Assembly (NCBI RefSeq): GCF_039654945.1
Contig: NW_027361794.1
Coordinates: 19,840,001 to 19,904,000 of the forward strand
Direction of reading: 5' to 3'
Length of the DNA stretch: 64,000 nucleotides
Source of the DNA: Dendrobates tinctorius
Taxonomy: Eukaryota
In this document: piece after piece, positions 1 through 64,000 of the stretch
How the letters are laid out: each line of letters starts with the position of its first letter
How positions within the stretch are numbered: the stretch's first letter is position 1
Translations under genes and position numbers: made by a program
The notes under the pieces: generated by a model
Seen by the model: the letters and a program-made list of their open reading frames with translations, nothing else
The model's database searches: none
What the model was told of the DNA's origin: nothing

Positions 1-1249
1 CTTTTAAACATGCCACAATCACGCCTATCCTTAAAAAGCCAACCCTCGACCCAACCGCTATGTCCAGCTATCGCCCAATATCACTGCTCCCATTCGCTTC
101 CAAACTCCTGGAGCTGCACGTCCACGCTGAACATTCCTCCCTCATCTCATCTAACTTGCTCTTTGACAATCTACAATCTGGTTTCTGCCCCATCACTACA
201 CTGAGACTGCCCTGACCAAAATTACTAATGACCTACTTACAGCCAAAGCAAATGGACAATACTCTATACTCCTGCTTCTAGACCTCTGCATTTGACACAG
301 TTGACCACTGCCTCCTACTACAGATCCTCTCCTCCTTTGGCATCAAAGACTTCACCCTATCCTGGATCTCCTTATACCTTTCAAACCGCACATTCAGCGT
401 CTCCCACTCCCACCTCCTCATCCCACCCTCTCTCTGTTGGAATCCCCCAAGGCTGTGTTCTAGGACCCCTACTCTTCTCAATTTATACCCTTGGCCCGGG
501 TCAACTCAAAGTCCCATGGATTTCAGTACCACCTTTATGCTGATGACACTCAGATCTACCTCTCTGGCCCAGACATCACCTCTCTGCTGCAAAGAATCCC
601 GGAGTGTCTATCAGGCATATCCTCCTTCTTCTCTCGCTTCAAGCTCAATGTGGACAAATCTGAACTCATCATCTTTCCTCCATCTCACAGATCTTCCTTA
701 CCTGACCTATCACAATTAATTACATCATGCTTTCCCCAGTACCGGAAGTCCGCTGCCTTGGAGTAACCCTTGACTCTGCCGTGTCCTTCGAACCGCACAT
801 CCAAGCTCTTTCTACCTCCTGTCGCCTCCAGCTCAAAAATATTTCCAGAATCCGTCCTTTCCTCAACCCTCAATCTACTAAAATGCTTGTGCACGCCCTC
901 TTCATCTCCTGCCTCGACTAGTGCAACATCCTTTTCTGTGGTCTCCTTGCACCACATTTGGATCCTTCAGATGGAACCTGAAAACCCACCACTTCAAGAA
1001 AGCCTACAGCCTGCAATGACCCCGCTGCCTCCTCACCACTACCGGAGATATCGCCTCAATCAAAACCAGAACTGCTGCAACCCACCAACCTACTGTCTCC
1101 TTCCCCACCATCCTGTAGCATGTATGCCCAAAAGGGCAGGGTCCTCTCCCCTCTGTATCAGTCTGTCATGGTAAGTTTGTTTACTGTAAGTGATATCTGT
1201 AATTTGTATGTAACCCCTTCTTATGTACAGTACCATGGAATCAATGGTG

Positions 1250-1255
<6 letters not shown>
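1..1255 (+). mobile_element. L2-clade LINE, degenerate 3' part (RT remnants plus 3' tail)
   Basis: Frameshifted RT motifs: AFDTVDH-like, [38 protein letters not shown]. Ends in the L2-type 3' stem-loop agtaccat-ggaatca-atggtgct. The 5' part runs off the window. Confidence 0.85.

Positions 1256-1298
<43 letters not shown>
1250..1298. repeat. (TA)n microsatellite
   Basis: Pure TA run directly after the L2 tail. Confidence 0.97.
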
Positions 1299-1302
<4 letters not shown>

Positions 1303-4113
1303 GCAGAGTCATGTCTCCCGACTCTGCAGATTGCATGCTGTCTTTGTAGGCCTGAATCAGATGGTATGGAGATCAATGAGGGATATCAAAGTTCAAAAAT
1401 AGACTTTCCTTTACTCAACAAGAAAATGATGAGAAAAATAAACATCAGATAGGAGGCACTTCACTTTATGAATGCTTCTTCTGCATTATGCAGAGTCAGG
1501 AACTTTCCGGTTACATGTGGAGGTACATAACTTTTGCTATAAGCCACAATAGTGCAGCAAACCTGAGCTAATGACCTCTTTGTCTCCGCTATTCTCTCTG
1601 CCTGGAATCCAAATTCTCGATGCCATTACATCTTTCCTTACCTTCAGAACGTACTATCTGATGTGTCCCTCCTGATACACAACACCATATCAATTCAGGA
1701 GGACTGCAATCAGATAGAAAGTGAGAAATACAGACATTTGATCTATCTGACTCATCACAAGGAATTTGCTCTCCTGTGTGCCCTGGTAGCTCAGAATGAT
1801 GGCTCCCACATAGTATGATGATCCCAACAGCACTTCACACAGTGTGACGGCCCCCACAGCACCTAACAGTATTATGGCTACCACAACCTGCTACACAAAA
1901 TAAGAACCCCCACTCAGTATGGAAGCATTTACAGTCCACCACAACCCCAGTATAATGGCCCCTACCAGCAATGCTCCAGTCTGTGCAGTGTGAGTACTGA
2001 GGATCCATACTACAGATGTGATGTAGTGACGTCATTGTGTCTGCAGTGTGCGGAGTCTCAGACTCAGAAGCGAAGGCTGAATGGTGGAAGAGAAGCTTTC
2101 AACTCCCTGATTCACTATTCTATTCAACGGTATCAGGGTCAGACTGGCGTGTCTGGGGCCCACCAAGGGAATGGACTCTAGGGGCCCACCCTACAGGTAT
2201 ATACAAATATCTGTCAGTCATTATCCCCATTATAGTGGAGCAACGACTGTAAAACACAGGGTGCTCCTGCACATCTACTCTGCACCCCCATAACTGGGAT
2301 GTACAATTACGGTATTTTACATTTTTAGGTTCTACGGTTAAGACAAGTTATCACCGATCCATGGGCTCCACAGGATAGGTGATTGTTTGTTCTGACCATT
2401 AGAAACTGCTCTGATCAGAAGAATGGGGAAGATTTATCCCTGACAGGACACTTATCACCATTTTAAAATGCAGCAGCAGTTCAGATGTCTGACCGCAGCT
2501 CCATTCATTCTCTTTGGGCCTTCCAGTAAAAAACAAGAGCAGCGCTCGCTGCCACAGAGTGAATGAATGGATCAGTGATCAAGTCGAACATACTGCTCCA
2601 GTGTAATGGGGATATAAATTCCACATTCTACCGACTGGGTCCCAGTAGTCAGACCCTCCCACCACAACAAACAGGAAGCCCCGAGTATTCAGGCTGTCTA
2701 GCAGCTGCAAATCATGCAGCTGTGGCGACGAAAACTAAATCTCCGAGCACGCCAAAATACTAGGAGACCACCCGAGCATGCTGAGTAATGAGTATACTCG
2801 CTCATCACTTGTTATCACTAGTCCTGTGGAGAGGTGATTATTTTTTTCCACAGGAGAACCCCTGTAGCATCTCTGACGCTGTGATCCAAGTATCTAATCT
2901 CTAATAGAAATAAAGAATATTCTCCTAATTAATATCAGAGAGAACAGATGACTGCTATACACAACACAATCCACTATACCAAGACCAATAATACCCCATA
3001 CAGGGAAGAAAAACCACCACACCATTAACAGATCACATAGTGACAGAATAATACTACCTATTACCAGCATATAGGCACCAAATAATACCACATACAAAGA
3101 GAAATACCGCCACATCATTACTAGACTACACATTCCACCACATAGTGAGCAAATAATACCACCTATAGGGGATAAATACCACCATACCGTGACCAGACCA
3201 CAAATTACTACCACATATAATACCAAATAATACCACATATAGGGGATGAATACCAACACACCATGACCAGACCACATATTACCATCATATAGTAACTGAA
3301 TACTACAATATTGATCATGATTACAAAGCATAATACTAACAACACTGTTAATACCACCAGTGACATTGTACACAAGAGCTCTGCATACACTGTCAATGTA
3401 CAGGTAATACAGGGATCACTAGTGATCTTATACACAGGAGCTCTGTATATAGCGTACAGGTAATACAGTGATCACTAGTAACATTATGCACAGGACCGCT
3501 GTATATAGTATACAGTGTATAGTGTCAGTGTACAGGTAATGCAGTGATCACCAGTGACGTTGTACACAGGAGCTCAGTATATAGTGTATAGTGTAGAGAT
3601 GATACAGTGATCAGTGACATTATACACAGGAGCTCTGTATATAGTGTCAGTGTACAGGTAATACAGTGATCCCCAGTGACATTATACACAGGAGCTTTGT
3701 ATATAGTGTATAGTGTGCAGGTAATACACTGATCACCAGTGACATTATACACAGGAGCTTTGTATACAGTGTATAGTATGCAGGTAAACACAGTGATCAC
3801 CAGTGACATTATACACAGGTGCTCTATATAGTGTCAGCATACAGGTAATACAGTGGTCACTGGTGACATTATACAGAGGAGCTCTGTATATAATGTCAGT
3901 GTACAAGTAATATAGTGATCACCAGTGACATTATACACAGTACCTCTGTGTATAGCGTACAGATAATACAGTGATCACCAGTGACATTAAACACATGAGC
4001 TCTGTATATAGTGTCAGTACACAAGTAATACAGTGATCACTTTTGACATTATACACAGGAGCTTTTTATATAGTGTATAGTGTGCAGGTAATACAGTGAT
4101 CATCAGTGACATA

Positions 4114-5751
4114 CAGTCATATGTTAAAGTTTGGGCACCCCTATTAATATTATCCTTTTTTCTTTATAATAATTTTGGTTTTTGCAACAGCTATTTCAGT
4201 TTCATATATCTAATTACTGATGGACTCAGTTATATTTCTGGATTCAAATGAGGTTTATTGTACTAACAGAAAATGTGCAATCTGCATTTAAACAAAATTT
4301 AACTGGTGCAAAAGTATGGGCACCTCAACATAAAAGTGACATTAATATTTTGTAGATCCTCCTTTTGCAAAAATAACAGCCTCTAGTCGCTTCCTGTAGC
4401 TATTAATGAGTTCCTGGATGAAGGTATTTGTGACCATTTCTGTTTACAAAACAATTCCAGTTCAGTTAAGTTTGATGGTCGCCGAGCATGGACAGCCCGC
4501 TTCAAATTATCCCACAGATGTTCAATGATATTCAGGTCTGGGGACTGGGATGGCCATTCCAGAACATTGTAATTGTTCCTCTGCATGAATGCCTGAGTAG
4601 ATTTGGAGCAGTGTTTTGGATCATTGTCTTGCTGAAATATCCATCCCCTGAGTAACTTCAACTTCGTCACTGATTCTTGCACATTATTGTCAAGAATCTG
4701 CTGATACTGAGTTGAATCCATGCGACCCTCAACTTTAACAAGATTCCCGGTGTCGGCATTGGCCACACAGCCCCAAAGCATGATGGAACCTCCACCAAAT
4801 TTTACTGTGGGTAGCAAATGTTTTTCTTGGAATGCTGTGTTTTTTAGCCTCCATGCATAACGTCTTTTTGTATGACCAAACAACTCAATCTTTGTTTCAT
4901 CAGTCCACAGGACCTTCTTCCAAAATGTAACTGGCTTGTGCAAATGTGCTTTTGCAGACCTCAGGCGACTCTGTTTGTGGCGTGCTTGCAGAAATGGCTT
5001 CTTTCGCATCACTCTCCCATACAGCGTCTCCTTGTGCAAAGTGCGCTGTATTGTTGACCGATGCACAGTGACACCATCTGCAGCAAGATGATGCTGCCGG
5101 TCTTTGGAGGTGGTCTGTGGATTGTCCTTGACTGTTCTCACCATTCTTCTTCTCTGCCTTTCTGATATTTTTCTTGGCCTGCCACTTCTGGGCTTAACAA
5201 GAACTGTACCTGTGTTCTTCCATTTCCTTACTATGTTCCTCACAGTGGAAACTGACAGGTTAAATCTCTGAGACAACTTTTTGTATCCTTCCCCTGAAAA
5301 GCTATGTTGAATAATCTTTGTTTGCAGATCATTTGAGAGTTGTTTTGAGGAGCCCATGATGCCACTCTTCATAGGAGAATCAAATAGGAGAACTACTTGC
5401 AAGTGGCCACCTTAAATACCTTTTCTCATGATTTGATACACCTGGCTATGAAGTTCAAAGCTCAATGAGGTTACAAAGCCAATTTAGTGCTTCAGGAAGT
5501 CAGTAAAAAGTAGTTAGGAGTGTTCAAATCAATAAAATGATACGGGTGCCCATACTTTTGGACCAGTCAAATTTTGTTTAAATGCAGATTTCACATTTTC
5601 TGTTAGTACAATAAACCTCATTTGAATCCAGAAATATAACTGAGTCCATCAGTAGATATATGAAACTGAAATAGCTGTTGCAAAAAACAAAATTGTTATA
5701 AAGAAAAAAGGTTAACATTAATAGGGGTGCCCAAACTTTAACATATGACTG
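4114..5751 (-). mobile_element. Full-length Tc1/mariner element, DD34E, long IR/DR-type TIRs
   Basis: ~210-bp TIRs (cagtcatatgttaaagtttgggcaccc ... gggtgcccaaactttaacatatgactg), each with an inner direct repeat. TA TSD at 4112-4113 and 5752-5753. Confidence 0.96.
4383..5402 (-). CDS. Tc1 transposase (DD34E), nearly intact, with a C-terminal frameshift
   Basis: Paired-like HTH, GRPRK, WTDETK, QQDNDPKH...SPDLNIIE (34 residues between D and E). The native tail (QELINSYRKRLEAVIFAKGGSTKY) is in another frame. Likely true start is MGSSKQLS. Confidence 0.9.
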   Translation of the reverse strand: MQVVLLFDSPMKSGIMGSSKQLSNDLQTKIIQHSFSGEGYKKLSQRFNLSVSTVRNIVRKWKNTGTVLVKPRSGRPRKISERQRRRMVRTVKDNPQTTSKDRQHHLAADGVTVHRSTIQRTLHKETLYGRVMRKKPFLQARHKQSRLRSAKAHLHKPVTFWKKVLWTDETKIELFGHTKRRYAWRLKNTAFQEKHLLPTVKFGGGSIMLWGCVANADTGNLVKVEGRMDSTQYQQILDNNVQESVTKLKLLRGWIFQQDNDPKHCSKSTQAFMQRNNYNVLEWPSQSPDLNIIEHLWDNLKRAVHARRPSNLTELELFCKQKWSQIPSSRNSLIATGSD

Positions 5752-6468
5752 TATATACGAGCTCTGTATATAGTGTCAGTGTTCAGGTAATACAGTGATC
5801 ACTGGTTACTTTATACACAGGAGCTCTGCATATAGTGTCATGGTACAGGTAATACAGTGATCACCAGTGATATATATATATAGGAGCTCTGTATATAGTG
5901 TCAGTGTACAGATAATACAGTGATCACCAGTGACAATATACACAGGAACTCTGTACTCAGTCTATAGTGTATAGTGTGCGTGTACAAGTAATACACTGAC
6001 TCACCGGTGACGTCTCTAGTTGAAGTCCTTCTTCTTTGCTTTTCTCCTTCAGTCAGCACAGACTACCATCACTTTTTCCAGCCAGGACTCATCTTTGCAA
6101 AAAAAAAAAACACACAGTCATCAATAGCTGATCGCTTCCAGAGCACTTTCCCCACTTTTTTCCTGACTTCTACACTACGCCAGATGAAGAAAAAAAAAAA
6201 AAAAAGACAGTGCCGCTCTGCACAGTAACAGGACCCTAAAGAAATTATGTTCCCCACTTGTCACCATAAACTAATATAGCATGTTCCTCATTCTGGCCCC
6301 CAAACAGTAATTAAGTCCCTCATCCTGGCCCCCTTTATTTAATAATCTACCCAGCCTGGCCCCCTTTATTTTATAATATGCCCCAGCCTGGCCCCCTATG
6401 TCCCTTGTGCAGCCTGGTGCCCAGATATCCATACTGGCCCCCATATGTCCCTTGTCCTGCCCCACCCC

Positions 6469-7672
6469 TGTAGTGCTAATATATAAATGGCTATTTTGAG
6501 TCCATATTGAAATATATAGAATGTATTCTTTATATTACATAGCTGCATTTCTAGTTAGACATTAACAGCTACAGACCGGGACAATGCTCATCTTAAGAAC
6601 TATTGTTTATTACCTGAAACCATTTCACGTCACAAACAGTTCTGTTTATCTATATTTGTTGTTTGTCATTGTAAAACATTAAGGTTTATTTAACCTCTCT
6701 CTGTGTTGGTTTTATCTATATCCATGTGACTTTTATATTGTAACGGTTTATGACCCATTGTCTGATGATGCCATGTTGTCTGTTTAATCCAATCTTGAAA
6801 GCCGGCCACTGGAAGGGTTGGGTGAAGCAAGTTAAGGGCCTGTCACACTAAGCGATATCGCTAGCAATATCGCTATAACGTCACTGGTTTTTGTGACGTA
6901 GCAGCGATAATGCTAGCGATATCGCTATGCCTGATACTTACTTCCGACCGGCTCCCCTGCTGGTTATAGCTGGTCGCGCGAGAGCGTCCTGGGCCTGTTT
7001 CTCGTCGGCCACTTCCTACTGAGGCTTCCTGTGGCGCCGACGAGCGACGCGTGGATGCGGGCGGGAGGACGTTAGGATCGCCGCGTCTGACAGGTTAGTA
7101 ATGATCCCCGTCCCCAGCGATGTCGCTGGTGAGATCTGCCTGTGTGGCAGCTCACTAGCGACCACTTAGCGATGCACCAGCGATCCTGACCGCGTCATAT
7201 CGCTGGTGCATCGCTAAGTGTGACAGTACCTTTACACATAAGTGTAATTTAGTATATAAGGCCAGAGAAACATGACTAAGACAGAAGCAAAAACTGGATA
7301 CCTGTATGTGTACAGTGTGGATACCTGCATAAGCGGGGACGCCCGTGCAGTGTTGTGAATCTTCCAGGGGTCTCTGTCTTGGTGTTGCTTCTCTGATATT
7401 CCAGACGGATGATGTTTAAAAACCTCTCGGTGATGATGTGAGTACACTGTATATAGTTAATCTTTATATATATACCTAATCATTATATGTATTCAATCTT
7501 TATCTGTACTCAACCTTTGTATCTTAAAATATACAAAAATGTACACAATCTATACTATCTAATCATACCATTCCTTTAATTTTGTACCTTGAAATAAAAT
7601 TGCGTTATATCGCAAGCAGTAGCCTTCTTTAAAGCCATATCCGAGCCTTAGTGTTAAAAACTTGGCAATACA
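6469..7672 (+). mobile_element. Solo LTR-like element, AT-rich, with a nested MITE
   Basis: TGTAGTGC...GCAATACA termini, TSD cacccc (6463-6468 / 7673-7678), AATAAA near 7593. Both ends are homologous to the element at 40897-42110. Confidence 0.75.
6835..7231. mobile_element. PIF/Harbinger-type MITE (~400 bp)
   Basis: TIR agggcctgtcacactaagcg / cgctaagtgtgacagtacct, 3-bp TTA TSD, internal agcgat-atcgct palindromes. Confidence 0.85.
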
Positions 7673-7678
7673 CACCCC

Positions 7679-8925
7679 ATATATCCATCCTGGTCCATTG
7701 TCCTGGCCTCCTCCATAAATCCATGCTGGCTCCCCCCATATATCTATCCTGGTCCCACTTATATATGCATCCTGGTTCCCCCCAATATATCCATCCTGGT
7801 CCCACATATACATATATATGCACCCTGGCTCCACCATATATATATGCATCCTGGACCCCCATGTATGCATTCTGCTTGCCCCCTTATATCCATCCTGGTC
7901 CTTTTTTACTGCCCCCCATATATCCATCCTGCTGCCCCCTTATATCCATCCTGGTCCTTTTTCCTGCCCCCCCCCCCATATATCCATCCTGCCGGCCCCC
8001 TTATATCCATCCTGGTCCTTTTTTCCTGCCCCCCATATATCCATCCTGCCGCCCCCTTTATATCCATCCTGGTCCTTTTTTCCTGCCCCCCATATATCCA
8101 TCCTGCTGCCCCCTTTATATCCATCCTGATCATTTTTTCCTGCCCCCCATATATCCATCCTGCCGCCCCCTTATATCCATCCCGATCATTTTTTCCTGCC
8201 CCCCATATATCCATCCTGCTGCCCCCTTATATCCATCCTGGTCCTTTTTCCTGCCCCCCCCCCCATATATCCATCCTGCCGGCCCCCTTATATCCATCCT
8301 GGCCCTTTTTTCCTGCCCCCCATATATCCATCCTGCCGCCCCCTTTATATCCATCCTGGTCCTTTTTTCCTGCCCCCCATATATCCATCCTGCCGCCCCC
8401 TTATATCCATCCCGATCATTTTTTCCTGCCCCCATATATCCATCCTGCTGCCCCCTTATATCCATCCTGGTCCTTTTTCCTGCCCCCCATATATCCATCC
8501 TGCCGCCCCCTTATATCCATCCTGGTCCTTTTTTCTTGCCCACCATATATCCATCCTGTCATCCTGCCACCCCCCTTATATCCATCCTGGTCCTTTTTTC
8601 CTTCCCCCTATATATCCATCCAGCCGCCCCCTTATATCCATCCTGGTCCTTTTTTCTTGCCCCCCCCATATATCTGTCCTGGTCCTTATTTGTTTTTACT
8701 GCCCCCCATATATCCATCCTGTTTGCCTCCCTTAAATCCATTCTGCTTCTTTTTCCTGCCCCCCATATATCCATCCTGTCGCCCCCCTTATATCCTCCTG
8801 GGTCCTCTTTCCTGCCCCCATATATCCATCGTGTCATTCCAGTTATATCCATCCTGATCCTTTTTTCCTGCCCCCCTATATATCCATTGTGCCGCCGGCC
8901 TTAAATCCATCCTGGTCCTTTTTTT
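7679..8925. repeat. ~57-bp C-rich minisatellite
   Basis: Unit approximately ccccatatatccatcctgccgcccccttatatccatcctggtccttttttcctgc. Related degenerate units at 6290-6468 lie on the other side of the solo LTR. Confidence 0.95.
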
Positions 8926-9319
8926 CTGACACAGACTTTTTTTTTTTCTTGTTCTCCTTCTCTCCTTTCCTTCCTCTGCCAAGGGCCCACTGGGGGAATC
9001 CCCGGTACCCCGCCAGGCCAGACCGACCCTGAACGGTATCACCGTCATGGGAATGTGGATATCACTGAAACTGTGATGCTAGGAAGGAGAGGGTGACCAA
9101 TACCAAACCCCACGAGCCCTCTCAATTCATAGGCATAATAGTGATCGAGTGGGCTACCGCTATGGATGATACACTCTGCCTAACCAACTATCGTATGGTA
9201 AATATCTCATAGATCCTGGGGTCATTAGTATCTGCACCAAGAATGAGGCTGAGTATTTAATTAACTGTTGGTGGTCAGAGGTAGTCAGTGAAGTGGATGG
9301 TATCATATTGCACATGTAG

Positions 9320-10070
9320 GGGGCAGTACTGTTGGGACATTATACTGTGTGTGTGTGGGAACAAAATACTGTGTGGAGGGATGGTGGTACTGTGAGATTA
9401 TACTATGTGTAGGGGTATGGCGATACTGTGGAAATATCTTTTGTGTGAGAGATGCCAGTACTGTGGAAGCTTAATACTGTGTGAGGGACAACATATATAC
9501 TGCATAAGGGGTGTAAAATGGTGTGTCATAAGAAGAACGAATTCTCAGGGCTGTGCTTGTGCGACATTTATACAAAAACACTGTGTGGGGGCATCATATA
9601 TACTGCATAAGGGGCATAATGGGGGCATTACACTGTGTGGGGGCATCATATATACTGAATAAGGGGCATAATGGGGGCATTACACTGTGTGGGGACATCA
9701 TATATACTGCATAAGGGGCATTATGGGGGCATTATACTGTGTGGGGGGCATCATATATACTGCATAAGGGGCATAATGGGGGCATTACACTGTGTGGGGG
9801 CATCATATATACTGCATAAGGGGCATTATGGGGGCATTATACTGTGTGGGGGTATCATATATACTGCATAAGGAGCGTAATGGGGGCATTACACTGTGTG
9901 GGGGCATCATATATACTGTATAAGGGGCATAATGGGGGCATTACACTGTGTGGGGGGCATCATATATACTGCATAAGGGGCATAATGGGGGCATTACACT
10001 GTGTGGGGGCATCATATATACTGCATAAGGGGCATAATGGGGGCATTACACTGTGTGGGGCCAAGAAAGG
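9320..10070. repeat. ~50-bp minisatellite
   Basis: Unit approximately cattacactgtgtgggggcatcatatatactgcataaggggcataatgggg. It is a reverse-complement relative of the 24.1-27.2 kb array. Confidence 0.9.
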
Positions 10071-13000
10071 GGCCCCATTATTCTCTATGTGGAGTGCGGC
10101 TCTGCGGGTGGAGGTCAGTGCTGGAGGCTCCATTTTTCTCTATGTGGAGTGCGGCTCTGCGGGTGGAGGTAAGTGCTGGAGGCTCCATTATTCTCTATGT
10201 GGAGTGCGGCTCTGCGGGTGGAGGTCGGTGCTGAAGGCTCCATTATTCTCTATGTGGAGTGCGGCTCTGCGGGTGGAGGTCGGTGCCGGAGGCTCCATTA
10301 TTCTCTATATGTAGTGCGGCTCTGCGGGTGGAGGTAAGTGCTGGAGGCTCCATTATTCTCTATGTGGAGTGCGGCTCTGCGGGTGGAGGTCGGTGCTGGA
10401 GGCTCCATTATTCTCTATGTGGAGTGCGGCTCTGCGGGTGGATGTCGGTGCTGGAGGCTCCATTATTCTCTAACTCCTCCCGCACTCCACATAGAGAAAA
10501 ATGGAGCCTCCAGCACCGACCTCCACCCGCAGAGCCGCACTCCACATAGAGAATAATGGAGCCTCCAGCACCGACCTCCTCCCGCAGAGCCGCACTCCAC
10601 ATAGAGAATAATGGAGCCTCCAGCACCGACCTCCACCCGCAGAGCCGCACTCCACATAGAGAATAATGGAGCCTCCAGCACCGACCTCCTCCCGCAGAGC
10701 CACACTCCACATAGAGAATAATGGAGCCTCCGGCACCTAACTCCTCCCGCACTCCACATAGAGAATAATGGAGCCTCCAGCACCGACCTCCTCCCGCAGA
10801 GCCGCACTCCACATAGAGAATAATGGAGCCTCCAGCACTTACCTCCACCCGCAGAGCCGCACTACATATAGAGAATAATGGAGCCTCCGGCACCGACCTC
10901 CACCCGCAGAGCCGCACTCCACATAGAGAATAATGGAGCCTTCAGCACCGACCTCCACCCGCAGAGCCGCACTCCACATAGAGAATAATGGAGCCTCCAG
11001 CACTTACCTCCACCCGCAGAGCCGCACTCCACATAGAGAATAATGGAGCCTCCAGCACCGACCTCCTCCCGCAGAGCCGCACTCCACATAGAGAATAATG
11101 GAGCCTCCAGCACTTACCTCCACCCGCAGAGCCGCACTACATATAGAGAATAATGGAGCCTCCGGCACCGACCTCCACCCGCAGAGCCGCACTCCACATA
11201 GAGAATAATGGAGCCTTCAGCACCGACCTCCACCCGCAGAGCCGCACTCCACATAGAGAATAATGGAGCCTCCAGCACTTACCTCCACCCGCAGAGCCGC
11301 ACTCCACATAGAGAATAATGGAGCCTCCAGCACCGACCTCCTCCCGCAGAGCCGCACTCCACATAGAGAATAATGGAGCCTCCAGCACTTACCTCCACCC
11401 GCAGAGCCGCACTACATATAGAGAATAATGGAGCCTCCGGCACCGACCTCCACCCGCAGAGCCGCACTCCACATAGAGAATAATGGAGCCTTCAGCACCG
11501 ACCTCCACCCGCAGAGCCGCACTCCACATAGAGAATAATGGAGCCTCCAGCACCGACCTCCACCCGCAGAGCCGCACTCCACATAGAGAATAATGGAGCC
11601 TCCAGCACCGACCTCCACCCGCAGAGCCGCACTCCACATAGAGAATAATGGAGCCTCCAGCACCGACCTCCACCCGCAGAGCCGCACTCCACATAGAGAA
11701 TAATGGAGCCTCCAGCACCGACCTCCACCCGCAGAGCCACACTCCACAGAGAATAATGGAGCCTCCAGCACCAACCTCCACCCGCAGAGCCGCACTTCAC
11801 ATAGAGAATAATGGGGCCTCCAGCACCGACCTCCACCCGCAGAGCCACACTCCACATAGAGAATAATGGAGCCTCCAGCACCAACCTCCACCCGCAGAGC
11901 CGCACTCCACAGAGAATAATGGAGCCTCCAGCACCTACCTCCACTCGCAGAGCCGCACTCCACATAGAGAATAATTATGGAGCCTCCAGCACCGACCTCC
12001 ACCCGCAGAGCCGCACTCCACATAGAGAATAATGGAGCCTCCAGCACCGACCTCCACCCGCAGAGCCACACTCCACATAGAGAATGGAGCCTCCAGCACC
12101 GACCTCCACCCGCAGAGCCGCACTCCACATAGAGAATAATGGGGCCTCCAGCACCGACCTCCACCCGCAGAGCCACACTCCACATAGAGAATAATGGAGC
12201 CTCCAGCACCGACCTCCACCCGCAGAGCCACACTCCACATAGAGAATGGAGCCTCCAGCACCGACCTCCACAGAGAATAATGGAGCCTCCAGCACCGACC
12301 TCCACCCGCAGTGCCGCACTCCACATAGAGAATAATGGAGCCGCCAGCACCGACCTCCACCCGCAGAGCCGCACTCCACATAGAGAATAATGGGGCCTCC
12401 AGCACCGACCTCCACCCGCAGAGCCACACTCCACATAGAGAATAATGGAGCCTCCAGCACCGACCTCCACAGAGAATAATGGAGCCTCCAGCACCTACCT
12501 CCACCCGCAGAGCCGCACTCCTCATAGAGAATAATGGAGCCTCCGGCACCTACCTCCACCCGCAGAGCCGAACTCCACATAGAGAATAAAGGAGCCTCCA
12601 GCACCGACCTCCACCTGCAGAGCCACACTCCACATAGAGAATAATGGAGACTCCGGCACCGACCTCCACCCGCAGAGCCGCACTCTACATAGAGAATAAT
12701 GGAGCCTCCAGCACCGACCTCCACCCGCAGAGCCGCACTCCACATACAGAATAATGGAGCCTCCAGCACCGACCTCCACCCGCAGAGCCACACTCCACAG
12801 AGAATAATGGAGCCTCCAGCACCAACCTCCACCCGCAGAGCCGCACTTCACATAGAGAATAATGGGGCCTCCAGCACCGACCTCCACCCACAGAGCCGCA
12901 CTCCACATAGAGAATAATGGAGCCTCCGGCACCGACCTCCACCCGCAGAGCCACACTCCACAAGAGAATAATGGAGCCTCCGGCACCGACCTCCACCCGT

Positions 13001-14615
13001 AGAGCCGCACTCCACATAGAGAATAATGGAGCCTCCAGCACCGACCTCCACCCGCAGAGCCGCACTCCACAGAGAATAATGGAGCCTCTAGCACCGACCT
13101 CCACATAGAGAATAATGGAGCCTCCAGCACCGACCTCCACCCGCAGAGCCGCACTCCACATAGAGAATAATGGAGCCTCCAGCACCTACCTTCACCCGCA
13201 GAGCTGCACTCCACACATAGAATAATGGAGCCTCCAGCACCGACCTCCACCCGTAGAGCCGCACTCCACATAGAGAATAATGGGGCCTCCAGCACCGACC
13301 TCCACCCGCAGAGACACACTCCACATAGAATAATGGAGCCTCTAGCACCGACCTCCACATAGAGAATAATGGAGCCTCCAGCACCGACCTCCACCCGCAG
13401 AGCCGCACTCCACAGAGAGAATAATGGGGCCTCCAGTACCGACCTCCAACCGCAGAGCCACACTCCACACAGAGAATAATGGAGTCTCCAGCACCGACCT
13501 CCACCCGCAGAGCCGCACTCCACATAGAGAATAATGGGGCCTCCAGCACCGACCTCCACCCGCAGAGACACACTCCACATAGAGAATAATGGAGCCTCCA
13601 GCACCGACCTCCACTCGCAGAGACATACTCCACATAGAGAACAATGGAGCCTCCGGCACCGACCTCCACCCGCAGAGCCGCACTCCACATAGAGAATAAT
13701 GGAGCCTCCAGCACCGACCTCCACCCGCAGAGCCGCACTCCACATAGAGAATAATGGAGCCTCCAGCACCGACCTCCACCCGCAGAGCCGCACTCCACAT
13801 AGAGAATAATGGAGCCTCCAGCACCGACCTCCACCCGCAGAGCCACACTCCACAGAGAATATTGGAGCCTCCAGCACCAACCTCCACCCGCAGAGCCGCA
13901 CTTCACATAGAGAATAATGGGGCCTCCAGCACCGACCTCCACCCGCAGAGCCGCACTCCACATAGAGAATAATGGAGCCTCCAGCACCGACCTCCACCCG
14001 CAGAGCCACACTCCACAGGGAATAATGGAGCCTCCAGCACCAACCTCCACCCGCAGAGCCGCACTTCACATAGAGAATAATGGAGCCTCCAGCACTGACC
14101 TCCACCCGCAGAGCCACACTCCACATAGAGAATAATGGGGCCTGCGGCACCAACCTCCACCCGCAGAGCCGCACTCCACATAGAGAATGGAGCCTCCAGC
14201 ACCGACCTCCACCCGCAGAGCCGCACTCCACATAGAGAATAATGGAGCCTCCAGCACTGACCTCCACCCGCAGAGCCGCACTCCACATAGAGAATAATGG
14301 AGCCTCCAGCACCGACCTCCACCCGCAGAGCCACACTCCACATAGAGAATAATGGAGCCTCCAGCACCGACCTCCACCCGCAGAGCCGCACTCCACATAG
14401 AGAATAATGGAGCCTCCAGCACTTACCTCCACCCGCAGAGCCGCACTTCACATAGAGAATAATGGAGCCTCCAGCACCGACCTCCACCCGCAGAGCCGCA
14501 CTCCACATAGAGAATGGAGCCTCCAGCACCGACCTCCACCCGCAGAGCCGCACTCCACATAGAGAACAATGGAGCCTCCAGCACCGACCTCCACCCGCAG
14601 AGCCACACTCCACAT
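10071..14615. repeat. 55-bp tandem array (~80 copies) with an orientation switch near 10470
   Basis: Unit ccacatagagaataatggagcctccagcaccgacctccacccgcagagccgcact. The first ~7 copies (10071-10470) are on the opposite strand. Confidence 0.97.
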
Positions 14616-14887
14616 ATATGGCTGCTCTGTGTGCACAGGACCTGTGATGAGGTCACAGGAGGGGAGGAGTCAGGGTCACATGATATTCGGAGTGGAGACA
14701 CTCAACTGGTTTCAAGTTAGTCCGCAGTTCGTCTTTAGCTATTAGATTTTCATCTATGGGGCACCAACTGTATATACATTTTATTTTGATCAAGGTTCCC
14801 TGGGCCACTAGTGCTCACAATGAGCAGCTCAATGTCCTGAATAATATTTGCCCCAAAAATGATCAACTCTATGTGTAGCTCAGAAGT
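14580..14887 (-). other. Inverted duplicate of 23243-23953 (putative ZNF promoter/first-exon region), without the MITE
   Basis: Near-identical reverse complement, e.g. gctgctctgtgtgcacaggacctgtgatgaggtcacaggaggggaggagtcag and caaggttccctgggccactagtgctcacaatgagcagctc. Confidence 0.92.
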
Positions 14888-17785
14888 ATATGATTTGCTG
14901 CGGATTAAAGAAGGCGATGAATGGAAGGCAGCCTTTAATACCCTAGAAGGTCATTTTGAGTGTATAGTATTGCCTTTCGGCCTTACAAATGCTCCGGCTT
15001 CTTTCAAAATTTCATTAACGACATTCTGAGGCTGTTGATTGGTAGGACTGTTATCGTTTATTTGGATGATATTTTGATCTATTTGCCCAATCTGGAGTCA
15101 CATTGGCTGAGAGTCTGCGAGGTTTTGCAGATTCTAAAAGAAAACACACTCTTTGCTAAACTGGAGAAATGCGAGTTTGCGGTACAGAAAATTAGTTTTT
15201 TGGGGTACATTGTTTCCAGTGATGGTTTTGAGATGGACCTGGTGAAGGTTCTGGCGATATTGGAGCGGCCTACACCTGAATGCTTGAAGTCAATTCAGAG
15301 ATTCTTGAGGTTTGCTAATTATTATAGAAAATTCATAAAGATTTTTTCTGTTTTTGCAAAACCTCTTACTGATCTTACTTAGAAGGGTTCTAATTCTGTC
15401 CAACGGTCCCCTGAGGCTGTTAAGGCCTTTGAGCATCTCCAGGTGAAGTTAAGCTCTGCTCCTGTGTTGACAGATAGACGAGACTAAGTCCTTTCTGGTA
15501 GAGGTGGATGCCTCATCAGTAGGAGTGGGGCTGTTCTGTCACAGGAGGGAGAGGATGGGGTGCATCCTTGTGCGTTCTTTTCTAAGAAATTTTCAGAGGC
15601 GGAGCTCAACTACGATGTTGGGAACTGAGAATTGCTGGCTAATAAGCTTGCATTTGAGCATTGGCGACATTTTTTGGAGGGCGCTAGAAATCCTATACAA
15701 GTCTTTACTGATCATAAGAATCTGATCTATCTAGATGCTGCTAAACGTTTGAATGCCCGTCAAGCTAGGTGGACATTGTTTTTTGCCCCATTCCATTTCT
15801 CTGTGACATATATCCCTGGGACAAAGAATGTTAAAGCTGATGCTTTGTCTCGAAGTTTCTCCCCAGTGGATAATACTGAAAAGGAGGAATCTATTCTGCA
15901 GAGAGGTGATGGTGGCAGCATTTGGTTCTGAGTTGGAAAATAGCATTCTTAAAGCCCACCAACACTCCGTTTGTGAAATTATTTGTGCCTAAAGGCCTGA
16001 GGAGAGCTTTGTTTACGGAATGTCATGAGTCCCGTTTGCCGGGTCATCCAGGGATTGCCGAAACTAGAAAGTCGATCGGTCGGTCTCGTGGCTAAGAGAA
16101 ATCGTAAGTGGGTACGTCAGTGTACTGTGTGCGCGAGGTCTAAGGCTTCTCATGCTCTGGCGTCAGGGTTGCTTTGCCCATTAGAAGTTCCTAGTTCTCC
16201 ATGGATGCATCTTGCAATGGATTTTATCACTGACCTGCCGGTCTCTGAGGGTTTTTCTGTCATCTGGGTTGTAGTGGACCGATTTAGTAAGATGTGTCAT
16301 CTGGTCCCGTTCAATAAATTACTCTGCGCTAAGACACTTGCCAGGGCATTTGTGGAAAAGATTGTCAGACTCCATGGTGTTCCCACGGACATTGTCTCCG
16401 ATAGGTTGCCACAGTTTGTGGCTCGCTTTTGGCATGCCTATAATGACAGACTTAAGGTTCATTTGTCATTTTCGCCGAGTTATCATCCAGAGTCCAATGG
16501 ACAGACCGAGAGGAAGAACCAGGACGTTGAGCAGTTTTTGAGATGTTTTGTAGCAGACAATCAGGAGATGTGGTCGGAATATCTACAATTAGCTGAGTTT
16601 GCTCTCAATAATGATACGTCTTCTTCGGCTGGGTGTTCTCCTTTTTTTGTTGTACTGGGAGGCCTCCATCTTTCGGTCCTTTTTCTAAGATTGGGGCAGC
16701 GGTGTCTGAGCAGGAGAGTTTTTCTGGAAATTTGGAAAGGATTTGGACCAGTGTGTGCCATAATCTGAAACAGGCTAATAGGAGGTCTAAAAAATATTTT
16801 GACAAGAGAAGAAGGGAGGCGAGGTTTGTTGTTGGGGACATGGTTTGGTTGTCCTCTAGGAATCTGCATTTACAGATCCCTTCTAAAAAGTTGAGGCCTA
16901 AGTTTGTAGGACCCTTCAAAATGGTTCAGATTGTCAACTCAGCAGCGGTGAGATTAGACATTCCTTCGTCTTAGAAAATTAATTCAGTTTTTCATGTATC
17001 TTTCACGAGAAAGTTGACAAGCCAGATAAGGTGGCTATGCCTTCTGCTCCTCCAATTGATGAGGACTGCGAGTTCAAGATTTCACGCATTCTTGATTCCA
17101 GGTGGCACAGATGAGGCTTACAGTATCTCATGTCCTGGAAGGGTTTCGGTCCCAAGGACGTTTCCTGGGTGAAAGCTGGGGACGTCTCAGCCGCAAAGTT
17201 AATTAAAGCTTTTCACAGGCGATTTCCGAATAAGGCCCGGCCTAGAGGATCCGGGGGATCCTCGTTAAAGGGGAGGTACTGTTAGAATCTGTTTTGCTTG
17301 ACCGTCCGCCATTTTCTTGTGGTGTTCAGGCTGCTGGTCTTTCTCCTCTGATGCTGGGTTTGTCTTGGGTCAGGTGATTGCATCACTCTTTATTAACCTG
17401 CATCTGTCTCCCTATCCTTGCTGCACAACAGTGTTAATCTACTTGAGGTCTGACTTGGTGCTTTGCTTTGCCTTCTGTGTTTGTAACCTGTGCAATGCTT
17501 CGACTTCTGGTCCTGCTAGCCTTTGTTTCTTTATCCCATTTGTTTCTGCAGCCTTCTGTGTGCTTTCTATTAGGATGTGACCCTTTTTTAAATCCAGTCC
17601 TTAGGTCTTTCAGGGATCCCCCTCCCCCTATCTATAGGTCTTCGCTTGAGATTAACTTAGGATCTTCGGGGGGGGTCTATTCGGTAGGAATGGGTCGCCC
17701 ACTCCATCGTAGGGTATCAGTCTAGTTGTAGTGCAGGGTCAGTTTTCCCCCTTCTATCCTAGTCCTGTGCTGCAGAACCGTAACA
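14888..17785 (+). mobile_element. 5'-truncated chromoviral Ty3/Gypsy (RT-RH-IN-chromodomain remnants, PPT, 3' LTR)
   Basis: [53 protein letters not shown] motif, and chromodomain-like ILDSR..LQYLMSWKGFG, with many stops and frameshifts. PPT aaggggagg, then LTR TGTTAG...GTAACA at 17280-17785. Confidence 0.93.
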
Positions 17786-18415
17786 TCTAGCACACTCTTA
17801 TTCCACCAATCATGAAGCCCCAACGGTCTGAATTGAGAGCTCAGGGGTATAGAAGAAGGACTGTCCAGTGACCAAGTCTCTCTTGCTGCATGGTACCAAT
17901 TTTGGATCTGCGGATCCGATAGGCAGGCCTAACCGAACCTGGATTATAAGACTACTTGGACTTCAGCATTGAATGCAAGGAATCAGCTGAGATATCAAAG
18001 ACTACATAAGGACGGAATCCAGATTGGGACAATCCAGTCACCTGACTACAGTCTTTGCGGTACTCAGTCAGCTTCCTAAATCTGGCATTATTCCTTTCTC
18101 GGTGGGTGCCTGCCGAAAGTGTGGTGCTGCTGGCTTGGAGTAAGTAGCCCTGGAAGCTCTGAGGCATGGAAGGGTGAGAAATTGTTGCCTGTTACATTTT
18201 GTGTTTTGCTGGTTATGTGATATATGCCGTTAATTGTTTGGGGATCCAATAAAGTCCTAATATTGTGATTCCCTCACCCTGTGTTGTCTGAGTAGTGTTC
18301 CGCGCACTGTTAAGGAGGTCGGGCGTTCAGTTGGGATGAGCCATGGTCCATGCTGTCTTTGTAAAGGCGGCTGGGCCAGCGGACGAGAGCACCCACTGAC
18401 CCCCGTGTCTACACA
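17786..18415 (+). mobile_element. Possible partial LTR of another retroelement
   Basis: AATAAA at ~18248, followed by U5-like sequence ending ...tctacaca. No TSD identified. Confidence 0.3.
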
Positions 18416-18472
18416 AGAACCACTATGTAAAGTTAAAAAAAGGTTAATAATGCCCTTACAATTATATATAAA

Positions 18473-18939
18473 CTAGATTAAGGCCCGATGCTATCGCATC
18501 GAGAGGATAGTGACACACCTCTTGCCATGTTAACCCTCAATACACACACACCTCCTCAACACACACTCCTCTCACCTTTCACCATCTCCACTCACATCCA
18601 CTCACTCTTTCACTCCACATACGACCCTTTCTCTCACTCCGTCTCTCATACTCACACTGTCATCGTCGCTGCTCCATGATCCCCGACATCTTCTTCCGCC
18701 GGCGCCATCCTGGATCCCGACGTTGTCCACGCCGGCGACATGTTCTTGCGGCCATGCCATCTTGAGTATTCTGAAATCCTGCGAGTGGACATTAGTGGAG
18801 ATAGTGAAAGGTGAGAGGAGTGTGTGTTGAGGAGTGGTGTGTTGAGGGTTAACATGGCAAGAGGTGTGCTGTGACGTCACCAGTTACAACTGGACGGAAG
18901 TTGTTACAACCCGGAAGCTGCTTAGCGCATTTATTATAG
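18473..18939 (-). mobile_element. Short non-autonomous Helitron (~467 bp)
   Basis: Minus-strand 3' end: hairpin cgatgc-gata-gcatcg, then ...ttaatCTAG followed by host T. 5' end ctataataaatgc matches the 5' end of the larger copy. Confidence 0.85.
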
Positions 18940-19367
18940 TAGATTAAGGCCCGATGCTATCGCATCGAGAGGATAGTGACACACCTCTTGCCATGTTAAC
19001 CCTCAATACACACACACCTCCTCAACACACCACACCGCCTCAACACACACTCCTCTCACCTTTCACCATCTCCACTCACGTCCATTCACTCTTTCACTCC
19101 ACATACGACCCTTTCTCTCACTCCGTCTCTCATACTCACACCGTCATCGTCGCTGCTCCACGATCCCCGACATCTTCTTCCGCCGGCGCCATCCTGGATC
19201 CCGACATTGTCCACGCCGGCGACATGTTCTTGCGGCCATGCCATCTTGAGTATTCTGAAATCCTGCGAGTGGACATTAGTGGCTCACCATTGTCATTTTG
19301 AAACACGACTGCTACTTCACTGACAGTGGGATTATTGTAGCGTCGAGGGTCTTGAGTACGATCTTGT

Positions 19368-20732
19368 TTAATAGCCATAGTGATGTTTGGCATGACAGTT
19401 CCGTTTTGTACATTTTTGATTTTCTTTACATCGTAAGCGTTGTTCGTTTGCGGTAGTGGTATCGAGAATGTAAAGTTGGGCAAATGCGCGTTGCTGGTCA
19501 TCTGAGGGATGTAGTGTTCCAGTTCTATGATAGATCTGGCCATGTATGCGGAAACAGTATGGGCCATATCCAGGAGGTGGTGAAATATTTGCACCCATGG
19601 AGGCAAAAGCAAAGGAACTGTTAATACTTCGTATATTATCCATGAAATTTTTGCTAAATTCACTTTGCCCTTTCAGCAAACGTGTAAAGACATCAGGATA
19701 TTGTAGTATGGGTACATAGACTTTACCCTTCTGACAGCAGAGCGTAAAGTTGTTATCAGAAGGTATCTCTGCTACAAAATGCAAAGCTTCGCAATGCTCA
19801 CATACATGGGTCATGTCACCACAGCTGTGTTCGGTAATACTATTTTCATCATTAGTGAAAATGTGAGGTTGTAGTAGAAGTGCATGTCCAACCGATGGGG
19901 TGCGCCTAGTTTTGAGACCAACGTATATTTGTCTTGGTTGCACTTTCTGCAGGCTAACTGCAGCTTGTATGTGAAGAAACTGTGCGTTGGTATTGACTAA
20001 TGGTGGTATTGATAGGGCAGAAACAGATTGCTGATTAGTTATGTCAGTGAACGGCATATAGGATGAAGTGTGGTAGTAACTTGTTCCACATGCTGATGTG
20101 GAAGCATCCTGTTGTGAGTCTACTAATAATGATGAGGAAGAAGCCGTCTGTTGTTGGCGGTGATGGCGTGTAGAGGCTTCTTCAGCCAATGTAATAGATT
20201 TAGAGTTAGGGGATTTGTGTGTGAGACAACGGCGTTTATAAGCCTTAATCTTGTCAAGTCGATGCTGTTTTTCCTCAGGAGTCTCATTAGCACGGCGTTG
20301 TTTTTGTCGTAGTGCTAAAGCTGCTTTCCTTTCACTGGCATTGGCATACTGTGCATCGGTATTGAATGGTGGTATTGATAGGGCAGAAACAGATTGCTGA
20401 TTAATTATGTCAGTGAACGGCATATGGGATGAAGTGTAGCAGTAAATTGTTCCACATGCTGATGTGGAAGCATCCTGTTGTGAGTCTAATAATAATGATG
20501 AGGAAGAGGCCGTCTGTTGTCGGCGGTGACGGCGTGCAGAGGCTTCTTCAGCCAATCTTATGGATTTAGAGTTAGGGGATTCGTGTGTGAGGCGACGGCG
20601 TTTATAAGCCTTAATCTTCTCAAGGCGATGGTGTTTTTCCTCAGGAGTCTCATTAGCACGGCGTTGTTTTTGTCGTAGTGCTAAAGCTGCTTTCCTTTCA
20701 CTGGCATTGGCATACTTTTTGTTATGACTCAT
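19368..20732 (-). CDS. Helitron RepHel N-terminal fragment (454 aa; Rep catalytic and helicase domains absent)
   Basis: RRANETPEE (STPR-like) repeats, CEHC..CCQKGKV, NIRSINSSFAFASMG, FRIHGQIYHRTGTL, FAQLYILD. A shifted frame continues with RRYNNPTVSEVAVVF to ~19285. Confidence 0.88.
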   Translation of the reverse strand: MSHNKKYANASERKAALALRQKQRRANETPEEKHHRLEKIKAYKRRRLTHESPNSKSIRLAEEASARRHRRQQTASSSSLLLDSQQDASTSACGTIYCYTSSHMPFTDIINQQSVSALSIPPFNTDAQYANASERKAALALRQKQRRANETPEEKQHRLDKIKAYKRRCLTHKSPNSKSITLAEEASTRHHRQQQTASSSSLLVDSQQDASTSACGTSYYHTSSYMPFTDITNQQSVSALSIPPLVNTNAQFLHIQAAVSLQKVQPRQIYVGLKTRRTPSVGHALLLQPHIFTNDENSITEHSCGDMTHVCEHCEALHFVAEIPSDNNFTLCCQKGKVYVPILQYPDVFTRLLKGQSEFSKNFMDNIRSINSSFAFASMGANISPPPGYGPYCFRIHGQIYHRTGTLHPSDDQQRAFAQLYILDTTTANEQRLRCKENQKCTKRNCHAKHHYGY

Positions 20733-20849
20733 GTTGGCACAGGTAAAGGAGTCTATTTGGCAGTTATCTGGCAGTGAAGAAGGCGTCCTGGAGTATTGTA
20801 GAGTAAACAGATACTAATTGACCCTGTAATTGCCCAGCAGTAGTTATGA

Positions 20850-21775
20850 AGTGGTAGTGGCAAATTGGCCCTGTAGTTAGACACCGGCAGAGGAGCAAGG
20901 CAGCAGTAGTTATGGCGGTAGAGGCAAATTGGCTCTGTAATTAGACACCGGCAGAGGAGCAAGGCAGCAGTAGTTATGGCGGTAGAGGCAAATTGGCCCT
21001 GTAATTAGACACCGGCAGAGGAGCAAGGCAGCAGTAGTTATGGCGGTAGAGGCAAATTGGCCCTGTAATTAGACACAGGCAGAGGAGCAAGGCAGCAGTA
21101 GTTATGGCGGTATTGGCAAATTGGCCCTGTAATTAGACACCAGCAGAGGAGCAATGCAGCAGTAGTTATGGCAGTAGAGGCAAATTGGCCCTGTAATTAG
21201 ACACCGGCAGAGGAGCAAGGCAGCAGTAGTTATGGCGGTAGAGGCAAATTGGCCCTGTAATTAGACACCGGCAGAGGAGCAAGGTAGCAGTAGTTATGGC
21301 GGTATTGGCAAATTAGCCCTGTAATTAGACACCGGCAGAGGAGCAAGGCAGCAGTAGTTATGGCGGTAGAGGCAAATTAGCCCTGTAATTAGACACCGGC
21401 AGAGGAGCAAGGCAGCAGTAGTTATGGAGGTAGAGGCAAATTGGCCTTGTAATTAGACACCGGCAGTAAACAGGCAGATGACCAAAGCAGCAGTAGTTAT
21501 GGCGATAGAGGCAAATTGGCCCTGTAAATAGACACTGGCAGAGGACAAAGGCAGCAGTAGTTATGGCAGTATAGGCAAATTGGCCCTGTAATTAGACACC
21601 GGCAGAGGACAAAGGCAGTAGTTATGGCGGTATAGGCAAATTGGTCCTGTAATTAGACACCGGCAGAGGAGCAAGGCAGCAGTAGTTATGGCGGTACAGG
21701 CAAATTGGTCCAGTAATTAGACACCGGCAGTAAACAGGCATAGGACCAAGGCAGCAGTAGTTATGGTGGTACAGG
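20850..21775. repeat. ~61-bp minisatellite inside the Helitron
   Basis: Unit approximately gcagcagtagttatggcggtagaggcaaattggccctgtaattagacaccggcagaggagcaag, ~15 copies. Confidence 0.95.
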
Positions 21776-21891
21776 CAATGCCAATCGTCCGCACAGCAAG
21801 TCGGCGTGAGGTAAATGACGCAATTTCACGAATGCAAGATGGCGTCGGCGAAATCTCGCGAGATTTCGCCGACGTCGTTAACACCTCTTGC

Positions 21892-22722
21892 CATGTTAAC
21901 CCTCAACACACCACACCGCCTCAACACACACTCCTCTCACCTTTCACCTCCACTCATGTCCACTCACTCTTTCACTCCACATACGTTCCTTTCTCTCACT
22001 CCGTTTCTCATACTCACACCGTCATCGTCGCTGCCCCGACATCTTCCTCCGCCGCCGCGATCCAGGATCCAGACGTTCTCCAGGCCGCCGACATGTTCTT
22101 GCGGGACGCCATCTTGGATTTCGTGAAATCCCGCGATATTCAAGATAGCGTCGCCGCAACAACATGTCGCTGGCGTGGACGACATCGGGATCCAAAAAGA
22201 TGGCGTCGGCGAAATCTCGCGAGATTACGCCAACGCCATTTTGGATCCCGATGTCGCCCACGCCAGCGACATATTCTTGCGGGACGCCATCTTGGATGTC
22301 GTGAAGTCCAGCGATATTCAAGATGGCGTCGCCGCAACAACATGTCGCTGGCATGGGCGACATCGGGGTCCAAAATGGCGTCGGCGTAATCTCGCGAGAT
22401 TTCGCCGACGCCATCTTTTTGGATCTCGATGTCGTCCACGCCAGCGACATATTGTTGCGGCGACGCCATCTTGAATCTCGCGGGACTTCACGACATCCAA
22501 GATGGCGTCCCGCAAGAACATGTCGGCGGCCTGGAGAACGTCTGGATCCTGGATCGCGGCGGCGGAGGAAGTTGTCGGGGCAGCGACGATGACGGTGTGA
22601 GTATGAGAAACGGAGTGAGAGAAAGGAACGTATGTGGAGTGAAAGAGTGAGTGGACATGAGTGGAGGTGAAAGGTGACAGGAGTGTGTGTTGAGGCGGTA
22701 TGGTGTGTTGAGGGTTAACATG
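21892..22722. repeat. ~830-bp imperfect palindrome in the Helitron 5' region
   Basis: catgttaaccctcaacacacc... at 21892 mirrors ...ggtgtgttgagggttaacatg at 22722; the core is CpG-rich. Confidence 0.93.
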
Positions 22723-23412
22723 TGCGTGTGTGTGGTGACGTCACCGGTTACAACTGGACGGAAGTTGTTACAACCGGAAGCTGGTTAGGGCATTTATTAT
22801 TATAGATAATTTGATGACATAAAACTTTATTAAGTGTAATTTCACACACAAACTTAGCATCTGTTCCACAACCCTTGAATTAAACATAGATTAGTGGGTT
22901 AAGCCCTTATGGAAACTTCACGTAAGTTGTGATAGCAAACAGTGAGGTACCTATAAAATGTTTCACATGTGGAGTTAGCATATTTTGCATAACTCTTCAA
23001 CTATACATAGGGTTGTGAATTTTTTTGGCAAATTTTGTTTGTTTGAGTACGTTTGATAATGCGCGTGTAGCATTATGTAACACAGAATTTCAAGTTCATA
23101 CAGAATCTGTGACTGATGTCTCACTGGATGTAGTTCACAACATTCTGGCCATGAAGGACATTGTGATGATCGTCCGAGCAAGTGACTGGGGAAACTTCCA
23201 AGTTTTCGTTAACATACATAAAGAAGCGACTCACGGGAATAACTTCTGAACTACACATAGAGTGGATCATTTTTTGGGCAAATATTATTCAGGACATTGA
23301 GCTGCTCATTGTGAGCACTAGTGGCCCAGGGAACCTTGATCCAAATAAAATGTATATACAGTTGGTGCCCCATAGATGAAAATCTAATAGCTAAAGACGA
23401 ACTGCAGACTAA

Positions 23413-23809
23413 AGGCCCCTTTACATTTAGTGATGCACCAGCGATCCCGACCACGATATGACCCGGTCAGGATCGCTGGTGCATCGCTAAATGGTCGCTA
23501 GTGAGCTGCCAAACAGGAAGATCTCACAGCGATGCAGCAGCGACGCAGCAGCGGTCATTACATACCTTTCAGACGCGGCGATGTTGACGTCCTACACCAG
23601 CGTCAACACGTCGCTCGTCAGCGCCAGCAGGAAACGGCCGACGAAAAATGGACCCGGCCGATCTCGCGTGATCAGCGATACCCAGCGGGGGAGCCGGTCA
23701 GAGGTAAGTATCACACATAGCGATATTACTAGCAATATCACTGCTACGTCACAAAATCGGTGATGCTTTAGCGATATTGCTAGCGATATCACTATGTGTA
23801 AAGCCTCCT
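23413..23809. mobile_element. PIF/Harbinger-type MITE
   Basis: TIR aggcccctttaca / tgtaaagcctcct, TAA TSD. The empty site is visible in the paralogue at ~14712-14725. Confidence 0.9.
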
Positions 23810-23839
23810 TAATTTGAAGCCGGTTGAGTGTCTGCACTC

Positions 23840-23947
23840 CGGATATCATGTGACCCCTGACTCCTCCCCTCCTGTGACCTCATCACAGGTCCTGTGCACA
23901 CAGAGCAGCCATATATGTGGAGTGCGGCTCTGTGGGTGGAGGTAGGT
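23840..23947 (+). promoter_or_regulatory. Putative promoter and non-coding first exon of the ZNF gene, ending at splice donor GAG|gtaggt (23941/23942)
   Basis: E-box-like catgtgac, ctcctcccctcc, and a good 5' splice site. The sequence resembles 5' ends I recall from frog ZNF genes. The link to exon 55859 is inferred, not shown. Confidence 0.45.
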
Positions 23948-24657
23948 GCTGGAAATTCCCTGTTACTGAGCGTGGGGGACATTAACCCCTTCAGCACAGA
24001 GACTCTTTTGGTGTTTTTGCTGCCACTTTATAAGAATCATAAGATTTCTGTTCTGCTTCCTGTAAGAGATACATACGACCCAACTATGGAAGACAGGAAG
24101 TGAGGTAATGGATTGTTCTCATAGTACAGGGCCCCTTTCTTGGCCCCACACAGTGTAATGCCCCCACATTAGTGCCATTCCCCCACACACAGTATATTGT
24201 TCTCACAGTACTACCAACTGCCATCCCTCCACACTCAGTATAATGTTCCCATAGTACCACCATCCCCCACACAGTATAATGTTCCCACATTACTGCCATC
24301 CCCAACACATTGCAATGTTCCCACAGTACGGCCATCCCCCCATGCACTGTATAATGTTCCCACAGTACGGCCATCCCCCCACACACAGTATAATGTTCCC
24401 ACAGTACGGCCATCCCCCCACACACAGTATAATGTTCCCACAGTACGGCCATCCCCCCACACGGTATAATGTTCCCACAGTATCGCCATCCCCCCCACAC
24501 GGTATAATGTTCCCACAGTATCGCCATCCCCCCCACACAGTATAATGTTCCCACAATACCACCATCCCCCCCACACAGTATAATGTTCCCACAGTACCAC
24601 CATCCCCCCCACACAGTATAATGTTCCCACAGTACGGCCATCCCCCCACACACAGTA

Positions 24658-26224
24658 CAGTTATGGCCAAAAGTTTTGAGAATGACACAAATATTATATT
24701 TTCACATGATCTGCTGGCCTCTGGTTTTTATGTGTGTTTGTCAGATGTTTTTATCACATACAGAAATATAATTGCAATCATATTATGAGTAACAAAAGGT
24801 TATATTGACAGTTAGAATGAGTTAATGCAGCAAGTCAATATTTTCAGTGTTGACCCTTCTTCTACAGGACCTCAGCAATTCTCCCTGGCATGCTCTCAAT
24901 CAACTTCTGGATCAAATCCTGACTGATAGCACTCCATTCTTGCAAAATCAATGCTTTTATTTTGTCTGAATTTGAAGGTTTTTGTTTGTCCACCCGTCTC
25001 TTGTTGATTGACCACAAGTTCTCAATGGGATTAAGATCTGGGCAGTTTCCAGGCCATGGTCCCACAATCTCTATGTTTTGTCCCCTGAGCCATTTAGTTA
25101 TCACCTTTGCTTTATGGCAAGGTGCTCCATCATGTTGAAAAAGGCATTGTTGATCGCCAAACTGCTCTTGGACGGTTGGGAGAAGTTGCTCTTGGAGGAC
25201 ATTCTGGTACCATTCTTTATTCATGGCTGTGTTTTTAGGCAAGACTGAGAGAGAGCCCATTCCCTTGGCTGAGAAGCAACCCCACACATGAATGGTTTCA
25301 GGATGCTTGACAGTTGGCATGAGACAAGACTGGTGGTAGCGCTCACCTGGTCTTCTCCGAATAAGCCGTTTTCCAGATGTCTCAAACAATCGAAAAGGGG
25401 ATTCATCAGAGAAAATGACTTTACCCCAGTCCTCAGCAGTCCACTCCCTGTACCTCTTGCAGAATATCAGTCTGTCCATGATGTTTTTCCTGGAGAGAAG
25501 TGGCTTCTTTGCTGCCCTCCTTGAGACCAGGCCTTGCTCCAAGAGTCTCCGCCTCACAGTGCGTGCAGATGCACTCACGCCTGTCTGCTGCCATTCCTGA
25601 GCAAGCTCTGCACTGCTGGTAGCCCGATCCCGCAGCTGAAACACTTTTAAGAGACGGTCCTGGCGCTTGCTGGTCTTTCTTGGGCGCCCTGGAGCCTTTT
25701 TGGCAACAAGGGAACCTCTCTCCTTGAAGTTCTTGATGATGCAATAGATTGTTGACTGAGGTGCAATCTTTCTAGCTGCGATACTCTTCCCTTTTAGGCC
25801 ATTTTTGTGCAGTGCAATGATGACTGCACATGTTTCTTTAGAGATAACCATGGTTAACAGAAGAGAAACAATGATGCCAAGCACCAGCCTCCTTTTAAAG
25901 TGTCCAGTGGTGTCATTCTTACTTAGTCATGACAGATTGATCTCCAGCCCTGTCCTCATCAACACCCACACCTGTGTTAATGGAGCAATCACTGAAACGA
26001 TGTTAGCTGGTCCTTTTAAGGCAGGGCTGCAATGATGTTGAAATGTGTTTTGGGGGATAAAGTTCATTTTCTAGGCAAATATTGACTTTGCAAGTAATTG
26101 CTGTTAAGCTGATCACTCTTTATGACATTCTGGAGTATATGCAAATTGCCATTAGAAAAAATGAAGCAGTAGACTTTGTAAAAATTAATATTTGTGTCAT
26201 TCTCAAAACTTTTGGCCATGACTG
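24658..26224 (-). mobile_element. Full-length Tc1-like element, DD35E (Traveler-type spacing)
   Basis: ~39-bp TIR cagttatggccaaaagttttgagaatgacacaaatatta; TA TSD at 24656-24657 and 26225-26226. Confidence 0.95.
24862..25851 (-). CDS. DD35E transposase, 329 aa, last ~9 residues lost to nonsense codons
   Basis: MVISKET start, GRPRK, FSDES, FQHDGAPCH...PDLNPIE (35 residues between D and E). The tail reads VL*KKGQH*KY. Confidence 0.9.
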   Translation of the reverse strand: MVISKETCAVIIALHKNGLKGKSIAARKIAPQSTIYCIIKNFKERGSLVAKKAPGRPRKTSKRQDRLLKVFQLRDRATSSAELAQEWQQTGVSASARTVRRRLLEQGLVSRRAAKKPLLSRKNIMDRLIFCKRYREWTAEDWGKVIFSDESPFRLFETSGKRLIRRRPGERYHQSCLMPTVKHPETIHVWGCFSAKGMGSLSVLPKNTAMNKEWYQNVLQEQLLPTVQEQFGDQQCLFQHDGAPCHKAKVITKWLRGQNIEIVGPWPGNCPDLNPIENLWSINKRRVDKQKPSNSDKIKALILQEWSAISQDLIQKLIESMPGRIAEVL

Positions 26225-27502
26225 TATAATGTTCCCACAGTACGGCCATCCCCCCACACAGTATAATGTTCCCACAGTATCGCCATCCCCCCCACACAGT
26301 ATAATGTTCCCACAGTACCGCCATCCCCCCCACACAGTATAATGTTCCCACAGTACCACCATCCCCCCAAACAGTATAATGTTCCCACAGTATCACCATC
26401 CCCCCACACAGTATAATGTTCCCACATTACTGCCATCCCCAACACATTGCAATGTTCCCACAGTACAGCCATCCCCCCATGCACTGTATAATGTTCCCAC
26501 AGTACGGCCATCCCCCCACACACAGTATAATGTTCCCACAGTACGGCCATCCCCCCACACAGTATAATGTTCCCAAAGTATCGCCATCCCCCCCACACAG
26601 TATAATGTTCCCATAGTACCGCCATCCCCCCCCACACAGTATAATGTTCCCACAGTACCGCCATCCCCCCACACAGTATAATGTTCCCACAGTACCACCA
26701 TCCCCCCCACACAGTATAATGTTCCCACAGTATCGCCATCCCCCCCACACAGTATAATGTTCCCACAGTACCACCATCCCCCCCACACAATATAATGTTC
26801 CCACAGTATCGCCATCCCCCCACACAGTATAATGTTCCCACAGTACCACCATCCCCCCCACACAGTATAATGTTCCCACAGTACCGCCATCCCCCCACAC
26901 AGTATAATGTTCCCACAGTACCACCATCCCCCACACACAGTATAATGTTCCCACATTACTGCCATCCCCAACACATTGCAATGTTCCCACAGTACCACCA
27001 TCCCCCACACACAGTATAATGTTACCATAGTACCACCATCCCCCCACACACAGTATAATGTTCCCACATTACTGCCATTCCCCACACAGTGTAATCCCTC
27101 CATTATGCTCTTTAGGCAGTAAGTATAATACCCCCCACACAGTGCAATGTTCCTCCAGTACCACCATCCCCCTACACACAGTATAATGCTCCCATTATGC
27201 CCCTGTAATGAGTGACCAGATACATAACACAAACAAACAAGGCTGAAGTTACCAAAATCATTATTTATTTCCCTGATAATTTGAATTGTGACAACTACAA
27301 CAACAGTGAATAATGAAAAACAGGGTGATTACGAGGTGAAATATACAATATCAAATATACAATGAATTCTCCGGCTCACTCTCACTGTAATAACAGCCTT
27401 TAATTGTATGTTACTTTTGCTACTGACAAGAGTGATGGTCCTGACACATAGTCACTTAGTCCTCAGTCCGGGACAACAGATCCCGTCTATTCAGCACGTC
27501 TG

Positions 27503-28138
27503 TGTCATGATCCCAGTGCAGGTTTTTGAGCTGCACGTCAGGGGTTAATGTCTGTAGTTCGGTGCAGGTTTTGACCTGCACACCTCGGGTTAATGATTGT
27601 AGCCTCTTTCAGGTTCTGGGAGAGCCTCTTAAGCCCCTGGGAAGCTCCAATCCCTGCCAGTTATACTTTTGCCTTTGGCCGAGTGTGCTGACCCCTGTGT
27701 GCCTGTTCGTTGTTATAGCTTGTTTATATGGTTCTGACCTGGTTTTGTTCCCCGTTGTGAGTTTGCCTGTTGATTCTGTACTGTGCTATCCTCTCTGTGT
27801 ATGACTCATTGCCTGTGATCTGACTACTCTCTGCTCGCACCTCTTGTACCTTGCAGCTATCTCTGTGTGTGACTCATTGGCTACGTCCTGACTATTCTCT
27901 CTGTCTTTGCCCCCTGGTAACTTTGTCTTGCAGTTACCCTGCTAGGAGTTCTCTTGCAGCTCCTAGCCCTCTGGAGTTTAGGCCACACCTCTAGCAGTCA
28001 CGTGCTTCAGGTCCTGCTGTTCTGAAGTACGCATCTACTCGGCTGCTGCCCGCTCCACAGGTATCTTTGAGCACAGTTCGCTTTACTCAGGACACGCGCA
28101 CTGGCTCAGTGAGCAAGTTCAGTGCGGTGTTTCTGACA
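27503..28138. mobile_element. Solo LTR (636 bp)
   Basis: TGTCA...TGACA termini, 5-bp TSD gtctg. Confidence 0.88.
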
Positions 28139-28975
28139 GTCTGCTCTGGGCTAGCATACCGGAGCTTCTGACAGGAAGCAGTAGCTTCCATCTCCCCTGA
28201 GGCTGCAAGTCCAGCCCACAAAGTTAACCATTAGCTGTGTCTACATAACTTCAGGCAGCAAATTGACATCACAGATACAAAGGTAATAATGGGAACATCC
28301 ACAATACAAGGCAGCACAAGTAAAGCACATAGATAATACATTAAGAACATTGTGAGGTGCCAAGGGGAGAGGTACTAGAAAACAGGTATATTTCTCCCCG
28401 TTTCATTTCATATGTCTCCCTGTACTGATGATGAAGCCAGTTTATTTCACTGTAATCCAGTCCTGGGTTCCTTAGTGATCAGCATGGAAAGGACTGGTAG
28501 TTCCCCCTCCACTTATTCAATCCAGGTTTTGGTTTCCTGGCTGGTCCAGCTGATATAATCAGGAGAAGCTGGGATCTCAGTCTATCTCGTCTGCTGAGCT
28601 GGGAGCTGACACAGTAAGATTACATGGACTTCTTTGCTGTTATATAGGTTTATTTTGTAGTTAGCCTGCTATTGTTAGTTAGTGGCCAGATGGCCTTAGA
28701 TGTTTTATTTCATGTTTGGCATGTGTAACATTGAATAACAAGTGTGCACAATAAATATGCCGTGTCCATATCCATGTGGAACTTGCTAGTCTGCTGAAGT
28801 GACTCCATAGCCACACGCTTGTGCCAAAGCAAAGATCCCAGCTGAGCTATCTATTCCCACAAATGGTGTTTCGAATGCGGGCAACTGTGGCTGCTGGACT
28901 GTGACTGCAGAGAAAACGCTGTGTATGTCCTGGCTGAAAGCTTCTGCACTTTTGAAGAGCCAAGAGTCCAGTAAT

Positions 28976-31900
28976 ATGGAGGAACTAGTGAAGCAGTTAT
29001 TGCAAGCAAATGTGCAACAACAGCAGACTAATACTTGCTTCCAGAAGGCTCTGGAGCAGCAACACCAGATGCAGCAAGAGCAGTTGGAGGCAATAAAACA
29101 GGCCTTGGTTCGGCAACCCCGAGATGAAGGAGACCGTGCACAAAGCGCTGCTAGTGCGCAGAAAGCCGTACAGAAGACTGCTTAAAATGACCGCAGACGA
29201 TGATGTGGAAGCATACCTCACCATGTTCGAACGTATTGCAGAACGTGAGCACTTACCGCTGGACAGGTGGGCTGAGGTAGTTGCTCCATTTCTGAGCGAA
29301 GATCCACAAAAGGCCTATTACGATCTGAGTGGAGCGGATGCTATGGACTATATCAAACTCAAAGGCGAAATCCTGGCAAGGCTGGGAGTAAACACGTATG
29401 TACGTGCACAGAGGGTGCATTTATGGACTTTTGTGGAGCACCAGCCAGCCCGCTCACAAATGCATGATCTCATCCATCTAGTAAAAAAATGGCTGCAACC
29501 AGAGGCTTTGACATCCGCACAGATGGTGGAGCGTGTTGTTCTAGACAAGTACCTGCGGTCCTTACCCGCTAAGATCCAGAGGTGGGTTGGACAGGGTGAC
29601 CCAACTACCGCTGACCAGTTGGTGAATATGGTCGAACGCTACAATGCTTCTGAAAGCCTACTCCAAGGGACATTAGCTCCCTACTGGCTCCCCAAGAAAT
29701 CGCTGGAGAGTCCTGCGAAACCTACTTCATCTTCAAAAGAAGAGAACGTCACAATGAAGGGTAGCAGACCTACAAAGGACAATGGAGGTGGTACGGGCTC
29801 ACATCAAGCCAGCAGACCTCGTCTGGGATCTCCATCGAGGAGGCAAGAGCCTATACAATGTTGGCGATGTCGCGGGCTTGGCCATGTAGCAGCTAACTGC
29901 CCAATGACTACAGAGCCAATGGACTGTAACGCTATGAGGCGTCTTTCATTACATGTGCAGTCAGTCTGTGTGGCGGAGACCCTCACGGGAAATGAACAAC
30001 ACGTGTGCCACGTCGAGGTTGACGGTTATAGTGTGAATGCCGTCTTGGATTCCGGCAGTCAAGTAACTTTGGTACATGCCAGTTTAGTGGACTCTAGCGC
30101 CCTAACGAACTTAACCGTGGGCATTAGTTGCATCCATGGGGATACTAAGAACTACCCCACTGCCTGGGTTACTCTTGCCACGTCAGTAGGGACCAAAAGA
30201 CATCAGGCGGCAGTCATAAAGTCTATGGGACACAGTGTAATCCTGGGGAGAGACTTTCCCTTATTTTGGGACTTGTGGAACTTCAAAAGTGGCATGAACC
30301 CTCTAGTTGAAGACGGTACTCTGGAGCTAGCCCCTGAACCATTGCAGCAAGACGACGGAGAACCCATCTCAGAGAAAGTACTAGAATCTGTGGACTCTCC
30401 TCTGGCTGTGTATGCAGGCGATGCAGACCAGCTAGAGGATGTTTTAGAAATGCCTGATCTTGAGGTGGCCCGTGGTAAGTTCGGGACCACTCAGCACCAG
30501 GATCCTACTCTAGCAAGTGCGTGGGAAAACGTAAAGGTCTCCGAGAGAAGACCATTGTACCCAGGGGCTCAAAACGAGTTCCCACACATGGCGGTGCAGC
30601 AGGATATGCTGTATCACATAGACAAGGTGCGAGGAGTGGTGGTAGAACAACTAGTGGTACCTAAGTTCTTTCGCCAGGTAGTTTTGGAGTTGGCACATAA
30701 ACATCCCTTGGGAGGACACCTGGCGGTAGAAAAGACAAAACACCGTATTCTGCAATGTTTCTTTTGGCCGGGTCTAGTGGGAGACGTGACCCAGTACTGT
30801 CGGTCATATCCTACGTGTCAATTGACCGCACCTATGTCACATTTTAGAAGCCCCTTAGTGCCCTTACCAATAATAGAGGTGCCCTTCGAGAGGATAGCAA
30901 TGGATATAGTCGGTCCGTTAGTTAAATCTGCCAGGGGTCATCAGTACATTTTGGTAGTATTGGATTATGCCACGCGTTATCCCGAAGCAGTGCCCTTGCG
31001 GAATGCCAATGCGAAATCAATTTCAAAGGAGCTGGTTAATATGTTTTCCCGCACCGACATTCCGAAAGAGATACTTACAGATCAAGGGACCCCCTTTATG
31101 TCTCGTATACTTAAGGATTTATGTAAACTACTAAAAATCTCCCATTTGCGTACCTCAGTATATCACCCTCAGACTGACGGTTTGGTGGAGCACTTTAACA
31201 AAACCCTAAAGGGAATGTTGAAAAGGGTGGTGGATAAGGACGGGAGAGATTGGGATGGCCTACTACCAGACCTCCTGTTCGCTATACGTGAGGTACCCCA
31301 ATCCTCCACAGGCTTTTCACCTTTTGAGTTGGTTTATGGGCGGTGTCCTAGAGGCCTGTTAGATATTGCCAAGGAGACTTGGGAACAAGAGGTGACTCCG
31401 TATCGCAGTGTAATTGAACACATAACACTTATGCAGGACCGAATTGCAGCAGTTATGCCAATAGTTAAAGAGTGTTTAGAGCGCGCACAACATGCCCAAA
31501 GCACGGTATACAACCGAGCGGCTAAAACACGAGTCTTTCAACCCGGAGACAGGGTGTTGGTATTGGTACCTACCGTAGAAAATAAATTTCTTGCGAAATG
31601 GCAGGGACCATGCGAAGTGCTGGAACGAATAGGTGAAGTAAATTATAAGATACACCAACCAGACAATAGAAAGCACAAAAAAATATACCACATAAACTTG
31701 CTTAAGGCCTGGCGGGACAGGGAGAGTCTGGTGGCAGGAGCTGCCCTTGAGGATGGGCCTCGAGGGGCACCACCTTCTAAGGTAAAGGACCCCCAGGTAC
31801 CTCCGCCAGAAGTGGGTATTGCAGACACGCTATCCGAAAGCCAAAAACGAGAGACCAGGGAGTTCATACAGAGGAACGCAGATGTTTTCTCGGAACTTCC

Positions 31901-33257
31901 TGGCCGGACTCACCTAATTAAACATGACATTGTTACTGATCCACAGGCGCGGGTATGGCTAAAACCATATCGAATTCCGGAGGCTCGGAGACAAGCCATT
32001 GCCCAGGAAGTGAAGATGTTAGAGCTCGGGGTCATTGAGGAGTCCCGGAGTGATTGGGCTAGCCCTATCGTACTGGTGCCCAAACCTGATGGGACTATCC
32101 GATTTTGTAACGATTTTCGGAAAGTAAATGAAGTATCGAAATTCGATGCCTACCCGATGCCAAGAGTCGATGAACTGATAGAGAGACTGGGTTCGGCCAG
32201 GTACATATCCACTATTCACTTAACAAAAGGTTATTGGCAGATTCCCCTCACGGAATCAGCCAAAGAGAAAACTGCATTTGTTACGCCCCAGGGATTATTC
32301 CAGTACCGAGATATGCCATTTGGGTTGCATGGTGCCGCAGCCACCTTCCAACGTCTAATGGATATTGTCCTAAAACCCCATGGCCAGTATGCGTCCGCAT
32401 ACTTGGACAACATCATTATCTTTAGCGATGACTGGGACACGCATTTGTCAAAAGTACAAGCCGTCTTAGACTCCCTAAAAACAGCTGGGTTGACTGCCAA
32501 TCCCAAGAAATGTACATTGGGATTGGAAGAGGCTCGCTATGTGGGATATAGCATAGGGAGAGGCGTCGTGAAGCCTCAAGCCAATAAAGTGGACGCTATT
32601 CAAAATTGGCCATGACCGGTAACCAAAAAACAGGTTGGAGCTTTTTTTAGGGATCGTTGGTTATTATAGGCGGTTCATCAAACATTTTGCGACCATTGCA
32701 GCTCCTCTCACAGATCTTACTAAGGGGTCGAAATCTGTCACAATAAAGTGGAACGCAGAAGCAGAGGAGGCCTTTCAGTGATTGAAAACAGTCCTCTGTG
32801 ACCAACCAGTGTTGGTTGCACCAGACTTTAAACGGGAGTTTATTGTCCAAATGGACGCCTCTGGGGTGGGCCTCGGCGCGGTTTTGTCTCAAGAAGTAAA
32901 TGGTGAGGAACACCCAGTGGCCTATCTAAGCAGAAAGCTTATGAGAGCAGAAAAGAACTACAGTGTAGTTGAGCGGGAAGCACTGGCTGTGAAATGGGCC
33001 CTGTGCACCTTGCGCTATTATTTACTAGGTCGCCAGTTTAGGCTAGTGACGGACCATTCGCCCTAACGTGGATGTCCCGAGCAAAAGAAGGCAATGCGTG
33101 GGTGACACGCTGGTTCTTAGCATTACAAGGGTTTAAATTTTCCGTTGAGCACAGGGCGGGCACAGCGCACAGAAATGCAGATGCGTTGTCTAGAACGCAC
33201 TGCTTGGTGACTCGTCGTGTCCGACTCCATGGGCTCGAACAGAGGAGGGGGGTGTGA
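28976..33257 (+). pseudogene. Gmr1 gag-pol polyprotein, disrupted (longest open stretch 29124-32615)
   Basis: SCAN-like capsid (VEAYLTMFER...KKWLQPE...VVLDKYLRSLP), CCHC knuckle CWRCRGLGHVAANC, protease LDSGS, integrase DIVGP/TDQG/GLVE, RT YLDN (mutated YLDD), RNase H DASG. Frameshift near 29170; stops and frameshifts after 32613. Confidence 0.93.
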
Positions 33258-33664
33258 GAGGTGCCAAGGGGAGAGGTACTAGAAAACAGGTATATTTCTC
33301 CCCGTTTCATTTCATATGTCTCCCTGTACTGATGATGCAGCCAGTTTATTTCACTGTAATCCAGTCCTGGGTTCCTTAGTGATCAGCATGGAAAGGACTG
33401 GTAGTTCCCCCTCCACTTATTCAATGCAGGTTTTGGTTTCCTGGCTGGTCCAGCTGATATAATCAGGAGAAGCTGGGATATCAGTCTATCTCGTCTGCTG
33501 AGCTAGGAGCTGACACAGTAAGATTACATGGACTTCTTTGCTGTTATATAGGTTTATTTTGTAGTTAGCCTGCTATTGTTAGTTAGTGGCCAGACGGCCT
33601 TAGATGTTTTATTTCATGTTTGGCATGTGTAACATTGAATAACAAGTGTGCACAATAAATATGC

Positions 33665-33799
33665 GGGCAGGGTCCTCTCTCCTCCTGTACCTGTTACTTG
33701 TATTGTTTAAGATTATTGTACTTTTATTATGTATACCCCTCCTTACATGTAAAGCGCCATGGAATAAATGGCGCTATAACAATAAATAATAATAATAAT
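33665..33799 (+). mobile_element. 5'-truncated L2 (or L2-tailed SINE) 3' end inserted in the Gmr1 3' LTR
   Basis: Absent from the 5' LTR. Stem-loop agcgccat-ggaataa-atggcgct, (AAT)n tail, TSD aataaatatgc (33654-33664 / 33800-33810). Similar to 1133-1250. Confidence 0.9.
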
Positions 33800-36252
33800 A
33801 ATAAATATGCCGTGTCCATATCCATGTGGAACTTGCTAGTCTGCTGAAGTGACTCCATAGCCACACGCTTGTGCCAAAGCAGAGATCCCAGCTGAGCTAT
33901 CTATTCCCACAACATATTTATATAAAGTGCACAGGGGGCCACACTGAGAAGGAGAGGATGCAACTGAGGGGACCTGCTACCCCCTTACTCTCTCCCCTCC
34001 TTAAAAATGGCCGTCCCCAGCCATGGCAACCTTTGCAAAATGTATATATATGTAACATCAGAGTCCCAGTCTCTCTGCAGATAGGTTCATAGAAAAACAA
34101 AAACAGAGTTCATAGTCCACAAGAGTCAGTTGGCCCTTTAACACAAGCAGGCAAAGTATTTGAAGTGGGGCTCATTCATACCCGACAGTCTTTCTCTATG
34201 TGGGCTAAAAATTGGGGCATTTTTTGGGCTCAATTGAACTGTTGTTGCTGTGTCTTAGTCTATTTATTCACACTCTTTTGCTGTTAAAAAAATACAGGAC
34301 AGATTATTTAAAGTGGGGGATCTCAGTCACAGGCCTCACCTATCTGTGGGCTAAATATTGGAGCATTTTTTGGCTCAATTGAACTGTTGTTGCTGTGTCT
34401 TAGCTTATTTATTCACACTCTTTTGCTGTTTAAAAAAATACAGTCCACATATTTTACAGTGTAGTATCTCTGTCAAATGCCTCACCTATTTGTGGGCTAC
34501 AAATTGTGACATTTGAGGGCTCCATTCAACTGTTTTTCCAGTGTCTTAGCCTAGTTATTGATACCAGTTTGCTGGAAAAAAAAATGTTACCTACAGGCCA
34601 GATATTTTAAACTGTGATTTTCCCGCACACGGATCACATACAAGTTGGCTCCCAATTCAGCCATTTGTAGTGCACGTGGAAAATATTGTAGTCCATTTAA
34701 AATGGGCAAGGGACGGGGAAGTGGATGTGATGGTGATGGTGCATGCAGACACCGAGGCCGTGCGCAAGCTGAAATTGTTCCACAACAAACACCCACATCT
34801 TCTTGCCCGACCTTCATGACCCAATTACTAGGGGTCTGCAGCAGGACATCACTATTGAAACCAGAGCAGTGTGAAACAATTGTTGGATGGTTAGCGGATA
34901 ATGCTTGCGGTCTGTTTGCCACCACCACCACTACCACCCTGTCTTCCCCACGGTCAAGTATGAGTAGCTGTGAGTCTGGACCGCATATTCCTCACTCTGA
35001 TCCTCCTTCCTCCCACCATGTCATGTGCCCGGAGACAACTGATCCCACACTTGGACACTCCAAAGAGCTGTTCTCTTTTCCATTTATAGATTTGGGTCTC
35101 TGGCCCGGTACACTTGAAGCGCGGGGCAAGATGAGCAGCCACGGTCACACAAAGGCAACGGTGGGAACGTGTCACAAGAGGTGGACGATGATGAGACACA
35201 ATTGCCAGCAAGTCAGGAGGAGGACCAGGGTGTGGAAGTGGAATCCAAAGTGGTGGATGATATAGTAACTGACCTAACCTTGCAGGAGGACATGCAGAGT
35301 GAGAACAGCTGCACACAGGGGGAGGGAGGCGTAGCAATCCAACAGGGAGGAAGAAGCAGTGTGGTGGCCGCAGACAGAAGACGGGCATCTATTCCTCATG
35401 ACACCAGCATGACGGAAGTTGGCAGGAAAACTGTTAGGTCTTCCCAAGTCTGATTGTTTTTTAAAAGCTCTACTGATAACCCCAAACAGACCATTTGCAC
35501 CACCTGCCATGCCCGCATCAGCAAGTGTAGCAAAACTAACTGTCTGACCACCACCAGCATGATCAGGCACATGGCAGCAAAGCATCTTACTTCATGGGCC
35601 AAACCACAGGTTCCATCAACAGTATTTGTAGATGAAAACACAGCTTCTTGCACTGTTGGGCGTGCAAGCCAATCCGCTGTCCACGGTACATGTGAAGATG
35701 CCTTCTGCCCTGCACCTGTCGTTACTCACACTCAACTACAATAAGCACATCCATGTCCTTGTCGCAGCACAGCCTTCAGTTGTCCATACCCCAGTCATTG
35801 GAACGCAACCGTAAATACACAGCCAACGCCCCACAGGCCACAGAACTAAATTCACACATTTCTCGTCTGCTTGCGGTCGAAATGTTGCCTTTTAGGCTTG
35901 TGGAGACAGAAGCTTTCCGCAACCTGATGGTGGCGGCCTTCCCAAGATACTCGGTCCCCAGCCGCCACTATTTCTCCCGCTGTGCCGTCCTAGCATTACA
36001 CAAGCACCTCTCCCTCAACATTACCCGTGCCCTAAACAATGCTGTCTCTGGGAAAGTCCACCTAACCACAGACACGTGGACAAGTGCAGGGCAGGGACGC
36101 TACATCTTGCTGACGGCACACTGGGTTAACATAGTGGAAGCCGGGACCCAGACGAACTTTGGAATGGAACACGTCCTCCCGACGTCAATCAGTGTTGCCC
36201 CCACAGTCTTCAGCTCCTGCCCTCCTCTTCAGCCTCCATGTCCAAAATTACC

Positions 36253-37137
36253 TGTTAGGGTCGGTGGAACGCACCAAATATAAATAATAGTAGGTGCGTT
36301 CGCCGCTCGGGGTCCACCGTGCGGTAGGTGACAAGATCGCTGCTGAACAATGGCAGATGCACCTAGTAGGTGCGGTACTGCGCTCGGGTTAACGTCACCC
36401 GAACGCTAAAGGTGGCTCCGTACAAACACAGAGTCGCTTGGTGAACACTAAAGCAAAGGCGCGGGCCCTGTTAGCGTCACAGAGGCCTGCGTGTGGCGTC
36501 GCAGCCGTGAACACCAATAGCTGCTGTTACTACAGCGCAGCGGCAGAGAAAGCGCAAGCGTCGGCGCCAAGGACCGGGCGCCGACGGACGCTAGTGTAGG
36601 CGTGGAGCAAGTGGCGTGTAGCTTGCCACAACCCTGGAGCTGACTATTCACACTCGGTCACCACTCTTAATATCAGAGGGTAGGGGTTTCATAATGAGTC
36701 AGACACCAGTCCATGCATCCATCACCATACACACACAGAATAATATGCTACACTAGCGCATGGCCGAGCCGCCATGCGGGGCTTTTATAGCGATGCGTTT
36801 CCGGGACCTTCCAATACTTTGGGAAGGACCAATCAGATCCAACACAGGACCTGCACATGTGACCCCTGCTCTCCACTGAGAGGGCACGTTGCGGGCATGC
36901 CCAGTAGCACAGCACGAGGACTTAGCCTCTGGAGCGGTTCCCTGCAAAGCAGGTTGCACTACCATTGCTGCACCGGAGGTGGCGGCAACATCTAGGCTCA
37001 CAGAACGAGTCTGAGGAGAATGCCTGGCTCGCCGTGATTACTGAGCAGGAGTCCGAGCGGTCGGAGGAGAATGGGAGACCGCAGGATGTCTGGCTCTGGA
37101 TTCCTGCTGTGCAGTGCCAGGAATCCGACGCCTAACA
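36253..37137. mobile_element. Solo LTR (885 bp) interrupting the hAT transposase
   Basis: TGTTAGG...CCTAACA termini, 5-bp TSD ttacc. Confidence 0.9.
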
Positions 37138-37740
37138 TTACCACATCAGTCACAAGCTGGAAGCACTGCCTCAGCCAAGCGTCAACAGGCTGTACTAAAG
37201 CTAATATGCTTAGGTGACAAACCGCATAATGCTGAAGAGTTGTGGACAGCTCTGAAAAAGCAAGGAGATGTGTGGCTGACATCGCAGAACCTACAGTCAG
37301 GCATGGTCATGTTTGACAATGGCTGGAACCTGGTGGCGGCTCTGAGGCAAGGCGAGCTCACACATTTACCATGCCTGGCCCATGTGTTTAACCTCATTGT
37401 TCAACAGTTTCTCAAAAGCTATCCAGAGCTGCTGGATCTGCTTGTCAAATTACGTTGCCTATGTGCCCATTTTAGAAAGTCAGCTTCTGCCGCCCTTGCC
37501 ATGCTTCAGCAGCATTTGCAGCTTACGGCTCACCGACTGGTATGTGATGTCCCCATGCATTGGAACTCAATACTGCACATGTTGGAATTATTTGTGAGCA
37601 GAAGAGGGCAGTTGTTGACTACCAGCATCAACAAGGCCGTCGGTATTCAGTTCAGAGTCCATGATGGCTGTAAAAAAAATATTTACACAGTAGGTTGATA
37701 TGTACCCCCAGGGGGAAATGTTGGTCAGCCCATACACTTA

Positions 37741-38084
37741 GGGTACCGTTATACCTAGCGATATGACGCGGTCAGGATCGCTGGTGCGTCGCTAGTGAGC
37801 TGCCACACAGGCAGATCTCACTAGCGACATCGCTGGGGTCGGGGATCGCTACTTACCTGTCAGACGAGGCGATCCTGCGTCCACGCGTCGCTCATCGTCA
37901 CAGCAGGAAGCGCCGCAGGAAGTGACCGACGAGGAATGATCCATGAGCTTCTCGCGCGATCAGCGATAACCAGCGGGGGAGCGGTCGGAGCTAAGTATCA
38001 CATGCAGCGATATTGCTAGCAATATCGCTGCAACGTCACAAAATCGGTGACTTTACAGCGATATCGCAGTGTGTAGCGGGGGCT
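37741..38084. mobile_element. PIF/Harbinger-type MITE
   Basis: TTA TSD; reverse-complement homologue of the 6835-7231 MITE. Confidence 0.85.
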
Positions 38085-40641
38085 TTAGTGTATGGGCTTT
38101 ACAAGTATAGGAGACCTGCTCCTGTAAACTGGGAAAACATTTTACAGAGACCATCCTCCACATTTCTTCCTTGGGGGATTGGAGTGTGTGCAAATTTTGG
38201 GCAGACGTTGTAGTCACTTCATGGGTATTCAATGCATAAGCAAACAGTATGGCAGTACCAAATGAATACTGGGAACTTTGGTTGCATGTGGCCATCCATT
38301 ACCTCAGTTCAAAGGCTTATTGGGGTGTGTGGAACTTTGGTGCAGGGCAGGCCTTGCATTCAATGCATAAGCAAACAATATGGGAGTACCAAATGAAAAA
38401 TGTGAACTTGGTTTTCCTGTGGTCGTCCAGTACATGGGTTCAAAGGCTTATTGGAGTGCATGTACCTTTGGTGCACTGCAGGCCTTGAATTCAGTGGATA
38501 AGCAAACAGTATGGGAGTACCAAATGAATACTGGGAACTATGTTTGCATGTGGTCATCCATGACGTCTGTTCAATGGGTTGTTGGGGTGCGTCCAAATTT
38601 TGGGTAGCCCTGCCACTCACTGCATACGCAATAACAGTATAAGAGAACCAATGTTTAATAATGGGAACAACAAATCATAGCCAGCTGATGGCTCTCTAAG
38701 AATAGTGAGGGCCGACTGCTGGCCCTCTAAAAATAGACTTTCTCACTTTCAGAGTCCCTCATTCATAAATGAAACAGGATGTGTCTGATGATGTGTCACA
38801 CACCACATGGCCAAAGAAGGTTGTAAACTGTTAAAATTACATTTCCTAGTGAATGCATTTGTCTTGGTTGACAAATGCTAAAGTTGAAAAATGCATCAAA
38901 AATGCTACGTGTTAACATAGCCCAAGTGGTTGAGGAAAAATGCTTCCAGGGGCATTCCCCATGATGTTCCCATGTCATTTTAGCACTGTTTCCATCATTT
39001 TCAGATGTTTTTAGACTTTAGAAGGACCCCCGGGGGAGTCGCAGTAAAAATACTCGGTTTTCCCATATGCTTACATTGGGCTTGTTGCTCAGGTCGAGTA
39101 CCCGAGTATTCCAATTTGCTCAACCTGAGCAACGAGCACCCTAGCATTTTCGTGCTCGCTCAGCACTAGCTGGAACTCTACACTGCAGATGTTGGAAAGG
39201 ATTTGTGAGCAGAAGAGGGCAATTGTTGACTACCAGCATTAACAAGGCCATCAGTATTTAGTTCTGACTCCACACATAAGACCTCAGGAGTGGACATGGA
39301 TGTCAGACATATGTGAAACCTACAAAACTTTGAAGAGTACATCAAGATGGTGAGCGGTGATGTCGCTTCTCTGTATTCTGAAAAGCTCTCTGCTCACAAT
39401 GAAAGAGGATGCATTGCAAGCGGAACACGATGAGACGGAGCAAGGAACCATACAAGGTGATTACACACAGCCCAGCCTCATGTCATTCTAACGTGAATTG
39501 GTTGACAATGATGTGGAGGAAGAACAGAAGCTAGTTTTATGCACTATAGACGGTACTACAAGCACAACTGTCATACTGTCTGTTCAGCATGGATTGCCTG
39601 AGGACAGGGAGAAGGACAGCATGGTCAGTCATCCTCTTGGTAAGGACACGGAAGTCTTGCCTGTTAGCAGTCTGGCATGCATGACTGACTTTATGCAGCG
39701 CTGCCTTTCCATTACCCTCGCATTCAAAAAATTTTGGGTGACAATACTGGTTGGTGACACTTCAAGACCCACTCTACATTGAGAACATTCGATCTCTTAT
39801 TCCAGAGGCAGACAGGTCGACTAAAATGGAGCAGTACCAGAGGGCACTTGTTGCGGAATTATTAAAAAAATTCCCATCTGAAAACGCTGGTGGCAGAGGT
39901 CACAGTTTGTTGGACAACCAAGGAGTAGCGGTGAGAGAGACACAACTCCAATCCAGCAGAGGCAGGGGAACACTGGCAAAGTTCTGGGAGAGTTTTCTCA
40001 GACCCTCCCATCGCACTGGCCCTAAGGCGTGGGGTACTCTAACACAGTGTGCAAAGTTTTGAAAGATGCTGAGGGAGTACCTTGCTGACCGTACCAACGT
40101 CCTCTGTGATTCCTCTGTGCCTTTTAATTTTTGAGTATCCAAGCTGGACACGTAGCATGAACTGGTTTGCTATGCCTTGGTGGTCCTGGCCTGCCTTGCC
40201 GCTATCGTTTTGTCAGAGCGGTGCCGCTGGTGGAATTATAGCTGTTAAGTGCATCCGTCTGTCAACTGAAAATACAGACAGGCTGACTCCTATAAAAATG
40301 AACAAGAGCTGGATTGGGCCAGACTTCTCTACACCACCGAATGATAACAGCGAAACATAACTTCAAACCCAGTTTTAATTTTTGTGATGTATATTCCCGT
40401 GCACCTCTTCACACCCACACATGGGTATACGCTTCCTGATTTTTGCTGTTATCCTCCTCCTTGTCCTCATCCTTATCAGCCATCACCACTAGATCACCAT
40501 GGTAACCGTGGTCTGTGATGCAACAGCCACATTATTGTGTTAAAGGGTGTTTTTGATGTCAATAAAATTAAAAAAAATTTTTTACACATTATGTTGATGT
40601 GTACTCCCCAGGGGGGACATGTTTGTCAGCCCATACATTTA

Positions 40642-42256
40642 AGGCCCCGTCACACACAGCGATCTCGCTAGCGAGATCGCTGATTTTGTGACGCCACAGC
40701 GATCTCGCCAGCGAGATCGCTGTGTGTGAAGGGGATCAGCGATCGGCCCCCCTGCCAGGTATCGCTGATCGTGCTCGATCGGCCTGGGCCATTTTTTGAT
40801 TGCTGGTCTCCTGCTGGCCAGCATGCATCGCTGCATGTGGCAGCAAGAGACCAGCGATCAGCAACGCTGGTTTCTAATGTAAACATCGCAGCTCCTTGTA
40901 TTGCCAACTGTTTAGCAATAAGGTTCGGGTACGGCTTTAAAGAAGGCTACTACTTGGATATAACACAATTTTATTATACAATGATTATAAAACACCAAAT
41001 TAATGGAATGGCAGATATAATATTACCCTGTCTTGTTTACATAGAGAAATAAGCATCAATACATTACCAAGTAGTATTGCAACATCACTTCTCCACTGGA
41101 GGGACCCCACAGTGTCAGTGAGAAGGAAAATCTTGTCATCACAGAAACCGTGCACCCACGATAGCTTCTGGAAAATGTCCCTTGCTGGAAATGTCCCTAC
41201 CTCACTGACACAGGTCCACCTTTTTATACACAATATTCCCACATTCCCTCTGTGCAGTATGCTGAGTCATCAGAATCTTGAAACTGCACAAGACTTCAAG
41301 GTCTGTTTGCTATAGCCTCTTAGTGTGTTTGCACCAACCAGAGATTTGTTTGCCAATAGTATGTCAACCTAGACTCTGTTTGCCTCTGGTCAACTTGTCA
41401 AAGTTGCCTATTACTGTTCAAAGTTCAACATATGTTGCTTGTTACAAAGTTAACTCTTCATGCTCATAGCATAATGCTCTAAGATGGTGGCATATGGTCA
41501 GCATGACTTCCATAATCACCTATTCTGAAAACTGGATACCTATCGTAACTCAGACACACACTCAGACATGTCAAGATATGTATCACAATCGGTCCTCGAT
41601 TATGGATGTCATGCACGACCCAATATTGACTATTATTGAGCACAAGACTTCCTTGTTCAAGCAGCATAAATATTCATTATCTAGACAGTTGTTATTCCTA
41701 TTGTCCTAGCTTATATGTAAGAATATACCACACAACTCTTATATTAGAATACCACACAGAATTAGTTGGAAAGCTTCTTTCCATCAACCACCCCCAAGTG
41801 AAGGTATTCAGTCAAAGCAAATATCACTTGTGTGCAAATCAGGATAAGGAATCTTTGAAACACAGAGCTTCAAAGACCACAGTGCAATTCCTTGTCTTAC
41901 GGTATTGACACAGAGCAAACGCTTTGTGTCTCAGTATCAAAGTCCAGATTACACCCTAGTATTGCAATATAGTGTTTGGATTCAAACAACCATATTTCAT
42001 ATTTGCAATACTTTCTACCCTTGGTCTAATGACCACACTATATCAAAGCATATAAACAATATATTACGATATGTAGGCTATAAGATATCCATATTTTTAT
42101 TAGCACCACACTCCTGGATACCCGATGTTTACATTAGAAACCAGCTTGCTCGCTGGTCCTGATCGCTGGAGGGGCTGTCTAACAATGTCCCAGCGATCCC
42201 ATCCATGTCGGATCGTTGGTGGGATCGCTGGGACATCGTTATGTGTAACGGGGCCT
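40642..42256. mobile_element. PIF/Harbinger-type MITE (~400 bp net) containing a solo LTR
   Basis: TIR aggccccgtcacaca / tgtgtaacggggcct. Flanks are TTA and TAA, so the exact TSD is ambiguous. Confidence 0.85.
40897..42110 (-). mobile_element. Solo LTR-like element (1214 bp), same family as 6469-7672
   Basis: TGTATTGCC...TAGCACCACA termini, 5-bp TSD ctcct; shares ggctttaaagaaggctact and AATAAA with the other copy. Confidence 0.8.
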
Positions 42257-42677
42257 TAAGTGTATGGGCATTACAACCATAGGAGATCCGCTGGGAAAAG
42301 ATTTTTAGCAGGCCCTACTCCATGTCTCTTGAAAGGGGTATTGGGATGCAACCAAATTTGGAGCAGTCCTTGCATTGACCTCATGGGCAAACATTATGGG
42401 AGTAGCAAATTATGAAAAATGGGAACTTTGGTTTCATGTGGCCATCCAGTACGTTGTTTCAAAGGGTTATTGGGGTGCGTGTAAATTTGGGGCAGGGCAG
42501 GCCTTGCATTCAATGCATAGGCTAACATTATCGGAGTACCAAATTAAGAACAATGGGAACTTTGGTTTCATGTAGCCATCCAGTACGTTGGTTCAAAGGG
42601 TTGTTGGCCTGCATGTAACTTTGGGGCAGGGCAGGCCTTCCAGTCAATGTATATGATAGCAAATTAAGAAAAAGGGG

Positions 42678-45037
42678 TGTGACGAGCGTCAGCTTACGCT
42701 GAGTCATTTTCCTTTTGAATGAGTGGACCCTCGGGGCCGTGGCACCCACCCATCTAGTGCGAGCTGACCTAGTGAGAATCCACCCCCTATACAGGGAGTG
42801 TCAGGGGCAAGACCAAGGGGGTGAGCCACCACAGCAGCTGGACCAGATGGCCGGCTCAGGGAAACAAGACAAGGCGAGACAAGACGTTAGTTCAAGGAAA
42901 CTTCATTAAGGAACACTTCTGGGTACAACAGGTGCAAAACGTGAACACACAAAGTACAAAAAGCAAGATGCGTGCAAGGGCACGCCGAGGTCCAAGGCAT
43001 GAGGAACACTTCAGGGTATAAGAGGTGCAAAACGTGAACACACAGAGTACATAGAGCAAGGTGCGTGCAAGAGCACGCTGAAGTCAAAAGCATGGTACGT
43101 GCAGATGGTAGAGGCAGGAGACATCGGTCTCCGGACAGCAGGCAACGATCAACCGGGAAATCAGGTTCTGTAGCTCTGAAGGTGATCAGCAGGTTCCGGA
43201 CATCCGGTAAGCAAACCAGGGTTCCATGCAAGGAGACAAAACAAAGTTAGAAACAGGATGCGTGTCACCGAACACGCCTGGACCAGGTTCACAGGACGGA
43301 GGCCTGCGCATGCCAAGGGGCATGCCAGGTACAGGGACGGTGGCCTGCGTGTGCGAGGAGACACACCAGGGAGAGATACAGGATGGAGGCCTGCGCGTGC
43401 AGAGAGCACGCCAGGGACAAGGTACAAGGACGGAGGCCTGCGCGTGCAGAGGGCACACCAGGGAGAGGCACAAGGACGGTGGCCTGCGCGTGCAGAGGGC
43501 ACGCCAGGGACAAGTACAAGGACGGTGGCCTGCGCGTGTGAGGACACACCAGGGACAGGTACAAGGACGGAGGTCTGCGCGTGCAGAGGGCACACCAGGG
43601 AGAGGCACAAGGACGGTGGCCTGCGCGTGCAAGGGCACGCCAGGGACAGTGCGAGAACAGGGTTAGGGCCTGTGTGTGCAAGAGGGCACGACAGGATACA
43701 TGGCAAAACCTGCGTGTACTTTTATAGAAGTACGGGGAGGTATGCAAAGGGCAGGCGAGGACCTGCGCGTGCTATAGAGAGCACGCAGAGCACAGTGCAG
43801 AAACAGCGTGAAGTGCAAGGAAGCACAGAGAGCACAGCTGGGGCACTGACTAGCTAATCAGGCTGCGGCACTGACAGATGGGCAAGACTCCAGCGAACCC
43901 GACTGAAGCATGGCTGGCGACACAGCTGTCACTGACCGAGCACGGCAGCTGAGGCACAAGCAGGCGGGCACGGCTAGGGCGGGCACGGCTGAGGCACAAA
44001 CAGGAGGCTAGGAAGGCCAGGCGCATGCAAAGGGCACACGAAGCAACAGAGTAAGGCAAGACAAGAAACCAGGCAGAGCATAGGCAGAGTACGGAACTAG
44101 GAACTGAAGCACAGGCAGAAACACGGAGTCAGATCAGAGCGAGAACTGAGCTAGCAGCGGAGCGTAGGCCAAAGCCCAGAGCCAGGCCAGGGGTGAGCCT
44201 TGGGACTAGCCTAGAAATGTGCAAGAGAGCACAATAGGAAAGAGGAGGAATGGTGCGTGTGTCAGAGGGCACTACAGAGCACCATAGGAGAGAGCGAGGC
44301 AAAGACTGAGACCATAGGGAGGAACAAGGCAGAGCAAGGCAAGGTACGGAACAAGGCATAGCGAAAACAGGCAAGGCAGGGAACATAGAAAGTACTACAA
44401 GGCAAAGCAAGGCATGGACAGACATGGCACGAAGGACAAACACTAGACAAGACACAAGACAAGAGACTGAGTACGAGCACGGAGCGTGTGCAGAGACGCA
44501 TGACAGAGCAAAGCGCAAGGACACAGAATAGAGGGAGCGACCCAGCAGACCAAGCAGCCATGCAGGGAAGCAACACAATTCTCAGGCCCTGAGCATAGGA
44601 AGGGGCGGTCTGATATAGGGCATAGCACCTCCACTTCCCGGTCAGAACCAGGGAAGAACTTCCAGTTCAGATCCTCCAGGATCACAGGGAGCAGTCACCT
44701 GATCAGGATTCCAGACATGCAGGGATGATTTCAGAACCAGTGCTGAAACCTAGGCAGGTCACATGATCAGAGTTCCAGACATGCAGAGATGAATGCAGAA
44801 CCAGCCTCTGCTGTAACATAGGAAGGACACATGATCAGGGGTTCTAGACATGACGAGACGATCACAGAAGGCAGACCAGAAACGCAGGCATCCCGCAGCT
44901 CAACAGTCATGAGGTGAGTGTGCACACTGCTCTAGGGAACATGCAGGATAGCAGACATGAGATGCGCGTGCACACCTCTCCAGGGGTCATGAGGCAAAAC
45001 AGGCATGGCGGACATGACAGACATGGCGAGCATGACA
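42678..45037. mobile_element. Large solo LTR (2360 bp) with internal tandem repeats
   Basis: TGTGAC...ATGACA termini, 5-bp TSD agggg, ~48-bp repeats at 43280-43650, no coding motifs. Confidence 0.82.
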
Positions 45038-45355
45038 AGGGGAACTTGGTTTCATGTGGCCATGCAGTACATTGGTTCAAAGGCTTATTGGGGTGCGTGT
45101 AACTTTGGGGCAGGGCAGGCCTTGCATTCAGTGCATAGGCTAACAGTATGGCAGTACCAAATAAATAAGAATACTGAGAACAAACTGCTGTCCCTTTAAG
45201 AAGATTAAAGTCCATCTGATGGCCCTCCTCCTTTAACAGTCCCTCCTTCGTAAATGAAGCAGGATGTGTCTGATGATGTGTCACACACCACATGGCCAGC
45301 TAAGGTTGTAAAATGTTAAAATGATATTTCCCAGTGAATTCATTTGGTTTGGTTG

Positions 45356-46008
45356 TGTCAGGATCCAGTCAGCGCCGGGGAACTGCCACGGCTGAGCAGG
45401 GTTTCTCACCCACACTGCGGGAGGGCCCGGGATCAGATACTGGAGGGAAAGTTCAGGCAGATGGGACCTGCGACGCTGAAGGTAGTAAGAGGCACAAGGA
45501 CCTACGATCATGTGACCACAGGGGGCGGGGCTTATCATCCTACTGCAGAAGATGATTGTAGGATTCTACTACAGGAGTCCTGGAGTAGAGGCGAGGGGAA
45601 CTCAGGTCAGGCAAACATGGAGAGAACGGCGCGACACCAAAGGGACGAGCAGAGAATAGTCAGAACGTACGCAATGAGTCATACATGGAGATAGCAGCAC
45701 AGTACAAGAGGGGCAATCAGAGAATGGTCAGGACATAGGCAATGAGTCATACACAGAGAGGCCAGCGTAGTACAGGAGGGACAGGCAGAACTCGTAACAG
45801 GGACCGAACCAGATCAAAACCAAACAAGCATAAAGTATCACAGGCAAAAAGCACACCAGGGTCACACACACTCGGCCAAGGGTCTGAGTATAAGCGACGA
45901 GAAAAGAGCCCACAATGAGGCTTTAAAAAGCCTCCCAGAATCTCAGAGTGAGGCCATCCAGATTAACCTCTGAACTACCTAATCCCACAAACTAAGCAGA
46001 TCATGACA
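45356..46008. mobile_element. Solo LTR (653 bp)
   Basis: TGTCA...TGACA termini, TSD ggttg/ggttt. The empty site is visible in hAT copy A near 38865. Confidence 0.85.
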
Positions 46009-46480
46009 GGTTTAAAACAATGCTAAAGTTGAAAAACGCATCAAACATAGCCCAAGTGGTGGAGGAATATTTTTGCTTTGGATTATTTATTTGGCCTTAC
46101 ATACAAATCATTACCCTGGAAAAGATGTTTCATAACATACTTCCCAGGAAAATCAATTTTGTTTTTGTTTTTGTATGTTTTATTGTGGGCCCGGAAAAGT
46201 GGAGTAAGACTCTGACAACATGGTTCACAGCAGTGACCTGGGATTCAGAAATGCTTCCAGGGGTCTTCCCAATGATGTTCCCATGTCATTTCAGCACTGT
46301 TCCCATCGATTTCAGATGTTTTCAGACCCTAAAAAGACCACCGGGGGGGGGTCGCGGCAAAAATGCCTGGGCTTCCTATAGACTTACATTAGGTTTGTTG
46401 CTCAGGTCGAGCACCCGAGCATTCCAATTTGCTCGACCCGAGCAATGAGCACCCGAGCATTTAGTGCTTGTCTATCACTA

Positions 46481-47165
46481 ATAATAATGAAAAAAATCCA
46501 CTAATAAATACACATTTTTATGTAAAAAAAATGAAATAAACAAAAAAGTACGCATGTTTGGTATCATCGCATCCGGAAAAATCCGATGTATAAAAGTGTC
46601 ACACTAGTTAACCCCTTCAGTGAACGCTGTAAAAAAAACAAAAAAAATTGCAAATTATGCTTTATCACCATACCGCTTGGAAAAAGTGGAATAAAACGCG
46701 ATCAAAATGACGAATGTAAATAAAAATAGTATAACTGAAAACACCATCTTGTCCCGCAAAAAAGCAAGCCGCCATACCGCTCCATGAACGGAAAGATAAA
46801 AAAGTTATAGCTCTCAAAATACAGTGATGCAAAAATAATAATTTTTTATGTAAAAGTATAAAAGTTTTAATTGTGTAAAAGCGCCAAAACATAAAAAAAG
46901 ATATAAATGTGGCATTGCTGTAGTCATACTGACCCGAAGAATAAAGCTGCCTTACCACTTTTACTACATGCAGAACGGAGAAAAAAAAAACAATTCCTGA
47001 ATTGCTGTTTTTTGTTTATTCTGCCTCCACAAAAATCTGAAATTTCTGAAGAAATTTTACCACTATCATAAAGTACAATATGTGACAGAAAAAAAAATGT
47101 CTCAGAGTCAGCGGGATCCATTGAAGTGTTCCAGAGTTATAACCACATAAAGTGACAGCGGTCAG
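46481..47165. mobile_element. Internal fragment of a non-autonomous piggyBac-like element
   Basis: Reverse-complement similarity to parts of 58334-60438 (e.g. ttatagctctcaa, ccagagttat..c.cataaag.gacag). No termini. Confidence 0.55.
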
Positions 47166-47167
47166 AC

Positions 47168-48539
47168 TTCCTTGTCATCCTCCTTGAGATGGTTCTACTC
47201 CGTCATTGGAGTCCAGCTGTGTTTAATTAAACGGATAGGACTTGATTTGTAAAGGCACACACCTGTCTATATAAGACCTCACAGCTCACAGTGCATGTCA
47301 GACCAAATGAGAATCATGAGGTCATAGAACTGGCCAAGGAGCTCATAGACAGAACTGTGGCAAGGCACAGATCTGGCCAAGGTTACTAAAGAATTTATGC
47401 AGTACTCAAGGTTCCTAAAAGCACAGTGGCCTCCATAATCCTTAAATGGAAGAAGTTTGGGACCACCAGAAGGCTTCATAGACCTGGCCATCCAGCTAAA
47501 CTGAGCAATCGTGGGAGAAGAACCTTGGTGGGAGAGGTAAAGAAGAACCCCAAGATCACCGTGGCTGAGCTTCAGAGATGCAGTAAGGAGATTGGAGAAA
47601 GTTCCCACAAAGTCAACTATCACTGCAGCCCTCCACCAGTTGGGCCTTTATGGCAGAGTAGCCTGGCGGAAGCCTCTTCTCAGTGCAAGACATATGAAAG
47701 CCCGCATAGAGTTTGCTAAAAACACATGAAGGACTCCCAGACTATGAGAAATAAGATTCTCTGGTCTGATGAGACAAAGATAGATCTTTTTGGTGATAAT
47801 TCTAAGCAGCTTGTGTGAAGAAAACCAGGTACTGCTCATCACCTGCCCAATACAATCCCAACAGTGAAACCTGGTGGAGGCAGCATCATGCTATCGGGGG
47901 TGTTTTTCAGCTGCAGGGACAGGACGACTGGTTGCAATTGAAGGAAACATTAATGCAGCCAAGTACAGAGATATCCTGGATGAAAACCTCTTCCAGAGTG
48001 CTCTGGACCTCAGACTTGACTGAAGGTTCACCTTCCAACAAGACAATGACCCTAAGCACACAGCTAAAATAACAAAGGAGTGGCTTCAGAACAACTCTGT
48101 TACCATTCATGACTGACCCAGCCAGAGCCCTGACCTAAATCCAATTGTGCATCTCTGGATAGACTTGAAAATGGCTGTTCACCATCCAACCTGATGGAAC
48201 TGGAGAGTATCTGCAAGGAAGAATGGCAGAGGATCCCCAAATCCAAATGTGGAAAACTTGTTACATCATTCCCAAGAAGTCTCATGGCAGTATTAGCTCA
48301 AAAGGGTGCTTGTACTTCATAATGAGCAAAGGGTCTGAATACTTATGACCATGTGATATTTCAGTCTTTCTTTTTTAATAAATTTGCAAAAATGTCTACA
48401 TTTCTGTTTTCCTCAGTCACGATGGCGTGCAGTGTACATCAATGAGAAAAAAATTAACTTTTTTGAATTTATCAAAATAGCTGCAATGAAATAAAGAGTG
48501 AAATATGTAAAGGGGTCTAAATACTTTCCGTACCCACTA
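47168..48539 (+). mobile_element. Degenerate Tc1 (DD34E, IR/DR type), left end missing
   Basis: ILKWKKFGTT, WSDETKI, FQQDNDPKH, PSQSPDLNPI remnants with stops. Right TIR with a direct repeat (gggtct.aatactt). Confidence 0.9.
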
Positions 48540-48557
48540 TATATATATATATATATA

Positions 48558-49251
48558 CACTCACTGGCCACTTTATTAGGTACACCTGTCCAACTGTGTG
48601 TTAAGACTTAATTTCTAATCAGCCAATCACATGGCGGCAACTCAGGCATTTAGGTTTTTCCAATCTTCTACTGTCCAATTTCGATGAGCTTGTGCAAATT
48701 TTAGCCTCAGTTTCCTGTTCTTAGCTGAGAGGAGTGGTACCCAGTGTGGTCTTCTGCTGCTGTAGCCCATCTGCCTCAAAGTTCGACGCACTGTGCGTTC
48801 AGAGATGCTCTTCTGCCTACCTTGGTTGTAACGGGTGGCAATTTGAGTCACTGTTGCCTTTCTATCAGCTCGAACCAGTATGCCCATTCTCCTCTGACCT
48901 CTGGCATCAACAAGGCATTTCCGGCCACAGAACTGCCGCTCACTGGATTTTTTTTCTTTTTCGGACCATTCTCTGTAAACCCTAGAGATGGTTGTGCGTG
49001 AAAATCCCAGTAGATCAGCAGTTTCTGAAATACTCAGACCAGCCCTTCTGGCACCAACAATCATGCCACGTTCAAAGGCACTCAAATCACCTTTCTTCCC
49101 CATACTGATGCTCGGTTTGAACTGCAGGAGATTGTCTTGACCATGTCTACATGCCTAAATGCACTGAGTTGCCGCCATGTGATTGGCTGATTAGAAATTA
49201 AGTCTTAACACACAGTTGGACAGGTGTACCTAATAAAGTGGCCAGTGAGTG
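48558..49251 (-). mobile_element. Internally deleted Tc1-like element (694 bp) in a (TA)n tract
   Basis: ~95-bp near-perfect TIR cactcactggccactttattaggtacacctgtcc...; TA flanks. Confidence 0.93.
48642..49103 (-). CDS. Truncated Tc1 transposase, DNA-binding domain only (153 aa)
   Basis: MGKKGDLSAFERGMIVGARRAG...HRNWTVEDWK; stops just before the first catalytic Asp. Confidence 0.8.
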   Translation of the reverse strand: MGKKGDLSAFERGMIVGARRAGLSISETADLLGFSRTTISRVYREWSEKEKKSSERQFCGRKCLVDARGQRRMGILVRADRKATVTQIATRYNQGRQKSISERTVRRTLRQMGYSSRRPHWVPLLSAKNRKLRLKFAQAHRNWTVEDWKNLNA

Positions 49252-49549
49252 TATATATATATATACCCACACACCGTATTTTGGGGAAAATGGGGTGCAT
49301 TTTATAATACAGATATACCTTATTATTGGCACGCCGTGGCGGGTGTCCAGTGGCAGTGCTTCAGTGTGTCCAGGTGGTGGTGCTGCGTCCAGGTGGCGCT
49401 GATGCGCTGTGTCCTGGTGGCGGTGCTGCACTGTGCCTCAGTGGCGTTGCTGTGGGGGGTTCTGCCAACATTTTGTGAAAGGCCTGTGACCCCGGCAGAT
49501 CCATGGTTACCTGTGTGGTGGACTCCGGGAAAATGGCCAATATAGATAT

Positions 49550-51822
49550 TGTAGGGATCTGTACTCAGCTGCTGTTGAGGTAGGCACATGAAGAGGTATC
49601 ACTGGAATGTCCAAGCAAGTTTATTTTAACGGCATAAACTGCTCTGGTTAGAAAAAAGAAATGAACAGCCTTTTCTGGTACAAAGTAACAAACAGGAAAA
49701 AAAATACTCAGTCCATGTAGTAGAGTGGTTCCACCCGCACAGGTCAGTGTCTTTAGCACACACAATGGAGGTCTCCACACCTCCAGCCCCAGACACTGAA
49801 TGAGGCAATTGGCCTCCATTTTATTCAGCAAAGCACAACTCTGGTGTGGGTATATGTGAGCGGTCATTCCCACGCATCTCTTATAACCACTCGTAATACT
49901 CTGCCCTGGAGCGGCCCAAACAATCCTCTCAGCACTATATGTGCTGGAGCATATTTCCAAGCTCGCATCACTGCAGCTAATAGCCGTGATGACACATATC
50001 TCCCATCAATGACTTGCTCGGAGGTCATCTTGCATACCCTCCCCCTCTGTCCAAAGCTGGAGGGCTTGGCACCTTCTGCCAAAAACAGTTGATCCTCGAC
50101 ACAGCATCAGCATTGCCATGCAGTTTCCTTGACCTATGCTCCACATGGAAGTTGAAATCCTGAAGCGCTAGGAACAACCTGGTCACTCAGGCATTGTTCA
50201 CTTTTTTCTCCCTCATCCACTTCAGTGAGGCATGGTCTGACACCAGTCTGAACTTCCTGCCTTAGAGAGTCCAATGCCCACTTGATGGCTAAACACTCCT
50301 CCTCTATGGAGTAGTTTTTCTCACATGATAATAACTTTTGGCTGAGATACATTATGGAGTGCTCTTCCCCCATTCACCTCTTGGGACCAGACATCTCCCA
50401 GCCCGACATCTGACGCTTCCATCTTGACCACAAATTCCTTTGAGAAATCAGGTGCTACCAGCACCGCTGTTGACACAGGGCCAGCTTCAGTTCCTGGAAG
50501 GCTGTCTCAGTTTCTGGAGACCACTTCTGTCTGTCAGAGAGGCAGCTACCATGGCGAAGTTTGGAATAAATGGGCAGTAATAGCCCACAATGCCCAGGAA
50601 TGCCCTCACCTATTTTTTTGAGAGGGGTTGTGGCCAGTCCTAGATTGCATCAACTTTGTTTATTTGAAACTTTATTTTGCCCATGCCTACAACATAGCCC
50701 AAGTATCTTGCCTCCTCCATTCCTAAGGCACATTTTCTTGGGTTTATAGAAAACCCTGCCATCCGTAGAGCATCAAATACGGCCTGGACTTTACTCAGAT
50801 GGCTCCCCATATCCTGGCTGAAGATTACAATGTCATCCAGGTAGGCCACCACGTACCTTTTGTGGGAGGCTAGGACCTGGTGCATGGCTCTCTGGAATGT
50901 AGCAGGAGCGCCAAATGGCATCCTTGTATAATGGAAGCACCCATCTGTCATTGAAAAGGCAGTCTTCTCCTTGGCATCTTGGGACATAGGAATTTGCAAA
51001 TAACCATTTTGTGAGGTCAAGAGTAGTAATGTACCGAGCCGGCCCTAGTCTCTCAGTTAGTTCATCGACCCAGGGCATTGGGTAAGCATCGCACTTGGAG
51101 ACTTCATTCAGCTTCTTATATTCATTGCAAAACCACCATTCCCCATCGGGTTTCAGCACTAAGACTATTGGACTGGACCAGACACTCTTGGACTTTTCGA
51201 TAACTCCCAGGCTCAGCATCCGCTTTACTTCCTTCGGGATTACCTTCCGACGAGTTTCCAGGATCTGATATGGCTTCACGTTGACCCAGACCTGAGGCTC
51301 CGAAAGGAACTTATGCTCTATAACCTTCATACACCCCTGAAGTTCTTCCTTTGCAGCAACTCCTGGCACTGATGCTTCTGCAAGGGGGATAAGGTGTCTG
51401 CCACCTTGACATCCTCTGCACTGACATTGGACTTGGCCAGCAAGCAAGTGGCTTCTTCAGGTACTCTGTCCTGCCCAGTTTGATTAGGTTCACATAGTAC
51501 ACCTGGTAGGGCTTTCGCCTCCCTGGTTGATGCATTTTGTAGCTGACCTCCCCAACTTTCTCCACTACCTCATAGGGACCATGCCACTTGGCCAAGAATT
51601 TTTGTGTCTACTGTGGGTACCAGCATCAATACTCGATCTCCCGGGTTGAAGTGTCTCATCCCTGCAGGCCTATTGTAGAGCCTCGACTGTGCCTTATGTG
51701 ATTTGAGGAGGTATTCTCTCACGAGGGGCATCACCATGGCAATCTTCTCTTTCATCTGAGCCACATGCTCAATTACACTCTGGTAAGGTGTACACTCCAC
51801 CTCCCACATCTCTTTTGCTACG
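49550..51822 (-). mobile_element. Degenerate Gmr1-type Gypsy, 3' part (IN end, RT, RH, PPT, 3' LTR 49550-50034)
   Basis: PGDRVLMLVP and GPYEVVEK (IN) lie upstream of WSSPIVLV and AYLDDIVIF (RT) and ECLAIKWAL (RH). Purine tract next to the LTR. Confidence 0.9.
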
Positions 51823-52088
51823 TCGAGGAGCACGTTTTGACGATGCGGCGACCTGCGCCGAACACAACGTGTTGCAATTTGTTTTTGTCGCTGCATCATC
51901 AAAACGACGCATGTGGACGCATCCGCATATATCCACACAGCCTGCATACTAATGTTAAAGATAGGTACACAGGCCACATGCAGACGTAGGCGGAACTGAA
52001 TGGAGGAGGTGCGGCCATAGGCTGAGCTTCACGGAGGAAGTCTGCAGCCCTCCGCAGCTCTGCCGAACGCTAGTGTGAAACAAGCCTT
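51823..52088. mobile_element. Partial Harbinger-type MITE
   Basis: Ends cgctagtgtgaaacaagcctta, similar to the TIR of the 55069 MITE. The other end was not found. Confidence 0.5.
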
Positions 52089-52249
52089 AATGAACTGTAC
52101 GGTCACCCACGGGAACTGGACGGAGTATGGTCCAGCGTGTTTAGAGACAGCAAAGTTAATGTTACTGTATGTTCCAGTGATGAACGTAATGGACTGTTCC
52201 TGGTACGATTTATGATTGCATAATTAACAGCATGGACCTGTTTATATGA

Positions 52250-52930
52250 GAAAACCGTTACTGTGTGCCTTCATCTCGTTGCCAAGTGAGGGTCACCCAA
52301 CACATGCAGTAAGCGCTGTCTCACAGTTCTGATCAAAATATTTTTTTTACAAGAAAGTCAAATTGTGACTAAACGTTTGTGGGATAAGCGGCTATAATGT
52401 TAAGGAAACGTTTAATACATTTTCTGGGCAACCTAGATCCCTGCTTTCTAACAAAACATCGTTGTCTACAGATCCAAATTCCACTGTAATGTTTTCAACT
52501 CCATACAGTCCTCAATTTCATTAAATTAAAACTATTGTGAAAAAATACCTACCGGTAATTGATTAGGATGAAAAATTACATCAGATTATTGGGACTGGCT
52601 GCAGATATGTAGCCAAAAGGGGTTTCAGTCTAGGCAATTCACTCTCCCCCAGCCTACTTAAACAACACTCAGCTTCTAAATCATGGCTGTCTACAACCGA
52701 CTTTTACAAATGTACCGGTAGTCATTGTAACGTGTGTGTTTATGCATTAGACAAAACTAAAACAATTCAATCTTTTTGCTTTTCATGCTTTTGAAAAAAT
52801 TTACAATCCTATTTGAGGTGGGAATAAGCAAAAATTGTTAACCACACGGGAAGCTTTTTGGATCTTGAAGCTAGATACCAAATACCCTAGGGGCATGAAC
52901 TCGAGAAACTATTTATTTTATATTTATTGA
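52250..52930 (+). mobile_element. Penelope-like element remnant (RT C-terminus, linker, end of GIY-YIG domain)
   Basis: Translated by eye: FSTPYSPQF..IVKKYLP, AKRGFSLGNSLSPS, FYKCTGSHCNVC, REAFWILKLDTKYPRGMN. Confidence 0.72.
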
Positions 52931-52939
52931 CATGTTCTT

Positions 52940-54450
52940 AAAAATAAAGTCTTTTAATGAAATAATTAAACACACAGGTTTGCCATCTTTATTAAACTTC
53001 CAATCCAAGCGAAGCCCTCATTCTCCTGTATGTAATAAAAAATAAAAATGCAACAATATATCATACCTGTCCACTGTACAGTCAAGTCCCACGCTGTAAT
53101 CCATCTCAGGTCAGGCGGGGCCACTGTGCAGCCTCAGTGACATCAGCGGTGGTCACTGAGGCTGCGCAGACTCACCGCCTGAACCTCGGTGAACTCGGCA
53201 GCGTGGGAAAATGTTCAGAATCTTTCCCACACTACTTTCATCTCCGGTAAGGCTGGGAAACAACTTTTCAGTCATTCCGCAGTAGTTTACAGCCGGGGTG
53301 ATAGCATTAGCACCACTCCCGGTTGTAAACTATTTAACCCCCTGAGATGGATTGCAGAGTTGGACATGACTGTACGGCGGATAGGTATGGAATATTGTTG
53401 CTTTTTTATTTATTTTCTTTTTTTTAACAGCAGAACAAGGGCTTTGATTGGGTTGGGAGTTTAACAAAGATGGCAAAAATGTGTGTTTCACTATTTCATT
53501 AAAATACTTTTATTAACCCTTTCATACTATAAGATTAATAATGGATAGGTGTCAATATGACAGCTATCATTATTAACCGCCTTAGTGTCACCTTACAATA
53601 GCAAGGTGACATTAACCCCTTATTACCCCATATGCCACCGCTACACGGCAATGGGAAGAGAGAGGCTAAGTGCCAGAATTGGTGCATCTTACAGATGCGC
53701 CTCTTCTGGGGTGGCTGGGGGCAGATTTTTTAGCCAGGGGGGCCAATAGCCATGGTCCCTCTCTAGGCAATTAATATCTGCCCTCAGTCACTGGCTTTCC
53801 CTCTCTGGTGGAGAAAATTGAGAGGGATCCCACACAATTTTTTCCTGTGAATTCTTTAATTCAACACCTACAGCTTCAATATTTTACACACACACACACA
53901 CTAATCACATTATTAGTTAGGGACATATATAAATCTAACTGATATGCAATGGTTTACTGTATGTAAGCCATGTCTCATATCCTGTCTGCTTCTGCAATGA
54001 TTTTACAGAAGCCGACAATTGAATTATCACCTATTCTGCTATCGATATCTCTATGAAATATAAATATATATATATGTGTGTGTGTCAAATATATATATAT
54101 ATATATATATATATACACTGTGTATACATGTATTCTTTCCTGTTTTAACCTGTCAGTGAGATTTTACAGTATACCGCACGGAATTGACTGCTTTTCTAAA
54201 GGATACCGGTGCATATTTCTCGCAAGTCACACGCATGGTTTGTGTGTAATCCATTTTTTTATCGCACCCATAGATTTGTATTGGCGAGTCTTGGCCGAGA
54301 TACGGTGCAAATCGCAGCATGCTGCGATTTCACCCACACATATAAAATGGGCGAGAAAAAAACGGATGATGGGAGCTGCCCCATAGATTAACGTTGGCCC
54401 GAGTGCTAAGCGATTTTTTTTTTTTGCATAGCACTCGTCTGTATTTTAAA
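52940..54450. mobile_element. Non-autonomous DNA-transposon remnant with an internal ~570-bp inverted repeat
   Basis: ttttaatgaaata...tttgccatcttt.ttaaact (52950) mirrors agtttaacaaagatggcaaa...tatttcattaaaa (53460-53505). Termini not defined. Confidence 0.5.
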
Positions 54451-55068
54451 GAGTGGTCAGATTTAAAAAATTTGGCTCTGTCAGCCAGGGTTTTTGTTGC
54501 AGCCGCTCCTGTGCCGTCCCTGCGGTGTACATCTATGTTCTGGGGCCCAAAAGAGCAAAAAAAATTTTAAAAAAGTTTCACTTGTTAAAAAACAATGAAA
54601 TGTGCCTTCTGCTTTTTATGTTTTTTTACTTTTGCAGGAATTGTTGGAGCCAATTTTCTTTTGAAATATTTTAATATCTGTTTTTTTTTCTGGTGTTTTT
54701 CTTGTAATATAGGAAAGCCTAAGGCCAGAAATAGCCCCATAAAACACTGTACATGGAGACTTTGGGATCAAATAATTTTTGTCCGTTGTGTTTGTGCAAA
54801 AGAAAAACCTTTTCTAAAAGCCTCAAACTTCTGTGTGTGACTCAGACCTGAGATCTAACTTGATAGAAGATTACAGTGCGGGGAAGACGGGAAACCTTCA
54901 TATAGACGGCCGGTGGGGATGGAGTCAGTGACGGACTCCGGCCAAATATGTTTCTGGAGCCGTAGTAGAAGATGTAGATGTCGTCCTCATCATGAAGTAG
55001 TTATTTCTCCTGTCACGTGTAATGAATATCTCCTGCAGTATTGCTAATGCCGATTCCAGTGTCGGTTA

Positions 55069-55613
55069 GGCTAGTTTCACATTAGCGTTTTTTGCGCAGG
55101 GCATCGTGCGCATAAAAAACGCAAAGAAAAACGCAAAACACGTGCTTTTTTTAGCATCATGCGTACGCTGATGCGTCAAAAAAACGCAGCGTTGCTTGCG
55201 TTTTACATGCGTTTTTGCATGCGTTTGCGTTTTTTATGCACATGCGTTTTTAGGTGTGACATTTTTTCCATTGTCTAGACCACATTCCAGACTTGTTTAC
55301 CTCAAAAACGCATGCGCAAAAAAACACAAAGCGTGCGCAAGACCATGCGCATGCATGCGTTCCCATAGACTTCAATGTGTTGTTTTTGCGCATTCTGTGC
55401 GCAAGCGTGCGCATGCGTTTTTTTGACGAGACATGTCGGACCAAAAAATGCAACATGTTGCGTCTGGCGCGCCTGGCGCGAAAGACAAAAAATGCATGCG
55501 CACGAAAACGCAAGTGTGCGCAAGACCATGCGCACGTCATGTTAAACATAGGTGCGCATGCACACGGGTGCGCACAATGCGCTGCGCACAAAAGCGCTAA
55601 TGTGAAACCAGCC
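55069..55613. mobile_element. Harbinger-type MITE
   Basis: TIR ggctagtttcacattagcg / cgctaatgtgaaaccagcc, TTA/TAA flanks, internal aaaacgcatgcg palindromic repeats. Confidence 0.85.
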
Positions 55614-55925
55614 TAAATGAGACAAGAATTAATGTTATGGAAGATGAGTCTATGAGAAACGTATTCAGCTGCCGACTCCGAGGAAGAAACTGCTTGTTGT
55701 CTGTGGCCTAAATATATAGGTTTTATTAGTAGATGTAAAGAAGGAAACCAAATACTGTAAAATAATAAATCTCCTCATATGTTCCCCTTATTATCTCCAG
55801 CAATTGTATTATTACACAGGATTTTTATGATGTTACATCGGATCATCTTCTCATTCAGGTCTCTACAATATCAGATCCTCTCAGATCTTCTACATAAGAG
55901 AATTTTCCTGAATTACCCATCAAAG

Positions 55926-56003
55926 ATGGATATGGACAGAGACAAGATGGCGGAGAGGATATTACACCTCACCCTAGAGATCCTCTTCCGGCTTACTGGA
56001 GAG
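55926..56003 (+). CDS. KRAB zinc-finger gene (XlCOF/XlCGF-like), coding exon 1 (exon starts at 55859)
   Basis: Acceptor ttctcattcag at 55858, ATG at 55926, MDMDRDKMAERILHLTLEILFRLTGE, donor GAG|gtgaga, phase 0. Confidence 0.9.
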
Positions 56004-56068
56004 GTGAGAGATTCTGATGACGTCACATTACATAGTAGCATAGTTATTAAGGTTGAAGGAAGACTTTA

Positions 56069-57631
56069 CACTGTGTTCCAAATTATTATGCAAATGATAT
56101 TTTTCTCTGATTTTCCTAAGTGGTCGGTGCAAATGACAGTCAGTCTAATAAAAGTCATCACCTGTTAGAGTATACATCAAATTTTATTGAAGAAACCTCC
56201 CAATGATAACAGTATAATCTCCAAAATGAAACTCAAATTGCACTGTTCCAAATTATTAGGCACAGTAGAATTTCTTAACATTTGATATGTTTTATAGAAC
56301 TGAAAATGCTCATTTGTGGAATTTGCAGCATTAGGAGGTCACATTCACTGAACAAAAAGGATATTTTGGAGTTAAATAGCTTAACAGGCCAAGTTAGATG
56401 TTAACATAGGAACCCTTCTTTGATATCACCTTCACAATTCTTGCATCCATTGAACGTGGGAGTTTTTGGAGAGTTTCTGCTTGTATTTCTTTACATGGTG
56501 TCAGAATAGCCTCCCAGAGTTGCTGTCTTGATGTGAACTGCCTCCCTCAGAGACCTTTTGCTTGATGATACTCCAAAGGTTCTCTATAGGGTTGAGGTCA
56601 GGGGAAGATGGTGGCCACACCATGAGTTTATCTCCTTTTATGCCCATAGCAGCCAATGACTCAGAGGTATTCTTTGCAGCATGAGATGGTGCGTTGTCGT
56701 GCATGAAGATTATTTTGCTCCTGAAGGCACATTTCTGCTTTTTATACCATGGAAGAAAGCTGTCAGTCAGAAACTCTATATACTTTGCAGAGGTCATTTT
56801 CACACCTTCAGGAACCTTAAAGAGCCCTACCAGCTGTTTCCCCATGATTCTGGCCAAAAAAACATGACTCCTCCACCTCCTTGCTGATGTCGCAGCCTTG
56901 TTGGGACATAGTGGCCATCCACCAACCATCCACTACTCCATCCATCTGGACCATCCAGGGTTGCTCGACACTCATCAGTAAACAAGACTGTTTGAAAATT
57001 AGTCTTCATGTATGTCTGGGCCCACTGCAACCATTTCTGCTTGTGAACACTGTTTAGGGGTGGCCGAATAGTAGGTTTATGCACCACTGCAAGCCTTTGA
57101 AGGATCCTACACCTTGAGGTTTGAGGGACTCCAGAGGCACCAGCAGCTTTAAATATCTGTTTGCTGGTTTGTAATGGCTTTTTAGCAGCCACGATCTTAA
57201 TCCAATGAACTTGCCCGGCAGAAACCTTCCTCATTCTGCCTTTATCAGCACAAACATGTCTGTGTTTAGAATCAACCACAAATCTCTTAACAGTACAATG
57301 ATCACGTTTAAATTTTTGGGAAATATCTAATGTTTTCATCTCTTGACCAAGGCATTGCACTATTTGATGTTTTTCAGCAGCAGAGAGGTCCTTTTTCTTT
57401 CCTAAATTCCTTGAAACCTGTGCCCTGCTTAATAATGTGGAACATCATTCTTAAGTAGTTTTCCTTTAATTGAGCTCACCTGGCAAACTAATTATCACAG
57501 GCGTTTGAGATTGATTTCAGTGATCCAAAGAGCCCTGATACACAATAGCATCTATGAGTTTATTTGAAAAACAAAAAATAACATCTTTAGGACACTTAAA
57601 TCCAATTTGCATAATAATTTGGAACACAGTG
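56069..57631 (-). mobile_element. Full-length but frameshifted Tc1-like element, DD37E (TRT-type spacing)
   Basis: 27-bp TIR cactgtgttccaaattattatgcaaat, TA TSD. FTDECRATLDGPDGW; FMHDNAPSH...PDLNPIE with 37 residues between D and E. Confidence 0.92.
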
Positions 57632-58333
57632 TAAGTCCATCCAGTTCAACCCATATCCTGTCCTAACCTGCCCTAACTTGTTGATTCAGAGGAAGGAAAA
57701 AAAACCCATGTGGCAAACAGTAAGCTCCACATTGGGGAAAACATTCCTTCCCGACTCCACATACGGCAATCAGACTAGCTCCCTGGATCAACGCAATATT
57801 AAGGAAACTAGTGTATATACCCTGTAATATTATACTTTTCAAGAAAGGCATCCAGACCCTTCTTACATTTTAGGAGGGAATCACTCATTACAACATCATA
57901 TGGCAGAGAGTTCCATAGTCTCACTGCTCTTACAGTAAAGAATCCGCGTCTGTGAGTATGCTTAAACCTTCTTTCCTCCAGACGTAGAGGATGCCCCCTT
58001 GTCCCCATCACAGGTCTAAGAGTAAAAAGATCATTAGAAAGGTCTTTGTATTGTCCCCGCATATACAGTATTTATACATTGTTATAAGATCACCCCTAAG
58101 CCTTCGATTCTCCAAACTAAATAACCCCAAGTGTAATAACCTGTCTTGGTATTGCAGACCCCCTAGTTCCCTAATAACCTTGGTCGCTCTTCTCTGCACC
58201 CGCTCCAGTTCAGCTATGTCTTTCTTATACACCGGAGACCAGAACTGTACACAGTATTCTAAGTGTGGTCGCACTAGTGACTTATATAGAGGTAAAATTA
58301 TGTTCTCCTCATGAGCATCTATGCCTCTTTTAA

Positions 58334-60438
58334 CCCCTTAAGCCCCAAGGGTGGTTTGCACGTTAATGACGGGGCCATTTTTTACAATTCTGACCACTGT
58401 CCCTTTATGAGGTAATAACTCTGAAACGCTTCCATGGATCCCGGTGATTCTGACAATGTTTTCTCGTGACATATTGTACTTCATGTTAGTGGTAAAATTT
58501 CATTCAAATAACTTGCGTTTATTTGTGAAAAAAACGGAAATTTGGTGAAAGTTTTGAAAATTTTGCAATTTTCCTACTTTGAATTTTTATGCCCTTAAAT
58601 CAAAGAGATACAGCACACAAGAAACTTGATAACTAACATTTCCCACATGTTTACTTTACTTTACGCTGATACCCCATATGTTGATGTAGACCACTATTCG
58701 GGCGCATGGCAGAGCTCAGAAGGGAAGCAGCGCCATTTGACGTTTTTGGCTGGAATTGAGATCGGACACCATGTCGCGTTTGGAGAGCCCCTGATGTACT
58801 AAAACAGTGGAAACCCCCCACAAATGACACCATTTTGGAAACTAGACCCCCCAAGGAACTTATCTAGATGTGTGTTGAGCACTTTGACCCCCCCAGTGCT
58901 TCACAGAAGTTTATAACGCCCGGGCGTGAAAATAAAAAAATCTTATTTTTTCCACAAACATGATCTTTTAGTCACCAATTTTTTTATTTTCCCAAGGGTA
59001 ACAGGAGAAATTGGACCCCAAAAGTTGTTGTCCAATTTGTCCTGAGTACGCTGATACCCCATATGTGGGAGAAAACTACTGTATGGGCACACGTCGGGGC
59101 TCGGAAGGGAAGTAGTGACGTTTTGGAATGCAGACTTTGATGGAATGGTCTGCGGCTGTCATGTGCATTTGGAGAGCCCCTGATGTACCTAAACTATTGA
59201 AACTCCCCACAAGTGACCCCATTTTGGAAACTAGACCCCCCACGGAACTTATCTAGATGTGTGGTGAGCACTTTGAACCCCCAAGTGCTTCACAGAAGTT
59301 TATAACGCCTGGGCGTGAAAATAAAAAGATCATTTTTTTCCACAAAAATGATATTTTTGCCCCCAATTTTTTTTATGGGGAACAGGAGAAATTAGACCAC
59401 AAAAGTTGTTTTGCAATTTGTCCTGAGTAGGCTGATACCCTATATGTGGGGGTAAAACACTGTTTGGGCGCATGGCAGAGCTTGGAAGGGAAGGACCACC
59501 ATTTGACTTTTTCAACTCAGAATTGACTGGAATTGAGATCAGACGCCATGTTGCATTTGGAGAGCACCTGATGTGCCCAAACAGTGGAAACCCCCCAATT
59601 CTAACTCCAACCCTAACCCCAACACACCCCTAACCCTAATCTCAGCCCTAACCCTAGCCCTAACCCTAACCCTAACCCTAGCCCTAACCCTAATGGGAAC
59701 ATGGAAATAAATACATTTTCTTTTAATTTTATTATTTTTCCCTTACTAAGGGGGTGATAACGGGGGTTTGATTTACTATTTATGGTGGGTTTTTATGTTT
59801 GGCGGCTGTCGCACGCTAAAAGACGCTTTTTATTGTAAAAATAACTTTTGCATCACCACATATTGAGAGCTATAATTTTTCTGTATTTTGACCCACTGAG
59901 TCATGTGAGGTCTTATTTTTTGCGGGACGAGTTGATGTTTTTATTGGTACCATTTTTGGGCACGTGACATCTGATCAGCGATCTGTCACAGGCAGTGCAG
60001 CAGGCTTCATCGTGCCTGCGCTTTGCAGGCACTGAGGAAGCCGGCTCCCTGCAGGCCCCCGAAGGTCCCCATCGCCATCTTGGATTCGGGGGCCTGCAGG
60101 GAAGGAGCCCGCCGCAGCAGCGCTGCACATTGCTCTGCCATGGGGGGCTCAGGGAAGCACGGAGGGAGCCCCCTCCCTGACGATGCTTCCTTTTAACCCC
60201 CCATACACCGTGATCGTGTTTGATCGCGGTGTGCAAGGGGTTAACATGTCGGGGGCGGTCCGTGACCGCCCCTGACACATTGTGTCGGGTGTCAGCTGTG
60301 ATAATCAGCTGACACCTGGCCGCGATCAGCGGCGCTCAGCACGTGGGTGCCGCTGATCGCTATGACGTACTATCCCGTCCCTGGGAATTAAGTCCCAGGG
60401 CACATGGATGGGATAGTATGTCTCATGGCAGAAAGGGG
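58334..60438. mobile_element. Non-autonomous piggyBac-type element
   Basis: TTAA|CCCCTT...AAGGGG|TTAA; removing it restores CR1 continuity. Three ~385-bp internal repeats (58663, 59048, 59430). Confidence 0.88.
59606..59693. repeat. Degenerate (CCCTAA)n telomere-like tract
   Basis: About 13 CCCTAA/CCCTAG-like units inside the piggyBac-type element. Confidence 0.9.
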
Positions 60439-61834
60439 TTAATGCATCCCATTATTTTATTTGCCTTTGCAGCAGCTGCCTGACACTGGCCACTAAATGG
60501 GAGTTTGTCGTCCACCCATACACCCAGGTCTTTTTCAGTGACAGTTTTTCACAGTGTTTTACAATTAAGCACATAATTATACATCTTATTTCTTCTGCCC
60601 AAGTCCATGACCTTACATTTATCCCCATTAAAGCTTATTTGCCATTTATCAGCCCAAGCTTCTAGTTTACATAAATCCTCCTGTAATATAAAATTGTCCT
60701 CCTCTGTGTTGATTACCCTGCAGAGTTTAGTGCCATCTGAAAATATTGAAATTCTACTCTGTATGCCTCCTACAAGGTCATTAATAAATATGTTAAAAAG
60801 AAGCGGGCCCAATACTGACCCCTGCTGTACCCCACTGCTAACCGTGACCCAGTCCGAGTGTGCTCCATTAATAACCACCCTTTATTTCCTATCCCTGAGC
60901 CAGCTCTTAACCCACTTACACATATTTTCCCCTATTTTCCCCTATCCCCATTGTTCTCATTTTATGTATTAACCTATGTGTGGCACCGTATCAAAAGCTT
61001 TTGAAAAGTCCATATACACTATGTCCACTACGTTCCCTTGGTCCAGTCCGGAACTTACCGCTTCATAAAAGATTATCAGATTAGTCTGACAGGAACGGTC
61101 CCTTGTAAACCCATGTTGATATTGGGTCATGAGGTTATTCTTCTTCAGATACTCCAGTATAGTATGTCTTAGAAAACCCTCCAGGATTTTACACACAGTT
61201 GAGGTTAAACTTACTGGCCTATAATTTCCAAGTTCAGTTTTTGTCCCCTTTTTGAATATTGGCACCACATTTGCTATACGCCAGTCCTGTGGTACAGACC
61301 CTGTTATTATGCAATCTTTAAAGATTAAAAATAATGGTCTATCTATGACTGTAGTACTCGGGGGTGTATCCCATCCGGGCCCTGGGATTTGTCAATTTTA
61401 GTGATTTTTAGACACCACCATACTTCCTGCTGGGTTAAGCAGGTGACATTTAATGGAGAATTTTTTTTTATCACTGATCATGTTATCCGTCATGGGATTT
61501 TCTTGTATAAATACTGTTGAAAAAAAGTCATTTAGCATATTGGCTTTTTTCTCATCCTCATCCACCATTTCACTCAGAATATTTTGAAGGGGGCCAACAG
61601 TATCATTTTTTAGTTTCTTACTATTTATGTATTTAAAGAATATTTTCTGATTATTTTTACTTTTTCTGGCAATGAGTCTCTCTGTCTCAATCTTTGCTGC
61701 CTTATTTGCTTTTTACAGAATTTATTTAATTTTACATCATTCTTATCTAAGGTAATAACAGATGGACAGAACTGGAGAGGTGAGGACTCTGGAAATGTCT
61801 GTAGTGAGATTTATTAATGTCTCTTCATAACCAG

Positions 61835-62014
61835 GATTACACAGTAGTGAAGAAGACCTCTAGTGAGCGCTGTCAGGACCCTGTGTCTGAGGGATGCGGA
61901 AGACCCCTGAGCCCAATCACGGGACCTCCACCTCACCCCCTGATACATGAGGACATCAATGACCAGAAGATCCTAGAACTCGTCTACAAGATGATTGAGC
62001 TGCTGACTGGAGAG
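61835..62014 (+). CDS. KRAB zinc-finger gene, coding exon 2
   Basis: cag|GAT...GAG|gt, 180 nt, DYTVVKKTSSERCQ...KILELVYKMIELLTGE, phase 0/0. Confidence 0.92.
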
Positions 62015-62097
62015 GTGACACTGCTGGGAATGCTGGGACATTATACAGTAATGCTATGAAGGGATCAGGTTGTTGATGGTATCATTGTATGTGTCAG

Positions 62098-62221
62098 GTT
62101 CCTATAAGGTGTCAGGATGTTGCTGTCTATTTCTGCATGGAAGAGTGGGAGTATTTAGAAGGACACAAAGATCTGTACAAGGACGTCATGATGGAGGTTC
62201 CCCAGCCCCTCACATCACCAG
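62098..62221 (+). CDS. KRAB zinc-finger gene, coding exon 3 (KRAB-A-like box)
   Basis: 124 nt, [41 protein letters not shown], phase 0/1, AG/GT boundaries. Confidence 0.93.
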
Positions 62222-62304
62222 GTAATAGACAGGACTAAATACACATGGCCTATAATTATCTGTATGTAAAGAATGAATTCAGTCGCTGTATGTGTTTCCT
62301 CCAG

Positions 62305-62402
62305 ATCTATCCAGTAAGATGACAACACCAGAGAGATGTCCCCGTCCTCTTCTTCAACAGGACTGTAAACAAGAAGATCCCAATGTTCCTCAGGATCATC
62401 AG
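62305..62402 (+). CDS. KRAB zinc-finger gene, coding exon 4 (linker)
   Basis: 98 nt, DLSSKMTTPERCPRPLLQQDCKQEDPNVPQDHQ; the frame stays open across all four exons. Confidence 0.9.
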
Positions 62403-62707
62403 GTAGATGGAGAGAAGGTGTCATGAGATCTCCCCTATGATGTGTAGACGGCTGTGAAGGTCTTGTGTTCAGTCTTGTTTTATCCCCCAGTATTATGTGT
62501 TTTAGGCCAGAAGGTCCATTTCTCACGGACGAGAATCGCACAAATGTTTCATGAACAGTGATCCGTATGTCATCCGTGTGCAATGTGAGGATGCGATTTT
62601 CTCGCATCCAAGTATCTGTGTGACATCTGTATGTCGAGATTTTCTCGCCGGCTTACAAAATGGACATATAATGGGTCCATAGCCTCAAATGTTTGTGAAA
62701 ACATATA

Positions 62708-62732
62708 TAGAGAGAGAGAGAGAGAGAGAGAG
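62708..62732. repeat. (GA)n microsatellite
   Basis: Pure AG run. Confidence 0.95.
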
Positions 62733-63832
62733 TGACCATCTACAGTGAAGACATCGGGATGTCCTTCAGACTGGAAAAGTGTGGCCGGTCGGTAATAAAG
62801 AGAGGCAAGGTAGTCAAGATCGATGGAGTGGAATTACCAGCAGGGCATACAGCAAATGTACAGACATGCTACAAGTACCTCGGCATCCCACAGGGATACG
62901 GTAACCATGATGAGGAGGAAAGGAAAGCAGCAACATTCAAATACCATCAAAGGGTAAGACAGGTCCTGAAGAGCCAGCTCAATGGGAAGAATGAAATACT
63001 TGCCATCAATACATATTCCCTGCCAGTTATCAGATACCCTGCTGGCATAGTGTGCTGGCCAAAAGAAGAGATGGAAGCTGTAGATGTGAAGACACGAAAG
63101 CACCTCACAATGCATGGAGGTCTTCACCCTAAGTCTAGCACCCAAAGATTGTATACCAACAGAAAGGAGGGTGGTCGAGGCTTGATAAGCATCCAAGCCA
63201 CCATCATGGATAAAACAAGGAATATCCAGGAATACATCAGAAGAATGGCGCCAGAAGATGAAATGCTGAGAGAAAGCCTAAGGCAGCAACAACTACAGAT
63301 CTGGAAGGAAGAACAGGAACATGAAGCGCCATGGCAAGACAAGGCGCTGCATGGGATGTACCACCGACAGATAATGGAAGTGGCTGACATGGAGAAATCC
63401 TACCAATGGTTGAAGAAAGCTGGACTCCGAGACAGCACAGAGGCACTAATCATAGCGGCACAAGAGCAAACACTAAGTTCCACATCCATAGAAGCAGGAA
63501 TCTACCACATAAGACAAAACCCAAGGTGCAGACTATGCAAAGAAACCTCAGAAACAGTCCAACACATAGTGTCAGGATGCAAAATGCAGGAACAGTGTAT
63601 ACTGAACGCCACAATCAAGTAGCGGGAAATGTATACAGGAACATCTGTGCAGCATATGGGCTAAGCCCCCCTATGTCCAGGTCTGAGACCTCAGAAAAAG
63701 TGGTGGAAAATGAAAGGGCTAAAATCCTGTGGGACTTCAAGATCCAGACAGAAAAGCAGGTGTTGGCTAACCAACCAGACATTGTCATAGTAGACAAGTA
63801 TCAGAAGACAGCAATGATAATAGATGTGGCGA
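62733..63832 (+). mobile_element. R4/Dong/Rex6-like non-LTR retrotransposon fragment (RT end, CCHC, restriction-like endonuclease)
   Basis: YKYLGI, KEGGRGL, LHGMY, CRLCKETSETVQHIVSGC, RHNQVA, ILWDF..NQPDIVIVDK..IIDV. One frameshift; both ends truncated. Confidence 0.88.
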
Positions 63833-63854
63833 GCATTTTTATTGGTATTTGGTC

Positions 63855-64000
63855 TCCGATCCTGGTATGTGCTGCACCCCTCCTATCCTGGTGTGCATGG
63901 CACCCCACATCCCTATCCTGGTATGCATGATACCCTCACCCCCCCTCCCAATCCTGATAGGCATGGCCCCTATTCCTCATCCTGGTATGCATGGTCCCCT
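63855..64000. repeat. Start of a short-unit minisatellite
   Basis: Repeats of atcctggtatgcatg(g)cccc running off the window. Confidence 0.7.

What the first reader, a model, noticed from the sequence alone, without database searches (positions are those of the whole stretch)
10071..14615. A 4.5-kb satellite built from a probable exon end and splice donor
Seen: 38 of the 55 bp of the unit match a single-copy sequence at 23916-23953 (tgtggagtgcggctctgtgggtggag|gtaggtgctgga). The array runs directly into the inverted paralogue of that locus at 14580-14887. Units vary exactly at the donor position: GAG|gtaagt (perfect consensus), gtaggt, gtcggt, gtcagt, gttggt. Inference: the first-exon/donor junction of a ZNF paralogue was amplified ~80-fold. 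This would give a VNTR of alternative 5' splice sites (U1 binding sites). Each unit also carries an ATG on the donor strand, so choice of donor could tune 5'UTR length and uORF load.
Basis: partly seen in the sequence, partly recalled or inferred. Interest (0 to 1): 0.75.

Follow-up and report, generated by a model that had tools for sequence, protein, structure and literature searches.

The report
Splice-donor minisatellite of frog KRAB-ZNF genes
A 4.5-kb run of 83 copies of a 55-base unit is an expanded copy of the "end of first exon plus splice signal" that a whole family of poison-frog KRAB zinc-finger genes shares. It is a family-wide, very abundant version of a repeat type already known from single genes such as human F7, and no regulatory role was shown.

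Summary
The array is real: 83 units of 55 bp at 10071-14616.

The exon and ZNF reading is largely supported, by homology only.
- Translated units match 23 NCBI gene models from Ranitomeya imitator, R. variabilis and Dendrobates tinctorius. Twenty-one carry a KRAB box, 19 of them also C2H2 fingers.
- Their N-termini are 1-6 units read through, and all end at the unit's GAG|GT, in three different reading frames.
- The next four exons of these models lie in this window on the + strand (55859-62402, KRAB box included). That is 31.9 kb downstream of the one-unit copy at 23914-23953.

Three corrections:
- The "single-copy parent" is not single-copy. 23845-23969 is a very high-copy repeat, and the 55-bp tandem form occurs in three runs, from at least two organisms.
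- About 75% of units carry GTCGGT, a poor donor. The variation at the donor is a CpG site, multiplied by higher-order repeats.
- The expanded copy A points leftward, and no downstream exon for it lies in the window.

No confirmed RNA run was available, so splicing here and any tuning role remain untested. This is a new variant of a known kind (F7 IVS7, amphioxus "mirages"). The scan has an unfollowed note of a possibly similar array on other DNA (s1-382990).

The parts
10071..10472 (+). 7.3 units of the 55-bp repeat with the donor strand on +. Inverted duplicate of part of the higher-order-repeat block.
   Evidence: TRF. Best match is 10979-11380 inverted, 98.0% over 402 bp. Seven donor-like sites.
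10480..14616 (-). Main array: 75 units with the donor strand on the minus strand. Each unit is about 27 nt of exon end (with an ATG) plus about 28 nt of intron start.
   Evidence: TRF, unit list. 76 donor-like sites: 58 GTCGGT, 6 GTAAGT, 6 GTTGGT, 4 GTAGGT, 2 GTCAGT. 275-bp higher-order repeat in 10834-11548.
14587..14615 (-). First unit of copy A: ATG 14615-14613, exon-like end at 14589, first donor-like GT at 14588-14587 (GTCGGT, weak). The first site with a purine at +3 (GTAAGT) follows exon end 14427, in the third unit.
   Evidence: Read. Positions of the purine-at-+3 sites.
14617..14887 (-). Copy A of the shared upstream region (putative promoter and upstream part of exon 1).
   Evidence: Inverted repeat with 23810-23953 (93.8%) and 23242-23412 (97.1%). 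Abuts a 5'-truncated Gypsy RT fragment from about 14888.
23242..23412 (+). Copy B, distal part of the shared upstream region.
   Evidence: Part of it (bins 23205-23339) has raised word depth of about 2,400-10,500 in X1; 23340-23384 has only 87.
23413..23809 (.). MITE inserted into copy B only, with TAA on both sides. The site is empty in copy A.
   Evidence: Very high depth in all four runs.
23810..23941 (+). Copy B: proximal upstream region and probable first exon. ATG at 23915, exon end at 23941.
   Evidence: Translation ends ...MWSAALWVE. Matches the N-termini and exon-1 ends of the gene models. The CFAP97-like model P0022 includes a counterpart of about 23838-23913 in its exon 1.
23942..23968 (+). 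Donor GTAGGT and the rest of the single unit. The last 15 bp have diverged from the array unit.
   Evidence: The 15-bp tail has no significant match to the unit inside the window. The family majority differs from the window at 23954, 23961 and 23962.
55859..56003 (+). Exon 2 of the KRAB-ZNF gene. Acceptor AG at 57-58, main ATG at 55926. The exon-1 ATG frame stops at TAA 55895-55897.
   Evidence: 76-95% identity to the gene models.
61835..62014 (+). Exon 3.
   Evidence: Open 60-codon translation. AG and GT flanks. 73-87% identity to the models.
62098..62221 (+). Exon 4, KRAB box.
   Evidence: Pfam PF01352, E 1.8e-10, 40.7 bits against a cut-off of 20.4. 81-95% identity to the models.
62305..62402 (+). 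Exon 5.
9322..10070 (.). 38/52-bp satellite and the shared junction that follow the array in copy A. The counterpart in copy B is 24129-24657 plus 26221-27194.
   Evidence: 10038-10075 equals the reverse complement of 24129-24166 (100%).

Best explanation
The array is a locally expanded copy of a 55-bp minisatellite. In dendrobatid frogs this repeat forms the 3' end of the first exon and the 5' splice site of a large KRAB zinc-finger gene family, and occasionally of other genes.

Unit structure: each unit holds about 27 nt of exon end, including an ATG, and about 28 nt of intron start.

The two copies in this window lie head to head.
- Copy B (+ strand, one unit, donor GTAGGT at 23941|23942) is the probable first exon of the KRAB-ZNF gene. 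Exons 2-5 of that gene lie at 55859-62402.
- Copy A (minus strand) has the same upstream region followed by 76 units plus 7 inverted ones.

Growth (shown as structure, mechanism inferred): the array grew by unequal exchange or replication slippage, seen as 275-bp and other higher-order repeats. There was also one inverted duplication.

Donor use (inferred): most units carry GTCGGT, a crippled donor with C at +3. A transcript started upstream would therefore read through weak units and splice at the first unit with a purine at +3. In copy A that is the third unit, with exon end 14427. The remaining units would be intronic decoys.

Reading frames (inferred): 55 is not a multiple of 3, so unit ATGs fall in all three frames. 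They give either uORFs, as in this window's gene, or apparent N-terminal extensions, as in the annotated models.
For: - Array and arms.
- Translated units hit 2 + 21 gene models. Twenty-one have KRAB and 19 also have C2H2 fingers, from three species.
- The repeat-coded N-termini are 30-119 aa. All stop at the same nucleotide boundary, GGTGGAG|, read in three frames (...RVE|...GWR from AG|G...GGG from G|GN), then continue into one shared exon 2.
- That exon 2 and exons 3-5 are in the window on the + strand with proper AG and GT flanks and open frames. Exon 4 is a KRAB box.
- No other + strand unit lies between 23953 and 55859.
- Read-through sites in the models: 16 of 16 frame-2 sites code Ser (GTC..), 0 of 20 frame-3 sites code Lys (GTAAGT), and at most 1 of 26 frame-1 sites could be GTAAGT. 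In this array 8 of 83 sites are GTAAGT.
- The tandem 55-bp form is present and very deep in runs of other organisms.
Against: - No RNA evidence for this genome. All four runs laid were contigs, none is a confirmed RNA run, and no loose end at 23941/23942 was among those shown.
- The gene models may rest on multi-mapped RNA-seq reads or on ab initio extension, so the number of units in exon 1 and the N-terminal peptides may be annotation artefacts.
- Copy A has no exon 2-5 homologue on the minus strand in 1-10070. It may be an orphan.
- No C2H2 finger lies in the window. The finger exon must lie beyond 64000.
- The upstream part 23845-23913 is as deep as the unit in run X1 and occurs elsewhere as tandem repeats of about 72, 78 and 96 bp. 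This fits a free satellite family as well as a gene-linked cassette.
Confidence: 0.68

Rival explanations
1. Free satellite first. The 55-bp repeat and its relatives of about 72-96 bp are an abundant, possibly transposon-borne satellite family of dendrobatid genomes. Copies near genes are occasionally exonised because the unit happens to contain an ATG and a GT. The link to KRAB-ZNF genes is a by-product of tandem gene duplication carrying one such copy along. The array here is a neutral satellite block.
For: - Summed word depth at 23835-23969 is 3-5 x 10^5 in X1, against 20-90 at 22980-23204. This window's 83 units could explain under 1% of that.
- The same tandem form is seen in X18 and X11, and other tandem periods of the same region occur in X11, X15 and X18.
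- Two unrelated genes (CFAP97-like, DCAF4 isoform X2) use the same exon end.
- Copy A has no gene behind it in the window.
- Earlier notes report Tx1 LINEs homing into a 55-bp and an 81/86-bp repeat in this genome. Identity with this repeat was not tested.
Against: - 21 of 23 protein hits are KRAB genes sharing one exon 2.
- Both copies here carry the same ~310-bp non-tandem upstream region (171 + 144 bp aligned).
- No terminal inverted repeats, target-site duplication or coding capacity of a transposon bound the cassette.
- No Rfam family matches.
Confidence: 0.22
2. The array is a functional VNTR of alternative 5' splice sites and U1 binding sites. Its length and donor choice tune 5'UTR length, uORF load and hence expression of the ZNF gene.
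For: - Annotated first exons contain different numbers of units, 1-6.
- Unit ATGs fall in all three frames.
- In this window's gene the exon-1 ATG gives a 21-codon uORF ending 28 nt before the main ATG.
- Ten minus-strand units keep a purine at +3.
Against: - 62 of 83 units have GTCGGT.
- In the best-studied case, F7 IVS7, downstream pseudo-sites stay silent and do not compete (PMC1557585). Amphioxus mirages do not disturb splicing (PMC3087553).
- No transcript, polymorphism or expression data were obtained here.
- No downstream exon for copy A lies in the window.
Confidence: 0.12
3. The repeat is coding: it adds a real repetitive N-terminal peptide to the KRAB-ZNF proteins.
For: - The donor strand has no stop codon in any frame of the consensus unit, giving ORFs of up to 636 aa.
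- NCBI models annotate it as coding sequence.
Against: - The 55-nt period rotates the frame.
- The models join exon 2 in three different frames.
- A conserved ATG (MDMDRDKM...) sits in exon 2.
- In this window's gene the exon-1 ATG frame stops after 12 codons of exon 2.
- In a G+C-rich 55-mer, absence of stops is expected by chance about 7% of the time (own estimate).
Confidence: 0.04

Closest known systems
Human F7 intron 7 37-bp VNTR (splice-donor minisatellite; Borensztajn et al. 2006, PMC1557585)
   Same: The tandem unit spans an exon/intron boundary, so the authentic donor is followed by a ladder of near-identical donor-like sites.
   Different: F7 is one gene, an internal exon and a few units, and only the most upstream site is used. 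Here the repeat sits at the first exon of a whole gene family in at least three species. Arrays reach 83 units, and annotated exons read through 1-6 units before splicing. Most units carry a weakened hexamer, and the repeat is very abundant genome-wide.
Amphioxus 'mirages' (tandem duplications of exon-intron boundaries; Adh3, globins; PMC3087553)
   Same: Minisatellite-like duplication of a splice boundary. Shows length instability and concerted evolution within arrays, and has no evident effect on normal splicing.
   Different: Mirages are gene-specific. This unit is shared by 21 KRAB models plus two other annotated genes and exists in the order of 10^4 unit-equivalents. That figure is a rough reading, not a copy number.
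Other splice-donor minisatellites noted in this genome by this scan (LDLRAD2, MRAS, TRIM69, MANSC4, talin)
   Same: Same genome, and the same principle of an amplified exon end plus donor.
   Different: Each of those is private to one gene and, per those notes, only the first site is used. This one is a family-wide, multi-species 5' module.
Transposon- or satellite-derived alternative first exons (chimeric transcripts initiated in repeats)
   Same: A dispersed repeat supplies the transcript start region, an ATG and a splice donor to downstream genes, including unrelated ones (DCAF4 isoform X2, CFAP97-like).
   Different: No transposon hallmarks were found around the cassette. A transcription start inside it is inferred, not shown.

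Membership tests
Splice-donor (F7 IVS7 / mirage type) minisatellite | The repeat unit spans an exon/intron boundary that is used in mRNA | tested here: met
   By homology only. 23 gene models end exon 1 at the unit's GGTGGAG|, in three reading frames, and continue into a shared exon 2. That exon 2 lies in the window behind copy B.
Splice-donor (F7 IVS7 / mirage type) minisatellite | The array starts at the authentic exon end and extends into the intron | tested here: inconclusive
   Copy A: the units begin directly after the shared upstream region. The models place 1-6 units inside exon 1. No RNA of this genome was available.
Splice-donor (F7 IVS7 / mirage type) minisatellite | Only the most upstream donor is used (F7 behaviour) | tested here: not met
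   All 23 models read through at least one unit. This may be because the skipped units carry GTCGGT. Annotation artefacts are not excluded.
Splice-donor (F7 IVS7 / mirage type) minisatellite | Length polymorphism among alleles (VNTR) | not tested
   No second haplotype or individual was examined. The paralogous copies have 1 and 83 units.
KRAB-C2H2 zinc-finger gene 5' end | KRAB-box exon downstream on the same strand | tested here: met
   For copy B: exon 4 at 62098-62221, PF01352, E 1.8e-10. For copy A: none in 1-10070.
KRAB-C2H2 zinc-finger gene 5' end | C2H2 finger array | tested here: not met
   No C2H2 pattern or TGEKP linker in any frame of the window. The finger exon would lie beyond 64000. 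The homologous models have 7 or more fingers (P0003).
Satellite DNA family | Head-to-tail arrays at many loci, with homogenisation and higher-order repeats | tested here: met
   Higher-order repeats of 275 bp and others. Very high word depth and tandem-junction contigs in X1, X11 and X18. The number of loci was not counted.
Internal repeat of a dispersed transposon | Terminal repeats, target-site duplication or transposase/RT belonging to the element that carries the array | tested here: not met
   Nothing of the kind bounds the two copies. The nearby Gypsy, Tc1, MITE and Helitron pieces are separate insertions.

The most novel reading that the evidence does not exclude
The 55-bp repeat is a selected, family-wide 5' control module of dendrobatid KRAB-ZNF genes. 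It would be a length-variable ladder of weak and strong 5' splice sites and out-of-frame ATGs that sets how much productive mRNA each fast-evolving paralogue yields. Orphan copies such as copy A could act as portable first exons that capture neighbouring genes, as in DCAF4 isoform X2 and the CFAP97-like gene.
Probability: 0.15. Interest if true: 0.8.

Novelty: new variant of a known kind. Interest (0 to 1): 0.55.

Why it matters
Repeats that copy a splice donor are known as curiosities of single genes, where the extra sites stay silent.

Here one such repeat seems to be the common first exon and donor of a whole, rapidly duplicating KRAB-ZNF family across at least three poison-frog species. 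It is annotated inside first exons in variable numbers and is abundant enough to count as a satellite.

If transcripts confirm this, it offers three things:
- a natural series of arrays (1 to 83 units, weak and strong sites mixed) for testing how 5' splice sites are chosen;
- a case of a satellite and a gene family's 5' end evolving together;
- a warning for annotation, because the repeat-coded N-termini of these models are probably upstream ORFs rather than protein.

Tried and rejected
- Transposon-internal repeat unrelated to genes was my first reading. I dropped it once the unit translations hit KRAB-ZNF gene models and exons 2-5 turned up in the window.
- Rfam on the whole window: no match.
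- C2H2 and linker pattern scan: nothing.
- Tracing the unit's 15-bp tail to copy B's downstream 175 bp or to its upstream region: scores were within the range of shuffles.
- The look-up of encoding contigs for P0001 and P0002: gene spans only (36 kb and 17 kb), no DNA. The donor hexamers used in those genes could not be read.
- The look-up of sequencing runs and read laying: only Logan contigs and no confirmed RNA run, so expression and the 23941->55859 joint are untested.
- The search of earlier findings by sequence: blank.
- The spliced model (exons joined) was not built or searched. Exons were translated and compared one by one by reference, so I could not look up this gene's own annotated protein.
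- The big representative-protein search was not used, because the word search had settled the family.
Full report
**1. The observation**

Tandem Repeats Finder reports a 55-bp unit at 10071-10472 (7.3 copies, 94% matches) and at 10480-14616 (75.3 copies, 85% matches). 10071-10472 is an inverted copy of 10979-11380 (98.0% over 402 bp), and it matches again 275 bp further on.

Splitting the array on the donor strand gives mostly 55-bp units. Shorter variants of 34, 36, 47 and 52-54 bp also occur. A five-unit (275-bp) higher-order repeat is present three times at about 10834-11548.

The array abuts 14577-14887 directly. That stretch is an inverted copy of 23810-23953 (93.8%) plus 23242-23412 (97.1%). 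In copy B the two pieces are separated by a MITE at 23413-23809 flanked by TAA.

23914-23953 matches the unit consensus at 38 of 40 positions. Past the array, 10038-10075 is identical to the reverse complement of 24129-24166, and both copies then run into a 38/52-bp satellite.

The window therefore holds two head-to-head copies of one module: upstream region, unit(s), then satellite. Copy B has one unit. Copy A has 83 units and lacks the 175 bp at 23954-24128.

**2. The donor position**

Of 83 donor-like sites, 62 are GTCGGT, 8 GTAAGT, 6 GTTGGT, 4 GTAGGT and 3 GTCAGT. A slightly stricter pattern gave 61, 8, 6, 4 and 2.

The +3/+4 positions are the most variable in the unit. They account for 24 of 101 differences among 63 full-length units. 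In the consensus they form a CpG. The six CpG positions vary 4.5 times more per site than the others, and GTTGGT and GTCAGT are the two deamination products. Several GTAAGT units are copies of one event carried by the higher-order repeat and its inverted duplicate.

From general knowledge of vertebrate 5' splice sites, +3 is a purine in the great majority of them. About three quarters of the units are therefore poor donors. On the minus strand only ten sites keep a purine at +3. The first follows exon end 14427, in the third unit.

**3. What it is: the link to KRAB-ZNF genes**

My first reading was a transposon-internal satellite. The large ORFs nearby are Gypsy, Tc1 and an STPR protein. No C2H2 finger occurs in any frame of the window, and Rfam finds nothing.

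The picture changed when I searched translations of the array, which has no stop codon in any frame of the consensus unit.
- The 236-aa ORF hit two NCBI gene models: one from Ranitomeya variabilis and a Dendrobates tinctorius 'gastrula zinc finger protein XlCGF53.1-like'. Both have a KRAB box.
- The 636-aa ORF hit 21 more. Nineteen are KRAB plus C2H2 proteins of R. imitator, R. variabilis and D. tinctorius. The other two are a CFAP97-like protein and DCAF4 isoform X2.

In every model the repeat-coded part is N-terminal, or near-N-terminal in the CFAP97-like model, and is 30-119 aa long, equal to 1-6 whole units plus the 27-nt exon end.

It always stops at the same nucleotide boundary, GGTGGAG|, but in three reading frames:
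- ...RVE| followed by VSTISDPLSEDLL;
- ...GWR, with the Arg codon completed by the first base of exon 2, followed by SLQYQIL;
- ...GGG| in DCAF4.

Agreement at the nucleotide level across three frames is hard to explain unless GAG|GT is the annotated exon-1 end.

**4. The gene in this window**

tblastn of the models on the window places their next exons on the + strand:
- Exon 2 at 55859-56003, with acceptor ...cattcag.
- Exon 3 at 61835-62014.
- Exon 4 at 62098-62221.
- Exon 5 at 62305-62402.

Identities are 73-97%, the flanks are AG and GT, and the frames are open. Exon 4 is a KRAB box (PF01352, E 1.8e-10).

Copy B lies on the same strand, 31.9 kb upstream, and is the only + strand unit between 10.5 kb and exon 2. 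The orthologous gene ranges are 17 and 36 kb.

In copy B the ATG at 23915 opens MWSAALWVE up to 23941. Continued into exon 2, that frame stops at TAA 55895-55897 (read). The conserved frame starts at ATG 55926 (MDMDRDKMAERIL...). For this gene, exon 1 would therefore be non-coding and carry a 21-codon uORF.

The finger exon must lie beyond the window.

On the minus strand left of copy A (1-10070) there is no homologue of exons 2-5. Copy A's target gene, if any, is outside the window.

**5. Not single-copy**

No run on record as RNA holds the stretch. Four runs were laid on 22800-24140 as Logan contigs only: X1 (DNA?, organism A), X11 (kind unknown, organism A), and X15 and X18 ('RNA?' guesses, organisms F and G).

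| Stretch | Summed word depth, X1 | Summed word depth, X18 |
|---|---|---|
| 23835-23969 | 3-5 x 10^5 | up to 5.8 x 10^5 |
| 22980-23204 | 20-90 | 0 |
| 23970-24140 | 550-1,650 | 220-720 |

- Loose ends behind 23953 read as the start of the next 55-bp unit, in 25 contigs of X1 and 36 of X18.
- Loose ends before 23914 read as the end of the previous unit, in X1, X11 and X18.
- Joints 23953->23914 carry 13-15 letters in between.
- At 23933 the majority letter in all runs is the array's C, not copy B's T.

Depth from contigs is not a copy number. Even so, this window's 83 units could account for well under 1% of it.

The part upstream of the unit (23845-23913) is equally deep in X1. It also occurs elsewhere as tandem repeats with periods of about 72, 78 and 96 bp (tables 5, 5c and 7).

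So the 55-bp tandem form is abundant in organism A and in at least one other organism. Exon 1 looks assembled from monomers of two related satellites. No loose end at 23941/23942 was among those shown, which says nothing either way, because no laid run is a confirmed RNA run.

**6. How it most likely works**

Shown:
- the structure of the array;
- the homology of the unit's GAG|GT to annotated exon-1 ends;
- the KRAB-ZNF exons behind copy B;
- the abundance of the repeat.

Inferred:
- A promoter lies in the shared upstream region of about 310 bp.
- Transcripts read through GTCGGT units and splice at the first unit with a purine at +3.
- Later units are intronic decoys, as in F7.

A small consistency check supports the read-through idea. 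In the models, all 16 frame-2 read-through sites code Ser (GTC..). None of 20 frame-3 sites codes Lys (GTAAGT). At most 1 of 26 frame-1 sites could be GTAAGT. In this array 8 of 83 sites are GTAAGT. The paralogues are not independent, and frame 2 cannot contain GTA.. without a stop codon, so this is weak support.

Array growth by unequal exchange follows from the higher-order repeats. The inverted end block, and the loss of 175 bp relative to copy B, point to one more complex rearrangement that I cannot resolve.

**7. Comparison with what is known**

The closest kinds are the F7 IVS7 37-bp VNTR and amphioxus 'mirages'. In F7 the first element spans the exon 7 boundary and the downstream pseudo-sites stay silent (PMC1557585). 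Mirages are tandem duplications of exon-intron boundaries that do not disturb splicing (PMC3087553). This scan has already filed several single-gene examples in this genome as ordinary.

This case differs in five ways:
- it sits at the first exon;
- it is shared by 21 KRAB-family paralogue models and two unrelated genes in three species;
- it is annotated inside exons in variable number;
- it is dominated by weakened sites;
- it is abundant enough to be a satellite.

I found no paper describing it, although the searches were limited. An unfollowed first-stage note, s1-382990 ('ZNF-A intron 1', about 48 decoy donors), may be the same repeat on other DNA. A follow-up note on a Tx1 LINE homing into 'a 55-bp repeat unit' (s1-376837) may also concern it. 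Neither could be compared by sequence.

**8. Verdict**

The exon-end plus donor origin and the ZNF link hold by homology. Amplification from this particular locus, use of the sites in this genome, and any tuning function are not shown.

It is a new variant of a known kind, of moderate interest.

Noticed in passing
window 23413-23809: MITE with TAA on both sides, inserted about 100 bp upstream of the probable exon 1 of copy B. The site is empty in copy A (about 14717-14719). It is the deepest repeat in all four runs laid.
   Followed up: partly
window 24658-26220: Tc1/mariner element with an open 340-aa transposase ORF (24862-25884, minus strand). It splits the 38-bp satellite of intron 1. A second open Tc1 transposase ORF lies at 4383-5402 (minus strand).
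   Followed up: partly
window 29124-32615: 1163-aa ORF of a Gypsy-like element with a SCAN-type gag, a protease, and the integrase placed before the reverse transcriptase (Gmr1-like order). It lies inside intron 1 of the ZNF gene.
   Followed up: no
window 23845-23913: The stretch just upstream of the unit is itself very high-copy. In other runs it occurs as tandem repeats with periods of about 72, 78 and 96 bp, so the first exon seems built from monomers of two related satellites.
   Followed up: partly
proteins P0022 and P0023 (D. tinctorius): A CFAP97-like gene and DCAF4 isoform X2 also begin with the repeat unit and splice at the same GAG|. This suggests that stray copies of the cassette act as alternative first exons for unrelated genes.
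   Followed up: partly
window 59601-59693: Telomere-like (CTAACC)n run of about 16 copies inside intron 2 of the KRAB-ZNF gene.
   Followed up: no
window 19368-20732 (minus strand): 454-aa open frame with STPR repeats (PF21107). It lies between the two head-to-head copies, in the region another note calls a Helitron pair.
   Followed up: no
window 14888-16768: 5'-truncated Gypsy fragment (RT tail, then integrase) that starts exactly where the homology between copies A and B ends.
   Followed up: partly
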